Shown here: positions 1 through 39,049 of the stretch, one piece after another
Layout: each line of letters starts with the position of its first letter
How positions within the stretch are numbered: position 1 is the first letter of the stretch
Assembly (NCBI GenBank): GCA_029879945.1
Contig: JAOUPJ010000001.1
Span: forward strand, 1 to 39,049
DNA from: Gammaproteobacteria bacterium
GTDB taxonomy: Bacteria > Pseudomonadota > Gammaproteobacteria > S012-40
Direction of reading: 5' to 3'
DNA: 39,049 nt
Made by a program: the position numbers and the translations under genes
Notes under the pieces: generated by a model
What the model was told of the DNA's origin: nothing
Databases searched by the model: none
What the model saw: the letters and a program-made list of their open reading frames with translations, nothing else

Positions 1-671
1 ATGAGCGTGCTGCCAAAACGTTTGATAGGCATATTGGTGATGGTAAAGAGCTGATTGAACTGGATACCAAATTGATCATCGAGTTGTTTCTTGTAATCGG
101 CTTGCAATGCAGACTGGGAGGGAGGGAGATGGGGTCCGACGGGATTGTAGACCAGGTTAAGAATCAGAACACTGTCGGGTTTCCCGTAACCCAGTTGATT
201 CAGTTTTTTTAGGCCTTCAATACTGCCTTCGAATACGCCCTTGCCCCGCTGCTCGTCCACATTCGATTCACTGTAACAAGGAAGTGAGGCAACGACCTCC
301 ACTTGATGTTGGGCCAAAAACTGCGCCAGGTCTTCCTGTCCAGGCTCGTTGAGTATGGTGAGATTGCAACGGTCCATCACTTTGATCCCGGCCTCTCTGG
401 CCTGGCTGACCATGTATCGAAAATGGGGATTGAGTTCAGGGGCACCACCCGTCAAGTCCAAGGCGTTGACGCCAGCGCGAAAGGCAAACGCCAAAACCTG
501 ATCGATTACCTCCTTACTCATCTCTTCCTTTCGCTTGGGGCTTGCATTGACATGGCAATGCAAACATTGCTGATTACAGCGATAGCCCAGATTGACCTGC
601 AGAGTCTGTAAACTGCCGCGTCTTATTCGCGGAAAGTCACTTACTTCCAGTAAAGGCAGGGTTGCATGCAT
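1..671 (-). CDS. arsS: Radical SAM/Cys-rich protein, ArsS-like (arsenosugar biosynthesis family). N-terminal part only; the C-terminus runs off the left edge
   Basis: Not in the supplied ORF track because it is edge-truncated. Hand translation of the minus strand from ATG 671-669 stays open to base 3: MHATLPLLEVSDFPRIRRGSLQTLQVNLGYRCNQQCLHCHVNASPKRKEEM...LTGGAPELNP... CNQQCLHC is a CxxxCxxC radical SAM motif. GAGGA lies about 9 nt upstream. The ArsS family assignment is from memory of the family N-terminus. Confidence 0.72.
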   Translation of the reverse strand, partial: MHATLPLLEVSDFPRIRRGSLQTLQVNLGYRCNQQCLHCHVNASPKRKEEMSKEVIDQVLAFAFRAGVNALDLTGGAPELNPHFRYMVSQAREAGIKVMDRCNLTILNEPGQEDLAQFLAQHQVEVVASLPCYSESNVDEQRGKGVFEGSIEGLKKLNQLGYGKPDSVLILNLVYNPVGPHLPPSQSALQADYKKQLDDQFGIQFNQLFTITNMPIKRFGSTL

Positions 672-787
672 AGGGAAATCCTCAATCCAGTTATATGTTC
701 AGTATAAATTGCATCGATGCGTCTTCAAGCCCACTGGCTTTGTGGACATCACCTCGTCAATCCACTGACGCACCATCAGGCCCAATG

Positions 788-816
788 TTACAAATCTTTT
801 TCCATACGACTATAAT
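788..816 (+). promoter_or_regulatory. Sigma-70-type promoter for the ECF sigma/anti-sigma pair
   Basis: TTACAA (788-793), 17-nt spacer, TATAAT (811-816), 27 nt upstream of ATG 843. Confidence 0.45.
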
Positions 817-842
817 GCACAAAACCCAGAATTGGAAAATGG

Positions 843-1469
843 ATGTCGGATCGATTCACGGATGAACGAGGCCTGATTGAAGGGCTGAGCAAGGGCGAAG
901 ATGAGGCCTACCGCTACGCTATAAAATCCTACCAGGGAATTATGCTCTATGTAGCGACCAGTATAGTCGGGAACGCCATTGCTGAAGAGATTGTGCAAGA
1001 TGCCTGGGTTTCAGTGATCAAGTCCCTCTCAAAATTTGAAGGACGCTCCTCGCTCAAGACCTGGATTCTGCGCATTGTGAGCAACACTGCCAAGACCCGC
1101 TTGCGTAAAGAGTCTCGATCTGTGGCCATGGGCGATGCCCTGGATCTGGAACTGGCACAAGGTGCCCAGCAGGACCAGTTTGATGAAAGCGGTCACTGGG
1201 TATCGCCCCCTACCAGTTGGCACTTCGACACGCCCGAGGCAATACTAAGCTCGGAAGAACTGAAAGAGGCCATATCCCAGGCCATCACCCAACTGCCTGC
1301 TCTACAGCGCAGTGTGCTAACCCTAAAAGAGATGGAAGACCTGGAAATGGATGAAATCTGTAAGATTCTGGATATATCCGAGTCTAATGGTAGAGTCTTA
1401 TTGCACCGTGCGCGGTCACGGATCTATCAAGTTATTGATAATTTTGAAAATAGTAAAAGCCATGTTTAA
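843..1469 (+). CDS. RNA polymerase sigma factor, ECF subfamily
   Basis: 208 aa. Region 2 (EEIVQDAWVSVIKSLSKFEGRSSLKTWILRIVSNTAKTRLR) and region 4 HTH (LPALQRSVLTLKEMEDLEMDEICKILDISESNGRVLLHRARSRI). Confidence 0.9.
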   Translation: MSDRFTDERGLIEGLSKGEDEAYRYAIKSYQGIMLYVATSIVGNAIAEEIVQDAWVSVIKSLSKFEGRSSLKTWILRIVSNTAKTRLRKESRSVAMGDALDLELAQGAQQDQFDESGHWVSPPTSWHFDTPEAILSSEELKEAISQAITQLPALQRSVLTLKEMEDLEMDEICKILDISESNGRVLLHRARSRIYQVIDNFENSKSHV

Positions 1470-1701
1470 GTGTAAAGACATAAACCATCACACCAGCGAC
1501 TACCTGGACAAGAATTTGTCTCTGTGGAAACGCATGAACGTTCGGCTACACCTATTCATGTGCGGCCCCTGCCGAGATTTTGTACGTCAGTTTGGATTGA
1601 CTCGATCCAGCTTACAACATCTGTCCACTCCTGCGCCCACAGATGATAAAATTGACGCCGCGATCGCAAAGCTTAAGGCCAAGGTAAAGGAAAATCAGTA
1701 G
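1462..1701 (+). CDS. Small soluble zinc-binding (ZAS-type) anti-sigma factor, 79 aa
   Basis: In-frame ATG 1462 overlaps the sigma stop (ATGTTTAA). MFKCKDINHHTSDYL...HLFMCGPCRDF contains the H-x3-C-x2-C motif. No hydrophobic segment. The track ORF start at 1351 lies inside the sigma gene. Confidence 0.7.
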   Translation: MFKCKDINHHTSDYLDKNLSLWKRMNVRLHLFMCGPCRDFVRQFGLTRSSLQHLSTPAPTDDKIDAAIAKLKAKVKENQ

Positions 1702-1853
1702 AATAGCCTGAGATAATGCTATTAACAGGTTTTATTTAAGCATATAAGTATTATATAATTAGTGCTAGCTGTTGATCTAACTAAGAATAATTCTAAGATT
1801 AAACTACACGCTACAACGATTTCTAACTACATCAAAATATTGGCAGGTAAGGC

Positions 1854-3566
1854 ATGTCCACACTGATACAACCCTACGGCGGTAAGCTCGTAAACCTGTA
1901 TGCCTCTGAGGCAGAACAGGCCTCCATCAAACAGTCTTCAACTGACTACATCTCCTGGGATTTGAGCCACCGGCAGATTTGCGATCTGGAACTCCTGCTA
2001 AACGGCGGTTTTTCTCCTTTGACGGGTTTCATGGGCGAAGCCGATTACAACTCGGTGGTGAAGGACATGCGTCTGGCAGATGGTACCCTCTGGACCATCC
2101 CCATTACCCTGGACGTGAACGAAGATTTCGCCAAAAAGATTTCCAAAGACCAGACCATCGCCTTGCGTGACCAGGAAGGGGTGCTCATCGCAACTCTTAC
2201 CGTTTCAGACGTGTGGAAACCGAACAAGAGCCTGGAGGCCGAAAAGGTCTTCGGCGCAGACGATCTGGCACATCCGGCCGTTTATTTTCTACACAACCAG
2301 GCCGGCGATTACTACATCGGCGGCACCTTGAAAGGCGTGGAAGAGCCAGGCCATTATGATTATCGTCACTTGCGTGATACTCCGGCGGCCCTCCGCGCCA
2401 AGTTTGAAAAACTGGGTTGGCGTAAAATCGTCGCCTTCCAGACCCGCAACCCCATGCACCGTGCCCATCAGGAACTGACATTCCGCGCCGCACAGCAGGC
2501 AGAAGCCAATCTTCTGATCAACCCGGTAGTGGGTATGACCAAGCCCGGCGATATCGATCACTATTCCAGAGTACGTTGTTACCAGCATGTACTGGATCAA
2601 TATCCGGCTCAAACCACTGCACTGAGCTTATTGCCCTTGGCCATGCGTATGGCTGGCCCACGCGAAGCCGTATGGCATGCCATTATTCGTCGTAACCACG
2701 GCTGTACCCACTTCATCGTCGGCCGTGACCATGCTGGCCCGGGTAAGAATAGCCAGGGAGAGGATTTTTACGGCCCTTATGACGCGCAAGATCTGGTAAA
2801 ACAATTTCAGGAAGAACTACAGATCGAAATGGTCCCTTTTGAGGCCATGGTCTATGTTAAAGAGCGTTCAGAATATCGGCCGCTCAGTCAGGTCGAAAAA
2901 GACGAGACCGTTCTAAACATCTCAGGAACCGAATTCCGTAGACGTCTGCAAGAAGGCCTGGATATTCCTGAATGGTTCTCCTATGCACAGGTGGTGGCAG
3001 AACTGCGCAAGACCCATCCGCCCAAACACAAGCAGGGTGTCACACTGTTTTTTACCGGGCTATCCGGAGCCGGCAAATCCACCATCGCCAATGCCGTGAT
3101 GGTTAAACTGCTGGAACTGGGGGGCAGACCTGTGACCCTGCTCGATGGCGACCTGGTTCGCAAGCATCTTTCCAGCGAACTGGGATTCTCCAAGGAACAC
3201 CGCAACCTGAATGTGGAACGCATCGGCTATGTGGCCAGTGAAATCACCAAGAACGGTGGCTTCGCCATTTGTGCCCCCATCGCACCCTATGCGGCGACTC
3301 GTCGTAATGTACGTGAACTGGTTAGTGCCGTAGGTGGATTTCTGGAGATCTATATTTCCACACCCATCGATGTGTGTGAACAGCGTGACCGTAAAGGGCT
3401 CTACGCCAAGGCGCGAGCAGGGATCATCAAGACCTTCACCGGTATCAGTGACCCCTACGAAGCACCTGAGAAGCCCGAAATTGAAATCAACACTTCAGAG
3501 TGTTCACCCGAAGAGGCGGCACAACGTATTTTGTTGAAGATGGAAAGTCTGGGCTTTATTAAATAG
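1854..3566 (+). CDS. sat: Bifunctional sulfate adenylyltransferase (ATP sulfurylase) / adenylylsulfate kinase
   Basis: 570 aa. Sulfurylase core (QTRNPMHRAHQEL, GRDHAG) followed by an APS kinase domain with a P-loop (FFTGLSGAGKST). Confidence 0.92.
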   Translation: MSTLIQPYGGKLVNLYASEAEQASIKQSSTDYISWDLSHRQICDLELLLNGGFSPLTGFMGEADYNSVVKDMRLADGTLWTIPITLDVNEDFAKKISKDQTIALRDQEGVLIATLTVSDVWKPNKSLEAEKVFGADDLAHPAVYFLHNQAGDYYIGGTLKGVEEPGHYDYRHLRDTPAALRAKFEKLGWRKIVAFQTRNPMHRAHQELTFRAAQQAEANLLINPVVGMTKPGDIDHYSRVRCYQHVLDQYPAQTTALSLLPLAMRMAGPREAVWHAIIRRNHGCTHFIVGRDHAGPGKNSQGEDFYGPYDAQDLVKQFQEELQIEMVPFEAMVYVKERSEYRPLSQVEKDETVLNISGTEFRRRLQEGLDIPEWFSYAQVVAELRKTHPPKHKQGVTLFFTGLSGAGKSTIANAVMVKLLELGGRPVTLLDGDLVRKHLSSELGFSKEHRNLNVERIGYVASEITKNGGFAICAPIAPYAATRRNVRELVSAVGGFLEIYISTPIDVCEQRDRKGLYAKARAGIIKTFTGISDPYEAPEKPEIEINTSECSPEEAAQRILLKMESLGFIK

Positions 3567-3586
3567 TATTCCCGGTTTTTCGGAAC

Positions 3587-3620
3587 AAAAAAAACCGCGA
3601 TTGAAGTCGCGGTTTTTTCT
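3587..3620. terminator. Bidirectional rho-independent terminator between sat and grxD
   Basis: A-run, stem AACCGCGA (3593-3600), loop TTGAAG, stem TCGCGGTT (3607-3614), T-run to 3618. Sits between convergent genes. Confidence 0.75.
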
Positions 3621-3637
3621 TTTCATCTACAGATGAA

Positions 3638-3985
3638 TTATTCCTTTGCTTCACCCTCATCTGTTTTGGCCTTGGCTGCGGCCTCCTCCAGCATGGGTTT
3701 CAACTCACCCCGCTCGTATAACTCGAGTACGATATCGCAGCCACCGATCAACTCTCCGCTCACATAGATTTGAGGGAAGGTAGGCCAGTTGGCATATCGA
3801 GGCAGGTTTTGAAAGACTTCAGGATCTTCCAATACATTCACATAACCAAAATCGACCCCACAAGCGGCCAGCGCCTGAGCGGCCCGACTGGAAAATCCGC
3901 ACATGGGGAATTGGGGTGAACCCTTCATGTATATCACCACAGAGTTGCCTTCAACTTGCTCGCGAATGCGATCTAAAACGTCCAT
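3638..3985 (-). CDS. grxD: Monothiol glutaredoxin, Grx4 family
   Basis: 115 aa with the CGFS active site (PMCGFSSRA) and WPTFPQIYV..ELIGGCDI. Confidence 0.92.
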   Translation of the reverse strand: MDVLDRIREQVEGNSVVIYMKGSPQFPMCGFSSRAAQALAACGVDFGYVNVLEDPEVFQNLPRYANWPTFPQIYVSGELIGGCDIVLELYERGELKPMLEEAAAKAKTDEGEAKE

Positions 3986-4175
3986 TCCACTTACCCTCTA
4001 AGAGTCTGCTATGTTGATCAGTTTACCGAGGAAAACGCGTAGATTAAACCACAATTGTTATCGGCTCATTAATGGGTTCCGGTTTTTCCACCTGCACCTT
4101 ACTGAAGCAAGTGATCACTTACCTCAAGATTAGAATAATAACTTATTGTTTTAATTTACTATTTAGTAAGTTTCA

Positions 4176-6368
4176 TCACATTACCAGGGCCGCCCCCACG
4201 CTCAGACCCGGCCAGTATTCGCCTGTCTCCTTGCCAAAAGGCCTGTCTTTCGGTGCGATGTCTCTGGGGTTGTTGCGCTTGGTATTGACGCTGGCAGTGG
4301 CAAAAAGACGAATTTCGGGAATCAGCTGATAGTTAATACCCACTCCCAGGCTGAATTCGGGAGACAAATGGGCACAATGATGACACTGTTCAATGATATC
4401 GTTTTCCACCAAACGCGTCCCGATCAAGGCCTCGGTATCCAGTTGCCAGCTTTCCGCAAAGGGCAGGGACCAGCCCATGCCCCAGCGCAATCTGGCAAAC
4501 GAAATCTCCGAGTCTTCGGTTCTGCCACCAACTGAGAAATTATTATAAAACTGCCCAATCCCGGACTTCACCACTAGATTTTCATAACCCGATTCGTCAT
4601 ATGCCACACCCACATCCAGTCGCCCATTGCCAATCACATTGAGCAGCCCAAGGGCCAGTCCTTCATTTTTTTTGGATATATTGACCAGTCCCATTTGCAG
4701 ATCACTGACCTCGTCTGCCATATTGAAAATACCCAGCTGGTAGCCGTCTACACGTCCAGAGGTGTAGTTAAAAAACATGCTACCCTGAACACCGCTCAGA
4801 TCCTGTCTTATAATATTGACAAACCCAGCACCCTGAACGCCTTTCACATTCCCTTTTGTAATCGCCGCGAAACCGGCCCCGCTTACCCCCTTCACATCAC
4901 CCGATACCATACTCAAAAGACCAGCGCCCTGCCCACCCAGCAGATTACCTTGTGTAATCGCAGCAAAGCCTGCACCCTGCCCGCCTGTCACATCATTCTT
5001 AACAAGACTGACCAGACCGGCACCTTGCCCGCCATTTAAATCTCGTCCAGTCACCGCAAATACCACCGCTCCCTGTCCACCGTATACGTCTTCCTTGGTC
5101 ATCGCACCCACCACGCCTACCGAGCTTTTCGCTGCATCGGTATCACTCCCGATGAGTTGCAAATTGAGCTTCACAAACTCTTTCTTTTCGGGTGAGACTG
5201 GCTCCGGGTAGTCCACGCCCGGTACTAAAGAAATCTTTAGTGGGATCACTTCGTAGCGTTCATCATTCTCCGGATCAAGCGGGGCCTGCTCCGCGCTTCC
5301 TCGACTGACACCGTCTTCATTCTTCGCCAGAACTTCAAACTGAGACAAACGCAGCACGTTTCGCTGTCCTTTAAGCACTCGTTGCTGGGCTCCCATCAAC
5401 GTTCCCTGCTGATCCAGGGTGACGGAATAACTATCTGGAGCTAGGCTCACGTCCATGGTCGCATCAGCAGTCGTTTTATTTAATTCCACCACCAGCCTTC
5501 CAGAGGGGTCTCGTACATACAACCGCCCCACCAACTGCTTTTCTATACTCAAGGCCGCACTGGATTGACTCAATTCGGTCAAGACCAGATTCCCTGCACC
5601 CACAAGCTTGAAATCATAGGCCGCGTGTTGTGCGCCCACGAGTGAATCTTGCGTCTTGGCCAGCGTTTCATGAAAGGCGTATTGATAGGCCTCGTCCAGG
5701 CTCACCTTTTTATCCAGCGTGGTGTCCCCTGCCCCGCGCAATGCCGAAACGAGATAGTGGGTAAAATAGCCCCCACCCACGGCATCCGATTCCTGGGCGT
5801 TTTCATTGGCCGAACTGGAGGTGAGGATGGCATATCCTTTTACGCGGGAAGACTCGTCCACCATAAACGGCGGTTTATGGCTCCCGCCTTTGATGCGCGT
5901 AAACGCACCCGAGGCACAGGAATCCAGAATGGCAATCTGCACATCGGAATTCACACCCACCAAGGCCTTTTTGAGACGCGCATAAGCCAGTCGCTGTTGC
6001 CCTAACAACAGGCCTGTTTCGTCGGAATGACCGGAGTAGTAAAAAAATAACTCGCTACGTTTGGCAGGAGTTTTGTCGGAACGAATTTTGGTTTCGATCT
6101 TTACAAAGGCCTTTTCGATTTCTTCCGGACTGGGGTCCTGTAATAACAGGCTATTACTTGATTCCAGTCCACCCAATTCCTGTAACACATTGCGCACAGA
6201 CACGGCATCGGACTGGGTAAAACGCAAGGGTACACGACCACTGCCCCCGTCGTTTGCCGCCACCAAAATCGCGTAACGTTTCACGATTTCGCCTGCCGCA
6301 TAGGCTTGCCCTGTTAAGACTAGAAACAGACTCAGGAAAAAAACTTGTATCAGTACTTGATTCAACAT
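4176..6368 (-). CDS. Exported caspase-family (peptidase C14) protein with a Gly-rich 16-residue repeat region and a beta-rich C-terminal domain
   Basis: 730 aa. Signal peptide (..LVLTGQAYA/AGE). Caspase His (FFYYSGHSDE) and Cys (AILDSCASGAF) boxes. Repeats run from about residue 418 to 583. The start codon overlaps the anti-sigma stop (TGATG, 6366-6370). Confidence 0.82.
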   Translation of the reverse strand: MLNQVLIQVFFLSLFLVLTGQAYAAGEIVKRYAILVAANDGGSGRVPLRFTQSDAVSVRNVLQELGGLESSNSLLLQDPSPEEIEKAFVKIETKIRSDKTPAKRSELFFYYSGHSDETGLLLGQQRLAYARLKKALVGVNSDVQIAILDSCASGAFTRIKGGSHKPPFMVDESSRVKGYAILTSSSANENAQESDAVGGGYFTHYLVSALRGAGDTTLDKKVSLDEAYQYAFHETLAKTQDSLVGAQHAAYDFKLVGAGNLVLTELSQSSAALSIEKQLVGRLYVRDPSGRLVVELNKTTADATMDVSLAPDSYSVTLDQQGTLMGAQQRVLKGQRNVLRLSQFEVLAKNEDGVSRGSAEQAPLDPENDERYEVIPLKISLVPGVDYPEPVSPEKKEFVKLNLQLIGSDTDAAKSSVGVVGAMTKEDVYGGQGAVVFAVTGRDLNGGQGAGLVSLVKNDVTGGQGAGFAAITQGNLLGGQGAGLLSMVSGDVKGVSGAGFAAITKGNVKGVQGAGFVNIIRQDLSGVQGSMFFNYTSGRVDGYQLGIFNMADEVSDLQMGLVNISKKNEGLALGLLNVIGNGRLDVGVAYDESGYENLVVKSGIGQFYNNFSVGGRTEDSEISFARLRWGMGWSLPFAESWQLDTEALIGTRLVENDIIEQCHHCAHLSPEFSLGVGINYQLIPEIRLFATASVNTKRNNPRDIAPKDRPFGKETGEYWPGLSVGAALVM
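4620..5117 (-). repeat. Intragenic 48-nt (16-residue) tandem repeats inside the caspase-like gene
   Basis: GGQGAVVFAVTGRDLN / GGQGAGLVSLVKNDVT / GGQGAGFAAITQGNLL / GGQGAGLLSMVSGDVK / GVSGAGFAAITKGNVK / GVQGAGFVNIIRQDLS / GVQGSMFFNYTSGRVD, then degenerate copies. Confidence 0.85.
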
Positions 6369-7174
6369 CAGTTCATCTTTCTTATTGTAAATATGCTTTG
6401 TTCCATTCCTTGAGGTAAACCGGAGAGTTCACGTTGTGTCTCGTTTATGTGTGCGGCCTGCGCCTCTATGAGCGGTATCATTTTCTCAAAATCAATTTTC
6501 TTTTCAGCATAAAGAAAATAAAAGTGTTCAAAGCGGGGGGCATTATCCAGCACGTATGAATTATGCAACATAAACTCACCGCTGGGATTCACCGTGAACA
6601 AGGAATGTTGTTCATAAGGGAAGTGTTTGGTCACCATGCCGTTACCGTCAATAGAAATAATCATGCCGTAGTTAAAACCGGCCGCAATATAGGAAAGCTG
6701 TAACTGGTCACCCTGTTTGAGCGGCTGATTTTCGGCAACACTTTGTGGACCTTCCTTCGTATTCAGATAGAGCTTCAAATGGGGTTTGGCCCCTTTGAGC
6801 CGAATACCAATGTCTTCACCTATTCCAGTTGTGGTGACATTTGTAGGCGTCTGGTTTAGTAATAGGGTTGCGAAAACCATAACCGCCACCACAGGAAGGG
6901 CATAGGCCAAGCGATTCCAACTGAACCAGGGCGCAGGTTCTGATTCTGAACTGGCGATTCGAGAATTGCGATCGATTCGCTGTTGGATCTGCATGAGCAT
7001 GGCTTCATGATTGTGTTGCGATTGAAACTCGCGATTGGAATCCTCGATAGCTTGTAGACGTTGTCTTAATTGTTCGCTGTGTTCCAGGGCGCGTTCGATG
7101 ATGTCACGCTCGCTCTGCGTTAACTCACCCAAGACATACTGCTCCAGTCGCAGTTGTGAAATCTTGTCTGTCAT
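6368..7174 (-). CDS. Single-pass anti-sigma factor with a periplasmic C-terminal domain (DUF4384-like, tentative)
   Basis: 268 aa. Anti-sigma-type N-terminus (LEQYVLGELTQSERDIIERALEHSEQLRQRL), a TM helix (LAYALPVVAVMVFATLLL), and an ATGA overlap with the sigma gene (7171-7174). Confidence 0.65.
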   Translation of the reverse strand: MTDKISQLRLEQYVLGELTQSERDIIERALEHSEQLRQRLQAIEDSNREFQSQHNHEAMLMQIQQRIDRNSRIASSESEPAPWFSWNRLAYALPVVAVMVFATLLLNQTPTNVTTTGIGEDIGIRLKGAKPHLKLYLNTKEGPQSVAENQPLKQGDQLQLSYIAAGFNYGMIISIDGNGMVTKHFPYEQHSLFTVNPSGEFMLHNSYVLDNAPRFEHFYFLYAEKKIDFEKMIPLIEAQAAHINETQRELSGLPQGMEQSIFTIRKMN

Positions 7175-7677
7175 GAATCCACCCCTTGCAGTGTCTTTAA
7201 AGATTCGCGTAAGTGCCGAAGCCGTTTTCTCACACCCGATACAGACATGCCTATGGTCTCCGCCACCTCCTCCAGCGTCATGCCGTCGTGGTAGTGCAAG
7301 ACCGCTATGAGCCGTGTGGAATCCGGATGGTGTCTAAAGAGCCTGTCCAGCACAGACTGGTTCGCAATCTGATCTTGTGGATCGTCCAGGCTCGCGATCT
7401 GGTCCAGGCTGGGCATGTCGCTCGTCTCATCCATAGGGACTTCAGCACTCACTCGTCGTCTATTGTTGCGAATCATATTCAGGCAATGGTTGGTGGCCAT
7501 GGTATAGAGCAGGGAGGAAGGCGCGTTTTCATTCAGGCGTTGTCTATTCTCCACCAGTTTTACAAACACGTCTTGCATCGCCTCCAGAGCCAGTGCCTCA
7601 TTGTGCAATATATGCTTGCAACGACGAAACACCATCGCATTATATTTCCTATAGAGAGCCTCTATATCCAGTTCCAC
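7171..7677 (-). CDS. RNA polymerase sigma factor, ECF subfamily
   Basis: 168 aa. GTG start with GGGGA 7 nt upstream. Region 2 (AMQDVFVKLVEN..LYTMATNHCLNMIRN) and region 4 (HYHDGMTLEEVAETIGMSVSGVRKRL). Confidence 0.88.
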   Translation of the reverse strand: MELDIEALYRKYNAMVFRRCKHILHNEALALEAMQDVFVKLVENRQRLNENAPSSLLYTMATNHCLNMIRNNRRRVSAEVPMDETSDMPSLDQIASLDDPQDQIANQSVLDRLFRHHPDSTRLIAVLHYHDGMTLEEVAETIGMSVSGVRKRLRHLRESLKTLQGVDS

Positions 7678-7855
7678 ATCATTCCCCAGCGCTTTATTGC
7701 TGAAACACTATCGTCCATCAAAGTTGTCACTTTAATTCTAACATCTTAATAATCAACAGGTTATGAAATTTGCAAAAAAAGTGGCAGTTTTTTGATTCCC
7801 GGGTGTTTCAGTGAATAGCAAGTTTGATTTTAGGGCTCAACTTTAATTACGGGAG

Positions 7856-8434
7856 ATGACAATGAGACTAAAAAACACAGTCCTGGTTCTAATAAGCACT
7901 CTATTATTTATGGGCACCCTACAGGCGGAAGAGAGAGACACGCTGTTTCAGATTGGTGCCATCGATCACGGCGGCTTTGGGGGCTTTGGCAGCAAGGTTT
8001 CCCGGTTGAATGGGGAAACACAGACCTTGGGCGGAATCAAAGGCGCATGGCTGCTGAATAAACAGTATTACCTGGGATTTGCCGGATACGGTACCCATGA
8101 TGAAATTGCCAATACCAAATATGGTATGGGCTATGGGGGTCTGTTGACGGGTGTTTTCTTCAAGCCAAAGAACCTGGTTCGCTATAATCTGGAAATGATC
8201 ATTGGTGGCGGCAGCTTTGCCGAGTACCGTGACCACCATCAGTCCCAAAACGAGGTCGACAGCTTTTTTGTCTTCGAACCGGCCGCCAACGTTAATCTGG
8301 CATTGGCTAAATATGTGGACTTGTCTTTTGGGGCATCCTACCGATTTGTTGACGGCATTGACCTGGCGGAGTTCCAGTCTTCGGATATCGAAGGGTGGTC
8401 TGTTTCAACAAGCTTGATTTTTGGAACGTTCTAA
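7856..8434 (+). CDS. Putative outer-membrane beta-barrel protein (hypothetical)
   Basis: 192 aa. Signal peptide (..FMGTLQA/EE), alternating Gly/aromatic strands, terminal Phe (SLIFGTF). Divergent from the ECF operon. Confidence 0.6.
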   Translation: MTMRLKNTVLVLISTLLFMGTLQAEERDTLFQIGAIDHGGFGGFGSKVSRLNGETQTLGGIKGAWLLNKQYYLGFAGYGTHDEIANTKYGMGYGGLLTGVFFKPKNLVRYNLEMIIGGGSFAEYRDHHQSQNEVDSFFVFEPAANVNLALAKYVDLSFGASYRFVDGIDLAEFQSSDIEGWSVSTSLIFGTF

Positions 8435-8444
8435 AACTGAACTC

Positions 8445-8478
8445 GGGTGCGTAGGCACAACGCTACGCACCCGTTTTT
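8445..8478 (+). terminator. Rho-independent terminator
   Basis: Perfect 10-bp stem GGGTGCGTAG (8445-8454) / CTACGCACCC (8463-8472), followed by GTTTTT. Confidence 0.8.
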
Positions 8479-8492
8479 CATAAAAAGATTTA

Positions 8493-9641
8493 TCACGACT
8501 GGCTGCTTTCTTCCTGGCGTGCAAACACCACCACCGCCGATTGGACTCTGGCTTGCCCGAAGTGGATCATGCGCTCAAACTCTTCAATACGTACCGGCAT
8601 ATAGATGCAGTCGGCCGTGGTTCGGTGTTCTTCCTCATCCACTTCCGGGTCGTGCAGATAGACAAATTTATCGTCTGCCGCAGCAATCACTACCCAGTGA
8701 GGCGTTTTGCTCCAATTGAAACGGTAGGAGCTGATCAATACCAGGGGAATGCCTCCCAGCTTCCACTGCTGGATAAGCGTGTCTACGCGGAATGGCTTGT
8801 AAAACGCTTCGATATCGGAGGCCTCAATCTGGGCCATAAAGTCTGCGTGCACCAACTCGATGATGTCTTTTTTGGCCTGGCTACGAACCCCTTCCGTAAA
8901 CATGGCCTCTTTCTGATTGGTAAACAACTTGACCCGGAAACCGCGTAACCAGGCCGCCAGGGCCAGACCCTGGGCACTGCACCCCCCGTGGCCGGACATC
9001 ATAAAAATGGTGGTCGCTTCCCGCCACAGCTGAAACTCCATGCGCTTATCCGCGTTAAGATTCGGATTTATGGCCAGCATGGCCATGATCAGGCTCGCCG
9101 GTCCACAGGTAAAATCGGTGGTCTGGGCGTAAAACGGAACCCGCCTATTCACATTCTGATCCAGGGAATACACCCGCTTCTCAAAACGTAGGGCATCACT
9201 ATGGTCGTCGTAGTAGTCCACTATGCGGCCAAACTCGTAATAGCCGTGGCGTCTGTAGAGCCGAATGGCGGGGGCGTTGTCCGGATTGACCTCCAGGCGC
9301 AGATACACACAGTGCTGTTCACGCGCCGCCTCTTCCGCCTTTTGAATAAGCAAATCGGCAAGGCCTTGCCCTCGGTGTTCCGGGTCTATGGCAATGGAAT
9401 AGAGCCGGGCAAGGGAAGTTCCTCGGTGAAACAGGACCAGCACATACGCAAAAATGTGTTCACTGCTACCGGCCACAAGTAGTTGTGCGTTGGCCTTGCT
9501 GATCATCCAGCGAAACTGTCGTCGGCTGATACGGTCTGTGGCAAAACACTGTTTTTCGAGGCGATTCAAGGCCTGAACATCGTCCAGATTCGCCGCCCTT
9601 AAAGCGACGGTTTGCTTGACATCAGGACCGGGGTCAGCCAT
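8493..9641 (-). CDS. GNAT N-acetyltransferase fused to a C39-like cysteine peptidase domain
   Basis: GNAT core (RGQGLADLLIQKAEEAA, RLYRRHGY). C-terminal papain-like part (TDFTCGPASLIMAM ... TPHWVVIAAADDKFVYLHDP). Start chosen at ATG 9641 (MADPGP..., 382 aa). The track ORF extends to 9752. Confidence 0.72.
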   Translation of the reverse strand: MADPGPDVKQTVALRAANLDDVQALNRLEKQCFATDRISRRQFRWMISKANAQLLVAGSSEHIFAYVLVLFHRGTSLARLYSIAIDPEHRGQGLADLLIQKAEEAAREQHCVYLRLEVNPDNAPAIRLYRRHGYYEFGRIVDYYDDHSDALRFEKRVYSLDQNVNRRVPFYAQTTDFTCGPASLIMAMLAINPNLNADKRMEFQLWREATTIFMMSGHGGCSAQGLALAAWLRGFRVKLFTNQKEAMFTEGVRSQAKKDIIELVHADFMAQIEASDIEAFYKPFRVDTLIQQWKLGGIPLVLISSYRFNWSKTPHWVVIAAADDKFVYLHDPEVDEEEHRTTADCIYMPVRIEEFERMIHFGQARVQSAVVVFARQEESSQS

Positions 9642-9755
9642 GGTGAGTGTCTCGTTATTTGTTTCAAGAAGAAGAGTGTTGCGCGTCACGTGCCAGTCTA
9701 CTCCAGAGGGGGAACGCAGGGCGATTTTACTCCTAAAATTTGCTAAGAGCATCTA

Positions 9756-9896
9756 GGAATTTTTGAATAAGTTCATCAAGCATGTGCTGACGAGGCAAAA
9801 ATTTCGAAGAAGCGGAGTTTACATGGGGTAAATGAGCATTCTGAGAAATATTTTTAACGTAGTCAGCGCTGCTTCAGGGGCTTATTCAAAGGTTCC
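9756..9896. repeat. 141-bp imperfect palindrome (MITE/ERIC-like element or structured RNA)
   Basis: Arms GGAATTTTTGAATAAG (9756-9771) and CTTATTCAAAGGTTCC (9881-9896) pair at 14 of 16 positions. Inner blocks AAGCA, GCTGAC and AAAAAT also pair. Apex is TTTAC-ATGGG-GTAAA (9818-9832). Confidence 0.6.
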
Positions 9897-9977
9897 ATAA
9901 AAAAATTTCGCTTGCTATTTTCCCCCTTTGGCTCAATGATTGCCGCCTAATTGGGTCGTCAAAAGGAGCCCCCTTAC

Positions 9978-11462
9978 TTGCCAAACATCACCGTTATTAT
10001 CGATAACCATAAGGATTGGAACGCCTATTATCCCAGCAAAGATGTCGTCCTCATTGATGACTACCTGGCCGCTCAGGATGTGATAGAACGCGGTAGCATG
10101 ATTATAAACCTGTGTCGAAATTATAAGTACCTTTCCCATGGCTACTACTGCTCCCTCTTGGCAGAATCCAGAAGACAAAAGGTCATTCCGTCTATTCGAA
10201 CAATCAATGATCTGAGTAAAAAGCCCCTATACGCCGAGAACCTGGAGACCCTGAACGAGGCCTTGAACCGTACCACCCGTAAACAGGAGCTGGGGGAGAT
10301 GGCCCGGATCAAGATCAGATTCTTTTTTGGTCAATCCGAACACGAGTTGCTACAGGAATTTGGCAGACAGGTCTTTGAGGCCTTCCCCTGCCCTATACTG
10401 GAAGTGGAGTTTTTGAAAAACCAGGTATGGGCCGTTGTTTCCATACGACCGGTCGGATTAAACGAGCTAGAAGAAAGGGAAGAGGATCAGTTTGCCAACG
10501 CTATCGACCTGTTTAGCAAAAAGATCTGGCGCAAACCCAAAGGTCCAAAAAAGTTTCGTTACGATATGGCCATACTGGTCAATCCGGACGAAGCGCTGCC
10601 TCCGTCCAATAAGGGGGCACTGAAAAACTTTGTCTCCGTGGGTAAGGAACTGGGCGTGAATGTGGAACTGATTGGTAGACGTGATCTGGCCAAACTCGCC
10701 GAATACGATGCCCTGTTTATACGTGAGACCACCGCCACCAATGACCACACCTATCAATTTGCCAAAAAGGCCGAATCCGAGCATATGGTGGTTATCGATG
10801 ACCCGGATTCCATTTTGCGCTGTACCAATAAAGTGTTTCTGGCCAACCTCTTGTCCAGTCGAAAGATTGCGACGCCACGCACGGCCGTATTGTCGCGTCA
10901 CCATCGCAAACAGGTCATTGAGCAGTGCAAACCCTTGGGGTTTCCCATTGTGCTAAAAATTCCCGATGGTTCCTTCTCGCGGGGGATCGTCAAAATTGAA
11001 ACCGAACAGGAACTGGAAAAAGAGGCCAACAACTTTTTCAAGAACTCGGCACTGATTCTTGCGCAAGAATATTGTTATACCGACTACGACTGGCGGGTGG
11101 GTATTCTAAACGGCAAGGCACTCTACGCCTGCCAATACTTTATGAGTAAAGGCCACTGGCAAATCTACAACCACAAAAACAATGGTAAGGTACAGGCCGG
11201 CAATTCAGCCACAGTACCCATTCATGCTGTTCCCAAAGATGTTATCAAAACCGCACTGGATGCGGCCAATCTCATTGGGAACGGCTTGTATGGCGTAGAC
11301 CTGAAAAAGACTGCAGAAAAGACCATTGTGATTGAAGTAAATGACAATCCCAATATCGATGCGGGCGTTGAAGATGCTGTAATGGGCGAAGAACTCTATA
11401 TACGCATCATGAGCGAGTTCATTCGCAGGATGGAGAACAAGCGTTTGGGCTTGGCGAGTTAG
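9978..11462 (+). CDS. RimK-family ATP-grasp ligase with an N-terminal RLAN-like domain
   Basis: ATP-grasp core (FPIVLKIPDGSFSRGI..., DWRVGILNGKALYACQYFM, YGVDLKK...VIEVNDNPNID). TTG 9978 has AAGGAG (9963-9968) 9 nt upstream. The track start is TTG 9951. Confidence 0.8.
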   Translation: MPNITVIIDNHKDWNAYYPSKDVVLIDDYLAAQDVIERGSMIINLCRNYKYLSHGYYCSLLAESRRQKVIPSIRTINDLSKKPLYAENLETLNEALNRTTRKQELGEMARIKIRFFFGQSEHELLQEFGRQVFEAFPCPILEVEFLKNQVWAVVSIRPVGLNELEEREEDQFANAIDLFSKKIWRKPKGPKKFRYDMAILVNPDEALPPSNKGALKNFVSVGKELGVNVELIGRRDLAKLAEYDALFIRETTATNDHTYQFAKKAESEHMVVIDDPDSILRCTNKVFLANLLSSRKIATPRTAVLSRHHRKQVIEQCKPLGFPIVLKIPDGSFSRGIVKIETEQELEKEANNFFKNSALILAQEYCYTDYDWRVGILNGKALYACQYFMSKGHWQIYNHKNNGKVQAGNSATVPIHAVPKDVIKTALDAANLIGNGLYGVDLKKTAEKTIVIEVNDNPNIDAGVEDAVMGEELYIRIMSEFIRRMENKRLGLAS

Positions 11463-12178
11463 TTCTCGATTACCTCAAACTCACAGACCTGATAAAAATC
11501 CGAGAACACTTCTGTTTTGGAACGCAGCTGCACCAGTTTACCGTGTGCGGCTGCGGCGTCGTTGAGTAATGCGATGAGATCGTTTTGCCAAAAACTTTCT
11601 AAAAAGGGTTCCAGCTTAGTTAATACCTTTCGGCTGAGATTGAAGCGTGTTAAAAAACTTCGTGTCGGTTTGTTATTGTATTCCGCACACAGAACCCGTC
11701 CACCCACCGGCACCACACGCATTGCTTCAGACAACGCTCGCCTTCTCGCGTCTTCCGGTAGTTCATGCAACAGAAAAAAGATAAGCAATGTGGAAATAGA
11801 GTTGCTTTGAATCGCCAGTTGTTCCGCGTTCATGCGCAAGAGAAGCATGCGCTCTTTGTTACCTACTTTTTCAAACGCTTTTTTGAGTTGTATATCGGCC
11901 ACGTCTACCAGGTGTAAGGGGCGTGGGGAAAGGTGTTGGACGAGATCCGGAATCAAGGTTCCGTAGGCACTGGTCAGCATGAGGACTCGTCCTTGCGGGA
12001 TAGACTCAAACTTTTCCAGTGTGAGCCTTTTTAATTTTTCATAGTTTCCAAACAGGATGAGATTGATAATCCAGGGATGATCGAAAAACCAGACGGCTGG
12101 GGGCCAGAGATAGGCCCACCAGTAGTGGCGGACGAGATAGTGGGGTATTCCTTTGGAATTTTTTTTATATATATTCAA
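11459..12178 (-). CDS. rquA: Class I methyltransferase-fold protein, RquA-like (rhodoquinone biosynthesis), tentative
   Basis: 239 aa, TTG start. HYLVRHYWWAYLWPPAVWFFDHPWIINLILFGNY, a degenerate SAM motif I (VLMLTSAYG rather than DxGxGxG), and FFLLHELPEDARRRAL. These match my recollection of RquA. The stop overlaps the rimK-like stop by 4 nt. Confidence 0.55.
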   Translation of the reverse strand: MNIYKKNSKGIPHYLVRHYWWAYLWPPAVWFFDHPWIINLILFGNYEKLKRLTLEKFESIPQGRVLMLTSAYGTLIPDLVQHLSPRPLHLVDVADIQLKKAFEKVGNKERMLLLRMNAEQLAIQSNSISTLLIFFLLHELPEDARRRALSEAMRVVPVGGRVLCAEYNNKPTRSFLTRFNLSRKVLTKLEPFLESFWQNDLIALLNDAAAAHGKLVQLRSKTEVFSDFYQVCEFEVIEN

Positions 12179-12228
12179 TTAAAACGTTTTAGATATATGG
12201 TTTAGGATCGTTGGGCTTCACCCTTTCG

Positions 12229-12372
12229 GGGTATTTATGCCCTTCAGGGTATTTATGCCCTTCAGGGTATTTATGCCCTTCAGGGTATTTATGCCCTTCA
12301 GGGTATTTATGCCCTTCAGGGTATTTATGCCCTTAGGGTATTCATGCCCTTAGGGTATTCATGCCCTTAGGG
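12229..12372. repeat. Tandem array of eight 17/18-nt hairpin-forming units
   Basis: Five copies of GGGTATTTATGCCCTTCA, one of GGGTATTTATGCCCTTA and two of GGGTATTCATGCCCTTA. There are no spacers. The array lies between the asnO-like stop (12419) and the rquA-like start (12178). Confidence 0.92.
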
Positions 12373-12418
12373 TGCAAGCGGCTTTGCCTCAGCACCAAGC
12401 TACAATTTCAGCACCACG

Positions 12419-14188
12419 CTACAACTGTCGTTGCAGCCAAAACTCCAGCAAGGCCATATGCCATAGCTTGCTGCCCTGGATTCGTGTATGGTGCTGCTCC
12501 GGTTCTTTTAACAAGAGGTCCACATAGTCTCGATTGTATAGACCCCGTTCTTTACATGCCTGCGAGTTAAGTATGTCACGCATGAAATCCAGAAACTCAC
12601 CTCGAACATATTTCAGGGCCGGCATGGGAAAATAGCCTTTTGGTCTATCAATGACACCGGCCGGTAAAAGCGGACGGGAAATCTCTTTCAAGATATGCTT
12701 TCCTTCCGAACCCAGTTTATATTCCTTGGGCATTTGCGCCGCCAGTTCCACCAACTCATGATCGAGAAAGGGAACGCGCGCCTCCAGGCCCCAGGCCATG
12801 GTCATATTGTCCACCCGTTTCACCGGATCGTCCACGATAAGATTACACACATCGGCACGAAAGACCTTGTCCATGAACTCGTCAGCATCTTTTTCATCAA
12901 ACCAGGACTGGACCAGTTCGCTGGTATAGTCTCCACTCATGTATTCAGAGGTGATCATGCGTGCATACTCTTCATGATCTCGATCAAAGTAGTTGGAAGC
13001 GAAGCGATCCAATTCACTGCCTTGTGCCTTATCCATGCGTGGATACCAGAAGTACCCGCCGAAGACCTCGTCCGCCCCCTGTCCACTCTGTACCACTTTG
13101 ACTTGCTTGGAGACTTGTTCCGATAACAAATAAAATGCAACCGCATCCTGACCAAACATGGGTTCCGACATGGCGTCCACCGCCTCGGGTAGACGGGTCA
13201 ATACCTGCGAGTTGGGGATATAGATCTTTTCGTGTCGCGTGTTGTAACGCGCCACCACCTGATCTGAGAATTCGAATTCACTACCCTGCTCTTGTCCTAT
13301 GTCCTCAAAGCCAATAGAAAAGGTGCGCAGGTCTTTTACACCCGCTTCCATGAGTAAGGCGACAAGCAGACTGGAATCCAGTCCACCTGAGAGCAAAACA
13401 CCTACCGGCACGTCTGCCACTTCGATACGCTTTTTCACTGCCGCCATCAGTGCACCGTGTATGGCCTCACGCCACTCTTGTTCGCTCTTCTTTTCCACGG
13501 GGCGTGTGGCTTTCAATCGCCAATACTTTTGAATCCATGTTTTACCATTAGATGAAATCATCATGGTATGGGCAGGCGGCAGTTTGCGCACACCCTTGAA
13601 AATTGTTCGCGGCGCGGGCACTACTCCGTGCAAAGTGAATTGATTGTGCAAGGCCTGGGTATCAATAGAAGTATCGATATCACCCATTTTCAGCAGCGCC
13701 TGCACATTGGAGGCAAAACGTATGCGCTTGTCGTCCAATGCATAATACATGGGCTTAATACCAAAGCGATCACGGGCCAGAAACACAGATTGTTGTTTTC
13801 TATCCCAGAGCGCAAAGGCAAACATGCCGGTAAGACGCTCTACGCATCCCAGCCCCCAATGGGCATAGGCCTTGAGTATTACTTCCGTATCACCGTGGGA
13901 GAAAAATTCGTAACCCAGATCGATCAACTGGGCGCGCAGTTCCCGGTAGTTATAAATGGCTCCGTTGAACACCAGGGCCAGTCCCAGCTTTTCATCTACC
14001 ATGGGTTGATTGGCCTGATCGCTCAGATCGATCACCGATAGACGTCTGTGCCCAAAGGCCAGCGGACCCTCCAGCCAATGGCCACCACTATCGGGCCCAC
14101 GCCGCTCCAGCGCGGTCATGGCGGAGAGGACATTTTTTAGTACTGGCTGAGTACCGTCAAAGCGGAATTCTCCAACGAGTCCACACAT
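12419..14188 (-). CDS. Asparagine synthase-family glutamine amidotransferase (589 aa), possibly AsnO / N-acetylglutaminylglutamine amidotransferase-like
   Basis: Starts MCGLVGEF (Cys2 nucleophile). PP-loop SGGLDSS. VDDPVKRVDNMTMAWGLEARVPFLD. GGAGG about 12 nt upstream. Confidence 0.88.
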   Translation of the reverse strand: MCGLVGEFRFDGTQPVLKNVLSAMTALERRGPDSGGHWLEGPLAFGHRRLSVIDLSDQANQPMVDEKLGLALVFNGAIYNYRELRAQLIDLGYEFFSHGDTEVILKAYAHWGLGCVERLTGMFAFALWDRKQQSVFLARDRFGIKPMYYALDDKRIRFASNVQALLKMGDIDTSIDTQALHNQFTLHGVVPAPRTIFKGVRKLPPAHTMMISSNGKTWIQKYWRLKATRPVEKKSEQEWREAIHGALMAAVKKRIEVADVPVGVLLSGGLDSSLLVALLMEAGVKDLRTFSIGFEDIGQEQGSEFEFSDQVVARYNTRHEKIYIPNSQVLTRLPEAVDAMSEPMFGQDAVAFYLLSEQVSKQVKVVQSGQGADEVFGGYFWYPRMDKAQGSELDRFASNYFDRDHEEYARMITSEYMSGDYTSELVQSWFDEKDADEFMDKVFRADVCNLIVDDPVKRVDNMTMAWGLEARVPFLDHELVELAAQMPKEYKLGSEGKHILKEISRPLLPAGVIDRPKGYFPMPALKYVRGEFLDFMRDILNSQACKERGLYNRDYVDLLLKEPEQHHTRIQGSKLWHMALLEFWLQRQL

Positions 14189-14314
14189 GGTTAAATTAAA
14201 CCTCCGCTCCTGTTAACTAGCTCACACCCAATCATAAGGTATTGATTGTATTCTAGCGGAAAGTACCGAACAAAACTCAAGAAAAATAGTCAGTTAAAGG
14301 CGATTGCGCACAAT

Positions 14315-14336
14315 GATAATTCGATAATTCATTATC
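14315..14336. promoter_or_regulatory. Fur-box-like hexamer array
   Basis: GATAAT-tc-GATAAT-tc-ATTATC, compared with the Fur consensus GATAATGATAATCATTATC. Same hexamers and orientation, but 2-nt spacers. Confidence 0.3.
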
Positions 14337-14453
14337 TAGCGAGAGACACTCGATTTGAGTAGAATGGCAATTTCGTAAACATATTCCGTAGCTGGGTAAA
14401 ATTACCGCACAACTAACAAATCCGGGAATAAACAATAGAAAAGGGAGTGACTA

Positions 14454-15641
14454 ATGCGCCGGTTCTTGATACCAATTTTGCTTACCATTGCGTTTTCAGC
14501 GCAAGCCGATTCGGTTTCTCTGCCACACACCTTCAAACAAGGAGATAAGGCCTCTGCCCAAGAAGTAAACGAGCAGTTTGATGAGGTCAAACGGGCAGTA
14601 GACGACAATGACACTCGACTGCGATCGTTAGAGGGTTCTTTTTTTAACGATGATTTTGAATCAACCACTCTGCGCCCAGTCTGGACCTTGGATGAGGGAA
14701 CCTGGAACCAAGCGGGAGGTACTCTCACCAGCCCAGTAAGCGACGTAGGCCACAACCATGTTTCCGGCATGAAACCCATGTCCGATTTACAAATTGAAGT
14801 CGACTTCAATTACGACAACGGGGCCGACGCTGGTGTCTATTTTGGATTGAGTGATGCGGGAGGCTATCTGTGGGTGTTTAGAAATAATGCTGGCCAAACA
14901 GATTCGTTTGTCCAACAAACGACCGGTTACGGCGCAGCGGGAAATACTCACTTAGTCCCCGGTTCAGCTATTTGTAAACAGAATCATACAAGCTTTGGCT
15001 CTCCAAAACCTAGTGGTGACAAGCCCCTACACATCCGTCTTTTAATCGTGGGCAATCGCTTCGATGCTTGGGTAGATGGAGTACATGTCACAAAAAATTG
15101 TTTCCTACCCGCCGAAGCACCCCCTGGGCGAATCGGCCTCTATGCCTGGAGCGGAGTGGGAAATCAAAGCTTTGACAATATCCAGGTTGCACCGGTAGTG
15201 CGTCAGAACCTGGCGGACGCCTTGAGCGGTGCCATCAGTTTTACTAGCGACCCCTACACCGGAACACAGTTCGCAGCCAACAGTGTTGCGGGGACCGCCA
15301 TGTGCCCGACCGGTACTCATATTTGTAATGCCTGGGAATATTCGATAATTAGCATCCTAGCCCAAGATAAAGTTCAACAAGGGCATGGTTGGTTGATAGG
15401 GGGATTCCCAAATTTGGATGGCCATTTAAGATCTTTGACTAGCGGCCAACATAGTACAGAGTGCGGAACTCCTAGACCCAATAATGGCGATACTTCGCCT
15501 AGCCCGCTGTATCTCTCAAGCTGGGCAAAGCATGCAGCTAAACCAAGCGGCAATTATTATGGTCGTGTTCACTGTCAAGATGCGACCCAATCATTACCCG
15601 TCGCCTGTTGCCGAGCCAATCTCTTAGGTGGACTGAATTAG
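14454..15641 (+). CDS. Secreted hypothetical protein (possible LamG/jelly-roll region, Cys-containing C-terminal part)
   Basis: 395 aa. AAGGGAG RBS. Signal peptide (LLTIAFSAQA/DS). No motif I can assign with confidence. Confidence 0.6.
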   Translation: MRRFLIPILLTIAFSAQADSVSLPHTFKQGDKASAQEVNEQFDEVKRAVDDNDTRLRSLEGSFFNDDFESTTLRPVWTLDEGTWNQAGGTLTSPVSDVGHNHVSGMKPMSDLQIEVDFNYDNGADAGVYFGLSDAGGYLWVFRNNAGQTDSFVQQTTGYGAAGNTHLVPGSAICKQNHTSFGSPKPSGDKPLHIRLLIVGNRFDAWVDGVHVTKNCFLPAEAPPGRIGLYAWSGVGNQSFDNIQVAPVVRQNLADALSGAISFTSDPYTGTQFAANSVAGTAMCPTGTHICNAWEYSIISILAQDKVQQGHGWLIGGFPNLDGHLRSLTSGQHSTECGTPRPNNGDTSPSPLYLSSWAKHAAKPSGNYYGRVHCQDATQSLPVACCRANLLGGLN

Positions 15642-15655
15642 GATATTCTACTAAT

Positions 15656-15685
15656 GCCGGGCCCTCACAAGGGCTCGGCCTTTTT
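15656..15685. terminator. Terminator between convergent genes
   Basis: Stem GCCGGGCCC (15656-15664) / GGGCTCGGC (15671-15679) with one G-T pair, loop TCACAA, then CTTTTT. Confidence 0.7.
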
Positions 15686-17220
15686 CAACTATTCTCCCCC
15701 CATCCCCCACCGCCGGGGGTTTCGATTGTTAACACATCACCCGCTTTCACTTTTAGATTCTGCTTGGTGCCCACATCTTTGCCGTTTAGTTTATTCACGC
15801 CCTTTTCACCTTCACCGCCGCCATTCATGCCCCAGGGTGATCGCTTGCGTCGTTCCGTTAACAGCGTGACTTGCGCGTCTTCTAAAAATTCATACTCTCG
15901 TATCAAGCCATCGCCACCACGGTGCAATCCTTTTCCACCTGAGCCCTTGCGAATCTCGTAGCGCGTCACACGTATGGGGTAATGGGATTCCAGCGATTCG
16001 ATGGGCGTGTTCAAGGTATTGGTCATATGGGTCTGTACAGCAGAAAGGCCGTCTCCCTTGCTATGCGCTCCCATGCCGCCACCGATGGTTTCGTAATAGT
16101 CCCAAGAATGAGCACCGCGCGATCCCATGGCCACATTGTTCATGGTGCCCTGACTGGCGGCGGCCATTTGTTCCGGTATGGCCTGGGCCAAGGCACCCAT
16201 GACTACGTCTACCACCCTCGAACTGGTTTCCACATTACCTGCCGCTACGGCAGCAGGTCTGCGTGCATTCAACAAGCAGCCTTCAGGGGCAGAGAGCGTG
16301 ATGGGCCGGAACGCACCCGCGCAGGCCGGGGTTTGATCCGGCATCAGGCAGCGAAACACATAAAACACAGCGGCCGCAGCCACCGATAAAGGGCAATTGA
16401 TATTGCCTGGGACTTGCGCAGCGGTGCCCGAAAAATCCAATCTAGCCTGTGTTCCGGAAATTTCCAGCTTCAGCTGTATCGGGATATCCGACTGGCCCAT
16501 GCCGTCGTCGTCCATATAGTCCGTATAGTGATAGACACCATCCGGGATCTGTTCAATCACAGACTCAGCCAGCCTTTGGGCGTAGTCATTCAATAAGGCG
16601 ATCGCCTTTATGAACCCGTCTTCCCCTCTTCCCGCTATCAGTTCCAATAGGCGCGACACCCCCACGCGGTTGGCGCTGACTTGCGCCGAGAAGTCTCCCC
16701 TCGCCTGGGCAGGATTACTGACCGCGTCTACCAGCGATTGGAAAAAGGCCTCGTCCAGCTTGCCGCGCTGGTAGAGGAAACTGGGCGGGATGATCTTGCC
16801 TTCCTCATCCAGGTGGGTAGACACGGGCATGGAACCGGGAGACTGGGCACCGATGTCCGCGTGATGGGCACGATTGGCAATAAAGGCGATGAGACGGGTC
16901 CCGACAAATACAGGAGAAATGACAGTCACGTCGGGCAGATGCGTTCCCCCCAGATAGGGGTCATTCAACACCAAGACATCATCACGACGCCATTCCACCT
17001 GGGACACGATGGATCGCATGGCATAGGCCATACTCCCCAAATGAACAGGAATGTGTGCAGCTTGTGCGACCAGCTCTCCCTGGGCATCGAACACAGCGCA
17101 GGAAAAGTCTAACCTGTCTTTGATATTGGGTGAAAAAGAGGTACGCGCCAGCACCGCTCCCATCTCTTCACAGACAGCAGCAATACGGTTGGAAAAAATA
17201 CTGAGTTCGATTACATCCAT
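15685..17220 (-). CDS. Hydantoinase B / oxoprolinase family protein
   Basis: Start chosen at ATG 17220 (MDVIELSIFSNRIAAVCEEMG, typical family N-terminus), giving 511 aa. The track ORF extends to 17277. Confidence 0.88.
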   Translation of the reverse strand: MDVIELSIFSNRIAAVCEEMGAVLARTSFSPNIKDRLDFSCAVFDAQGELVAQAAHIPVHLGSMAYAMRSIVSQVEWRRDDVLVLNDPYLGGTHLPDVTVISPVFVGTRLIAFIANRAHHADIGAQSPGSMPVSTHLDEEGKIIPPSFLYQRGKLDEAFFQSLVDAVSNPAQARGDFSAQVSANRVGVSRLLELIAGRGEDGFIKAIALLNDYAQRLAESVIEQIPDGVYHYTDYMDDDGMGQSDIPIQLKLEISGTQARLDFSGTAAQVPGNINCPLSVAAAAVFYVFRCLMPDQTPACAGAFRPITLSAPEGCLLNARRPAAVAAGNVETSSRVVDVVMGALAQAIPEQMAAASQGTMNNVAMGSRGAHSWDYYETIGGGMGAHSKGDGLSAVQTHMTNTLNTPIESLESHYPIRVTRYEIRKGSGGKGLHRGGDGLIREYEFLEDAQVTLLTERRKRSPWGMNGGGEGEKGVNKLNGKDVGTKQNLKVKAGDVLTIETPGGGGWGENS

Positions 17221-17467
17221 AGAGCTTCGCCGTTGAAAAGCACCCCGCGAGCTGTTAACGTGGCGGAATAAATACAAAGGGATGAGTGTAGCATATGCTT
17301 GATTCTCAACCCCTTAGAAACTAGATTAACCCCAACACTAACATGCTTGAATTCCTGACTAATTTTGTCATAGAATTCCGCCCTTCAGTGGAATGTGCGC
17401 CCGATTTCCGGTGACAGTGACAAGAATGGGAAGGTCTCTCGACACCGTTTTTATCCAGGAGAATTAA

Positions 17468-18049
17468 ATGGAACATAAATTACCCGAACTACCCTATGCA
17501 ATGGACGCACTCGAGCCGCACATCTCTAAAGAGACCTTGGAGTTCCATTACGGCAAACACCATCAGACCTATGTGACCAATCTGAATAATCTGGTCAAGG
17601 GAACTGAGTATGAGTCCATGACACTGGAAGAGATCATCAATAAGGCTTCCGGTGGGCTTTTTAATAATGCTGCCCAGGTCTGGAATCACACCTTTTACTG
17701 GAACTGCTTAAGCCCCAACGGCGGCGGTGAACCAACAGGTGCCGTGGCGGATGCCATCAATAAGGCTTTTGGTTCTTTCGAAGAATTCAAACAAAAGTTT
17801 TCACAAACTGCGATAACAACCTTTGGCTCTGGCTGGGGTTGGTTGGTAAAAAATGGTGACGGCTCCCTGGCCCTGACCAGCACCGGAAATGCCGGCACAC
17901 CCATGACCCAAGGTCAAACGGCGCTACTAACCTGTGACGTGTGGGAACACGCCTACTACATAGACTATCGCAATGCTCGACCCAAATATGTTGAGTCATT
18001 CTGGAATCTCGTCAACTGGGATTTTGTGGCTCAAAACCTGAGCGCATAG
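17468..18049 (+). CDS. sodB: Superoxide dismutase [Fe]
   Basis: 193 aa. [34 protein letters not shown] (Fe-type), DVWEHAYY. Confidence 0.93.
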
Positions 18050-18056
18050 CGCCGGC

Positions 18057-18093
18057 AGACCGGGAAAGATCCCCCTGGTCTTTTCCGGTTTTT
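18057..18093 (+). terminator. sodB terminator
   Basis: AGACCGGG (18057-18064) pairs with CCCTGGTCT (18073-18081), followed by TTTTCCGGTTTTT. Confidence 0.6.
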
Positions 18094-18141
18094 GCCGACC
18101 TAATTCGGTTCGATCTCCGTTTTCTCTATAAATAGAAAGAA

Positions 18142-18170
18142 TTGTGATCTGACCCCAATTATCATAGAAT
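18142..18170 (+). promoter_or_regulatory. Possible sigma-70 promoter
   Basis: TTGTGA (18142-18147), 17-nt spacer, TAGAAT (18165-18170). Confidence 0.3.
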
Positions 18171-18197
18171 CTTTTGTACTTTAATCAATTTTGTAAG

Positions 18198-18224
18198 GCG
18201 GTCGTTACCGACGACCGCTTTTTT
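18198..18224 (+). terminator. Orphan strong intrinsic terminator 23 nt upstream of the argD start
   Basis: Perfect 8-bp stem GCGGTCGT (18198-18205) / ACGACCGC (18211-18218), loop TACCG, then TTTTTT. Confidence 0.75.
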
Positions 18225-18246
18225 GCTTTTGTTGGATAGTAAAACC

Positions 18247-19422
18247 ATGACAGACAGCATAATGAACACCTACAAATCTGATTCGGTGAGCTTTACCAAG
18301 GGTGAAGGCGTTTATCTGTGGGATAGTGAAGGAAATCGCTATCTGGATGCCATTAGCGGTATCGCCGTGTGCGCCCTGGGGCATGCCGATCCGGAAGTGG
18401 CCAAGGCGATTGCCGACCAGGCAAGCACGCTGATCCATACATCTAACCTTTATACCATTGATTTACAAAAGAAATTAGCGGATTCCCTAACCGAACTTGC
18501 GGGGATGGATCGTGCTTTCTTTGGTAACTCCGGGGCAGAAGCCAATGAAGCGGCCATCAAACTGGCCAGGCTATATGGCCACCACAAAGGGATCGTCGAT
18601 CCACTGATTGTAGTTACAGAACAGAGTTTTCATGGCCGTACCATGGCCACCCTCACTGCCACTGGAAACCGCAAAGTACAGGCAGGGTTTGAACCCCTGT
18701 TGCACGGCTTTGTGCGCGTGCCCTATAACGATTTGCCGGCCATTGAGAAACTGGTCCAGCACAGTAGAAACATAGTCGCCGTACTGGTGGAACCGATCCA
18801 AGGCGAAGGCGGCGTTCGTGTCCCCGACAGCGGGTACTTGAGTGGCCTTAGAACCCTATGCGACGAAAACGAGATGCTGTTGATGCTGGATGAGATCCAG
18901 ACGGGCATGTGTCGAACCGGACGTTGGTTCGCCTTTCAGCATGAAAATATTGTCCCCGATGTAATGACCCTGGCCAAAAGCCTGGGCAACGGCTTTCCCA
19001 TCGGCGCATGCCTGGCAAAGGGCAAAGCGGCTGAGGTCTTTAAACCAGGCAACCATGGATCCACCTATGGTGGAAACCCGCTGGCCTGTCGCACCGCGCT
19101 GACTGTGATTGAACAGATGAAGGCAAAATCGCTGGATAAGCAGGCCGCCCTCCTGGGCGAGCAACTGCTTGCCGAACTGAAAAGCCGACTGGGTTCGATA
19201 GGGGCGGTGGTAGAAATCAGAGGAAAGGGTTTGATGATTGGTATCGAGCTGGATAGACCCTGCGCCGAACTCGTCGCGGCCGCCAAGAAAAAGGGCCTAT
19301 TAATCAACGTTACCTCAGATAAGGTGGTACGTTTATTACCCCCCTTGATCATAGATGCCTCCCATATCAAAACCATCGTTTCCACATTGGGCGACCTGAT
19401 TCAGGAATTTGTCGAGGCCTAG
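18247..19422 (+). CDS. argD: Acetylornithine aminotransferase (class III PLP aminotransferase)
   Basis: GNSGAEANEAAIKLAR, LDEIQTGMCRTGRWFAFQH, LAKSLGNGFPIGA. Adjacent to argF. Start chosen at ATG 18247. Confidence 0.88.
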   Translation: MTDSIMNTYKSDSVSFTKGEGVYLWDSEGNRYLDAISGIAVCALGHADPEVAKAIADQASTLIHTSNLYTIDLQKKLADSLTELAGMDRAFFGNSGAEANEAAIKLARLYGHHKGIVDPLIVVTEQSFHGRTMATLTATGNRKVQAGFEPLLHGFVRVPYNDLPAIEKLVQHSRNIVAVLVEPIQGEGGVRVPDSGYLSGLRTLCDENEMLLMLDEIQTGMCRTGRWFAFQHENIVPDVMTLAKSLGNGFPIGACLAKGKAAEVFKPGNHGSTYGGNPLACRTALTVIEQMKAKSLDKQAALLGEQLLAELKSRLGSIGAVVEIRGKGLMIGIELDRPCAELVAAAKKKGLLINVTSDKVVRLLPPLIIDASHIKTIVSTLGDLIQEFVEA

Positions 19423-19425
19423 GAT

Positions 19426-20352
19426 ATGAGTACACCCAGACATTTTCTCAGTTTGCTCGATCTGTCCGGTGAAGAACTGGAGGCCATCATTGAGCGCGCC
19501 ATTGAACTCAAGGCGATGCACAAGCGTCAGGAGCCACACCAGACCTTGGCCGGTAAGGTCTTGGGTATGGTTTTCGAGAAATCGTCTACACGCACACGTG
19601 TTTCATTTGAGACGGGCATGATCCATCTCGGTGGCCAGGCACTCTTTCTTTCACCTCGAGATACCCAGTTGGGTCGAGGTGAACCGATAGAAGACTCGGC
19701 CCGAGTGCTTTCCAGCATGTTAGACGTGATCATGATACGCACCTTTGAACACGAAAAGCTGGAGACCTTCGCCAAGTATTCCAAAGTGCCGGTAATCAAT
19801 GCCCTCACCGATCTCTATCATCCCTGTCAGCTCCTGGCAGATATACAAACCTATGTGGAGCATCGTGGTTCCTTAAAAGGCAAAACCGTGGCGTGGATAG
19901 GCGATGGCAATAATATGTGTCACTCCTATATCAATGCCGCACGTCGCATTGGATTCACATTGAAGATTTCCACACCGGAAGGCTTTGAGCCCAATAGCCT
20001 AGTGAGCCGAGCGGCCGCTGATCATGTGGAAATAGTCGCTGGCCCTCTAGATGCCGCAAAAAACGCCGATCTGGTGGTGACAGATGTCTGGGCCAGTATG
20101 GGCCAGGAAAGCGAAGCGGAAGTGAGACACAAGGTTTTTAAAAATTTTCAGGTCAATCGGGAAGTCATGTCCATGGCCAAGCCGGACGCCCTGTTTATGC
20201 ATTGCCTACCCGCACATCGCGGTGAAGAAGTGACAGCGGACGTATTGGATGGCCCTCAATCCGTCGTGTGGGATGAGGCGGAAAACCGACTGCACTCGCA
20301 AAAAGCCCTGCTGGAGTTTCTCCTACTCGGTGGATTCGAAGCCAAGCACTAG
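19426..20352 (+). CDS. argF: Ornithine carbamoyltransferase
   Basis: 308 aa. [37 protein letters not shown]. Confidence 0.92.
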
Positions 20353-20354
20353 CA

Positions 20355-21398
20355 ATGTCTACCCTGCTGGAACTGAAAAATATTTCCTGCCGTTACGATC
20401 ATGCGGATGTGGTGCACAATTTTTCCCTACGTGTACGCAAAGGGGAAATTGCCTGCCTGTTGGGGCCCAGTGGATGCGGAAAAAGTACCATTCTTCGCGC
20501 CATTGCCGGCCTGGAACCCATCGTCGATGGGGTCATTACTCTCAATGACGTAATCATCTCCAGCCCCAGTCTGCACATGCCTCCGGAAAAGCGCGGCATC
20601 GGCATGGTGTTTCAGGAATATGCCTTGTTTCCTCATCTGGACGTGGAACGAAACATCTCGTTTGGCATGCGTTCCAAAAGTGCCAGCCATGCCGGCAAAG
20701 TGGCTGATTTGCTGGAAATAGTCGGCCTGCAAGGGTTTGGCAAGCGTTATCCCCACGAACTCTCCGGCGGCCAACAACAACGTGTGGCGCTGGCCCGTGC
20801 GCTGGCTGCAGAGCCCCAAATTATCCTTTTGGACGAGCCTTTTTCAAATCTGGATATTGAGCTTCGGGAAAAACTCAGTCTGGAAGTGAAAGACATTTTG
20901 TCTGAACAAAACATTACCGCAATACTCGTCACCCATGATCAAGCGGAGGCCTTCGCCGTTTCCGATGCCATCGCCGTAATCCATGAAGGAAAGCTGCAAC
21001 AATGGGACTCGGCCTATAATCTTTACCATGATCCCGTTAATCGCTTCGTCGCCGACTTTATCGGACAAGGCGTCTTTCTAAAAGGTGAGCTGGTGTCACC
21101 GGATGCCGTCAAGACCGAACTGGGTACGCTGCGAGGTGACAGGGCCTACACGGGTGGTGTGGGCTCATTTGTGGACGTGTTAATCAGGCCTGACGATATT
21201 TTACCGGACGAACAAAGCCCCCTGCGCGTCACCGTTACCCAAAAGGCCTTTCGTGGCTCCGACATTCTCTACACCTTAAAGATGAAATCCGGCACCCCTT
21301 TACTGGCCAGCTTTCCCAGCCACTACAATCACTATGTGGGGGAAGAGATCGGTATAAATCCGGATATTCAACATTTGATCGCCTTCGACGAGCAATAG
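20355..21398 (+). CDS. ABC transporter ATP-binding protein (PotA/FbpC-like), with no adjacent permease or binding protein
   Basis: Walker A GPSGCGKST, signature LSGGQQQRVALARAL, Walker B ILLDEP, plus a C-terminal TOBE-like extension. Confidence 0.9.
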   Translation: MSTLLELKNISCRYDHADVVHNFSLRVRKGEIACLLGPSGCGKSTILRAIAGLEPIVDGVITLNDVIISSPSLHMPPEKRGIGMVFQEYALFPHLDVERNISFGMRSKSASHAGKVADLLEIVGLQGFGKRYPHELSGGQQQRVALARALAAEPQIILLDEPFSNLDIELREKLSLEVKDILSEQNITAILVTHDQAEAFAVSDAIAVIHEGKLQQWDSAYNLYHDPVNRFVADFIGQGVFLKGELVSPDAVKTELGTLRGDRAYTGGVGSFVDVLIRPDDILPDEQSPLRVTVTQKAFRGSDILYTLKMKSGTPLLASFPSHYNHYVGEEIGINPDIQHLIAFDEQ

Positions 21399-21545
21399 TC
21401 TCAGTGTTTTGGCCATTTCTGGCCACATTTCCATCTACCAAAATTCAAGCAGACACCCCCTCACCTTGTTTAAAGGCTTCCGGGCATATGTTATGCTGAC
21501 AATTAGTTTTGTATAAAACTATTAGTCACAAACCTATTTAGCCTC

Positions 21546-22007
21546 ATGGATGAGAGACCCCGGACACGGAACTCGTTGAAAACCTGTCAAAAAAATATTC
21601 TTTTCCTTTCCCTCCTGCTCCCATCGTACCTATGGGCCAGCGTGCCTGTTTTGAATGGGCCCCATGAAACGGTGAATGCGGGTTACTTTCAACTCAACTG
21701 GGAGGGGGAAGGGGAGCGCTTTGAACTGCAAGAACAAGGTGGTGAAACACAGGCCGGGACACGAACGCTTTACACCGGCCCGGACACCGCCAGCGCCATC
21801 AGCGGTCGGGCAGACGGCAGCTATCGATTCCGTGTAAGACAAATCAATGCGCAAGGTCAGGCCCTATCGCCCTGGAGCCAGGCGCTGACTGTGGACGTGG
21901 TTCATCACAGTTTAGCGAAGGCCTTTGGCTTCTTTCTACTTGGGTTTTTGGTCTTCATCAGCACTGTCGCCATAGTCTTAGCTGGCACCCGTCACGTTTC
22001 ACGTTAG
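21546..22007 (+). CDS. Hypothetical membrane-anchored protein (N-terminal signal/anchor, FN3-like middle, C-terminal TM helix)
   Basis: 153 aa. ILFLSLLLPSYLWA and FGFFLLGFLVFISTVAIVLAG. Lies 9 nt upstream of the next gene. Confidence 0.5.
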   Translation: MDERPRTRNSLKTCQKNILFLSLLLPSYLWASVPVLNGPHETVNAGYFQLNWEGEGERFELQEQGGETQAGTRTLYTGPDTASAISGRADGSYRFRVRQINAQGQALSPWSQALTVDVVHHSLAKAFGFFLLGFLVFISTVAIVLAGTRHVSR

Positions 22008-22016
22008 GAGATCCGG

Positions 22017-23246
22017 GTGCTGAAAATCAATTCATCACGTCTGCGCCATGATATAACCGAACTCTCGAATATTGGGAGAGAAGCCGATCAAGGCCTGTAC
22101 CGCTTGGCCTTCAGTGATCAAGACATGATGGCCCGAAAATGGTTGGCCAATCGCATCCAGGAAGCTGGCTTAGCGCTATACATGGATGGTGCCGCGAACA
22201 TACATGGGCGCCTTAATTGGGATGGCAAGACTCCCAGTGTGATGACAGGCTCCCATATCGATACCATTCCCGGTGCCGGTCATCTGGACGGCGCGCTGGG
22301 TGTCATCGCCGGTTTGGAATGTCTGCGAATACTCAAGGAATCGGGCCTCGCGCTTAAACATCCACTGGAAGTGCTTGCCTTTTCCGATGAAGAGGGCCGT
22401 TTCGGGGGAATGTTCGGTTCGCAGGCCATCGCAGGGCAACTCAGCCCACAGAAAATCCACCAGGCTATCGATCCGGAAGGCATCAACATCAGCACAGCGA
22501 TGCAGGCACAGGGGCTCAACGCCATGGACGCACTCAATGCGTATCGCTCCCCGGAAGGCATCAAGGCCTTCGTCGAACTCCATATTGAACAAGGGCCCAT
22601 ACTCGATAAACAAGGTGCCAGCATCGGTGTGGTGGAAGGCATCAATGGATTGTTCAAGTGGCTGGTGCGGCTAAAAGGCAATGCCAATCACGCGGGAAGC
22701 ACACCCATGAATATGCGACAGGATGCCTTTCAGGGTCTGGTTGAGGTGGCTACCCAAATCGAACGTTTGCTGGAGGAGAATGGCAGCCCTCGTAGTGTCG
22801 CGACTATCGGTCATGTTGAACTAGCACCAGGTGCCGCCAATGTGATTCCCGGTCTGGCCGAATTCACCCTGGAAGTGCGCGATTTAGATGAACAAGTCCT
22901 GGAGACCCTCGCCGATGCCTTTCGCCGTAGCATTTCTGCCATTGCTCGGCGACGAAATCTGATGTTCGAATTTGAGGTGCTCAGCCAAATCACGCCCGTA
23001 AAATGCGATAGCGCCATACAGGAACACGTTAAAAAGTCGGCACAGGAACTCGGCATAGACTGCATTAGCCTGCCCAGTGGGGCCGCGCATGATACTCAGA
23101 TCATGGCAAAGATCACAGCAGCGGGGATGATCTTCGTTCCCAGCAAAGACGGTCGCAGCCATTCACCGGCTGAATGGACGGCATGGGAGGACATTGAACA
23201 CGGTGCCAATGTCTTATTAAACACTCTCTTAAAACTGGCGCAATAA
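22017..23246 (+). CDS. M20-family amidase of the hydantoinase/carbamoylase type (allantoate amidohydrolase / N-carbamoyl-L-amino-acid hydrolase-like)
   Basis: 409 aa, GTG start. GSHIDTIPGAGHLDGALGV, AFSDEEGRFG, NHAGSTPM, SGAAHDT. Confidence 0.85.
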   Translation: MLKINSSRLRHDITELSNIGREADQGLYRLAFSDQDMMARKWLANRIQEAGLALYMDGAANIHGRLNWDGKTPSVMTGSHIDTIPGAGHLDGALGVIAGLECLRILKESGLALKHPLEVLAFSDEEGRFGGMFGSQAIAGQLSPQKIHQAIDPEGINISTAMQAQGLNAMDALNAYRSPEGIKAFVELHIEQGPILDKQGASIGVVEGINGLFKWLVRLKGNANHAGSTPMNMRQDAFQGLVEVATQIERLLEENGSPRSVATIGHVELAPGAANVIPGLAEFTLEVRDLDEQVLETLADAFRRSISAIARRRNLMFEFEVLSQITPVKCDSAIQEHVKKSAQELGIDCISLPSGAAHDTQIMAKITAAGMIFVPSKDGRSHSPAEWTAWEDIEHGANVLLNTLLKLAQ

Positions 23247-23247
23247 T

Positions 23248-23973
23248 ATGACTGAGCAAGAAGACGAATTCCTCCATATCGACCCCCTCGAAGAGGCCTA
23301 TCGTGAATCCATCGCAGAAATTCCACAAGTCACGGAGTCGCTAGAGAAACACAAAACGGCACTGCTGGTGATCGATCTTCAATATCTGGATGCGGCACGC
23401 GGTTGTGGCGTGTTTGCCGATCTGGAAAATAGCCCTGTGCCCACCGAAGCACAGGAATACTATTTTAATCGACTTGATGAGTCGGTGTTTCCCAATGTGA
23501 GAAGACTGCAAGACTGTTTTCGTGAACACAGTCTGGAAGTGATTCATACACGTATCCAGTCCCTGACAAAAGACGGACGCGATCGTGGGCCGGGCCATAA
23601 ACGTCTCGGTCTGCATGCCGCCCCCGGTTCAAAAGAGGCCGAGTTTATAGAATCGGTGGCACCGATAGGTGACGAGATCGTCATTAACAAAACCGCCAGC
23701 GGCGTGTTCAACTCCACCAATATCGAATACATCCTGCGCAACATGGGCATCACCGGGCTTTTTATTGTGGGGGTCTATTCCAATGAATGTGTATCTACCG
23801 CCGTGCGGGATGCCTGCGACCGCGGGTTCTATGTCACGGTGATTGAAGATGCCATTGCCACCGTGACGCCTGAGCTACAAAACGCCACTGTCACCACACT
23901 CAAAGACCGTTACGCCCGTGTCATGACTACTGTAGAAGCCCTGCAGGAAATCAATCGAGTGGTAGAAGATTGA
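23248..23973 (+). CDS. Isochorismatase-family cysteine hydrolase
   Basis: 241 aa. TALLVIDLQ, KTASGVFNST, GVYSNECVSTAVRDA (nucleophile Cys). Confidence 0.85.
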   Translation: MTEQEDEFLHIDPLEEAYRESIAEIPQVTESLEKHKTALLVIDLQYLDAARGCGVFADLENSPVPTEAQEYYFNRLDESVFPNVRRLQDCFREHSLEVIHTRIQSLTKDGRDRGPGHKRLGLHAAPGSKEAEFIESVAPIGDEIVINKTASGVFNSTNIEYILRNMGITGLFIVGVYSNECVSTAVRDACDRGFYVTVIEDAIATVTPELQNATVTTLKDRYARVMTTVEALQEINRVVED

Positions 23974-25403
23974 AGGCAGAGAACACCGCCATACTCGACC
24001 CCGTTACCGGTTGGCTGATACTGGCGCTGTTCTCCGCGCTGTGGATTTTTCTGGGTTGGTTATGGGGTAGACGTGCCAAGCAGCTCGACGAATTCATGCT
24101 GGCGGGACGAAACGTGGGCCTCTCACTGGCCGTCGCCACGGCGATGGCAACCTGGGTCACCAGTAACACCACCATGGCCGCCCCGCAATTGGCCTTACAA
24201 CTGGGGATCTGGGGCATGGTGGGCTATTCACTGGGTGCCATAGGCTTGTTTATGTTTGCGCCCCTGGCCAAACGGATTCGTGAACTCATGCCGCATGGCT
24301 ACACCAGCGGCGACTTTATTCGTTTGCGTTTTGGCAAGACCACCTGGCGCATCTTTCTGATGATCTCCCTGTTTTATGCCTTTGGCTGGCTAATCAGTCT
24401 GGGCATGGCGGGTGGCGTTTTAATAAATGCCCTTACCGGCATTCCCTACACCTATGGCATGAGTGTGATTCTGTTCATCTGTGTGTTGTATACCCTGCTC
24501 GGTGGTTTGCGCGCGGTAATCGGCACCGATTTTGTCCAAACCATTATTATCGTGTGCGGTGTCATCATTCTCGCCTACCTGGCCATCGACAAAGTGGGCT
24601 TTGAGGCCATCCATGCGGGAGTACAAAAAGAACGGCCTGAACTACTCAATCTGCTCATGCCCGCAGCGATCATGTTTCTGTTTAACAATTTACTGTTCGG
24701 CGTGGGTGAAATTTTTCACTCCAATGTGTGGTGGAGTCGAGCCTTCGCCTTTCGCAGCGGCGTTGGATTCAAGGCCTACACCATCGCCGGGGTGATGTGG
24801 TTACCCATTCCCATTGTGGCGGGATTTATCGCCCTTGCCGCGCCCGCCTTGGGCCTGAATGTGCCTGCGGCTGATATGGTGGGTCCGCTGGTCGCAGCCA
24901 AGCTGCTTGGTTTTACAGGGGCCGTTTTGATTTTTATCGTCGTCTTTTCCGCCCTGGCCTCCAGCCTGGACTCGCTGCTGGCCGCCACGGGCGATCTCAT
25001 CACGCAGGATATTTACCGCCAACACCTACGCCCCCATGCCGATGAAAAAGAATTGCGCAAAGCGGCCATGGTGATAATCAGCCTGCTGGGTGTGGTGACC
25101 TGGCTATTGTGTTTGCCGCGTCTAACCACGCTGGCAGAACTTCTCTACTTCACGGGTGCCTTTGTGGCCTCCACCATTTGGCCCATTGTTGCAGGTTTGT
25201 ATTGGCAACGCGCGAATCGTAAAGGCGCGGCATTGGCCATGCTGCTGGGCACTTGCGTCGGCCTCTATACCTATTTTGCCATCGGCTTTTATGTCGCCGC
25301 ACTGGTAGGGGCAGCCGTGTCCATGCTGATTGTTGTTATTAGCACATTGATCTGGCCCCAGTCTTTTGACTGGCAAACACTGCGAAACGAGGACCCACTA
25401 TGA
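23970..25403 (+). CDS. Sodium:solute symporter (SSS) family transporter
   Basis: 477 aa and polytopic. FMLAGRNVGLSLAVATAMATWVTSNT. The TTG start overlaps the upstream stop (TTGA). Confidence 0.88.
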   Translation: MKAENTAILDPVTGWLILALFSALWIFLGWLWGRRAKQLDEFMLAGRNVGLSLAVATAMATWVTSNTTMAAPQLALQLGIWGMVGYSLGAIGLFMFAPLAKRIRELMPHGYTSGDFIRLRFGKTTWRIFLMISLFYAFGWLISLGMAGGVLINALTGIPYTYGMSVILFICVLYTLLGGLRAVIGTDFVQTIIIVCGVIILAYLAIDKVGFEAIHAGVQKERPELLNLLMPAAIMFLFNNLLFGVGEIFHSNVWWSRAFAFRSGVGFKAYTIAGVMWLPIPIVAGFIALAAPALGLNVPAADMVGPLVAAKLLGFTGAVLIFIVVFSALASSLDSLLAATGDLITQDIYRQHLRPHADEKELRKAAMVIISLLGVVTWLLCLPRLTTLAELLYFTGAFVASTIWPIVAGLYWQRANRKGAALAMLLGTCVGLYTYFAIGFYVAALVGAAVSMLIVVISTLIWPQSFDWQTLRNEDPL

Positions 25404-25522
25404 TCGCTTCCGCAACGTTCTTGGCCATCCTGGTCACCCTGGCGCTGATACTCAGTATCGTTACGCCCGTTTTATTATTCACATTTTTTATTCGAGACTT
25501 GAAACAAGGTACGCTATGGTAA
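25400..25522 (+). CDS. 40-aa single-TM small protein, translationally coupled on both sides
   Basis: Below the track length cutoff. MIASATFLAILVTLALILSIVTPVLLFTFFIRDLKQGTLW. Its ATG overlaps the symporter stop (ATGA, 25400-25403). Its stop overlaps the next ATG (ATGGTAA, 25516-25522). Confidence 0.55.
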   Translation: MIASATFLAILVTLALILSIVTPVLLFTFFIRDLKQGTLW

Positions 25523-26571
25523 GCCCACTCAACCCGATACTCGAAGAGGCGCTCCCGGAAAAGGACGAGACCGCCGGAATTGAGAAGCCACTCCGTCTAC
25601 TCAAGCATGTCCCCGAAGACCCAGCGGCCCTGCTTGATTTGGCCAATCATTCCATCGTTTCGTCGCGTCAGTTCACCTCTGAGCATGTCAAACAATTGAT
25701 TCGCCTCGCGGCCAAACACGAGGCCGTACCGCAACAGGCCCGTCGTCCACTGGTGGGAAAAATTCTAATCAGTGCCTTTTACGAACCCAGCACGCGCACG
25801 CGGCTCTCTTTCGAAAGTGCCTGGCATCGCTTGGGCGGCGACATCATGTCGATTACCGATCCCGCAACCACCGGGATTGCCAAGGGCGAATCATTTTCCG
25901 ATGTGGGTGAGATGTTGAATAATTATGGCGATCTGGTTGTGTTACGTGAAACGAATCATCAAGCCATCTACAGAATGATGGAAGGCCTGCGTATTCCCAT
26001 TGTGAATGCCGGTAATGGCACCGACGAGCATCCCACCCAGGCGCTGGCCGATATGTATGCCATTTTCAAATGGCGTCTTGAGCTGATGGATAAAGACATC
26101 GCAGAGAACAAAAAGGTACGCATTGGCATTGTCGGCCTGCCTTCAACCATGCGCACTGTACGTAGTCTGCTTTATCTACTGGCCTTGTTTCCGCAAAGTT
26201 TCAAGGAAGTCGTCATTATTTGTAACGAGGAAGAGGTCTTCTCAGAAAGTCAAAAAGAAAATCTGGAAGAAATGGGGCTAATACTGCGTGTCAGTAACGA
26301 TCTTAAAAAAGAGCTGCCCAAACTCGATATCGTATACATCAACTCCATTGCCTGGATCGGCGATGACTATAAAGAATTTGGTCAGGAGTTCGCGCTATCA
26401 AAAAGTTCGCCTTTAAAAAAGGGTGCCATCATCATGCACCCTCTGGCACGAGGACGTGAGCTCTCTACCGACCTGGACGACACGCCACATAATTGGTACT
26501 TCGCTCAAGCAAGAGGTGCAGTCTTTATTCGCATGGCTCTCTTGACGTGTCTCGTGCAGCACAATTGGTAA
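25516..26571 (+). CDS. Aspartate carbamoyltransferase-like transcarbamylase paralogue with an altered second-substrate site
   Basis: Start at ATG 25516 (AAGG upstream), 351 aa. STRTRLSFE, HPTQALAD, MRTVRSL and HPLARGRELSTDLDDTPHNWYF align to E. coli PyrB. The TRVQKER motif is replaced by NSIAWIG. Confidence 0.85.
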   Translation: MVSPLNPILEEALPEKDETAGIEKPLRLLKHVPEDPAALLDLANHSIVSSRQFTSEHVKQLIRLAAKHEAVPQQARRPLVGKILISAFYEPSTRTRLSFESAWHRLGGDIMSITDPATTGIAKGESFSDVGEMLNNYGDLVVLRETNHQAIYRMMEGLRIPIVNAGNGTDEHPTQALADMYAIFKWRLELMDKDIAENKKVRIGIVGLPSTMRTVRSLLYLLALFPQSFKEVVIICNEEEVFSESQKENLEEMGLILRVSNDLKKELPKLDIVYINSIAWIGDDYKEFGQEFALSKSSPLKKGAIIMHPLARGRELSTDLDDTPHNWYFAQARGAVFIRMALLTCLVQHNW

Positions 26572-26695
26572 TGACTGTGTCGCAAGATTCGTCCTCAAAC
26601 GAAAAACAGTCACCCATCCACTGATCGAGTCGGTGGAAGTTTTAATGCGTTCCCGGTGCAAGGAGGACGCACTCAATACTACAAAGAGGTTTTTT

Positions 26696-28744
26696 ATGTG
26701 CGGTATAGCGGGCGTTTTGAACGTCGATCCACAGTTTTCCGTTGATCCCCAACTTCTGGTCAACATGGCGGCTATCCAATACCACCGTGGTCCCGATGGA
26801 TTTGGCTACCGTACCCTAGACGATCGCGGAATCGGTTTCGCCCATGCGCGTCTGTCCATTATTGATCTGGACGAGAATCGGGGCCGCCAACCTTTCGTCT
26901 CTCAGGACCAGCAGCTCCTGCTCACCCACAATGGTGAGTTCTATGACTACAAACGACTCCGCGCCGACCTTAGTTCACGCGGCGAACGTTTTAGCAGTAA
27001 GAGTGATTCGGAAATAGTGCTGCATTTGTACCCACGCCTTGGTCTCGAAGACATGCTTCCTTATTTGCGTGGTGAATTCGCCTTTGCCTTATATGATAAA
27101 AGAAAAGACAAGCTGATCCTGGTACGGGACCGCTTTGGTATCAAGCCTCTGTACTGGACCCAGGTCAACGGTAGCTTTGTTTTTGGTTCCGAAATAAAGG
27201 TTCTGTTTGCTCATCCCAAGGTGCCGCGAAAAATCAGCGACACGGGCCTATACCACCAACTCATGCAAACCATTGCGCCCGGCACAACCCCTTTCGAAAA
27301 CATTCACCAGGTCGCACCCGGGCATGCACTCATCGTTGAACGCGTCCATGGAAAATTTAGAATCACAAGCCAAAAATATTGGGACATGGATTTTCCACTG
27401 CACTCGGAAAGAAAAGAGAAAGAAGACCAATACTATATAGAAGGCGTGCGCGAAAAACTGCTGGAGGCCGTACAACACCGACTGGAAGCCGATGTACCCG
27501 TGGCCTGCTACTTATCCGGCGGTATCGATTCCTGCTCCATACTGGGGCTATCCTCCGCCTCACAACAGTCTCCGGTGAAGGCATTCACCATCGGTTTTGA
27601 CGATGCCGATTATGACGAGACCGCTATTGCGAAAGAAATGGCTGCCGCCACCGGGGCAGACCAGGACATCATGATGCTTAACGCCAGGCATTTATACGAC
27701 AATTTTGCGCGCACCATCTGGCATACAGAACGCTCCATCTACAACACACTGGGCGTGGCCAAACTATTGATGAGTCAACATGTGAACCGGGCGGGATATC
27801 GTGTGGTCGTTACCGGCGAGGGCTCAGACGAATTGTTCTCAGGCTACCCCTCTTTCAGACGTGACATGTTCCTCTACGGTATGGACCATCTCAATGCCAG
27901 TGAGCGCGTCGCCTGGGAACAGATGCTGGCGGAAAGCAACAAACTATTCAAGGGTGCCATGCTCGCCGAAGAAGCCTGGGCCGATCCATTTCTGGATAAG
28001 ACACTGGGCTTCACCCCCAGTTGTCTGCAGCCCTGGCTCGCCAGCAGTCAACATGTCCTGGGTATCGTCGACGCAGGTCGTGCTAAAAACCTGAAAGACT
28101 ACCAAGCCGGCCAGGCCATCGCCGATGCGCTGGATGTAGATATGCTTGCCGAACGTCACCCCCTGGACAAGGCCCAGTACGTGTGGATCAAAACTCAATT
28201 GGAAGGACAGATTCTCACTTGGGGAGGGGATCGTGTGGACATGGCCAATTCCATGGAGGCCCGTCCTGCCTTTCTGGATCACCACCTGGCCGAGTTCGCT
28301 ACACAACTGCCCCCGAGCATGCGCATACGGGGTCGCGTTGAAAAATTCGTATTGCGCGAGGCCATGAAGGGTCTGCTGCCTACGGTTTTGTACGAACGGG
28401 AAAAATTCGCCTTCATGGCTCCCCCCGCCCACACCGATCCTGAAAAATGGCAAGCCATGAAAGGTCTGGCTGATCGATATCTCTCTCCGGCCGCTATCAA
28501 CGATGCGGGCTTGCTCAGCGAGAATGGGGTGAATGCGCTATTCGCCCTGCACGAAAACCCGAACACATCCGCCGCCACTCAGGTACAATTGGATGCAGTT
28601 ATCAATCACATGCTCAGCGTTCAAATGATGCATGAAAAATTTATTGCTGCAGACCTGCCTAGACTGGCTCAAGAGCAAGCAGTAAAACTGGGCTGGAGCG
28701 TTACATCGGTCCCCGAAAATGAAAGAGATTATTCAAGACACTAG
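26696..28744 (+). CDS. Asparagine synthase (glutamine-hydrolysing) family amidotransferase, 682 aa
   Basis: AAGAGG RBS, then MCGIAGVL (the Cys2 nucleophile fixes the start). PP-loop YLSGGIDSCS. The track ORF starts 63 nt further upstream. Confidence 0.9.
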   Translation: MCGIAGVLNVDPQFSVDPQLLVNMAAIQYHRGPDGFGYRTLDDRGIGFAHARLSIIDLDENRGRQPFVSQDQQLLLTHNGEFYDYKRLRADLSSRGERFSSKSDSEIVLHLYPRLGLEDMLPYLRGEFAFALYDKRKDKLILVRDRFGIKPLYWTQVNGSFVFGSEIKVLFAHPKVPRKISDTGLYHQLMQTIAPGTTPFENIHQVAPGHALIVERVHGKFRITSQKYWDMDFPLHSERKEKEDQYYIEGVREKLLEAVQHRLEADVPVACYLSGGIDSCSILGLSSASQQSPVKAFTIGFDDADYDETAIAKEMAAATGADQDIMMLNARHLYDNFARTIWHTERSIYNTLGVAKLLMSQHVNRAGYRVVVTGEGSDELFSGYPSFRRDMFLYGMDHLNASERVAWEQMLAESNKLFKGAMLAEEAWADPFLDKTLGFTPSCLQPWLASSQHVLGIVDAGRAKNLKDYQAGQAIADALDVDMLAERHPLDKAQYVWIKTQLEGQILTWGGDRVDMANSMEARPAFLDHHLAEFATQLPPSMRIRGRVEKFVLREAMKGLLPTVLYEREKFAFMAPPAHTDPEKWQAMKGLADRYLSPAAINDAGLLSENGVNALFALHENPNTSAATQVQLDAVINHMLSVQMMHEKFIAADLPRLAQEQAVKLGWSVTSVPENERDYSRH

Positions 28745-29240
28745 CGCCACACTGGTTAAAAAGGGCGCCACAAAAAGCGAAAGGGATGAGCTGGCCAAAG
28801 CGGTGCTACAAAACCTGCGCGTAGTGGTGCGCACCACTCAAGCCCATTCACGCTGGATAGAAAAGAGTTCGGGCATCACAGGTGCCCAACTGTGGGCCCT
28901 GTGGGAGCTATTCGCGCAGCCGGGGCAAAAGGTGTCAGACTTGTCCCGTGCCCTGTCCATACATCAATCCACCGCCAGCAATATGCTGGATAAGCTCGAG
29001 GAACGAGGACTGATTCGTCGTGATCGCAGCGGGCCCGACCAGCGGGTCGTTCAATTATTTCTCACCCGTGAAGGCACCGATCTGCTTTCAGATGCACCAC
29101 GCCCGGCTCAGGGTGCCATTATGGACGCGCTGAAGTCCATGTCTAACGGAGACCTGCTCAATCTGAATCAGGGTCTCAACAGTTTGCTCGACCATATGCA
29201 AGTGTGGGAAAAAAATGCAGCCTTGAACCCCTTGAGCTAG
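28719..29240 (+). CDS. MarR-family transcriptional regulator
   Basis: 173 aa. Winged HTH (GITGAQLWALWELFAQPGQKVSDLSRALSIHQSTASNMLDKLEERGLIRRDR). Overlaps the asnB-like 3' end by 26 nt. Confidence 0.85.
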   Translation: MKEIIQDTSATLVKKGATKSERDELAKAVLQNLRVVVRTTQAHSRWIEKSSGITGAQLWALWELFAQPGQKVSDLSRALSIHQSTASNMLDKLEERGLIRRDRSGPDQRVVQLFLTREGTDLLSDAPRPAQGAIMDALKSMSNGDLLNLNQGLNSLLDHMQVWEKNAALNPLS

Positions 29241-29259
29241 ATTTTTTCGGCAACAAAAA

Positions 29260-29283
29260 AAGGCGGACCATCAGGCCCGCCTT
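29260..29283. terminator. Terminator between the convergent marR-like and cytochrome c4 genes
   Basis: AAGGCGG (29260-29266) pairs with CCGCCTT (29277-29283). The A-run on the plus side gives a T-run for the minus-strand transcript. Confidence 0.65.
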
Positions 29284-29305
29284 CTCTTCCGAAATACTCT
29301 AATCC

Positions 29306-29935
29306 TTAGAGACTTGAGAGGTATTCAGATACTGCTTCGATTTCTGCATCGGACAGGCGCTTTGCAATATCGCCCATCATGCCAGCTGGGTCATTCTTAC
29401 GCTCGCCAGAGCGGAAGGTGGTGAGCTGGGCAACAAGATAATCTTTATTTTGACCACCAATTACAGGAAAGACCTGGTTAGAACCAGACTTGCCCTTGCC
29501 ATTCTTACCGTGGCAATTCACACAGCCATAAAGACCGGTTTTGGGATTGCCGGAAGCAAAAATAGTCTCACCCTGTTTGAGAAGCTTACCGTCAGATCCG
29601 GGGATCATCGCAGTCATAGACTTCTGAGTGGAGAAGTAAGCTGCGATATCTTTGAGATCCTGGTTGCTGGCAACAGTCAACGCCATTGGAGACATGGTGT
29701 CGTTGTAGCGGTGATTGTTTTTGAAATCAGTCACTTGCTTGAAGATGTAGCCAGGCTTTTGACCGGCAAGATTAGGAAAATTCGGCGCAATTGATTGACC
29801 ATTTTCACCGTGGCAACCATGGCAAAGCGCTGATTTTACTGCACCTTCTTTCGGGTCTCCACCCGCTGCAAATGCCCCCCCTGAAGCTGCAACGATAGCA
29901 GCCAGGCCTAGAATGAAAGACATTTTTCTTATCAT
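29306..29935 (-). CDS. Dihaem cytochrome c4
   Basis: Start chosen at ATG 29935 (MIRKMSFILGLAAIVAASGGAFA signal), 209 aa. Two CxxCH motifs (CHGCH, CVNCH). The track ORF extends to 30061. Confidence 0.9.
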   Translation of the reverse strand: MIRKMSFILGLAAIVAASGGAFAAGGDPKEGAVKSALCHGCHGENGQSIAPNFPNLAGQKPGYIFKQVTDFKNNHRYNDTMSPMALTVASNQDLKDIAAYFSTQKSMTAMIPGSDGKLLKQGETIFASGNPKTGLYGCVNCHGKNGKGKSGSNQVFPVIGGQNKDYLVAQLTTFRSGERKNDPAGMMGDIAKRLSDAEIEAVSEYLSSL

Positions 29936-30010
29936 ATTCAACCCTTTAGATTCCTTTAACCTAGATCGAGTTACAAACAGACTCGTCATCAAAAAACTTT
30001 TGAAGTCTGT

Positions 30011-30038
30011 ATTGTAATATCGTGGCCGGGGATGTAAA
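30011..30038 (-). promoter_or_regulatory. Possible sigma-70 promoter for cytochrome c4
   Basis: Minus strand reads TTTACA (30038-30033), 16-nt spacer, TACAAT (30016-30011). Confidence 0.4.
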
Positions 30039-30093
30039 GCCCAAAGCAAAAGAAATGTCACGAATCAGAGACAATTCTGCTCATTTTTTCACA

Positions 30094-31173
30094 TCATCCC
30101 TTTGAATCGGGCTGCATGGCCTTTCTGAACAGGTGGGGCACCAAAAGATGCAGCGGCATCCGCATATAATGTGATCGAACAAATAGACACCAACGGGCAA
30201 ACCCGCTGAATCCGTCATCACAACTTTGATGATCGGGGCGCAGAACGCGTCGATATAAAAAATCCATCGCTGACTTGCGCAACCCTACTCCCGAGGCGCC
30301 ACGCAATGCATCCAGGGTGTCCTGTGGTATTTGCGAGTCCAGAACCTGTCTACAATAGTGTAATGCATAAAAAGTAGGCAGACTCAGGTCCAATGTGGCA
30401 GCCCGTGCAGTGAGTTTTTGCCAAAATTGCGCGTCGCGCCCACTGAACTCGTCCAACAAATATTTTAAATCGAACAAATCCCGTAGCGCATTTTCAAACT
30501 CGCCCTCGTGGAACAGATGCGTGGCACTGTGGATGATCCTATCCAATGGGGAAAGTGCATAGATATTACGCTGCGCATCCAGGCAAACCGCATCGGCCAG
30601 GAGGCGCTTCGGGTCAGGATGAAAGCGCGCCGTATCGGGCAGTATGCTGTGGTGCACATCCAGGCTGCTTTTGCGCGTGATGTGTCGCAATGGCGGTAAC
30701 TCATGCATCCACTTGCGATAGTAACGTTGATCGTAGGAATCCATGATTCCCGTTATCCAGCCGTAGTTGCGCAGGGTCAGTTCCACTTTACTGATCAATT
30801 CCCTGGGAACCAGAATATCCACATCATTGAAGACACGCTGCCGACCGGCATCCAGCCCTGCAATATGGTAGGCGCTCCCTTTCAATAAAACCAAGGGGAC
30901 ATCAATGCGCGACAAGGCCTTGCTCAAGGCGTGAACCTCCCAGTCCACCGTTTGTCTTTGCTTGGCAGCGACGGTATCGGCAGAAAGTAGATGGGCCTTG
31001 GACTGTTCAGGGACCGCGTCCCAAACGCCATTTTCCCTACACACCAGAGACAATCTGGCCATGAGTCGAGCCTGCCTAGCCTGGCGTATGAGCAAGTCCC
31101 ATTGATTCAGCGACAGTGAGGGAACCCTCTCCTTCGGGTGCAGCAGACAATCGACCAGCAACGGCGTTTGCAT
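30094..31173 (-). CDS. Nucleotidyltransferase family protein (NTP_transf_5-like)
   Basis: LLKGSAYHIAGLDAGRQRVFNDVDILVPRE. ATG 31173 overlaps the upstream stop by 1 nt (TGATG). Confidence 0.78.
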   Translation of the reverse strand: MQTPLLVDCLLHPKERVPSLSLNQWDLLIRQARQARLMARLSLVCRENGVWDAVPEQSKAHLLSADTVAAKQRQTVDWEVHALSKALSRIDVPLVLLKGSAYHIAGLDAGRQRVFNDVDILVPRELISKVELTLRNYGWITGIMDSYDQRYYRKWMHELPPLRHITRKSSLDVHHSILPDTARFHPDPKRLLADAVCLDAQRNIYALSPLDRIIHSATHLFHEGEFENALRDLFDLKYLLDEFSGRDAQFWQKLTARAATLDLSLPTFYALHYCRQVLDSQIPQDTLDALRGASGVGLRKSAMDFLYRRVLRPDHQSCDDGFSGFARWCLFVRSHYMRMPLHLLVPHLFRKAMQPDSKG

Positions 31174-32069
31174 CAAACCTTCCCCTCAAAGAGTTGATCA
31201 AACACCTTTACCGCGTCATCCAGGCGACTATAGCTGAAACGGTAGCAGTGACATCGGTCCATCAGGTCTGCTGTCATATCATAGGCAGTAGCCCCTAATA
31301 CGCTGTAATTAAAAGCATTTAAGGCCACCTCCATGAACATATCCCCTTTGTCCATATCGATGAGCGTGGCCGCCGCCTCAGGCACATACTTGGGCAGAAC
31401 CACCCATGTGGGCATGGCGGTCTGCTCCTGCAGCGTGATCATCTCATGGGGTACTTTAAGGTGGGCGACGGTGCCCTTGGCCGTGTCATGGGCAATGGGG
31501 CCAATTTCTGCGGCCGCATCATAGTTGCGAATGATGTCGATGGACTGATTCTTCAAACTCACCGGGCGCGGTACTGGATGAATGAGCCCGGTCTGCGGAT
31601 TGATCATGCACAACTCATCCGATAGCAATCGCCATCCTCGATGGATCAGCCCGGCGCAGAGCGTACTCTTTCCTGAGCCCGGAGGCGCCGGCAGAATCAC
31701 CGCCTTATTGTCACGGGCAATGACGGCGGCATGGAAAATCAGATATTGGTTACTGTGTTGGGCAAAACACCAGTTCAGTCCCCATTCAAAAAAGGCAAAG
31801 GCCTGCGAATAGGGCAAGGGTTTAAAGGGTTGGCGTCCATCGAAATAAAACAGCGCCTGGGGATGATACCAACGACGCAGGCCACCGGGGGCCTTGATGG
31901 CGACGTGGAAGTCGATGAAATCTTGCGCATCGAGTGATGGGTAATCTCGATAGAGCTGCTCCATTCCGAGCAACACGGTTTTGAGCTGAGATTGTACGGA
32001 AACGGAAAAGGGACCTATACGTATTTTCAGTCCCTCGTTCTGCAGTTCGGTGGAGAGCCTTGAATTCAT
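31173..32069 (-). CDS. HprK-related kinase A-type P-loop protein
   Basis: 298 aa. HAAVIARDNKAVILPAPPGSGKSTLCAGLIHRGWRLLSDE resembles the HPr kinase C-terminal fold and P-loop. Its start overlaps the PqqD-like stop by 1 nt. Confidence 0.82.
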   Translation of the reverse strand: MNSRLSTELQNEGLKIRIGPFSVSVQSQLKTVLLGMEQLYRDYPSLDAQDFIDFHVAIKAPGGLRRWYHPQALFYFDGRQPFKPLPYSQAFAFFEWGLNWCFAQHSNQYLIFHAAVIARDNKAVILPAPPGSGKSTLCAGLIHRGWRLLSDELCMINPQTGLIHPVPRPVSLKNQSIDIIRNYDAAAEIGPIAHDTAKGTVAHLKVPHEMITLQEQTAMPTWVVLPKYVPEAAATLIDMDKGDMFMEVALNAFNYSVLGATAYDMTADLMDRCHCYRFSYSRLDDAVKVFDQLFEGKV

Positions 32070-32350
32070 CAGCCCTCTACCTTTTCAATAATGCTCAGCC
32101 TGAGGAGTTCCTTGAGAAAGATTTCGATCAATTCCCGCACTTCCTCGTCGATCGATTCCATCCCCTGCTGCTGCAGGAAGGCGCAGATATCCTCCACACT
32201 CATGGCCTGGTTCTGTAGCTGTTCCAGAATACTGATGTAGGGCTGTTTGAAAAGGTGCGTGTCTCCCGTACCGTGGTGATAGCAGACACAACTGTCTCCC
32301 CAGCAGCGCCAGCTCAGTTTGACTTGTTCCGGGACACGCCAAGTCTCCAC
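32069..32350 (-). CDS. PqqD-family peptide chaperone (HPr-rel-A system type)
   Basis: 93 aa. GTG start with GGAG 8 nt upstream. WRCWGDSCVCYHHGTGDTHLF..., then a winged-helix-like remainder. Confidence 0.78.
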   Translation of the reverse strand: METWRVPEQVKLSWRCWGDSCVCYHHGTGDTHLFKQPYISILEQLQNQAMSVEDICAFLQQQGMESIDEEVRELIEIFLKELLRLSIIEKVEG

Positions 32351-32447
32351 AACACACTCCAGGATGGGTTTTGAGTGAGAATGATTATCTCATGAAAACA
32401 AGAACATGGATAAAGGTATATGGGATTTTATCGGCGAGTGGGGGAAG

Positions 32448-32475
32448 AAATGGAGGGACATACACCCCTCCATTT
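32448..32475 (-). promoter_or_regulatory. Intercistronic stem-loop directly after the P1 stop (partial terminator or RNA-stability element)
   Basis: Perfect 10-bp stem AAATGGAGGG (32448-32457) / CCCTCCATTT (32466-32475) with an 8-nt loop, starting 5 nt after the TAA at 32480-32482. No U-tract follows on the minus strand. Confidence 0.5.
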
Positions 32476-32479
32476 AGAT

Positions 32480-33148
32480 TTAATTCAGAGGACAGTATTG
32501 ATTGTTGAGAAAATCCAGGGAGTTTTTGGCCTCTTCCATCAACTCAAGATTACAGCTTTCCCAGGCGTTCTGGAAACTGGCAATCACTTCTTCAACCGTG
32601 AGGTCAAAGCTGACAGTAGTCGCCGCATTTTGCAGCGCTGCTACAGAGTGAAAACCCAGCTGTCTCAACATGCTGTGGTAGTTCGACCCCTTATGATGGC
32701 CACCGTTATGATGATCACCATCGTTATCGTAGTCGAAACTGCAGCCTGCGGGTGGCTCTCCGCGAATGCCATCGTCGTCTTCAACGCTCACGATTTCGAG
32801 TAAAGTTCTGCCAGGAAAGGCGGATGTTTGGAAAACGGTGTCAAATAGAGCCTCAGGAGGAAGCATTGAATGCCAGCTGTCCAGGTGAGTCTTCCAGTAG
32901 CCGGGAGAACACCCTTCGCCACCACATTTTTCATCCTCATCCTGGTGTGAGAGATTTCCAGAGAGTTGTCCAGAAAGTGTACATTTATTCGCCCAGGCTG
33001 GCTTGTTGGCAAGCGTCATCACAACCGGTGCTGCAAGCAGGCTGGACTTGGCAAATCTTCTTTTCGACAGGTCTACTTTCTCAGTGGCCTGTTCTTTTGT
33101 TACTTCATTTTCTCTCTTAGACTCAGAAAACTTATTATCATCAGTCAT
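32480..33148 (-). CDS. P1: exported hypothetical protein with a twin-arginine-like signal and six conserved Cys; family not recognised
   Basis: 222 aa. LSKRRFAKSSLLAAPVVMTLANKPAWA/NKCTLSGQLSGNLSH, CGGEGCS, PPAGC, SC, CPL. Paralogue of the gene at 34999-35634. Confidence 0.8.
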   Translation of the reverse strand: MTDDNKFSESKRENEVTKEQATEKVDLSKRRFAKSSLLAAPVVMTLANKPAWANKCTLSGQLSGNLSHQDEDEKCGGEGCSPGYWKTHLDSWHSMLPPEALFDTVFQTSAFPGRTLLEIVSVEDDDGIRGEPPAGCSFDYDNDGDHHNGGHHKGSNYHSMLRQLGFHSVAALQNAATTVSFDLTVEEVIASFQNAWESCNLELMEEAKNSLDFLNNQYCPLN

Positions 33149-33697
33149 TTTATAACCTACTAAAGCAATGGACGTCTAATGCGGGATCTTCCCTGGTTCC
33201 CAACGAATAGCATCCATGCCGGATATGGTCTAAAACGCGATCAAATCCTTTCGTGGCGTATATATAATCAGATTCTTATTATTGTTGTAATATTCTGTTC
33301 CATTATACCCTATAAAACATACCAAGATAAAGGTTAACGGGTAATTTTTGTTCGAATTAATCGAATCCCCGACTCTCCCCCTTCCGCGAGGGGCGGCGCC
33401 AAACAGCGATTGGGTTTCATCTTATTTATATTATCTATCAACTGGTTACGGTTAAGCGGGAGGACCATGAACTGTCGCAACCACGGTGACGGGATTCCAT
33501 AATGAGTTAATCCCACTATCAAACACAAAAGCAGGCTTGTGCCCAAATGACTGCGTCCTTACACTAGCACTACAAAGGTGACTCTCCAGTGCCGAAATCA
33601 CACTAACGAAACCAGGCTTGGCAAAACCTGCTCAGCGTGTCCCACACTGAGACCGGGTGTCACAAAACACAATTTAAATAGTTGGCTCACCGACAAA

Positions 33698-34927
33698 ATG
33701 ACTTCAAATAAAACTGCATACATTGTTTTTGCCTGCGGCCTGTATGGTCTTTTTCTCGTCTATGGAACACTCTTTCCCATACTCAACTTTGCCTGGCAGC
33801 CGGAAAACTTCAAAGTTTTGTTCACAAATCTGAACACTGTTCAGATAACAAAGCCCGACCTCATAACTAATCTAATTGTGTACATCCCTCTGGGATTTCT
33901 TATCGCCAGTCTGCTCGTAAAAGACAGGCCTTTTGTCATCTACACGCTACTCGCCACATGTGCCGGATGTGTGCTGAGCCTGTCGCTGGAATTATTGCAG
34001 ACCCAATTACCGGGGCGAGTCCCTTCACTTTTGGATTTGCTTTTGAATACAGTGGGCGCTGGCCTGGGTGGGGCAATCTTCAGCCTGATGAAACACGCAG
34101 GTTCTGGCCAAATTGTCCTGTTTAACAGAATCCTTTCCATTACCAACAAAGATCTGCACGCCAAACTGGCGGCAAGCTGCATTGGAGTATGGATCGCATC
34201 CCAAACCGCACCCTTTGCCCCATCCATTGATGTAGGACTTCTTTGGAGTAGTGTGAAACCGGTATGGCTGACGCTTAATAGTCTTGACACCTTCCAGTGG
34301 ATGAAGCTCGTGGAATACCTCTGCGCTTTCATAATCATTGCGTTACTGCTGGAATATCTCCTCAACGCCAAAGGAAAACATACGCAGATTTTTCTCGCAC
34401 TCTTGCTGCTTACCGTGCTATTGAAAATCATTGTCGTAAGCCGCGTCGTATCACTGGAAATGTTGCTTGCGCTGCTTTGTGCCCTGACCTACCCTCTGCT
34501 GAAACGTTTCCTTTCCCCTGAGATTCGTCCCCATGCATTGGTACTCTTAACGATAATCTATATTCTTGCAGACCAACTCAAACCCGGGAGCGCCGCCACA
34601 TTCAATTCCATTAACTGGATACCCTTTAGTGGACAGATGAGTAGTCTTTCCGGTTTCATCGATATACTGGAGACCGCCTGGCCCTTCACAGTGATTGCAC
34701 TGGCCAACATCCTGGCCCTTAACAAATCACCAAGTTCGGTACTACCCTGGAAGGAGCTTTTTTCAGTGGTGTTTCTGGCCTTTGGGGTGGAATGGGCACA
34801 ACAGTACACGCCGGGGCGTTTTCCGGACGTGACGGATGTGTTTATCGCAGTACTGGGCTGGTTTGCGCTGCACTACCTGGCGCGGTATTTACACCTGGGC
34901 AGTACACAAAAGAGCTTGAGTGACTAG
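33698..34927 (+). CDS. Polytopic membrane protein with VanZ-like motifs at both termini
   Basis: Start at ATG 33698 gives 409 aa, matching the 410-aa paralogue. LIVYIPLGF...LELLQTQLPGRVPSLLDLLLNTVGAGLGG, and near the C-terminus GVEWAQQYTPGRFPDVTDVFIAVLGW. Confidence 0.8.
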   Translation: MTSNKTAYIVFACGLYGLFLVYGTLFPILNFAWQPENFKVLFTNLNTVQITKPDLITNLIVYIPLGFLIASLLVKDRPFVIYTLLATCAGCVLSLSLELLQTQLPGRVPSLLDLLLNTVGAGLGGAIFSLMKHAGSGQIVLFNRILSITNKDLHAKLAASCIGVWIASQTAPFAPSIDVGLLWSSVKPVWLTLNSLDTFQWMKLVEYLCAFIIIALLLEYLLNAKGKHTQIFLALLLLTVLLKIIVVSRVVSLEMLLALLCALTYPLLKRFLSPEIRPHALVLLTIIYILADQLKPGSAATFNSINWIPFSGQMSSLSGFIDILETAWPFTVIALANILALNKSPSSVLPWKELFSVVFLAFGVEWAQQYTPGRFPDVTDVFIAVLGWFALHYLARYLHLGSTQKSLSD

Positions 34928-34998
34928 AACAAAAACCTGGCAATGACAGTCCGGCTGGTGCCGAGCACTACTACACCAAAAGTGTCACTATCCCCAAA

Positions 34999-35634
34999 CT
35001 AGGCGGCCCCGCCCAAGGGACAAAGCTGACTATTCAATTGATCCAGGGTAGTCGCAGCCGCCTTCATCACTTCCGGATCACAACTGTGATAGGCATTGCG
35101 GAAGTTTGAAATAACTTGTTCAACTGTGAGATCAAAGTTCACGGGTGTGGCCGCATTTTGTAGCGCAGCCACTGATTGCACCGCCAGGTATCGAAGCGTG
35201 TGCTGATACGCGTGGGCTTCAGTTGAACTCACTAAAGCACAACCGGCAGGTGGCTCTCCCCGCACATTGGGATCATTACTCAAACCCAGGGTTTGCAGTA
35301 AGCTAAGCCCGGGAAAGGCTTCCACCTGAAAGACTGTATCAAACAGTGCTTCCGGCGGTATTTGCGCATGCCATTGGTCAGTATTCAATTGCCAAAAACT
35401 GGTGGAACACCCCTCGCCACCGCAGGGCTCGTCGCCATGATGAGATAGATTCCCGGAAAGCTGGCCAGAAAGCGTGCACTTCCCTGCCCATGCTGGCTTG
35501 TTTGCGAGGGTCAATACCACAGGAGCAAGCACCAGTGCAGATTTTGTGAGTCGGCGCCTGGACTGGTCCACCTGGCGGTTTGCTGAGTCTAAACGGGAAA
35601 CATCCAAATTTTCCTGGCTATCCTTTTCCTTCAT
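34999..35634 (-). CDS. P2: paralogue of P1 (exported, twin-arginine-like signal, six Cys)
   Basis: 211 aa. QSRRRLTKSALVLAPVVLTLANKPAWA/GKCTLSGQLSGNLSH. The same six Cys positions as P1. Confidence 0.8.
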   Translation of the reverse strand: MKEKDSQENLDVSRLDSANRQVDQSRRRLTKSALVLAPVVLTLANKPAWAGKCTLSGQLSGNLSHHGDEPCGGEGCSTSFWQLNTDQWHAQIPPEALFDTVFQVEAFPGLSLLQTLGLSNDPNVRGEPPAGCALVSSTEAHAYQHTLRYLAVQSVAALQNAATPVNFDLTVEQVISNFRNAYHSCDPEVMKAAATTLDQLNSQLCPLGGAA

Positions 35635-35734
35635 TTTCCATCCTGGATTAGAAATTATTAATTTGTGAATCGATTAAATCAGTAGTGACCTGCCGTATTT
35701 TATAATTTTCGGACCTACTTGTCTCATTGACTAA

Positions 35735-35749
35735 GCAAACTGAAAGCCA
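35735..35749 (-). promoter_or_regulatory. Sigma-54-like -24/-12 element upstream of P2
   Basis: Minus strand reads TGGCTT-TCAGT-TTGCT with correct GG-N10-GC spacing. It matches 9 of 12 conserved positions of TGGCACG-N4-TTGCW and lies about 100 nt upstream of ATG 35634. Confidence 0.35.
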
Positions 35750-36052
35750 ATAAGTAACTGTATGTTTTTATTGATAAAATAATCGATAAAAAAGACAAAA
35801 TCAGAATTGTGTAAGCAATAACGACAATCGAAATTAGCCGCGGCACAGAACAAAAATATAATTTATTTTTTTATTCAATAAGTTAAAGTATTCTTCGAAG
35901 AGATTTGCTCACAAAATGATCATGAAGCACATGTAAGATTCATCGACATCTACTTCATGTAAGCCCTTACAACGAGGCCCCAAAATTGCGTGTTTTGCTG
36001 GATTTCCTTTTTAAGTTAGTGAAAATATGGAATTTATCTACACAAGCCCGGG

Positions 36053-36058
36053 TATAAT
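36053..36058 (+). promoter_or_regulatory. Perfect TATAAT -10 box upstream of the second VanZ-like gene
   Basis: TATAAT lies 45 nt upstream of ATG 36103. The -35 region is weak (GAATTT). Confidence 0.3.
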
Positions 36059-36102
36059 AAGTTCAAACTCGAAACCCTTAGAGATTCCCTGAGACTTCTG
36101 CA

Positions 36103-37335
36103 ATGTATCAGGCCAGATCACAGCGCCATTTCCTGCTGCCCTTGCTCACAGTTGCATATATGCTGCTTTTGGCCTATGCCAGCCTGTTTCCGCTTAGCGG
36201 ATGGCAAATCCCCGTCTATGAAAACTGGCTGGATGCCTATGAAGTTCGAAACCGATATATTACCCGCACCGATCTAACGACCAACTTTCTGGTCTATATC
36301 CCTTTGGGATTACTGGCCTACATCTGGCTCCGTTCCCACTATCACTGGAAGGTAGCCGGGATCATCGTTCTGCTTACGAGTCTCGCTCTAAGCTTCACGC
36401 TGGAGTCACTTCAGCTTTTTATTCCCTCCAGGGTCCCCTCTTTTGTAGACCTAGTAATGAACATACTGGGAGCTGCGGTAGGCATCGCTATCGCGCACAC
36501 CTTTAGTGAACATACAAATCTGGGGCAGCGATTTCAGTTTCTTCGACACCGTTGGATAAAACCCGGACATCTTGCCAATATGGGGCTGGTGATACTTGGT
36601 CTTTGGGCAATCTCGGAACTGAGTCCAATTATCCCTTCACTGGAAGCGGCACACATCAAAAAGCAACTGATTCCACTATCATTGGTGCTAGAGCAACCTG
36701 AGCTTCTAAAACCTAAACTTTTCTTTATTGCTGTTTTACAACTCTCAGCGCTCCTGTATCTGGCCACCACCGTTTTCAAAGATAGTTCTCGGGCAATTCG
36801 CAGTTTTTTCTGGTTCTGTGTCCTAATCTATCTGTACAAACTTACCGTTGTTAATCGCTTATTACTGCCCGAGTCTATCTTGGCCGTTCCCATTGCCATT
36901 TCGTTGGTGCACATTACAAAAAACTTCTCCAAACAAGCCATCGTCTTTGCCATCTATTTTTGCATTATTGTCGCCTATTCACTAGGCCAGCTCGGCACTC
37001 TGAGCAGCCAGGCCGGCTATTTTCGGGAAATGAACTGGATTCCTTTTTACAGCTATATCGCCAGCGTCAGGCAATTTACGGAAATAGCCACCACGAGTTG
37101 GGAATTTTTATTGCTTGCCTACGCGTTTATCTACTTGCAGGCCAGAAACAGTCTGCTCGTGATGATGCTGGGATTATTCGGTATAGCCGCATTCACCCTG
37201 ACCCTGGAAGTGGGACAACAATACATCGTGGGTGCAAAACCGGATATTACAAACGTATTGCTCGCCACACTGGCCTGGCTACTCCCCTGGTTACACCCCT
37301 TGATCCGCAGAAGACACTCCCTGAATTCTTTATAG
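36103..37335 (+). CDS. Polytopic membrane protein with VanZ-like motifs at both termini (paralogue of 33698-34927)
   Basis: 410 aa. FLVYIPLGL...LESLQLFIPSRVPSFVDLVMNILGAAVG, and LEVGQQYIVGAKPDITNVLLATLAW. Confidence 0.8.
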   Translation: MYQARSQRHFLLPLLTVAYMLLLAYASLFPLSGWQIPVYENWLDAYEVRNRYITRTDLTTNFLVYIPLGLLAYIWLRSHYHWKVAGIIVLLTSLALSFTLESLQLFIPSRVPSFVDLVMNILGAAVGIAIAHTFSEHTNLGQRFQFLRHRWIKPGHLANMGLVILGLWAISELSPIIPSLEAAHIKKQLIPLSLVLEQPELLKPKLFFIAVLQLSALLYLATTVFKDSSRAIRSFFWFCVLIYLYKLTVVNRLLLPESILAVPIAISLVHITKNFSKQAIVFAIYFCIIVAYSLGQLGTLSSQAGYFREMNWIPFYSYIASVRQFTEIATTSWEFLLLAYAFIYLQARNSLLVMMLGLFGIAAFTLTLEVGQQYIVGAKPDITNVLLATLAWLLPWLHPLIRRRHSLNSL

Positions 37336-37568
37336 GGAAGATTTTTTCTCTGGAAGCCGAAAAATGCAGATATAATAGGGCCCGAAGTAGAGAAACAATT
37401 TAGGCTCATTCTAAGAGCAGGTCAATTTTTGCGCGACCAGCATTAATCTCCGGGGACAATTCAGGATAGAAAAATCCTGCTTCGGTGCGATGCACTAAAA
37501 CAGACACGAAAGTATGCGTCTCTACTCAATGACAACAAATTGATACAGATATAAGACATAAGTTTTCT

Positions 37569-39049
37569 ATGACTGCGCTTCTACATAATCTACTCATCGA
37601 TACTGCCGAGCGAACTCCCGCTGCGACCGCCTTGCGTCACAAGAAAGAAACCGTGAGCTATGAAACTCTGGCGCAAGATATTCACTCTGCTGCTGCGGGT
37701 TTGATACACCTGGGACTGGAGCGCAATGAACGCGTGGGCATTTACCTGCCCAAATCGTTTTCCACTGTCACCGCCTTTTTTGCTGCTACCTGCGCCGGAG
37801 GCGTATTTGTACCAATAAATCCGGTACTCAAATCACCCCAAGTCCAGCACATACTCCAGGACTGTAATATTCGGGTATTGATCACTTCAGCCGATCGATT
37901 GAAGCTTTTAAGCTCGGCACTTGCACACTGCCACGATCTAAACACCGTTGTTTTGCTGGAAAGTACAATCCCTGAACTGGAAGACAAACCCCATTATCGA
38001 ATTGTATGCTGGGACGAGTTCCGTGATGCTAGCACCTCGACTACTCCTATAAACAGAATAGACCGGGACATGGCTGGTATTTTCTATACCTCCGGTTCCA
38101 CAGGTAAACCCAAGGGCGTAGTGCTATCCCATTTGAATATGGTGGCAGGAGCCCATAGTGTGGCGCGATACCTGGAAAATACCGCAAATGACCGCTTGCT
38201 TGCCGTGCTGCCCTTTAGTTTTGACTACGGCTTCTCGCAGCTATCCACTGCCTTTTCTGTGGGGGCTTCAGTAACACTATTGGACTACCTCCTACCCAGA
38301 GATGTGGTAAAAGTAGTTCAAAAAGATCAGATTACAGGTCTGGCAGCCGTTCCTCCTCTGTGGATTAAATTGAGTGAGTTGGACTGGCCCGAGGAGACCA
38401 GTGAGCATCTGCGTTATATCACCAATTCCGGTGGTGCCATGCCTCAGGCAACACTGGCTGAATTACGCAAACAGCTGCCCAAGACACGTCCCTATCTCAT
38501 GTATGGCCTCACCGAAGCCTTTCGTTCCACCTATTTGCCACCTGAGGAAATCGATAAACGACCTGGCTCCATGGGGAAAGCCATACCCAATGCAGAAGTG
38601 ATGGTGGTACGCGCAGACGGCACAGAGTGCGCGCCCGGCGAACCGGGTGAACTGGTACATCGTGGCTCACTTGTGTCCATGGGATACTGGAACGATCCGG
38701 AGAAGACGGCGATTCGATTCAAGCCCGCACCCAACAGCGAATCGGGTATTCAGCTCACTGAAATGGCGGTGTGGTCCGGAGATACCGTTAAAAAAGATGA
38801 AGACGGTTTTCTCTATTTTGTAGGCCGAACCGATGAGATGATCAAGACCTCAGGCTACCGCGTCAGTCCCACGGAAATTGAGGAAGAGATCTATAAAACA
38901 GGACTGGTCTCCGAGGTAATCGCCCTGGGTATTCCTCACCCGGAATTGGGACAGGCCATCGTATTGATTGTGGTACCCCTGGAGGACAGCTCTTTTGATG
39001 AAAACGAGCTGACTACACACTGCAAAAAAAATCTACCCAACTTCATGGT
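37569..39049 (+). CDS. AMP-forming acyl-CoA ligase (adenylate-forming enzyme), resembling the exosortase A system-associated type. 3' end runs off the right edge
   Basis: Not in the ORF track because it is edge-truncated. Hand translation from ATG 37569 (first start after an in-frame TGA at 37530) stays open to the edge: MTALLHNLLIDTAERTPAATALRHK..., IFYTSGSTGKPKGVVLSH, MYGLTEAF, GRTDEMIKTSGYRVSPTEIE. Confidence 0.88.
   Translation, partial: MTALLHNLLIDTAERTPAATALRHKKETVSYETLAQDIHSAAAGLIHLGLERNERVGIYLPKSFSTVTAFFAATCAGGVFVPINPVLKSPQVQHILQDCNIRVLITSADRLKLLSSALAHCHDLNTVVLLESTIPELEDKPHYRIVCWDEFRDASTSTTPINRIDRDMAGIFYTSGSTGKPKGVVLSHLNMVAGAHSVARYLENTANDRLLAVLPFSFDYGFSQLSTAFSVGASVTLLDYLLPRDVVKVVQKDQITGLAAVPPLWIKLSELDWPEETSEHLRYITNSGGAMPQATLAELRKQLPKTRPYLMYGLTEAFRSTYLPPEEIDKRPGSMGKAIPNAEVMVVRADGTECAPGEPGELVHRGSLVSMGYWNDPEKTAIRFKPAPNSESGIQLTEMAVWSGDTVKKDEDGFLYFVGRTDEMIKTSGYRVSPTEIEEEIYKTGLVSEVIALGIPHPELGQAIVLIVVPLEDSSFDENELTTHCKKNLPNFM

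Follow-up and report, generated by a model that had tools for sequence, protein, structure and literature searches.

The window analysed here, a 39,049-nucleotide stretch of gammaproteobacterial DNA (assembly GCA_029879945.1, contig JAOUPJ010000001.1), carries on its minus strand a trio of genes for an ECF sigma factor, an anti-sigma factor and a caspase-fold protein. We read this trio, with close to an even chance of being right, as an autoregulated ECF module in which an outer-membrane-anchored, metacaspase-like protease cuts the anti-sigma in response to an envelope signal. The three-gene operon proposed in an initial annotation stands: all ORFs lie at the coordinates given below, and both gene overlaps are visible in the sequence, the sigma stop and anti-sigma start sharing ATGA (7171-7174) and the anti-sigma stop and caspase-gene start sharing TGATG (6366-6370). 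A literature search found no prior description of a sigma/anti-sigma/caspase module, and the operon appears to be so far undescribed as such. The features are as follows.

7856..8434, plus strand: divergent 192-aa gene with a signal peptide and a C-terminal Phe (sequence)
7781..7807, plus strand: candidate one-mismatch promoter copy, GTGGCA N16 GTGTT, 48 nt upstream of the divergent gene
7704..7730, minus strand: predicted ECF-type promoter, GTGACA (-35) N16 GTGTT (-10), a perfect motif match
7171..7677, minus strand: ECF (group IV) sigma-70 factor, 168 aa, GTG start (Pfam, TIGR02937)
6368..7174, minus strand: single-pass anti-sigma, 268 aa, start overlapping the sigma stop (AF2 model, pLDDT 84)
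6944..7174, minus strand: cytoplasmic helical anti-sigma domain, residues 1-77 (AF2 helices 7-77, pLDDT >90)
6854..6913, minus strand: transmembrane segment, residues 88-107, RLAYALPVVAVMVFATLLLN (sequence; AF2 helix 96-105)
6791..6802, minus strand: R125-L-K127-G128 at the border of linker and periplasmic domain, putative site-1 cleavage site
6506..6781, minus strand: periplasmic beta-sandwich, residues 132-223, remotely DUF4384-like (AF2)
4176..6368, minus strand: caspase-fold protein, 730 aa, start overlapping the anti-sigma stop
6297..6368, minus strand: Sec signal peptide, residues 1-24, cleavage after AYA (sequence; AF2 helix 2-23)
5601..6284, minus strand: Peptidase C14 caspase/metacaspase-fold domain, residues 29-256 (PF00656, Foldseek)
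6027..6029 and 5916..5918, minus strand: catalytic dyad, His114 (in YSGHSD) and Cys151 (in LDSCASG)
5883..5897, minus strand: R158-I-K160-G161-G162 after the catalytic Cys, putative autoprocessing site
5349..5585, minus strand: beta-sandwich C-terminal to the caspase domain, residues 262-340 (AF2)
4629..5183, minus strand: beta-solenoid of 16-residue Gly/Gln repeats, residues 396-580 (AF2)
4179..4625, minus strand: C-terminal 8-stranded beta-barrel, residues 582-730, predicted outer-membrane anchor (AF2)

The sigma/anti-sigma pair and the caspase-fold protein

The ECF identity of the sigma factor was upheld by Pfam matches to Sigma70_r2 (5.9e-12), Sigma70_ECF and r4 and by a TIGR02937 score of 83.9 bits, above the cut-off of 42.9. 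The second gene product likewise has the architecture initially ascribed to it, that of a single-pass anti-sigma with an N-terminal helical domain, one hydrophobic segment and a periplasmic beta-sandwich. Its family matches are weak (zf-HC2, 0.052; N-terminus to NF052375, 31.9 bits and 1.3e-7 against a cut-off of 100), and its N-terminal domain contains no Cys and hence no zinc motif. The juxtamembrane linker (residues 108-124) is modelled as disordered (pLDDT <50). In the R-x-K-G motif that follows, Arg is found in 88 of 92 sequences and Lys and Gly in all 92; of 77 anti-sigmas, about 10 have no Arg at this position.

No significant PDB neighbor was found for the periplasmic beta-sandwich, in which D176, G177, T182, H184, P186, D210, P213, E216 and F218 are invariant. 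The resemblance to DUF4384 suggested by the initial annotation was recovered only in part. The window protein itself gives no Pfam match to DUF4384 even at E<=10, whereas 23 of 66 orthologs match the family (PF14326, model positions 3-80) at E<=0.01, the best at 2.6e-6, and do so in the very segment that had been pointed out. Ten orthologs scanned in detail fall short of the gathering score of 27, with 16-24 bits. The resemblance to DUF4384 holds at the family level, if below the Pfam threshold.

The caspase-fold protein begins with a signal peptide region devoid of a lipobox Cys. It matches Peptidase_C14 (PF00656) at 31.1 bits (gathering score 21.4), and Foldseek aligns its caspase domain, at E about 1e-5, with metacaspases and caspase-3/7. 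All 92 homologs examined retain both His114 and Cys151, and the two surrounding motifs are present at 80/80 loci, confirming the intact dyad of the initial annotation. D149, two residues before Cys151, matches the metacaspase DxC motif, and D54 falls opposite the Asp of GCIND in an alignment to metacaspase that has weak E-values (0.3-0.7). In metacaspase structures an acidic S1 pocket goes with cleavage after Arg or Lys. The S1 pocket here looks metacaspase-like and acidic, and cleavage after Arg or Lys is predicted because D54 and D149 match the S1-pocket and DxC positions of metacaspases. In the R-x-K-G-G sequence that follows Cys151, the Arg, the Lys and the first Gly are each conserved in 92/92 homologs and the second Gly in 89/92; residues 161-173 of this loop are modelled as disordered (pLDDT <50).

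The beta-sandwich that follows the caspase domain is unrelated by hhalign to the periplasmic domain of the anti-sigma. Beyond it lies the solenoid, formed by regular strand pairs (pLDDT about 98). Its repeat region ranges from 152 to 282 aa among the 92 homologs, in steps of about 16 aa, and the repeat families LA_2272_repeat and VC2662_fam match 11 of 15 homologs. The barrel is modelled at high confidence with eight long antiparallel strands, and over about 150 residues Foldseek matches it to small outer-membrane barrels in BFVD (TMt 0.5-0.71). The C-termini of homologs carry motifs such as WPGxxxGxxF; the last residue of the window protein is Met instead of the usual aromatic residue. Alignment and model thus agree with the Gly-rich repeats and beta-rich C-terminus initially noted. 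In 8-stranded outer-membrane barrels both termini are periplasmic. Given the eight strands counted in the predicted model, the protease is probably anchored in the outer membrane with its caspase domain facing the periplasm. Export, as initially annotated, is supported by the signal peptide, but the barrel and solenoid predict an anchored rather than a free protein.

Conservation and promoter of the operon

The caspase-fold protein was found in at least 585 species genomes; synteny was counted at the best 80 loci of these, which span Gammaproteobacteria, Myxococcota, Spirochaetota, Fibrobacterota and FCPU426. At 77 of these 80 loci the gene immediately 5' of the caspase gene encodes an anti-sigma, and 68 of the 80 have a sigma homolog as well, in the same position as in the window. 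Gene junctions overlap in 44 of 77 cases between anti-sigma and caspase and in 41 of 66 between sigma and anti-sigma. The synteny proposed in the initial annotation is thus kept across phyla, beyond close relatives. In the neighborhood of the loci, the caspase gene is the only conserved protease gene. In Myxococcus an anti-sigma homolog, annotated ActD, adjoins the caspase gene behind ActA/ActB/ActC-like genes, with no sigma gene. Distances between periplasmic domains of the anti-sigma correlate with those between caspase domains (r 0.51; partial r 0.30 once sigma distance is removed) and less closely with those between the anti-sigma's own N-terminal domains (r 0.38; partial 0.19), a co-variation that weakly supports pairing of the periplasmic domain with the caspase domain.

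The consensus GT[GA]ACA-N16-GTGTT is found without mismatch 20-60 nt upstream of the sigma start at 41 of 66 loci; if one mismatch is allowed, the count rises to 52 of 66, compared to 2 of 66 in shuffled sequences. In the window, 26 nt separate the end of the promoter from the GTG start. Since the operon has a conserved ECF-type promoter of its own, the protease would be at least a member of the regulon. The same motif precedes actD in Myxococcaceae lacking an adjacent sigma gene, a lone caspase gene with neither sigma nor anti-sigma adjacent (locus L046), a caspase-less paralog composed of repeats and barrel only (L034), and small outer-membrane protein genes. In the closest relative (L082), TonB-dependent receptor and ExbB-ExbD-TonB genes lie directly downstream, with a near-consensus site before them.

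Four copies of the motif with at most one mismatch occur in the window (1.04 expected), among them the candidate upstream of the divergent gene. The latter had been annotated as a putative outer-membrane barrel gene; the gene, its signal peptide and its terminal Phe are there, but it matches no Pfam or NCBIfam family. A homolog, 46% identical and likewise divergent, was found only in L082, and none at loci L001-L080. By this comparison the small barrel-like gene is lineage-specific and outside the core of the module; its product could be a small outer-membrane protein and a lineage-specific regulon member.

Comparison with known systems

RseA, the anti-sigma of sigma-E, is a single-pass protein cut at a periplasmic site 1 by the PDZ serine protease DegS and then by RseP. 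The present module shares with it the single-pass anti-sigma, the proposed periplasmic site-1 cut near the membrane and the autoregulated operon. It differs in having a caspase-fold Cys-His dyad in place of a PDZ serine protease, in encoding the protease, predicted to hang from the outer membrane, within the operon, and in the DUF4384-like sensor of its anti-sigma. With FecI/FecR/FecA it has in common an ECF sigma, an inner-membrane anti-sigma and an outer-membrane barrel protein that would signal across the periplasm, and the TonB-system genes of L082 add to the likeness. However, the place of the TonB-dependent transporter with its signalling extension is taken here by a small barrel that bears a protease, and the anti-sigma lies outside the FecR family. 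The dyad, DxC motif, S1-pocket Asp and basic loop after the Cys, a candidate autoprocessing site, recall orthocaspases and metacaspases (Peptidase C14B). Those characterised in bacteria are, to our knowledge, all cytoplasmic, whereas the protein described here has a signal peptide, a solenoid, a predicted outer-membrane barrel and a genetic tie to an ECF pair.

Two further systems, which serve as precedents for the proposed cleavage, bring together caspase-like proteases and ECF factors. DdvA of Myxococcus xanthus, the anti-sigma of DdvS, has a caspase-like CHAT domain in the periplasm, by which it is proposed to cleave itself ahead of RseP (PMC11506125, PMC6061681). Both systems combine an ECF sigma and a transmembrane anti-sigma with a periplasmic caspase-fold His-Cys module proposed to make the first cut; in DdvA, however, a dimeric TPR-CHAT part is fused to the anti-sigma, whereas here the protease is C14-type, separate and anchored in the outer membrane, and the anti-sigma bears a small beta-sandwich in place of TPR-CHAT. 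In the type III-E craspase, the substrate of caspase-like Csx29 is Csx30, a binding partner of the ECF sigma RpoE; among the C-terminal domains of Csx30, one group belongs to DUF4384 (bioRxiv 10.1101/2022.08.17.504292). As proposed for the window module, ECF-dependent transcription is altered there when a caspase-family protease cleaves the flexible linker of a sigma-binding partner, but craspase is cytoplasmic and RNA-guided and uses a CHAT protease, whereas cleavage here is proposed to be periplasmic. There are no cas genes at the window locus.

The act operon of Myxococcus xanthus, ActA-ActD, was reportedly described by Gronewold and Kaiser in 2001. Homologs of the window anti-sigma in Myxococcus bear the annotation ActD or ActD-like, and in Myxococcus sp. 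L036 the ActD gene lies directly upstream of a caspase gene and has the same promoter motif. In Myxococcaceae, however, actD is preceded by an epimerase/GNAT gene instead of a sigma gene, and a GGDEF response regulator and an NtrC-type activator are encoded further upstream; the window has the sigma-containing form, as do most other lineages.

Possible roles of the protease

The R-x-K-G motif is common to the anti-sigma linker and to the disordered loop after the caspase Cys, with three fixed residues and a variable position that does not co-vary between the partners. Its presence in both proteins, together with a metacaspase-like S1 pocket, suggests autoprocessing of the protease and site-1 cleavage of the anti-sigma. 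The initial annotation had offered two roles for the protease, a signal-generating partner that cleaves the anti-sigma or the main output of the regulon. The shared motif, the acidic pocket and the occurrence of anti-sigma/caspase pairs without a sigma gene all lean toward the first of these, the protease as partner of the anti-sigma.

Because the operon is autoregulated, the caspase would be an output in any event, and co-transcription alone is therefore no argument for such a role. Conceivably, though we think it unlikely, the protease is an output only: the sigma/anti-sigma pair would respond to a different envelope cue, sensed by the DUF4384-like domain, and the caspase, as main product of the regulon, would serve envelope remodelling, self-destruction or defence, acting on other substrates and not on the anti-sigma. 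The conserved promoter, by which the caspase would be induced whenever sigma is active, fits this explanation, as does the L046 caspase gene standing behind that promoter without adjacent regulators; the L034 paralog and the small outer-membrane protein genes suggest a regulon of envelope proteins. It accounts less readily for the adjacency of anti-sigma and caspase genes at 77 of the best 80 loci, even where sigma is missing, for the invariance of R-x-K-G in both proteins and for the translationally coupled junctions, which suggest a fixed stoichiometry. Overlapping junctions would equally suit a stoichiometric inhibitory complex, a quite improbable arrangement in our estimate, in which the periplasmic domain binds the protease and R-x-K-G is a pseudosubstrate or docking peptide. 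Either the protease would be kept silent or, much as RseB shields RseA from its site-1 protease, it would shield the anti-sigma from another site-1 protease, the signal breaking the complex. The shared motif and the co-variation fit such a complex just as well, and invariant polar residues like those of the periplasmic domain are typical of a binding surface; however, strict retention of the dyad at 80/80 loci favors real proteolysis over a scaffold, and no other protease gene is conserved nearby.

In a third arrangement, which we regard as very improbable, the barrel would export solenoid and caspase domain to the cell surface in the manner of an autotransporter, and the protease would work outside the cell and never meet the anti-sigma. 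The layout of signal peptide, passenger, beta-solenoid and C-terminal barrel does resemble autotransporters, the best BFVD match is an autotransporter beta-domain protein (E 1.9e-8), and the NCBI name of the repeat family is "surface repeat". Yet the barrel is modelled with 8 strands rather than 12 and lacks a long pore helix; no Pfam autotransporter family was matched, and TM-scores to the autotransporter match are 0.07-0.10, compared to 0.5-0.7 for small 8-stranded barrels.

Under the preferred reading, in which the protease cuts the anti-sigma, the sigma factor would be held at the inner membrane by the single-pass anti-sigma with its DUF4384-like periplasmic beta-sandwich. The protease would be exported by Sec and anchored by its 8-stranded barrel in the outer membrane, the rigid solenoid of 16-residue repeats holding the caspase domain out into the periplasm, and would mature through self-cleavage at R158-x-K160|G, in the loop that follows Cys151. 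Upon an envelope signal it would cut the anti-sigma at R125-x-K127|G, about 20 residues outside the membrane, and the short remaining stub would be cleared by an RseP-type site-2 protease and then by cytoplasmic proteases. The freed sigma would transcribe from GT[GA]ACA-N16-GTGTT promoters, that of its own operon included, with small outer-membrane protein genes and TonB-system genes as further targets depending on lineage. The caspase-fold protein encoded within the operon is a strong candidate for the anti-sigma-cleaving enzyme, by a mechanism that we infer.

Organization and distribution of the sigma/anti-sigma/caspase operon

The ORF listing of the window places three genes side by side on the minus strand:

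7171-7677, minus strand, sigma gene, 168 aa, GTG start
6368-7174, minus strand, anti-sigma gene, 268 aa
4176-6368, minus strand, caspase-protein gene, 730 aa

In the sequence, ATGA at 7171-7174 contains the stop codon of the sigma gene and the start codon of the anti-sigma gene, and TGATG at 6366-6370 does the same for the anti-sigma and caspase genes. The coordinates and both overlapping junctions thus bear out the initial annotation, which had described three joined minus-strand genes beginning with an ECF sigma. The sigma protein matches Pfam Sigma70_r2 (5.9e-12), as well as Sigma70_ECF, r4 and r4_2, and scores 83.9 bits against a TIGR02937 cut-off of 42.9; by these matches, it is an ECF (group IV) sigma-70 factor, as had been proposed. 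No convincing intrinsic terminator was found 3' of the caspase gene (interval 3986-4175), making read-through into the glutaredoxin gene possible. A second ECF-type sigma gene is present in the window at 843-1469 (plus strand, 208 aa; Sigma70_r2 1.2e-14, r4_2 1.9e-13), upstream of a sat/cysC gene. Relatives with the neighbouring sat/cysC gene lack the module at that place.

Searching with the 730-aa protein yielded more than 2,100 full-length relatives (700-860 aa), the best being 54% identical. They come from Gammaproteobacteria, Deltaproteobacteria/Myxococcota, Spirochaetota and Fibrobacteria, and those with a source name are mostly annotated just as "caspase family protein" or "hypothetical protein". 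When one genome per species was scanned, at least 585 loci were found to encode a relative of the caspase protein; the 80 best of them were fetched, and their six-frame translations were searched for homologs of the window's proteins. In 77 of these best 80 of at least 585 loci, the gene immediately upstream of the caspase gene encodes an anti-sigma homolog, and in 68 a sigma homolog is in turn encoded upstream of the anti-sigma gene. The loci without a sigma match are mostly short contigs or belong to Myxococcaceae. Within the same set, reading frames overlap at 44 of 77 anti-sigma-to-caspase junctions and at 41 of 66 sigma-to-anti-sigma junctions, and no further gene was found to be consistently linked to the module. 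The synteny, which the initial annotation had allowed might be limited to close relatives, clearly extends beyond them, and members of the module are found in at least five phyla. Carriers with complete genomes include Breznakiella homolactica (CP067089) and Archangium gephyra (CP102578), and Reinekea sp. and M. xanthus are culturable examples.

Queried with the anti-sigma sequence alone, the word-indexed search for homologs gave just two matches, and a profile was needed. The profile of the periplasmic domain matched 4,807 cluster representatives (clusters at 50% identity) at E≤0.001, 1,702 of them at E≤1e-30. The top 150 matches have the same anti-sigma-like length, bar some shorter and probably fragmentary sequences. 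The window sequence itself derives from an uncultured gammaproteobacterium of sediment metagenomes; its matches lie only in sediment DNA metagenomes, and no RNA evidence for it was found there.

Architecture of the caspase-fold protein and of the anti-sigma factor

An AlphaFold2 model of the caspase protein, computed with 92 sequences (mean pLDDT 90.2), predicts the following parts:

Residues 1-23, signal-peptide helix
Residues 29-256, alpha/beta caspase domain
Residues 161-173, disordered loop directly after Cys151
Residues 262-340, beta-sandwich
Residues 341-371, flexible linker
Residues ~396-580, stack of strand pairs with a regular 16-residue period
Residues 582-729, eight long antiparallel strands (pLDDT mostly >90)

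The protein scores 31.1 bits with PF00656 (Peptidase_C14; gathering score 21.4), a family also matched by all 15 homologs scanned. In Foldseek searches of the PDB, the modelled caspase domain retrieved fungal metacaspases and caspases 3, 6, 7 and 8 (E ~1e-5, TMt 0.53-0.64). The His/Cys dyad reported in the initial annotation is present, in the motifs YSGHSD (His114) and LDSCASG (Cys151); both residues are invariant in 92 of 92 sequences, and both motifs occur in each of the best 80 of the at least 585 loci. By its Pfam score and predicted fold, then, the 730-aa protein is a member of Peptidase C14, with a caspase-hemoglobinase fold and a His-Cys dyad. Asp149, invariant in the DSC motif, occupies the position of the metacaspase DxC motif, and weak alignments (E 0.3-0.7) pair Asp54 with the Asp of GCIND, another metacaspase motif. 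In metacaspases, the equivalents of these two residues are part of the lining of the S1 pocket, which is acidic and selective for Arg or Lys.

The repeat region ranges from 152 to 282 residues among relatives and varies in steps of about 16 residues. Families of the LA_2272 repeat and VC2662 type match 11 of the 15 homologs (LA_2272_repeat, best 7e-20); the window protein scores beneath the NCBIfam cut-offs (NF047437, NF047436), with 28.7 versus 140 for VC2662 and 19.3 versus 25 for LA_2272. The C-terminal segment was compared by Foldseek with the BFVD viral models and matched many small outer-membrane barrels over about 150 residues (TMt 0.5-0.71). On the model, this segment is a predicted eight-stranded outer-membrane barrel of the OmpA/OmpX/Opa-like kind. 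The window protein ends in ...WPGLSVGAALVM, and the last residue of the homologs from the best 80 of at least 585 loci is most often F (26), L (18) or I (14), many homologs ending in a motif like WPGxxxGxxF. Both termini of eight-stranded outer-membrane barrels are periplasmic; the caspase domain would therefore lie on the periplasmic side, with a rigid spacer linking it to the outer membrane. The protein does not fit the type Va autotransporters, which have a 12-stranded translocator barrel with a pore-filling helix: there is no Pfam autotransporter match, eight strands are modelled, and the sole autotransporter-like BFVD match of the barrel has TM-scores of 0.07-0.10. A relationship between the beta-sandwich and the periplasmic domain of the anti-sigma factor was dismissed (hhalign probability 0.3%). 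Sequence searches of the PDB with the anti-sigma and caspase-protein profiles gave nothing significant.

The anti-sigma factor has one hydrophobic segment (residues 88-107). Its N-terminus matches NF052375 below threshold (1.3e-7; 31.9 bits versus a cut-off of 100) and zf-HC2 at E 0.052; the HxxxCxxC zinc motif is absent, and there is no Cys among the 268 residues. The AlphaFold2 model (pLDDT 84) predicts:

Residues 7-77, cytoplasmic helices, followed by the membrane helix
Residues 108-124, disordered stretch
Residues 132-223, beta-sandwich, then a helix and a strand

Against the PDB, Foldseek matched this model to generic Ig-like folds only, none significantly (best E 0.04). The initial annotation had likened the periplasmic domain to DUF4384 (PF14326). 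The window protein shows no match at E≤10, but 23 of 66 anti-sigma orthologs from the best 80 of at least 585 loci match at E≤0.01 (best 2.6e-6), those examined scoring 16-24 bits versus a gathering score of 27 and spanning model positions 3-80 of 81. In sequence comparison, the likeness is real at the level of the family and below the curated threshold; the orthologs' matches fall in the segment originally quoted, and the likeness does not extend to the window protein itself. Residues 125-268 (window 6368-6800) contain unusually many invariant polar residues (D176, G177, T182, H184, P186, D210, P213, E216, F218 and K266), which might serve to bind a ligand, a metal or a partner protein.

Promoter motif and candidate regulon

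Enumeration of two-part motifs over the 220 nt that precede the sigma genes identified GT[GA]ACA-N16-GTGTT, which is perfect in 41 of 66 loci (from the best 80 of at least 585) and present with at most one mismatch in 52, versus 2 of 66 shuffled controls. In most motif-bearing loci, 20-60 nt separate it from the start codon. In the window, positions 7704-7730 (minus strand) match the motif perfectly, and the GTG start of the sigma gene follows after 26 nt. A -35 element containing AAC is typical of ECF promoters. The conserved upstream motif, the perfect copy in the window and the ECF-typical AAC make it very probable that the operon is autoregulated, and the window sigma presumably uses this promoter.

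The motif also occurs elsewhere: before a lone caspase gene in one locus (L046), before small signal-peptide proteins (190-240 aa, most with Phe at the end), and, in two perfect copies, before an ExbB-like gene in another locus (L035). In a spirochaete (L034, 2305-3558), a perfect copy precedes a 397-aa paralog made of 16-residue repeats and a C-terminal barrel, with no caspase domain, indicating that the anchor module exists alone, as in the VC2662 and LA_2272 families. A family of signal-peptide proteins of about 200 aa (up to 269 as called) flanks the module in seven spirochaete loci (L021, L049, L056, L062, L063, L072 and L077). In four of the seven, its gene shares the strand of the sigma gene, sits right before it and seems to open the operon; L021, L049, L062 and L063 have a perfect motif copy in front of the family gene.

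The divergent 192-aa gene of the window (7856-8434, plus strand) has a copy with one mismatch 48 nt ahead of it (7781-7807, plus strand). A 46%-identical, equally divergent homolog of this gene is found only in the window's closest relative (L082), where near-consensus sites precede it; none occurs in the 80 fetched loci (L001-L080). This makes the divergent gene a plausible lineage-specific member of the regulon rather than a core part of the module. Its product has no detectable similarity to the small motif-preceded proteins of spirochaetes or to the C-terminal barrel of the caspase protein, and is at best analogous to them. In the same relative (L082, 8395-12779), genes for a TonB-dependent receptor, ExbB, ExbD and TonB directly follow the caspase gene, and this cluster is preceded by a one-mismatch copy of the motif. 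A near-palindrome at 15261-15289 in the window, with a one-mismatch match on both strands, falls inside the 14454-15641 gene and is probably a chance match.

A strong two-way terminator hairpin (8444-8473; 11 pairs, 8 of them G-C) sits between the divergent gene and a convergent gene (8493-9752, minus strand) encoding a GNAT acetyltransferase fused to a DUF3335 domain (Peptidase_C39-like, 1.3e-82). Divergent from the latter, at 9951-11462 on the plus strand, is a gene for a RimK-like ATP-grasp protein with an RLAN N-terminal domain; the two genes look like a functional pair, unrelated to the module. The window also encodes two paralogs of asparagine synthase (glutamine-hydrolysing), at 12419-14188 (minus strand) and 26633-28744 (plus strand), the second within a long same-strand gene run (~18-29 kb).

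Possible role of the protease and related systems

The anatomy, conservation and promoter of the module are solid. The anti-sigma factor and the caspase protein also share a motif, R-x-K-G. In the former, it lies where the disordered linker meets the sandwich (R125 in 88, K127 and G128 in all 92 of 92 sequences); in the latter, where the disordered loop that follows the catalytic Cys begins (R158, K160 and G161 each in 92 of 92, G162 in 89 of 92). In our working model, the protease would process itself after K160 and cut the anti-sigma factor after K127, about 20 residues outside the membrane; the remaining stub would then be a fitting substrate for a site-2 protease of the RseP type. In mirror-tree comparisons, the periplasmic domain of the anti-sigma factor correlated with the caspase domain at r 0.51 (partial r 0.30 controlling for sigma) and with its own N-terminal domain at r 0.38 (partial 0.19). 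Such co-variation lends slight support to the two proteins working together; no co-variation of the variable position of R-x-K-G was seen between the partners.

With the shared motif and the predicted periplasmic location of the caspase domain in mind, we tentatively favour cutting of the anti-sigma factor by the protease. Placed behind the same promoter as the sigma gene, the protease might instead be an output of the regulon and nothing else, which seems rather unlikely; the mirror-tree correlations would also suit an inhibitory or protective complex between the two proteins, a reading we consider improbable. Exposure of the protease at the cell surface, set against a barrel whose two ends are predicted to lie in the periplasm, is more improbable still. 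A bolder version of the cleavage idea, to which we give little credence, holds that the protease is a periplasm-spanning ruler, suspended from the outer membrane on a rigid solenoid that differs in length between lineages by whole 16-residue turns, and that it reaches the inner-membrane anti-sigma factor and cuts it between the K and G of R-x-K-G only upon a change in the distance or integrity of the envelope.

Homologs of the window anti-sigma factor in Myxococcus are annotated as ActD or ActD-like. One Myxococcus sp. locus (L036, 50-4911) encodes a GGDEF response regulator, an NtrC-type activator and an epimerase/GNAT protein, which match ActA, ActB and ActC, followed by the ActD homolog and the caspase gene; the promoter motif is kept at this locus. 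In Myxococcaceae, the sigma gene is absent from the ActD-caspase locus while the motif is still found before the anti-sigma homolog, so the sigma using this promoter must be encoded elsewhere. In contrast to the act operon, the window lacks actA and actB, and its ActD homolog is preceded by an ECF sigma. The developmental timing gene actD has, to our knowledge, no known molecular role; Gronewold and Kaiser (2001) reportedly observed that an actD null mutant delays the rise of CsgA.

Two other systems pair caspase-like proteases with ECF regulation. In craspase (type III-E Cas7-11/Csx29/Csx30), Csx30 is a binding partner of an ECF sigma and is cut by the caspase-like Csx29; the C-terminal domains of Csx30 include a group that is DUF4384 (bioRxiv 10.1101/2022.08.17.504292). 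In M. xanthus, the anti-sigma factor DdvA carries a caspase-like CHAT domain in the periplasm, and self-cleavage is proposed to precede the action of RseP (PMC11506125, PMC6061681). Both are functional analogues of the module from different families, and neither Cas7-11, nor a TPR-CHAT protease, nor a CRISPR array was found among the scanned neighbour genes of the window. PADLOC reported no specific defence system and one weak generic caspase match. We found no description in the literature of a separate C14 caspase partnered with an ECF pair; caspases are not mentioned in the main text of the ECF classification (Casas-Pastor 2021, PMC7826278).

ECF sigmas are a major route of bacterial signalling, and for most groups the event that inactivates the anti-sigma factor is unknown. 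The module supplies a candidate for the site-1 protease whose type had not before been connected with a separate anti-sigma factor, and may represent a widespread, previously undescribed form of protease-gated ECF signalling; with a predicted cleavage motif and a defined promoter, the cleavage idea is directly testable. The module also links DUF4384 domains encoded beside proteases, the DUF4384 tails of some Csx30 proteins, and actD. Were the ruler reading true, envelope geometry would be sensed by a widespread, caspase-driven module, itself an ancient counterpart in the periplasm to the signalling cascades of caspases, and ActD with its adjacent caspase would time developmental C-signal production in Myxococcus. 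Cleavage of the anti-sigma factor, if true, would give secreted bacterial caspase homologs a physiological function.

Follow-up and report, generated by a model that had tools for sequence, protein, structure and literature searches.

Organization of the Locus

The locus lies in a 39,049-nt stretch (positions 1 to 39,049 of contig JAOUPJ010000001.1, assembly GCA_029879945.1; hereafter, the window) from a Gammaproteobacteria bacterium of the S012-40 lineage. All seven open reading frames that a preliminary description had assigned to a tightly coupled operon were reproduced on the plus strand, at the same coordinates and with the same overlaps, and Pfam and NCBIfam assignments agreed with the gene-family names proposed there. 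In order, they encode an M20 amidohydrolase-type enzyme (22017–23246; TIGR01879, NF006771), an isochorismatase-family cysteine hydrolase (23248–23973; PF00857), a sodium:solute symporter of the SSS family (23970–25403; PF00474), a 40-residue hydrophobic peptide that overlaps both of its neighbors (pep40; 25400–25522), a transcarbamylase of the ATCase branch (ATC; 25516–26571; PF02729 and PF00185), a 682-residue AsnB-family amidotransferase with GATase_6/7 and Asn_synthase domains (26696–28744) and a MarR-family regulator (28719–29240; PF01047). The first junction is a 1-nt gap, followed by overlaps of 4, 4 and 7 nt, the single 124-nt gap (26572–26695) and a 26-nt overlap between the amidotransferase stop and the MarR start. 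The coupling was therefore as described; the count of seven was not, because an eighth plus-strand gene, sp153 (21546–22007), encoding a 153-residue membrane protein, heads the operon and stops 9 nt before the M20 start.

The amidotransferase starts with MCGIAG at 26696, within a longest open reading frame that begins at 26633. The spacer upstream of it carries a 9-bp hairpin (26617–26637) and the ribosome-binding region of the gene; it gave no match in Rfam. Over 251 loci, the equivalent spacer has a median length of 66 nt (interquartile range 42–127), and in RNA contigs of Thioalkalivibrio transcription continues through it. Beyond the MarR gene, a hairpin with 15-nt arms of 80% complementarity (29255–29288), located at the junction with a convergent cytochrome c gene (29306–30061, minus strand), is the likely end of the operon.

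Distribution and Conservation of the Gene Cluster

Family-specific relatives of the ATC were found in at least 511 species genomes from several phyla. Among 231 distinct loci, 90 had enough flanking sequence, and in 88 of these an AsnB-like gene lies directly downstream of the ATC gene in the same orientation, an arrangement far beyond chance and not confined to one strain. The invariant core comprises a transcarbamylase and an ATP-dependent, glutamine-hydrolysing amidotransferase, while the two hydrolases are accessory and mobile in position, being absent from many loci (e.g., Idiomarina). Similarly, the SSS importer is absent from the Ectothiorhodospira clusters.

Marine, saline and soda-lake organisms make up the overwhelming majority of the hosts, among them Thioalkalivibrio, Thiohalophilus, Idiomarina, Pseudoalteromonas, Nitrosomonas halophila, Prochlorococcus and Synechococcus, and the Prochlorococcus copies share the low GC content of their host. 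The cluster is also present in apparently non-saline metagenome-assembled genomes, such as one of Methylomonas (locus L029), and in relatives named Kaarinaea lacus.

The Transcarbamylase Is Not PyrB

The ATC retains the motifs FYEPSTRTR, AKGE, HPTQ and MRTVRS, and its closest relatives in sequence and structure are ATCases (e.g., 6yw9 and 1d09). It shares with PyrB the two-domain fold family and the equivalents of FxExSTRTR, K84, R105, HPxQ and R167; the residues for carbamoyl phosphate and those for the α-carboxylate (the equivalents of R167 and K84) have thus both been kept. In contrast to PyrB, it lacks the RxQxER loop: the 240s loop reads YINSIAW, with R229 and Q231 replaced and the N, I and W invariant in the family, and HPLAR is found in place of the HPLP or HPGP of PyrB. 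The motif HPLARxxE-10 residues-NWYF was present in all 81 family sequences; an N-terminal extension of about 45 residues and an insertion in the C-domain were also observed. According to the review PMC4581275, second-substrate specificity in transcarbamylases is determined by the 240s loop, and in the specialised members of the family also by the residue after the His of the HxLP motif.

The database annotation of the ATC is aspartate carbamoyltransferase and its best family matches are PyrB models, which would fit the organism's own pyrimidine-pathway enzyme. However, its score of 193 bits falls below both PyrB cut-offs (263 and 237), the RxQxER aspartate motif is missing, and genomes that carry the ATC also have a canonical pyrB: a canonical pyrB–pyrC′ pair resides on the same contig as the cluster in locus L245, and a canonical pyrB is present in the assemblies of L041, of L131 and of L001, the last being the closest relative of the window's genome. 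The absence of the motif and the coexistence of canonical pyrB show that the ATC is not PyrB, as the preliminary description had held; a role as the pyrimidine enzyme is effectively refuted and retains a negligible probability. The gene never adjoins pyrC or pyrI.

The ATC likewise differs from the other specialised transcarbamylases compared, i.e., ureidoglycine transcarbamylase (UGTCase), DPTCase, DBTCase, PTCase and YgeW. Its HPLA signature replaces the H(T/S)LP of UGTCase and the HDLP of DPTCase and DBTCase, the YgeW and PTCase models match far below cut-off, and its gene context is neither purine catabolism nor non-ribosomal peptide synthesis. We propose that the ATC may be an L-glutamine N-α-carbamoyltransferase with a changed second-substrate pocket.

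The AsnB-Like Amidotransferase

All 209 distinct homologues of the AsnB-like protein start with MCGI[AGS]G, and 198 of them contain SGG[IV]DS. The conservation of the N-terminal Cys and of the PP-loop points to glutamine-dependent amidation rather than ring closure as the probable chemistry, and we propose a putative N-carbamoyl-L-glutamine 1-carboxyl amidotransferase. The protein is not the amidotransferase of the N-acetylglutaminylglutamine amide (NAGGN) pathway: it reached 294 bits where that model requires 570, and the window has a separate gene, 8 kb upstream, for a true NAGGN amidotransferase.

AsnB homologues such as β-lactam synthetase and carbapenam synthetase form intramolecular amides in β-lactam pathways. 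With this precedent, the enzyme might instead close the adenylate of an N-carbamoyl amino acid, which is chemically set up to cyclise, into a hydantoin or related heterocycle, the operon then making a specialised metabolite; moreover, the nearest solved structure, the hydroxyamidotransferase 7ylz, is a natural-product enzyme. We consider this very improbable, given that ring-closing AsnB homologues are not known to have the N-terminal Cys nucleophile found here in every homologue, and that the cluster is devoid of other tailoring or export genes. Furthermore, the spread of the family over several phyla and its host-like GC content in Prochlorococcus point to a resident core-metabolic gene, not to a mobile natural-product cluster.

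The Two Hydrolases and the Direction of the Pathway

The M20 enzyme exceeded the cut-offs of TIGR01879 (403 bits; cut-off 204) and NF006771 (537 bits; cut-off 399), and reached 399 bits, under the cut-off of 520, with the ErtE model for N-carbamyl-L-glutamate amidohydrolase. Its nearest solved structure is the N-carbamoyl-L-amino acid hydrolase 3n5f (307 bits), followed by ureidoglycolate hydrolase (243) and allantoate amidohydrolase (204). It thus belongs with the L-carbamoylases of hydantoin utilisation and ergothioneine catabolism (3n5f; ErtE) to the hydantoinase/carbamoylase amidase family but, unlike in those systems, no hydantoinase or ergothioneine genes occur in the operon and the enzyme is paired with biosynthetic genes. 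A function as an N-carbamoyl-L-amino-acid amidohydrolase-type decarbamoylase in solute turnover is proposed from these similarities.

Of 90 homologues of the isochorismatase-like enzyme, 87 retain its D43-K148-C181 triad. Among solved structures, the enzyme comes closest to the cysteine hydrolases 6xix/6xj4, to biuret hydrolase (6xjm) and to N-carbamoylsarcosine amidase (1nba), although similarity to any of the solved structures is distant (58 bits or less), and the best NCBIfam models, BiuH and RutB, match far below cut-off. With biuret/triuret hydrolases, N-carbamoylsarcosine amidase and RutB it shares the D-K-C triad and a neighborhood of enzymes acting on ureido or amide nitrogen, but it lies far below every equivalog cut-off. 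We propose that it may be an amidase acting on a carboxamide or ureido group. Together with the transcarbamylase residues, the kinship of these hydrolases to carbamoylases and ureido-amide hydrolases supports the N-carbamoyl chemistry initially suggested.

The preliminary description had allowed for either uptake and conversion of such a compound or its synthesis, and a catabolic route was its leading option. In such a route, the symporter would import an external ureido compound for dismantling by the hydrolases and the transcarbamylase, the latter by phosphorolysis to carbamoyl phosphate. The operon does encode an importer along with a ureido-amide hydrolase and the M20 carbamoylase, and catabolic transcarbamylases are known (PMC4581275). 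However, the ATC is invariably paired with an amidotransferase that consumes ATP and has kept its glutaminase site intact, and a degradative route has no use for such an enzyme; in addition, many loci lack the hydrolases, Ectothiorhodospira lacks the importer, and no carbamate kinase was seen among the window genes examined, in scans that were not aimed at this enzyme. We therefore regard uptake and degradation as unlikely. The nature of the invariant core favors synthesis.

Transporter, Small Membrane Proteins and Regulator

The SSS gene is present in 75 of the 90 loci, directly upstream of the ATC gene, and matches the PanF and PutP models well below cut-off; we propose that its product is an uptake or recapture transporter. 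It is coupled to the biosynthetic pair through pep40, which overlaps the SSS stop by ATGA and the ATC start by 7 nt, and is translationally coupled to both genes. The pep40 reading frame is real, since it was gene-called on two independent metagenome contigs and recovered by tblastn between SSS and ATC in many distant genomes. These tblastn matches were confined to loci also carrying SSS, and pep40 is a candidate small subunit of the transporter.

The sp153 protein had no match in Pfam or NCBIfam. A single-sequence AF2 model (pLDDT 63) comprised an N-terminal helix (7–31), a β-sandwich (strands within 47–117) and a C-terminal helix (123–152). In 58 of the 90 well-flanked loci the cluster opens with this gene; all 58 also contain SSS, and the gene is found in no locus without SSS. 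Its product is a candidate accessory subunit of the SSS transporter.

Upstream of sp153, 18 nt before the gene, an inverted repeat (TGACAATTAGTTTT-gtat-AAAACTATTAGTCA; 21497–21528, plus strand) with 14-nt arms of 86% complementarity is a candidate operator to which MarR is predicted to bind. Looser AT-rich palindromes precede the sp153 homologue in the related loci L002, L006, L029, L103 and L137, with a common TTGT(A/G)CAA center in those of L002, L006 and L103. A MarR homologue precedes the cluster in Thioalkalivibrio and Ectothiorhodospira but follows it in the lineage to which the window belongs.

A Proposed Carbamoyl-Glutamine-Amide Pathway

We infer five steps from sequence and genomic context, with carbamoyl-glutamine-amide (CGA) as the product. 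Carbamoylation should come first, because the α-carboxylate site is retained in the ATC, which would carbamoylate the α-amino group of L-glutamine with carbamoyl phosphate as donor. The AsnB-like enzyme would then adenylate the free α-carboxylate of N-carbamoyl-L-glutamine, and ammonia from its glutaminase domain would amidate the adenylate to yield CGA. For breakdown or adjustment of the pool, the isochorismatase-like hydrolase may strip an amide group and the M20 L-carbamoylase may decarbamoylate the resulting N-carbamoyl-L-amino acid to glutamine, CO2 and NH3. The symporter and its putative membrane partners sp153 and pep40 would import or recapture the solute, with MarR acting as a repressor of the operon through the palindrome that precedes sp153.

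To our knowledge, CGA is the sole natural product with the exact N-carbamoyl plus 1-amide pattern. In Ectothiorhodospira marismortui CGA serves as a compatible solute (PMC1224877; PMC7824335), and the genome of the type strain DSM 4180 (accession FOUO; PMC8877833) carries an intact MarR-M20-Isoc-ATC-AsnB cluster (L211). Eight more Ectothiorhodospira genomes in the same scan contained it. In the literature searched, neither genes for CGA nor a transcarbamylase acting on glutamine or glutamate are named and, in line with the preliminary description, the gene combination was not found there as a described pathway.

Several observations run against CGA. Synthetic and hydrolytic genes share one transcript, with the risk of a futile cycle unless control is post-translational; it is unusual for an operon with a purely biosynthetic role to have an importer translationally coupled to the synthetic pair; and a solute with four nitrogen atoms (N4) is costly for Prochlorococcus. 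The reported solute of Thioalkalivibrio is glycine betaine, not CGA, and CGA has been reported for E. marismortui only, yet all Ectothiorhodospira genomes found carry the cluster.

Transcription was assessed in four RNA runs, which we infer to represent T. versutus D301 at 0.4 M and 3.0 M Na+ (PMC9062515). By contig depth, a crude measure, the operon gave 872 and 636 for one pair of runs, 670 and 601 for the second, i.e., these rough values showed no salt induction; glnA, which adjoins the cluster in T. versutus, was up about 15-fold in the same runs. Such a profile runs against CGA and would suit the same chemistry acting on, for example, asparagine, glutamate or some non-protein amino acid, with another N-carbamoyl amino-acid amide serving as a nitrogen store, signal or minor protectant rather than as a salt-regulated osmolyte. 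The substrate side chain (Gln, Asn, Glu or another) is not readable from sequence, and the occurrence of the cluster in the apparently non-saline Methylomonas genome, in the Kaarinaea lacus relatives and in nitrogen-poor Prochlorococcus is likewise compatible with a different amide. Against it stand the strong saline bias of the hosts and the presence of the cluster in the producer of CGA, the only product of this pattern known to us. We rate a different amide as possible, albeit somewhat unlikely.

The proposed CGA route has a parallel in the NAGGN pathway (AsnO amidotransferase plus Ngg), in which an N-blocked derivative of glutamine has its carboxylate amidated by an enzyme of the AsnB type. 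The two differ in how the amine is blocked, by a carbamoyl-phosphate-dependent transcarbamylase here and by the GNAT/ATP-grasp Ngg in NAGGN, and the present operon is extended by an SSS importer with two small membrane proteins and by two hydrolytic enzymes, the M20 carbamoylase and the cysteine hydrolase; a hydrolase is also carried by the Pseudomonas NAGGN cluster. In both, an osmolyte would be derived from glutamine by blocking its α-amine, the terminal carboxylate being amidated by a glutamine-dependent amidotransferase of the AsnB family. Overall, we give about an even chance to the reading that the operon carries genes to make, turn over and import an N-carbamoyl-L-amino-acid amide, specifically CGA, and to regulate these functions.

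An eight-gene operon around a transcarbamylase and an amidotransferase

An ORF check of the window recovered all seven genes of the preliminary description on the + strand, with coordinates and junctions unchanged, and searches against Pfam and NCBIfam confirmed all gene-family assignments. The arrangement was extended by an overlooked eighth gene, encoding a 153-aa membrane protein (sp153; 21546-22007, +) without a family match in Pfam or NCBIfam, which gives an operon of eight genes (21546-29240). The sp153 stop lies 9 nt upstream of the start of the M20 hydrolase gene (22017-23246, +), which is followed by the gene for an isochorismatase-like hydrolase (Isoc; start 23248, +), itself overlapping by 4 nt (23970-23973, +) the gene for a sodium:solute symporter (SSS). 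The SSS stop and the start of a 40-aa peptide (pep40) share an ATGA overlap (25400-25403, +), and the gene for the ATCase-like transcarbamylase (ATC-like) starts at 25516 (+), 7 nt before the pep40 stop. After a 124-nt spacer, a 682-aa amidotransferase (AsnB-like; start 26696, +) opens with MCGIAG, and its stop shows a 26-nt overlap with the MarR gene, which ends at 29240 (+).

The 147-nt intergenic region 5' of sp153 holds a palindrome with 14-nt arms, TGACAATTAGTTTT-gtat-AAAACTATTAGTCA (21497-21528), and a hairpin (29255-29288) is located between the MarR gene and a convergent cytochrome c gene. Within the ATC-AsnB spacer, a 9-bp hairpin (26617-26637), with a short T-rich stretch behind it, could be an attenuator or a processing site; the length of this spacer varies widely among genomes and is not conserved. 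A riboswitch or another known RNA was considered for the operon and the 124-nt spacer, and nothing in Rfam matched at gathering thresholds. In a sigma-70 promoter scan, sites were no commoner than in shuffled sequence, and none was found 5' of sp153.

Several other genes of the window were also recorded. Directly upstream of the operon lie argD, argF and a PotA/PhnT-like ABC ATPase gene (18223-21398, +), with no permease among the adjoining ORFs. A tight gene string (4176-7677, -) encodes a 730-aa protein containing a caspase-like domain (Peptidase_C14), a 268-aa protein without known family and an ECF sigma factor, and a methyltransferase (11459-12178, -) scored 173.8 bits with the RquA (rhodoquinone biosynthesis) model, just under its cut-off of 175.

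The transcarbamylase differs from PyrB and from the other transcarbamylase types compared

The ATC-like protein keeps the carbamoyl-phosphate site (FYEPSTRTR, residues 88-96; HPTQ, 172-175; the VLR arginine), as well as both ATCase residues for the aspartate alpha-carboxylate, the equivalents of K84 (AKGE) and R167 (MRTVRS). Missing from its 240s loop, which reads YINSIAWIGD, is the RxQxER motif that binds the aspartate beta-carboxylate and has been named as the ATCase signature (PMC4581275). R229 and Q231 were replaced in 81/81 aligned family members, whose loop follows Y-I-N-x-I-A-W with N, I and W invariant, and all 81 sequences carry HPLAR where ATCases have HPLP or HPGP. Scores fell below the PyrB equivalog cut-offs (NF002032, 193.1 vs 263; TIGR00670, 192.9 vs 236.95). 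Furthermore, a canonical pyrB-pyrC' pair (LRLQRER) was found 3 kb upstream of the cluster on the contig of one homologous locus, L245, and, with the L245 PyrB as query, canonical pyrB was also detected in the same assemblies as L001 (the window's nearest genome relative), L041 and L131. Pyrimidine PyrB was ruled out by motif, score and this coexistence; judged by its sequence, the ATC-like gene is not pyrB. The proposal that the operon does not serve pyrimidine biosynthesis therefore held, and the ATC-like gene is not the sole candidate pyrB of the assemblies in which the canonical gene coexists.

The remaining signatures given in the transcarbamylase review (PMC4581275), DxxxSMG (OTCase), H(T/S)LP (UGTCase) and HDLP (DPTCase/DBTCase), were likewise absent. 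Ornithine transcarbamylase was rejected since both DxxxSMG and HCLP are lacking and NF001986 scored 111 against a cut-off of 306, ureidoglycine transcarbamylase since the family has HPLA and not H(T/S)LP, and membership of DPTCase/DBTCase or YgeW on signature motifs and scores. The window also encodes a true ArgF (ornithine transcarbamylase; 19426-20352, 467.6 vs cut-off 306), and so holds two transcarbamylases 5 kb apart.

Because the alpha-carboxylate residues are retained and the beta-carboxylate site is lost, the ATC-like sequence agrees with an L-alpha-amino acid substrate whose side chain is neutral and longer, and for the same reason it fits a route in which carbamoylation would come first and amidation second. 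A 2015 review of transcarbamylases proposed that an existing enzyme be engineered to produce carbamylglutamate and listed no natural enzyme of that activity (PMC4581275), and our literature search found no mention of a glutamine or glutamate transcarbamylase.

The amidotransferase and its relation to NAGGN synthesis

Among 209 distinct homologues of AsnB-like, the MCGI[AGS]G start was present in all and SGG[IV]DS in 198, and the window protein, which has both the N-terminal Cys nucleophile and the SGGxDS PP-loop, scored 423 against a cut-off of 267 with TIGR01536. From this conservation, AsnB-like is predicted to be a functional amidotransferase that uses ATP and hydrolyses glutamine to amidate a carboxylate; ring closure as in beta-lactam synthetase was rejected given the start found in 209/209. 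In the synthesis of N-acetylglutaminylglutamine amide (NAGGN), the enzyme that amidates the N-acylated glutamine derivative is an AsnB paralogue, and this is the closest mechanistic precedent for the operon pair. On the reading proposed below, the operon would be a NAGGN-like solute pathway with a transcarbamylase at its base. AsnB-like is not itself the NAGGN amidotransferase, as it fails TIGR03104 (294.1 vs cut-off 570.1).

The window contains a second AsnB paralogue (12419-14188, -) that is a clear NAGGN amidotransferase equivalog (TIGR03104, 961.7 vs 570). Beside it lies a divergent pair (8493-9752, -, and 9951-11462, +) encoding a GNAT + DUF3335/C39-like peptidase protein and an RLAN + RimK ATP-grasp protein. 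No match to an Ngg model was found among the window ORFs scanned against NCBIfam, the neighbors of this gene included. Together with the divergent pair, this amidotransferase may represent a split or variant NAGGN-type system, in which case the region would be a possible osmoadaptation neighborhood.

The hydrolases are of carbamoylase and cysteine-hydrolase type

The M20 protein passed the hydantoinase/carbamoylase family model (TIGR01879, 403.2 vs 204), and its nearest solved structure, the top of 18 matches, was 3n5f, an N-carbamoyl-L-amino-acid hydrolase (307 bits); ureidoglycolate hydrolase (243) and allantoate amidohydrolase (204) ranked lower. Scores with the models for ErtE, an N-carbamyl-L-glutamate amidohydrolase (398.6, cut-off 520; third among NCBIfam models), and for AllC allantoate deiminase (292.3, cut-off 597.75) were below threshold. 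The substrates of the L-carbamoylase family are N-carbamoyl-L-amino acids whose alpha-carboxylate is free. In Isoc (PF00857, 106 bits), the D43-K148-C181 triad was kept in 87/90 homologues, and the nearest solved structures belong to enzymes that hydrolyze ureido or amide nitrogen, namely the cysteine hydrolases 6xix/6xj4, biuret hydrolase and N-carbamoylsarcosine amidase. Identity with BiuH (71.6 vs 370) or RutB (56.1 vs 378) was rejected by score. Some 5 kb from this carbamoylase operon, the window encodes a hydantoinase B/oxoprolinase-type subunit (15685-17277, -; PF02538, 672 bits), with no A-subunit partner among the window ORFs scanned.

Conservation and distribution of the cluster

Homologous loci were collected by three scans. 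A protein-guided search with one genome per species yielded 80 loci, and a DNA pattern derived from HPLARxxE, ten residues and NWYF, a motif present in all 81 ATC-like family members, added at least 120 more. The third scan, seeded with the Ectothiorhodospira lacustris orthologue, placed an ATC-like relative in at least 511 species genomes. Comparison of the window proteins with all fetched loci by tblastn gave 231 distinct loci, 90 of which were well flanked (no less than 5.5 kb on the upstream side and 3.6 kb on the downstream side).

Conservation of the gene order outside this strain was confirmed for the core pair, with AsnB-like directly 3' of the transcarbamylase in 88/90 well-flanked loci, while the other partners varied: SSS was present in 75, M20 in 62, Isoc in 59, sp153 in 58 and a MarR in 33. 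M20 also changes place or orientation, following AsnB in Prochlorococcus, Synechococcus and Aliikangiella and lying between ATC and AsnB in Leptospiraceae. These counts and positions identify the transcarbamylase and the amidotransferase as the invariant core, around which two modules are arranged, one of hydrolases (M20 alone or together with Isoc, or, in Prochlorococcus, DUF1028) and one for transport (sp153, SSS and pep40). One of the two exceptions to ATC-AsnB adjacency is Thiorhodospira sibirica ATCC 700588 (locus L212, 7995-9080), where a lone ATC-like gene has housekeeping genes as neighbors (patatin-like, lipid A acyltransferase, sucA) and no AsnB-like gene occurs within 8 kb.

Hosts of the cluster include Thioalkalivibrio, Thiohalophilus, Thiohalobacter, Ectothiorhodospira, Idiomarina/Pseudidiomarina, Pseudoalteromonas, Kangiella, Nitrosomonas halophila, Candidatus Thiodiazotropha, Leptospiraceae, Prochlorococcus and marine Synechococcus. 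Metagenome contigs from estuarine sediment match the window, whose nearest genome relative is the Gammaproteobacteria MAG 8_1_Jan_SF_Bin103, whose isolate label suggests San Francisco Bay. Low-GC Prochlorococcus genomes (e.g., locus L085, GC 0.34, 1559-6747) carry ATC-AsnB-M20 followed by DUF1028 instead of Isoc, and Synechococcus MIT S1220 (locus L152) carries SSS-ATC-AsnB-M20. These cluster genes share the GC content of their host, which suggests long residence.

Within the well-flanked set, sp153 and pep40 were seen only in loci with SSS (sp153, 58/58), and both are absent from clusters lacking SSS, such as those of all Ectothiorhodospira. This confinement suggests a three-component transporter formed by SSS, sp153 and pep40. 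A single-sequence AF2 model of sp153, with low-to-moderate confidence (pLDDT 63), has a six-strand beta-sandwich between two helices. The strict pairing of SSS with two small membrane proteins provides a separate, testable lead on transporter architecture.

A candidate route to carbamoyl-glutamine-amide

Carbamoyl-glutamine-amide (CGA) has reportedly been known as a compatible solute since 1991, and the strain of the original study was presumably the type strain of Ectothiorhodospira marismortui. In the sequence of that type strain, DSM 4180T, locus L211 (NZ_FOUO01000006) comprises uninterrupted MarR-M20-Isoc-ATC-AsnB ORFs, and the cluster is also present in E. mobilis, E. marina, E. haloalkaliphila, E. 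shaposhnikovii, E. magna and E. lacustris. CGA is a compatible solute of E. marismortui (PMC1224877), whose type strain DSM 4180 corresponds to accession FOUO (PMC8877833). CGA also appears in a list of purple sulfur bacterial solutes in the 2020 genome survey by Imhoff, which only suggested it as a possible solute of species devoid of betaine and ectoine genes (PMC7824335). In the same survey no annotated osmolyte genes turned up for Thiorhodospira sibirica (PMC7824335), and the lone ATC-like gene of this species counts neither for nor against a link with CGA. No paper found, with CGA searched under several spellings, names its biosynthetic genes.

From these data we infer the following route. 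The core pair would place a carbamoyl group onto the alpha-amine and convert the carboxylate into a carboxamide; to yield CGA, it would draw on glutamine, carbamoyl phosphate and ATP. In the reverse direction, one hydrolase would take off the amide group, and the carbamoyl group would then be taken off by the L-carbamoylase. Import or recapture of the solute would fall to the SSS module, and the palindrome at 21497-21528 would be the MarR binding site. We regard it as likely that the operon is a system for the synthesis, turnover and uptake of an N-carbamoyl amino-acid amide, and give about even chances to CGA itself being its product. The preliminary description had proposed the uptake and conversion, or the synthesis, of an N-carbamoyl or ureido compound by a gene combination that was not recognized as a described pathway. 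The N-carbamoyl chemistry, the separation from pyrimidine synthesis and the novelty of the combination, for which our literature search found nothing relevant, were all supported; as a whole, that interpretation gained partial support.

Transcription of the cluster in T. versutus and evidence against CGA

In each of four T. versutus RNA runs, one contig of 7.8-8.7 kb covered all or nearly all of the stretch from MarR to AsnB, with AsnB split across two contigs in one run. Such spanning contigs support co-transcription from MarR to AsnB, with DNA carry-over being possible. In T. versutus AL2 (locus L239), the glutamine synthetase gene glnA (11386-12828, -) is convergent with AsnB-like and immediately downstream of it. 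Two runs gave a glnA RNA contig depth of about 2,300-2,750 and the remaining two one of about 40,000 (~15-fold), and in an experiment with strain D301 glnA rose 8-fold at 3.0 M compared with 0.4 M Na+ (PMC9062515). On this basis the four runs probably divide into low and high salt, although the tie to the published experiment is our own inference. For the operon, one pair of runs gave contig depths of 872 and 636 and the second pair 670 and 601, a ratio of about 1.2 after normalising to a flanking contig. Hence the T. versutus Logan RNA contigs gave no sign of salt induction of the operon, contig depth being a poor, crude measure; glycine-betaine genes were likewise not induced in the D301 salt experiment (PMC9062515).

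Other observations also count against CGA. Genes for synthesis and hydrolysis are transcribed together, translation of the importer is coupled to that of the synthetic pair, and a four-nitrogen solute would be expensive for Prochlorococcus. In addition, the solute of Thioalkalivibrio is said to be glycine betaine. Post-translational control by ionic strength is known for other osmolyte systems, and control of this kind acting on the operon could reconcile several of these points with CGA as the product.

Implications

In its most complete form, our proposal falls somewhat short of an even chance: a pathway of hundreds of species, so far unassigned, may make the N-blocked glutamine amide CGA by means of an L-glutamine N-alpha-carbamoyltransferase and a dedicated AsnB paralogue, and may further comprise recycling enzymes and a Na+/solute importer made of three parts (SSS, a membrane-anchored beta-sandwich protein and a 40-aa peptide). 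Assigning the cluster would close an orphan pathway, and the hypothesis offers a directly testable answer to an old question. Such an assignment would also extend the transcarbamylase family by a new substrate specificity and correct 'aspartate carbamoyltransferase' and 'asparagine synthase' annotations in a family found in at least 511 species genomes. If the proposal is true, a nitrogen-rich solute, CGA or a close analogue, would be common but overlooked in bacteria of the sea and of soda lakes, some Prochlorococcus and Synechococcus among them, and the cluster would provide a genetic marker of such a solute for marine, estuarine and soda-lake communities, picocyanobacteria included.

Follow-up and report, generated by a model that had tools for sequence, protein, structure and literature searches.

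The HPr-rel-A cassette has a conserved fourth gene, the P-type gene, represented here by P1 and its paralogue P2. The cassette lies in a window of 39,049 nt, the whole stretch of gammaproteobacterial DNA that was analysed, and its kinase and PqqD proteins place the locus inside the "HPr-rel-A system" of NCBIfam. Our favoured reading, to which we give a probability of about 55%, is that a four-gene modification cassette, P-PqqD-HprK-A-NTP_transf_5, has P1, and in trans also P2, as its protein substrate. The fourth gene and its motifs are new additions to the known HPr-rel-A system, and the identification of P renders a widespread, uncharacterised trio of chaperone, kinase and nucleotidyltransferase testable. 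A search of the available literature library found no paper on the HPr-rel-A system. In agreement with both database and literature search, a preliminary description of this region had stated that no substrate was identified for the family.

Table 1. Features of the cassette and its surroundings (positions in the window).
Feature	Position	Strand	Remarks
NTP_transf_5 nucleotidyltransferase	30094..31173	-	final cassette gene; PF14907; ATG 31173 or alternative TTG start 31176
HprK-related kinase A	31173..32069	-	TIGR04352; P-loop PAPPGSGKST
HPr-rel-A system PqqD-family (RRE-type) peptide chaperone	32069..32350	-	TIGR04353; GTG start, GGAG 6 nt upstream
Stable hairpin 3' of P1	32448..32475	-	hairpin scan and RNA fold
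P1, candidate substrate protein, 222 aa	32480..33148	-	opens cassette; P family
P1 leader, residues 1-53	32990..33148	-	SKRRFAK, AWA; family profile
P1 Cys-bounded serine loop, proposed modification site	32924..32983	-	translation checked
VanZ1, double-VanZ membrane protein, divergent from P1	33578..34927	+	PF04892, NF037970
P2, stand-alone P1 paralogue, 211 aa	34999..35634	-	serine loop 35422-35478, translation checked
VanZ2, double-VanZ membrane protein, divergent from P2	36103..37335	+	PF04892
Acyl-CoA ligase (AMP-forming), exosortase A system-associated	37569..39047	+	TIGR03098; continues past window end

All open reading frames of the preliminary description, P1 and P2 at their full lengths included, were recovered in place (Table 1). 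The coordinates bore out the 1-nt TGATG overlaps of stop and start codons between the PqqD and kinase genes and between the kinase and transferase genes; the 129 nt spacer between P1 and PqqD and the GTG start with its upstream GGAG were likewise read as described. An AsnB-like gene is located at 26633-28744, 1.3 kb from the end of the cassette.

The assignment of the enzymes and membrane proteins agreed with curated models. The kinase scored 405.8 bits against TIGR04352 (cut-off 200), the PqqD-like protein 51.8 bits against TIGR04353 (cut-off 35) and the nucleotidyltransferase 158.7 bits against PF14907 (E 2.5e-46, cut-off 31.2), while PF04892 was found in both VanZ proteins. Kinase and PqqD protein thus passed both equivalog cut-offs of the NCBIfam system, which holds no model for the P family. 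The PqqD orthologue of locus L006 carries the PF05402 PqqD domain. The Walker A motif of the kinase showed no variation across 69 homologues, and its AF2 model (pLDDT 94) had ATP-dependent PEP carboxykinase as the top PDB fold (E 9e-7, TMq 0.57), followed by HPr kinase/phosphorylase (E 3e-4). In the nucleotidyltransferase, the Pol-beta-type residues K99-G100...D118-x-D120 and further His/Asp/Glu residues were at least 93% conserved in 75 orthologues; a PDB sequence search with this protein found no relative. Judged from the sequences and the kinase model, all three enzymes look catalytically intact, and they have no signal peptides. Distant homologues of the kinase are SynChlorMet ScmC (PF27840 / TIGR04249; 28.9 bits) and HprK-related kinase B of the GAK system (21.3 bits), both scores being far under the cut-off, and PF27840 is a precomputed annotation on kinase orthologues. 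These are likewise orphan kinases of peptide-like cassettes, but their partner genes differ (radical SAM/SPASM for ScmC, ATP-grasp and CofD-like for kinase B).

P1 and P2 are 54-57% identical and each is the closest relative of the other; P2 matched the P family HMM with an E value of 4e-74. Their alignment contained the features described earlier as shared, SKRRF/SRRRL, ...NKPAWA and six invariant Cys, and a PEP-CTERM tail was absent from both. The preliminary description had not recognised the family, and indeed no Pfam or NCBIfam model matched it and PDB searches with P1 by fold and by sequence gave no match. The leader of P1 consists of a variable n-region, SKRRFAK, a weakly hydrophobic h-region, a Lys in the c-region and the AWA cleavage motif, and the family profile reads (V/I)-D-x-S-R-R-(R/K)-(L/F)-x-K...T-L-A-S-R-P-V-L-A. 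The twin arginine was present in 129 of 133 P homologues. As no family at all, Tat-signal models included, matched P at E up to 1, Tat export is predicted here from the motif.

Behind the leader of P1 follows the serine loop C56-TL-S59-GQL-S63-GNL-S67-...-C75. Residues C56, S59, S63, G64, N65 and S67 were unchanged in 70 P homologues. The spacing S-x3-S-x3-S was found in 123 of 133 homologues and the complete Cys-bounded loop in 118 of 133, and the distance from the twin arginine to the Cys could be measured in 115 homologues, of which 97 had 26-31 residues. The leader and the serine loop, which are the same in the stand-alone P2, account for most of the conservation of P; matches of distant members to the family HMM were limited to positions ~15-126. 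The AF2 model of P1 shows a confident helical domain at residues ~75-222 and disorder at residues 1-75, so that the loop is predicted to be accessible. The helical domain is also found on many large surface proteins without the serine loop, and relatives sharing this domain only had neither the twin arginine nor the loop. Conserved Cys, His and Trp residues of P are located in C-x-G-x-SPGYWK-x-H.

Co-occurrence of P with HprK-A and PqqD had been set beforehand as a test, and P-type genes proved to be obligately linked to PqqD, HprK-A and NTP_transf_5 in both directions. Kinase-retrieved loci were the best 80 of at least 596 matches in GTDB species-representative genomes, and remote kinase relatives are under-sampled by this choice of the best-scoring loci. 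A P homologue was present beside PqqD on the same strand in 77 of these 80, and at the three others the contigs end less than 250 nt upstream. Starting from P, system genes were found at 42 of 48 metagenomic P loci, the remaining six contigs being ~2 kb or shorter, and enzyme genes adjoined P in all seven neighbourhood look-ups with P homologues (six distinct proteins). This linkage is far beyond chance, and none of the comparative findings named in the preliminary description as contradicting its proposal turned up. Apart from the enzyme trio, only P is universally conserved in the cassette. It usually lies 3-65 nt upstream of PqqD (median gap 22 nt, 81 pairs), and the PqqD, kinase and transferase genes abut or overlap, so the cassette has no space for a hidden small precursor ORF. 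The linkage was kept through rearrangement: the gene orders PqqD-K-N-P and PqqD-K-N-P-K-N were observed, a single P gene is flanked by two enzyme sets at locus L105, and the present window has two P genes for one enzyme set. Such persistence through changes in order and copy number is expected of enzyme and substrate genes. Since P was linked in every adequately sampled genome, it is the likely target of the trio. The linkage part of the earlier proposal that P1 and P2 are candidate substrates thus stands on comparative genomics; their modification, its site, the Tat route and the biological role we infer, and the chemistry wholly so.

According to the substrate reading, the cytoplasmic PqqD/RRE protein would bind the conserved twin-arginine leader of P and present the adjoining disordered loop C-x(1-4)-S-x3-S-x3-S-...-C to the P-loop kinase, by which one or more loop serines would be phosphorylated. 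The Pol-beta-type nucleotidyltransferase may put a second group, perhaps nucleotidyl or glycosyl(-phosphate), onto the phosphate or another serine, in the manner of phosphoglycosylated lasso peptides. Modified, pre-folded P would be exported by Tat and its leader cut at AWA by signal peptidase, leaving the modified loop as the mature N-terminus with the helical domain behind it. The role of the product is probably tied to envelope or matrix functions within XrtA/PEP-CTERM exopolysaccharide systems.

Lasso pathways offer a precedent: a homologue of HPr kinase transfers phosphate to a serine of the precursor, and hexose is next attached to that phosphate by a nucleotidyltransferase (PMC8498205). 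Like the cassette, the lasso tailoring set (paeninodin, pseudomycoidin) encodes an RRE (B1/PqqD-like), an HPr-kinase-like kinase and a nucleotidyltransferase, the last being alike in protein type, with the lasso transferase PsmN as a putative member of PF14907. The cassette lacks the B2 protease and the lasso cyclase, and its host context is proteobacterial XrtA/EPS loci. Furthermore, P, with ~200 residues, comprises a Tat-type leader and a folded domain, whereas a lasso peptide has ~40 residues, and its candidate site is an internal loop, whereas the lasso kinase acts on a C-terminal serine, which P does not have.

This likeness would also fit a cryptic lasso-peptide-type RiPP cluster with the nearby AsnB-like protein as cyclase and an unannotated small precursor as substrate. 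That protein, however, reached 203 bits against a lasso cyclase cut-off of 525, passed the model for glutamine-hydrolysing Asn synthase (423 versus 267) and retains the N-terminal MCGIAG nucleophile. Its gene runs on the opposite strand, separated from the cassette by genes for a MarR protein and a cytochrome c. Just one other locus among more than 80 had a homologue, the annotated genes included no B2 protease, and the compact cassette could not hold the precursor. The family-membership tests effectively refute this reading, which we regard as hardly credible. We also consider it unlikely that P is a co-regulated periplasmic accessory (matrix, EPS-binding or regulatory) and that the enzymes act on XrtA-linked polysaccharide, PEP-CTERM proteins or a precursor whose gene lies elsewhere. 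Such a role is consistent with XrtA/PEP-CTERM genes within 7 kb of 34 of the 80 cassettes (best 80 of at least 596), with cytoplasmic enzymes but a P predicted to be exported, with the stand-alone P2 and with the occurrence of the helical domain on surface proteins. But the presence of a PqqD/RRE protein calls for a ligand that is a peptide or protein, for which P is the sole universally conserved candidate gene, and the conserved part of P is, in the model, a disordered N-terminal loop and not a folded binding domain. The cassette also occurs outside an EPS context: ~57% of the loci had no XrtA/EPS marker inside 7 kb, and prfA and prmC, both housekeeping genes, are among the flanking genes. 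In the flanks sampled, over half of the cassettes had no XrtA genes next to them, so the cassette is a module separable from these genes.

TorD, DmsD and NapD are small cytoplasmic proteins that bind a twin-arginine leader and delay export until maturation is complete. By analogy, P could be a Tat-exported carrier of a cofactor or prosthetic group, and PqqD a proofreading chaperone that releases the signal peptide only after a phosphodiester-linked group, similar to phosphoribosyl-dephospho-CoA on a serine of citrate lyase ACP, has been built and attached by kinase and nucleotidyltransferase. CitX/MdcG set an example of serine loading by an enzyme of the NTase fold. The canonical S-R-R-x-F-x-K with a basic c-region residue, the cytoplasmic enzymes, the confidently modelled domain of P and its conserved Cys/His/Trp residues would agree with this. 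Across the family, however, it is the serine loop that is conserved and not the helical domain, and the fold of P resembles no known cofactor-binding fold. We regard a cofactor carrier as quite improbable. It largely overlaps the substrate reading, the main differences being the attached group and the role of PqqD. In the substrate reading, PqqD differs from TorD, DmsD and NapD by an unrelated fold and by a leader binding that is so far proposed, and the maturation would be a covalent kinase/transferase modification instead of redox-cofactor insertion.

Some observations count against the substrate reading. To our knowledge, no RRE binds a Tat signal peptide, and in some of the second enzyme sets a PqqD gene was not detected. 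The hairpin and the 129 nt spacer between P1 and the enzyme genes make their co-transcription putative here. The hairpin starts 5 nt past the P1 stop, has 10 pairs in the scan and 11 in the fold, and is followed by a weak U-tract; the spacer has an MFE of -27.8 kcal/mol (z = -2.4 versus shuffles). The hairpin is possibly a partial terminator or mRNA stabiliser. It is not family-wide, since most orthologous spacers have 3-65 nt.

VanZ motifs at both ends of each membrane protein were confirmed by PF04892 matches and alignment. VanZ1 matched PF04892 N-terminally and C-terminally and NF037970 at residues 325-427; VanZ2 matched PF04892 N-terminally (E 5.8e-15), and its C-terminus aligned with the C-terminal VanZ domain of VanZ1. 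The suggested tandem duplication of a two-gene module held for the arrangement and the P genes but not for the VanZ genes. Identity between VanZ1 and VanZ2 is only 30-31%, and they are not nearest relatives of each other: VanZ2 is nearest to VanZ of L139 (39%), and VanZ1, with 30-33% identity to its counterparts in L001, L034 and L138, is nearest to the latter two (33%). The view of the VanZ proteins as dedicated membrane partners found no support. A double-VanZ neighbour was present at ~4 of the 80 loci (~5%; best 80 of at least 596), a TIGR03098 ligase is encoded downstream on the same strand both for VanZ2 and for its nearest relatives, those of L136 and L139, and one homologue lies in an EPS locus with P absent nearby. 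VanZ2 heads an exosortase-A (XrtA) operon, and the double-VanZ proteins are facultative neighbours of the cassette. The right-hand edge of the region enters an XrtA/PEP-CTERM locus, which the preliminary description had missed; the acyl-CoA ligase scored 782.7 bits against TIGR03098 (cut-off 592). The window resembles XrtA/PEP-CTERM loci in this respect, and P differs by lacking the sorting signal. Related loci contain PrsT, a TIGR03013 glycosyltransferase, a PEP-CTERM export protein, TIGR03016 and TIGR03099. The true start of VanZ1 is probably Met41, at ~33698.

An ORF listing returned the seven ORFs of the preliminary description, each at the position assigned to it there. The names it had given to the enzymes were upheld by curated models, as TIGR04352, TIGR04353 and PF14907 were all matched above cut-off. 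The kinase reached 405.8 bits (cut-off 200) against TIGR04352 (HprK-related kinase A) and covered the full length of the model (1-280 of 280), and the PqqD-like ORF reached 51.8 bits (cut-off 35) against TIGR04353 (HPr-rel-A PqqD-family peptide chaperone). Since both scores exceed the model cut-offs, the window cassette is a member of the NCBIfam HPr-rel-A system. The transferase encoded directly downstream of the kinase matched PF14907 (NTP_transf_5) with 158.7 bits (cut-off 31.2), and an NTP_transf_5 gene was seen in 79 of 80 genome loci. Stop and start codons overlapped by one base at both enzyme junctions (PqqD/kinase and kinase/transferase).

Features of the cassette and its surroundings in the window
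Feature	Position (nt)	Strand	Remarks
P1	32480-33148	-	first cassette gene; followed by a 129-nt spacer
PqqD-like	32069-32350	-	GTG start, GGAG 6 nt upstream
Kinase	31173-32069	-	TIGR04352
Nucleotidyltransferase	30094-31173	-	PF14907
P1 loop	32924-32983		C56-TL-S59-GQL-S63-GNL-S67-...-C75; translation checked
P2 loop	35422-35478		translation checked
Sigma-54-like candidate	35734-35749	-	TGGCTTTCAGTTTGCT; P2 starts about 100 nt downstream
VanZ1	33578-34927	+	double-VanZ membrane protein
VanZ2	36103-37335	+	double-VanZ membrane protein
Exosortase-A-associated acyl-CoA ligase	37569-39047, off window end	+	TIGR03098, 782.7 bits (cut-off 592); directly after VanZ2
AsnB-like amidotransferase, 703 aa	26633-28744	+	intact MCGIAG nucleophile; second Asn synthase of the window
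MarR regulator gene	28719-29240		downstream of and overlapping the AsnB-like gene
ECF-type sigma factor	843-1469	+	
Fused ATP sulfurylase/APS kinase	1854-3566	+	PAPS synthesis
GNAT + DUF3335	8493-9752	-	peptidase C39-like
RimK-like ATP-grasp protein	9951-11462	+	with RLAN domain
Asn synthase, 589 aa	12419-14188	-	

The Walker A motif of the kinase was invariant in the alignment of its homologues. The structural model of the kinase (pLDDT 94) had ATP-dependent PEP carboxykinase as the top fold match (E 9e-7, TMq 0.57), followed by HPr kinase/phosphorylase (E 3e-4), which the sequence profile also touched, at the P-loop. The transferase retained the Pol-beta-type G-S...D-x-D signature, and numerous His, Asp and Glu residues were likewise conserved. 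All three enzymes lacked an N-terminal hydrophobic segment and are therefore predicted to act in the cytoplasm.

A long spacer between P1 and PqqD, as present in the window, is unusual within the family, for which the median P-to-PqqD gap was 22 nt (81 pairs; shortest 3 nt). The P1 stop codon is followed by a stable hairpin (10 pairs by scan, 11 by fold), and the folding of the spacer differed from that of shuffled sequences with z = -2.4. The production of excess precursor mRNA by attenuated read-through is common for precursor genes, and the hairpin may act in this way, attenuating read-through and giving an excess of P1 mRNA. No Rfam matches were obtained between 29 and 39 kb, and comparison of the two divergent intergenic regions for shared regulatory DNA revealed no convincing repeats. 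Sigma-54-like sites were not enriched across the window (17 found versus 25.6 expected by chance); a single candidate was located near P2.

P1 and P2 were 57% identical and had the twin-arginine-like leader and the six Cys in common, in agreement with the preliminary description. That their family could not be recognised was also borne out. Neither protein matched a Pfam or NCBIfam model, and six diverse P proteins gave no family match even at E values up to 1, a search whose HMMER filters readily discard short signal models. A profile search of the PDB gave no relatives of P, and the best Foldseek match had an E value of 3.9. The PEP motif, transmembrane helix and basic tail of a PEP-CTERM protein were present neither in P1 (...NNQYCPLN) nor in P2 (...QLCPLGGAA).

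A word-indexed search retrieved 78 P homologues, all of them metagenomic or MAG-derived and none with a functional name; the window, too, belongs to a MAG contig of Gammaproteobacteria. The exhaustive profile search yielded 2,140 proteins at E values up to 1e-3, which split into two classes. The first consists of P-type proteins of about 200 residues with RR and serine motif. Members of the second lack both motifs and match only by the C-terminal helical domain 'GC[ST]PGYWK ... VAALLNA ... CPL', which is either repeated in tandem or placed at the C-terminal end of large Ig/PKD/SdrD_B surface proteins. One protein of 808 aa had six or so tandem copies; proteins with the domain include P0079, P0110, P0114, P0130 and P0150. 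The weakest match that was examined in its context (P0077) was again a P-type gene with the enzyme genes downstream, and the domain-only relative P0078 was carried on a contig of 1.3 kb.

The N-terminal motifs were conserved. RR was present in 129 of 133 P homologues, S-x3-S-x3-S in 123 and the Cys-bounded form C-x(1-4)-S-x3-S-x3-S-x(2-14)-C in 118; among 115 homologues that allowed the distance from RR to the Cys to be determined, 97 had 26-31 residues. The leader profile reads (V/I)-D-x-S-R-R-(R/K)-(L/F)-x-K, followed by a Gly/Ala/Ser-rich h-region and T-L-A-S-R-P-V-L-A. The corresponding stretches are SKRRFAK...NKPAWA in P1 and SRRRLTK...NKPAWA in P2, and basic residues (R/K) are found in the c-region of the family. 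Judged by motif (S/T-R-R-x-F-L-K), weakly hydrophobic h-region and A-x-A, the P leader is a good predicted twin-arginine signal. AlphaFold2 modelling of P1 with an alignment of 70 sequences gave a confident helical domain for residues ~75-222 (pLDDT mostly >95) and disorder for residues 1-75. In distant members the family HMM matched no further than leader, loop and the first part of the domain, and the P family is therefore defined by the N-terminal 75 residues and not by the folded domain. Two families that lack a model are thus defined: the P leader-plus-loop family and the widespread 'GC[ST]PGYWK' helical extracellular domain.

When one genome per GTDB species was scanned, HprK-related kinase A was found in at least 596 species-representative genomes; protein clusters of the kinase at 90% identity number more than 7,800. 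Beta- and Gammaproteobacteria make up most hosts of the HPr-rel-A system, and cultured carriers include Noviherbaspirillum denitrificans, Sulfuriferula multivorans, Roseateles toxinivorans and Massilia species. The cassette is frequently located beside exosortase/PEP-CTERM biofilm loci. The best 80 kinase matches, which come from Beta-, Gamma- and Alphaproteobacteria and Nitrospirota, were kept. In 77 of these 80 best-scoring loci a P homologue adjoining PqqD was detected by a local HMM search; in the other three the contig extends less than 250 nt upstream. Starting from P, the same-strand order P-PqqD-kinase-NTP_transf_5 was found in all seven look-ups (six distinct proteins), which cover at least four unrelated flanking contexts. 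Genes of the system were present at 42 of 48 metagenomic P loci, the remaining six being contigs of about 2 kb or shorter. The co-occurrence of P with HprK-A and PqqD genes, which the preliminary description had named as a check, was thus upheld in both directions.

Some lineages showed the alternative orders prmC / PqqD-K-N-P and PqqD-K-N-P-K-N (K, kinase; N, transferase), the latter with a second enzyme pair for which PqqD was undetected, and locus L105 had a single P gene amid two enzyme sets. P therefore remains linked to the enzymes even where gene order and copy number differ. The other flanking genes varied among loci. Variants in order or copy number were seen in L105, L108, L113-L117, L119, L122-L126 and L129-L131.

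P is almost certainly a functional part of the HPr-rel-A system. Since it is the only universally conserved partner of the PqqD-type peptide-recognition element (RRE), the kinase and the nucleotidyltransferase, the most economical reading is that P is the substrate of the cassette enzymes, to which we assign a probability of about 0.55-0.6. PqqD would bind the P leader, the serine loop would be modified in the cytoplasm by kinase and transferase, and Tat export would be followed by removal of the leader by signal peptidase. The specific site and chemistry on the loop are a more tentative assignment. Set against an RRE-dependent RiPP-like pathway, in which a gene beside the RRE encodes a leader and a modifiable core, P always adjoins the RRE gene, and its leader and serine loop are both conserved, yet it is a protein of 200 residues. 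P might be a co-regulated accessory while the enzymes act upon another substrate, which we regard as unlikely. A variant of cofactor loading with Tat proofreading seems slightly less probable than this accessory reading. The typical gaps of 3-65 nt and the overlapping enzyme genes ruled out an unrecognised small precursor ORF between P and PqqD.

Precedent for such chemistry comes from lasso-peptide clusters, in which a serine of the precursor is phosphorylated by an HPr-kinase homologue, and from pseudomycoidin, in which a nucleotidyltransferase adds a hexose onto the serine phosphate (PMC8498205). The pseudomycoidin transferase and the PF14907 transferase of the window are likened here by role and not by an established common family. 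A cryptic lasso-peptide cluster in the window, with the AsnB-like protein as its cyclase, is extremely improbable. This protein passed asn_synth_AEB but scored 203 bits against the lasso cyclase model NF033535, below the cut-off of 525, and 368 bits against the XrtA (exosortase A) amidotransferase model, below the cut-off of 817. Among the other loci a homologue was found in L067 alone, and no B2 leader peptidase (transglutaminase-like) was present among the window ORFs scanned or the recurrent neighbours. We rejected the lasso cluster on these three grounds: the cyclase score, the lack of conservation of the AsnB-like gene and the missing B2 protease.

The preliminary description had also proposed a tandemly duplicated module of P and a dedicated VanZ-like membrane protein. 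Both membrane proteins are indeed VanZ proteins (PF04892, cut-off 30.1; VanZ1 72 bits in two stretches, VanZ2 56.5 bits), but they were only 30-31% identical and not mutual nearest relatives. Of the 80 genome loci, about 4 had a double-VanZ neighbour, as did a few metagenomic loci. Where this neighbour lies upstream of P, the two genes are divergent, and in some cases a trypsin-like protease gene separates them. VanZ is thus facultative, and VanZ2-type genes head an XrtA ligase operon; on both grounds a role as obligate partner was dismissed. Relatives of VanZ2 in L136 and L139 showed the same VanZ-ligase arrangement, and in L136 the ligase is followed by the decarboxylase TIGR03099. Synteny with the window was seen in the related loci L136 and L137, both of which have only one P/VanZ pair. 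One further VanZ homologue was found in an EPS locus that lacks a neighbouring P gene. With the ligase gene directly downstream of VanZ2, the region described borders on an XrtA/PEP-CTERM locus, which had been overlooked, and VanZ appears to belong to this context and not specifically to P. VanZ-matching ORFs of about 1,190-1,240 aa in L053 (1235-4795, minus strand) and L089 (1187-4909, minus strand) are either fusions with another domain or artefacts of the simple ORF caller.

Many cassettes were flanked by PrsT, the TIGR03013 glycosyltransferase, a PEP-CTERM export protein and TIGR03016, and at least one XrtA/PEP-CTERM marker was present within 7 kb in 34 of the 80 genome loci. The cassette seems to be a separable module, frequently associated with XrtA/PEP-CTERM loci. 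In 23 of 86 loci a conserved exported trypsin-like S1 protease was encoded no more than about 2 kb from the cassette, mostly just upstream of P. Its members were 43-55% identical across lineages; they have an H/D/S triad, and their N-terminus carries a signal or anchor. It may be a maturation protease. Examples are L005/L007 (7030-7836), L053 (4832-5602) and L086 (4834-5481), with 19 further loci.

The kinase and PqqD pair is already known as a named, orphan NCBIfam system, and a literature search by system, model accessions and context found no relevant paper on it. The present analysis adds, from sequence, a folded candidate substrate for RRE-guided tailoring that bears a predicted Tat signal and a defined candidate site. 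A rather doubtful extension of the substrate reading would be a new class of leader-guided modification, in which the twin-arginine signal doubles as a RiPP-style leader. With the Tat leader held by the RRE, the PEPCK/HPrK-fold kinase and the Pol-beta nucleotidyltransferase would assemble a phosphodiester-linked group, possibly a phosphoglycan or a nucleotide, on the Cys-bounded S-x3-S-x3-S loop; as an alternative chemistry, phosphorylation and elimination could lead to thioether cross-links to the flanking cysteines. Export would then remove the leader, and the product, a modified envelope protein, would prime, anchor or organise XrtA-dependent exopolysaccharide. If P is confirmed as the substrate, RRE-guided (RiPP-type) chemistry would reach beyond small peptides to a folded, exported protein and be tied mechanistically to Tat export, and the poorly understood XrtA matrix machinery would gain a new post-translational modification. 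With the universally linked, motif-bearing P as a concrete candidate substrate and site, an annotation label becomes a mass-spectrometry question for a few constructs.

Elsewhere in the window, the region 8493-14188, with the GNAT + DUF3335, RimK-like and 589-aa Asn synthase genes, resembles an osmolyte cluster of the N-acetylglutaminylglutamine-amide type. Genes for an ECF-type sigma factor and for PAPS synthesis lie near the start of the window, and sulfotransferase genes were seen near the cassette in L005 and L007.

Follow-up and report, generated by a model that had tools for sequence, protein, structure and literature searches.

Two paralogous genes, here named P1 and P2, encode proteins that share a block of 24 residues, and this block consists of two strongly conserved modules, the c-region of a signal peptide and a Ser motif, which are split by a variable, insertion-tolerant junction. 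The motif marks proteins encoded directly upstream of a cassette of a PqqD-like protein, a kinase and a nucleotidyltransferase, and judged from the sequences it is probably a site of docking and modification. Both genes are located in the window, i.e. the whole stretch of 39,049 nucleotides analyzed here, which contains two P genes and one cassette in total. The best explanation overall, which we hold with moderate confidence, is that P1 and P2 are precursors combining a Tat signal tail with the Ser motif and are the substrates of the single downstream cassette. It appears likely that P is the substrate of the cassette. The chances that the Ser motif serves as acceptor site seem about even, and the specific modification chemistry proposed below, which was derived by analogy, is tentative.

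The P1 gene (32480..33148, minus strand) encodes a protein of 222 aa with a Tat-type signal, the Ser motif and a helical domain of about 150 aa. Its paralogue P2 (34999..35634, minus strand) encodes 211 aa and has no cassette of its own. The two proteins displayed 54% identity over 217 aligned positions, while 23 of the 24 residues were identical in the block, which covers residues 45-68 of P1 (nt 32945-33016) and residues 42-65 of P2 (35440..35511, minus strand). When the per-column identity vector of P1 and P2 was shuffled, at least 23 identities in 24 positions occurred in about 0.1% of 20,000 trials. The near-invariance that the first-pass annotation had reported for this block, as well as its position, thus proved correct. 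The same annotation had described the sequences on both sides as clearly diverged, which is true of the acidic n-region (residues 1-27) and of the linker (residues 68-74), but not of the RR motif and the moderately conserved h-region; on the other side, CGGEGCS follows after just seven variable residues.

The first module of P1, TLANKPAWA (residues 45-53; 32990..33016, minus strand), comprises the end of the h-region and the signal c-region with a basic residue and A-x-A. It has a mean of 3.1 bits/position and is a candidate docking site for the PqqD-like chaperone. The junction NK (residues 54-55; 32984..32989, minus strand; 1.1 bits) lies at the predicted signal-peptidase site, and the sole mismatch between P1 and P2 in the block, N54 against G51, is inside this junction. 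The second module is the Ser motif C-x2-S-x3-S-x3-S, CTLSGQLSGNLS (residues 56-67; 32948..32983, minus strand), corresponding to C53-S64 of P2 (nt 35443-35478). With 2.95 bits/position and a pLDDT <50, it is a candidate acceptor site for the kinase and the nucleotidyltransferase. The block had been described as joining the AWA cleavage site to a Ser-rich stretch and a Cys; these parts are present, and the description is refined here to two modules with a variable junction between them.

The conservation of the block reflects purifying selection on the peptide and not on the DNA. The DNA of the block was identical between P1 and P2 at 53 of 72 nucleotides. Excluding Met and Trp, the same codon was used for six of 22 identical block residues compared with 32 of 91 elsewhere in the gene (Fisher p=0.62), and different codons were found at 16 of the 23 identical block residues. 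The codon usage in the block is therefore as diverged as elsewhere, which excludes gene conversion, the process named beforehand as a possible cause of the identity, and indicates that the conservation acts on the protein. More generally, a cause at the DNA or RNA level could be that P1 and P2 recently underwent gene conversion or that the block overlaps an antisense ORF or a structured RNA, and mechanically called ORFs do overlap on the plus strand (32752-33120 and 32966-33163). However, same-codon use was no higher in the block than elsewhere, no synonymous constraint was detected, no long DNA repeat links the P1 and P2 copies, no Rfam match was obtained anywhere in the window, and the Ser motif is conserved across phyla at the protein level. 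We regard such a cause as refuted.

A search of 5.8 billion proteins identified 78 relatives of P, nearly all of them metagenome proteins. In the alignment of these relatives, R29, R30, P41, C56, S59, G60, L62, S63, G64, N65, S67, C75, G77, G79 and C80 were conserved in at least 90%. The weighted information content per position was calculated for 164 RR-bearing members of about 200 aa. It was 0.9 bits/position in the n-region (residues 1-27), 4.0 in the RR (residues 29-30), 2.3 in the h-region (residues 33-47), 3.1 in the c-region (residues 48-53), 1.1 in the junction (residues 54-55), 2.95 in the Ser motif (residues 56-67), 0.95 in the linker (residues 68-74) and 1.5 in the folded domain (residues 75-222). 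In these 164 members, both the c-region and the Ser motif outscored the folded domain, and the per-column conservation of the homologues showed that the block is kept in other genomes and belongs to the most conserved parts of the family. The general motif C-x(1-4)-S-x3-S-x3-[S/T] was found after the signal in 152 of the 164 members, and in one of 164 when the C-terminal 70 residues were used as a control. In 27 diverse cassette-linked precursors the Cys, S59, S63 and S67 were invariant, the Cys, S59 and S63 being required by the selection pattern. At the junction, homologues carry Gly-rich insertions that reach about 20 residues in length. A signal-peptidase site, which separates a signal peptide from the mature N-terminus, would be expected to tolerate such changes.

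The signal of P is assigned to the twin-arginine (Tat) type from its sequence features, and P would accordingly be exported by the Tat route and cleaved. The RR is about 94% conserved among the 164 members and is represented in P1 by R30 R31 (33056..33061, minus strand) within S-K-R-R-F-A-K, the family consensus being R-R-R-F-x-K. At this position P2 reads S-R-R-R-L-T-K and P1 the S-K-R-R-F-A-K given above, followed by SSLLAAPVVMTLA, NKP and AWA. After the RR, the signal displays a moderately hydrophobic h-region with Pro, a basic c-region residue and A-W-A, in keeping with a Tat signal that has an S/T-R-R-x-F-L-K-like motif. The Tat signal model TIGR01409 was the only library family matched repeatedly among 76 members, with weak matches in 12 of them (best E=0.0011; one score of 13 bits against a cut-off of 16.7). 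P1 and P2 themselves did not match TIGR01409; P1 has KRR where the family has RRR. A lipoprotein signal was rejected, as neither P1 (W-A-N-K-C) nor P2 (W-A-G-K-C) contains a lipobox [LVI][ASTVI][GAS]C and the spacing between A-x-A and the Cys differs among homologues owing to insertions. The Tat pathway carries proteins already folded and matured in the cytoplasm, and for this reason a Tat signal would fit the mechanism proposed below.

The globular domain of P1 (CGGEGCSPGYW ... VAALQNAAT ... CPL) comprises residues 75-222 (32483..32926, minus strand). AlphaFold2, run with an alignment of 76 sequences, predicted a helical structure with pLDDT mostly >95 from about residue 80 to residue 222, and pLDDT was <50 at residues 34-68. 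The c-region and the Ser motif are thus placed outside the fold by the model. A His-rich insertion was also observed in the P1 domain. No relative of this domain was found in the PDB by sequence profile, and the best Foldseek match against the PDB had E=4.4. Searches of Pfam-A and NCBIfam 20 gave no match for P1 and P2, the multidomain relatives or ten other upstream precursor-like ORFs, and the P family was not described in any record found in Pfam, NCBIfam, the PDB or the literature. An exhaustive profile search detected 5,780 cluster representatives of domain homologues (E <=0.001), which flags a large domain family with no model in Pfam or NCBIfam. Large secreted multidomain proteins also contain the P domain (EGC[ST]PG[YF]WK ... 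VAALLNA ... CPL), either as a single copy or repeated in tandem, examples being P0079 with six copies and P0115 with 1,913 aa. The copies in these large proteins are without the RR leader and without the Ser motif; therefore, the leader and motif together are an add-on module specific to the small proteins.

The cassette is located downstream of P1 on the same strand. It encodes a PqqD-family peptide chaperone of the HPr-rel-A system (32069..32350, minus strand; TIGR04353, 51.8 bits against a cut-off of 35), an HprK-related kinase A (31173..32069, minus strand; TIGR04352, 405.8 bits against a cut-off of 200) and an NTP_transf_5 nucleotidyltransferase (30094..31176, minus strand; PF14907, E=2.5e-46). 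The stop of the PqqD gene overlaps the kinase start, and the start of the nucleotidyltransferase gene overlaps the kinase stop. The enzymes look intact, the kinase having a P-loop GSGKST (nt 31662-31679) that was invariant in nine aligned homologues and the nucleotidyltransferase a GS...DVD motif of the GS...DxD form. The kinase profile also reached the HprK/P structure 1jb1 (E=0.0035). An 11-bp hairpin without a U tract (32448..32475, minus strand) starts 5 nt past the P1 stop codon, between the precursor gene and the enzyme genes, and is a possible attenuator or stabiliser; the intergenic region after P2 displayed no significant structure. Divergent from P1 is a gene for a VanZ-like membrane protein of 449 aa (33578..34927, plus strand), and divergent from P2 is a second one of 410 aa (36103..37335, plus strand), which is 31% identical to the first. 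This pairing of P with a VanZ-like gene was kept in the closest relatives only. The sequencing runs found were sediment DNA metagenomes, with no RNA run among them.

The association of P with the cassette was found in many other loci. Genes for PqqD, kinase and nucleotidyltransferase directly followed P in seven of seven species-representative genome loci extending downstream, all of them MAGs labelled Gamma-, Alpha- and Deltaproteobacteria, and long JGI contigs displayed the same order. In 67 loci, the P stop was located at most 323 nt (median 58) from the PqqD match; a hidden small precursor between the two was considered and rejected, since these loci contained no conserved small ORF there. 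Starting from the kinase, at least 575 relatives were confirmed in a metagenome scan. Among the best 45 of these loci with at least 1.3 kb upstream, a P-profile match was located directly upstream of the kinase cassette in 36, and seven more (L017, L021, L038, L050, L078, L087 and L088) were recognized by inspection, their upstream ORFs having an RR leader, a C-x-x-S-rich motif and a C-x-G-x-x-P-x-[YW]-W start. A precursor was thus present upstream of the kinase in 43 of the 45 loci in all, with none at L085 and L091. Of about 90 related loci, nearly all had NTP_transf_5 after the kinase.

Relatives of P without the motif differed in their gene context. The RR-bearing P0129 and P0156, which have no C..S...S...S, are followed by a DUF218 gene and have no cassette, and no cassette was located near the multidomain relative P0125. 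The divergent motif variants P0158 (CDSLTASKAES) and P0141 are still cassette-linked. This correlation between absence of the motif and absence of the cassette is based on three loci with readable flanks. The contigs of P0124 and P0153 were too short to judge gene context. As a small natural experiment, the motif-less relatives point in the same direction as the gene linkage. The first-pass annotation had suggested that the block is a recognition or modification site. Three independent observations are in favour of such a putative site: its position outside the AlphaFold2 fold, a gene that is nearly always directly upstream of the cassette and the three checkable motif-less relatives without a cassette. 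In other loci the four-gene unit adjoins XrtA/PEP-CTERM exopolysaccharide genes (PrsT, chain-length determinant and export protein), a neighbourhood suggestive of some function in the cell envelope or matrix.

Among known systems, the closest composition is that of HPr-rel-A. The kinase and the PqqD-like protein scored above the curated equivalog cut-offs of this system, and NTP_transf_5 is encoded next to them, the last component being taken from the composition of the related loci here and not from the curated system definition. The difference is that no substrate model for the system exists in NCBIfam 20 or Pfam-A, and a candidate for this fourth, substrate component is the P family, whose members carry a Tat leader and the Ser triad. 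Literature searches on HprK-related kinase, TIGR04352/3 and NTP_transf_5 yielded no mention of the HPr-rel-A system; for PF14907, a single paper on phosphonate biosynthesis was found.

The enzymes can also be compared with those of lasso peptides, in which the use of such an enzyme pair is characterised best. An HprK homologue phosphorylates Ser in lasso precursors, the target being the C-terminal Ser and not an internal triad (PMC8498205). PsmN, an uncharacterised NTP transferase, is needed for the attachment of one or two hexose units to the phosphorylated peptide and is inactivated by a DxD double mutation (PMC6993621). The phosphorylated or phosphoglycosylated lasso peptides paeninodin and pseudomycoidin resemble the present system in an HprK-type kinase, an NTP transferase with DxD and a PqqD-type protein alongside (PMC8498205, PMC6993621). 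They differ from it in that the P precursor is about 200 aa long, carries an export signal and contains a folded domain, and in that its target Ser would not be C-terminal. A lasso cluster was rejected for this locus, because the nearby Asn synthase scored 203 bits against a cut-off of 525 (NF033535) and is not a lasso cyclase, no B2 peptidase was present among the operon genes scanned, and the termini of P1 (...CPLN) and P2 (...LGGAA) are not Ser. The N-terminus of the Asn synthase (MCGI) is that of a true amidotransferase, and its association with the cassette is not conserved.

One trait of RRE-dependent RiPP systems, a precursor gene beside a PqqD-type element and tailoring enzymes, was found for P in the 67 loci. 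P is not a typical RiPP precursor of <100 aa with an unstructured core and a leader peptidase, as P1 has 222 aa and a confident fold of about 150 aa, and no peptidase is encoded in the unit. Bufferins, which are periplasmic RiPPs, have long, protein-like precursors in which a general-secretion signal replaces the classical leader; their modification takes place in the cytoplasm, involves an RRE-type partner and is followed by export and cleavage by signal peptidase, and their signal peptide is dispensable for modification (PMC11626156). They differ from P in having a Sec signal instead of a Tat signal and in the conversion of Cys to thiooxazole by MNIO and DUF2063 enzymes. Neither MNIO (DUF692) nor DUF2063 was found among the neighbouring genes. 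Dedicated cytoplasmic proteins such as TorD, DmsD and NapD bind a Tat signal peptide and hold export until maturation is complete. In concept a similar protein would explain a signal tail that is more conserved than the mature domain. However, no sequence relationship to these proofreading chaperones is known, the candidate binder here is a winged-helix protein of the PqqD family, and maturation would consist of covalent modification and not of cofactor insertion.

We tentatively propose that the Tat-signal proteins of about 200 aa are unrecognised substrates of the widespread HPr-rel-A cassette and would receive a phospho-linked sugar or nucleotide on a periodic Ser triad located at the future mature N-terminus, the Tat tail doubling as a RiPP-style leader for the PqqD-like protein. 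In this mechanism the PqqD-like recognition element would bind the unusually conserved signal tail in the cytoplasm and thereby present the adjacent Ser triad to the kinase, which would phosphorylate at least one Ser among S59, S63 and S67. A sugar or nucleotide would then be attached to this phosphate by the nucleotidyltransferase, in the way that PsmN acts on the phospho-Ser of pseudomycoidin. The folded and modified protein would be exported via Tat, and signal peptidase would cut the variable junction; after cleavage at AWA, residues 56-67 would become the N-terminus. The near-identity of the block in P1 and P2 would be due to the need of both paralogues to fit the same single set of enzymes. 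The weakest point of this model is docking at the signal tail. Since the signal peptide of bufferins is dispensable for modification, the signal tail of P need not be the docking site.

Several other readings of the Ser motif were considered. The conserved C56 and C75 could close a disulfide after export, leaving an 18-residue loop of Ser, Gly and Asn that would bind a metal, a cofactor or a partner such as the VanZ-like protein. The motif would be conserved for this task in the periplasm, and the cassette would then act elsewhere on P or on another substrate. This is in agreement with the conservation of each Cys in >90% of members, the His-rich insertion in P1 and the pairing of each P copy with a VanZ-like gene. 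Flexible binding loops also often score low in AlphaFold2, and the low pLDDT may be compatible with a loop that becomes ordered upon binding of a metal or partner. However, a disulfide loop leaves the equal conservation of the signal c-region unexplained, the motif tracks the cassette and is absent from the multidomain repeats and the DUF218-linked relatives, and the VanZ pairing does not extend beyond the closest relatives. We therefore consider the loop unlikely. A variant of the tailoring model, which we regard as more doubtful still, is that the kinase (with the nucleotidyltransferase) activates Ser for elimination to dehydroalanine, to which C56 would add to form a lanthionine- or labionin-like ring. 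The labionin motif S-x2-S-x3-C is mirrored by C-x2-S-x3-S, the near-fixed Cys precedes the first Ser by 1-4 residues in the 152 of 164 members noted above, and the four residues concerned are invariant in the 27 cassette-linked precursors (three of them set by the selection). However, the conserved four-gene unit encodes neither a lyase nor a cyclase domain, and nothing sets a cross-link apart from a simple decoration of Ser.

The motif also contains N65-L66-S67, which could be read as an N-x-S sequon for an N-glycosyltransferase encoded elsewhere. N65 (89%) and S67 (88%) are highly conserved and N-x-S is kept in many divergent members, but the conserved unit lacks a gene for an oligosaccharyltransferase or an NGT-type enzyme, the sequence in some members is N-P-S, which is not accepted by N-glycosylating enzymes of that kind, and a sequon ignores the more conserved S59 and S63. 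This reading is very improbable. Modification of the Ser triad by the adjacent cassette is the preferred explanation.

The cassette of HprK-related kinase A, PqqD and NTP_transf_5 is common in environmental Proteobacteria, with at least 575 relatives. For this orphan cassette, of which curated models exist, the analysis provides a family of candidate substrates, a motif of 12 residues as putative acceptor site and a putative docking segment, and the question of what is modified gains in the P family a concrete, testable lead. The enzymes are already present in NCBIfam; what would be new, on the analogies drawn above, is the application of RRE-guided kinase and nucleotidyltransferase tailoring to a folded protein exported by Tat. 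If this is true, RRE-guided tailoring would extend from short peptides to folded, Tat-exported proteins, and P would be a second case in which a general export signal replaces a leader peptide, the first being the Sec-dependent bufferins. RiPP-type machinery would then act on whole proteins destined for export, often beside XrtA/PEP-CTERM exopolysaccharide loci.

The globular domain of the P1 and P2 paralogues is marked by the signature EGCxPGYWK ... VAALLNA ... CPL and was found in 5,780 cluster representatives (E of 0.001 or better), with P0079, P0112, P0115 and P0125-P0127 among the homologous proteins recovered. Tandem repeats of the domain were frequent in secreted proteins, which reached about 2,000 aa. 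Neither Pfam-A nor NCBIfam contained a model for it, and no relative was detected in the PDB.

P relatives bearing the RR pair and lacking the C..S...S...S motif formed a subfamily, in which the gene downstream encoded a DUF218 protein and the PqqD-kinase-nucleotidyltransferase cassette was not in that position (metagenome loci L096, 2449-3976, and L099, 322-2579). In L099, a second unannotated ORF of 241 aa was located upstream of the motif-less relative. Certain homologues displayed Gly/Trp-rich insertions (e.g., GGGWGGGGWGGGGWGGGGKGGW) precisely between the A-x-A site and the motif Cys, as in the translated ORFs of L024 (4820-5641) and L042 (2052-2738) and in proteins P0055 and P0007.

The unit composed of precursor, PqqD-like, kinase and nucleotidyltransferase genes adjoined XrtA/PEP-CTERM exopolysaccharide genes in other metagenome loci (L017, 2003-4831; L021, 2062-4836; L050, 2218-4630; L088, 4138-4869). 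These neighbours encoded PrsT, a chain-length determinant and an export protein, all scoring above the curated cut-offs.

In the window, VanZ-like membrane proteins are encoded on the plus strand divergently from P1 (33578-34927, 449 aa, two VanZ-type matches) and from P2 (36103-37335, 410 aa). The two copies share only 31% identity, which makes the duplication of the P/VanZ pair an ancient one. Among the matches listed, the pairing was otherwise confined to the nearest relatives (L002/L065, L009-L012 and L089). A dihaem c-type cytochrome gene (29306-30061, minus strand) follows the nucleotidyltransferase gene, and the same arrangement occurs in the syntenic metagenome locus L089 (8155-8868, 52% identity). 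The Asn synthase family gene was called mechanically as an ORF with a GTG start (26633-28744, plus strand); its true start is probably codon 22 (nt 26696), the first codon of the conserved MCGIAG amidotransferase N-terminus. At its 3' end, the ORF shares 26 nt with a MarR-family gene (28719-29240).

P1 carries an Asp/Gly/His-rich insertion, FDYDNDGDHHNGGHHKGSNYH (residues 138-158, nt 32675-32737), that is not present in P2. Model confidence drops across these residues, and the insertion could be a metal-binding loop. The 132-nt spacer between P1 and the PqqD-like gene folded more strongly than its shuffles (z=-2.5) and contains a perfect 11-bp hairpin (AAAUGGAGGGG...CCCCUCCAUUU; 32448-32475, minus strand), which starts 5 nt past the P1 stop and has no U tract. 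No comparable structure was found downstream of P2. The spacer hairpin may determine how much precursor is made relative to the enzymes.
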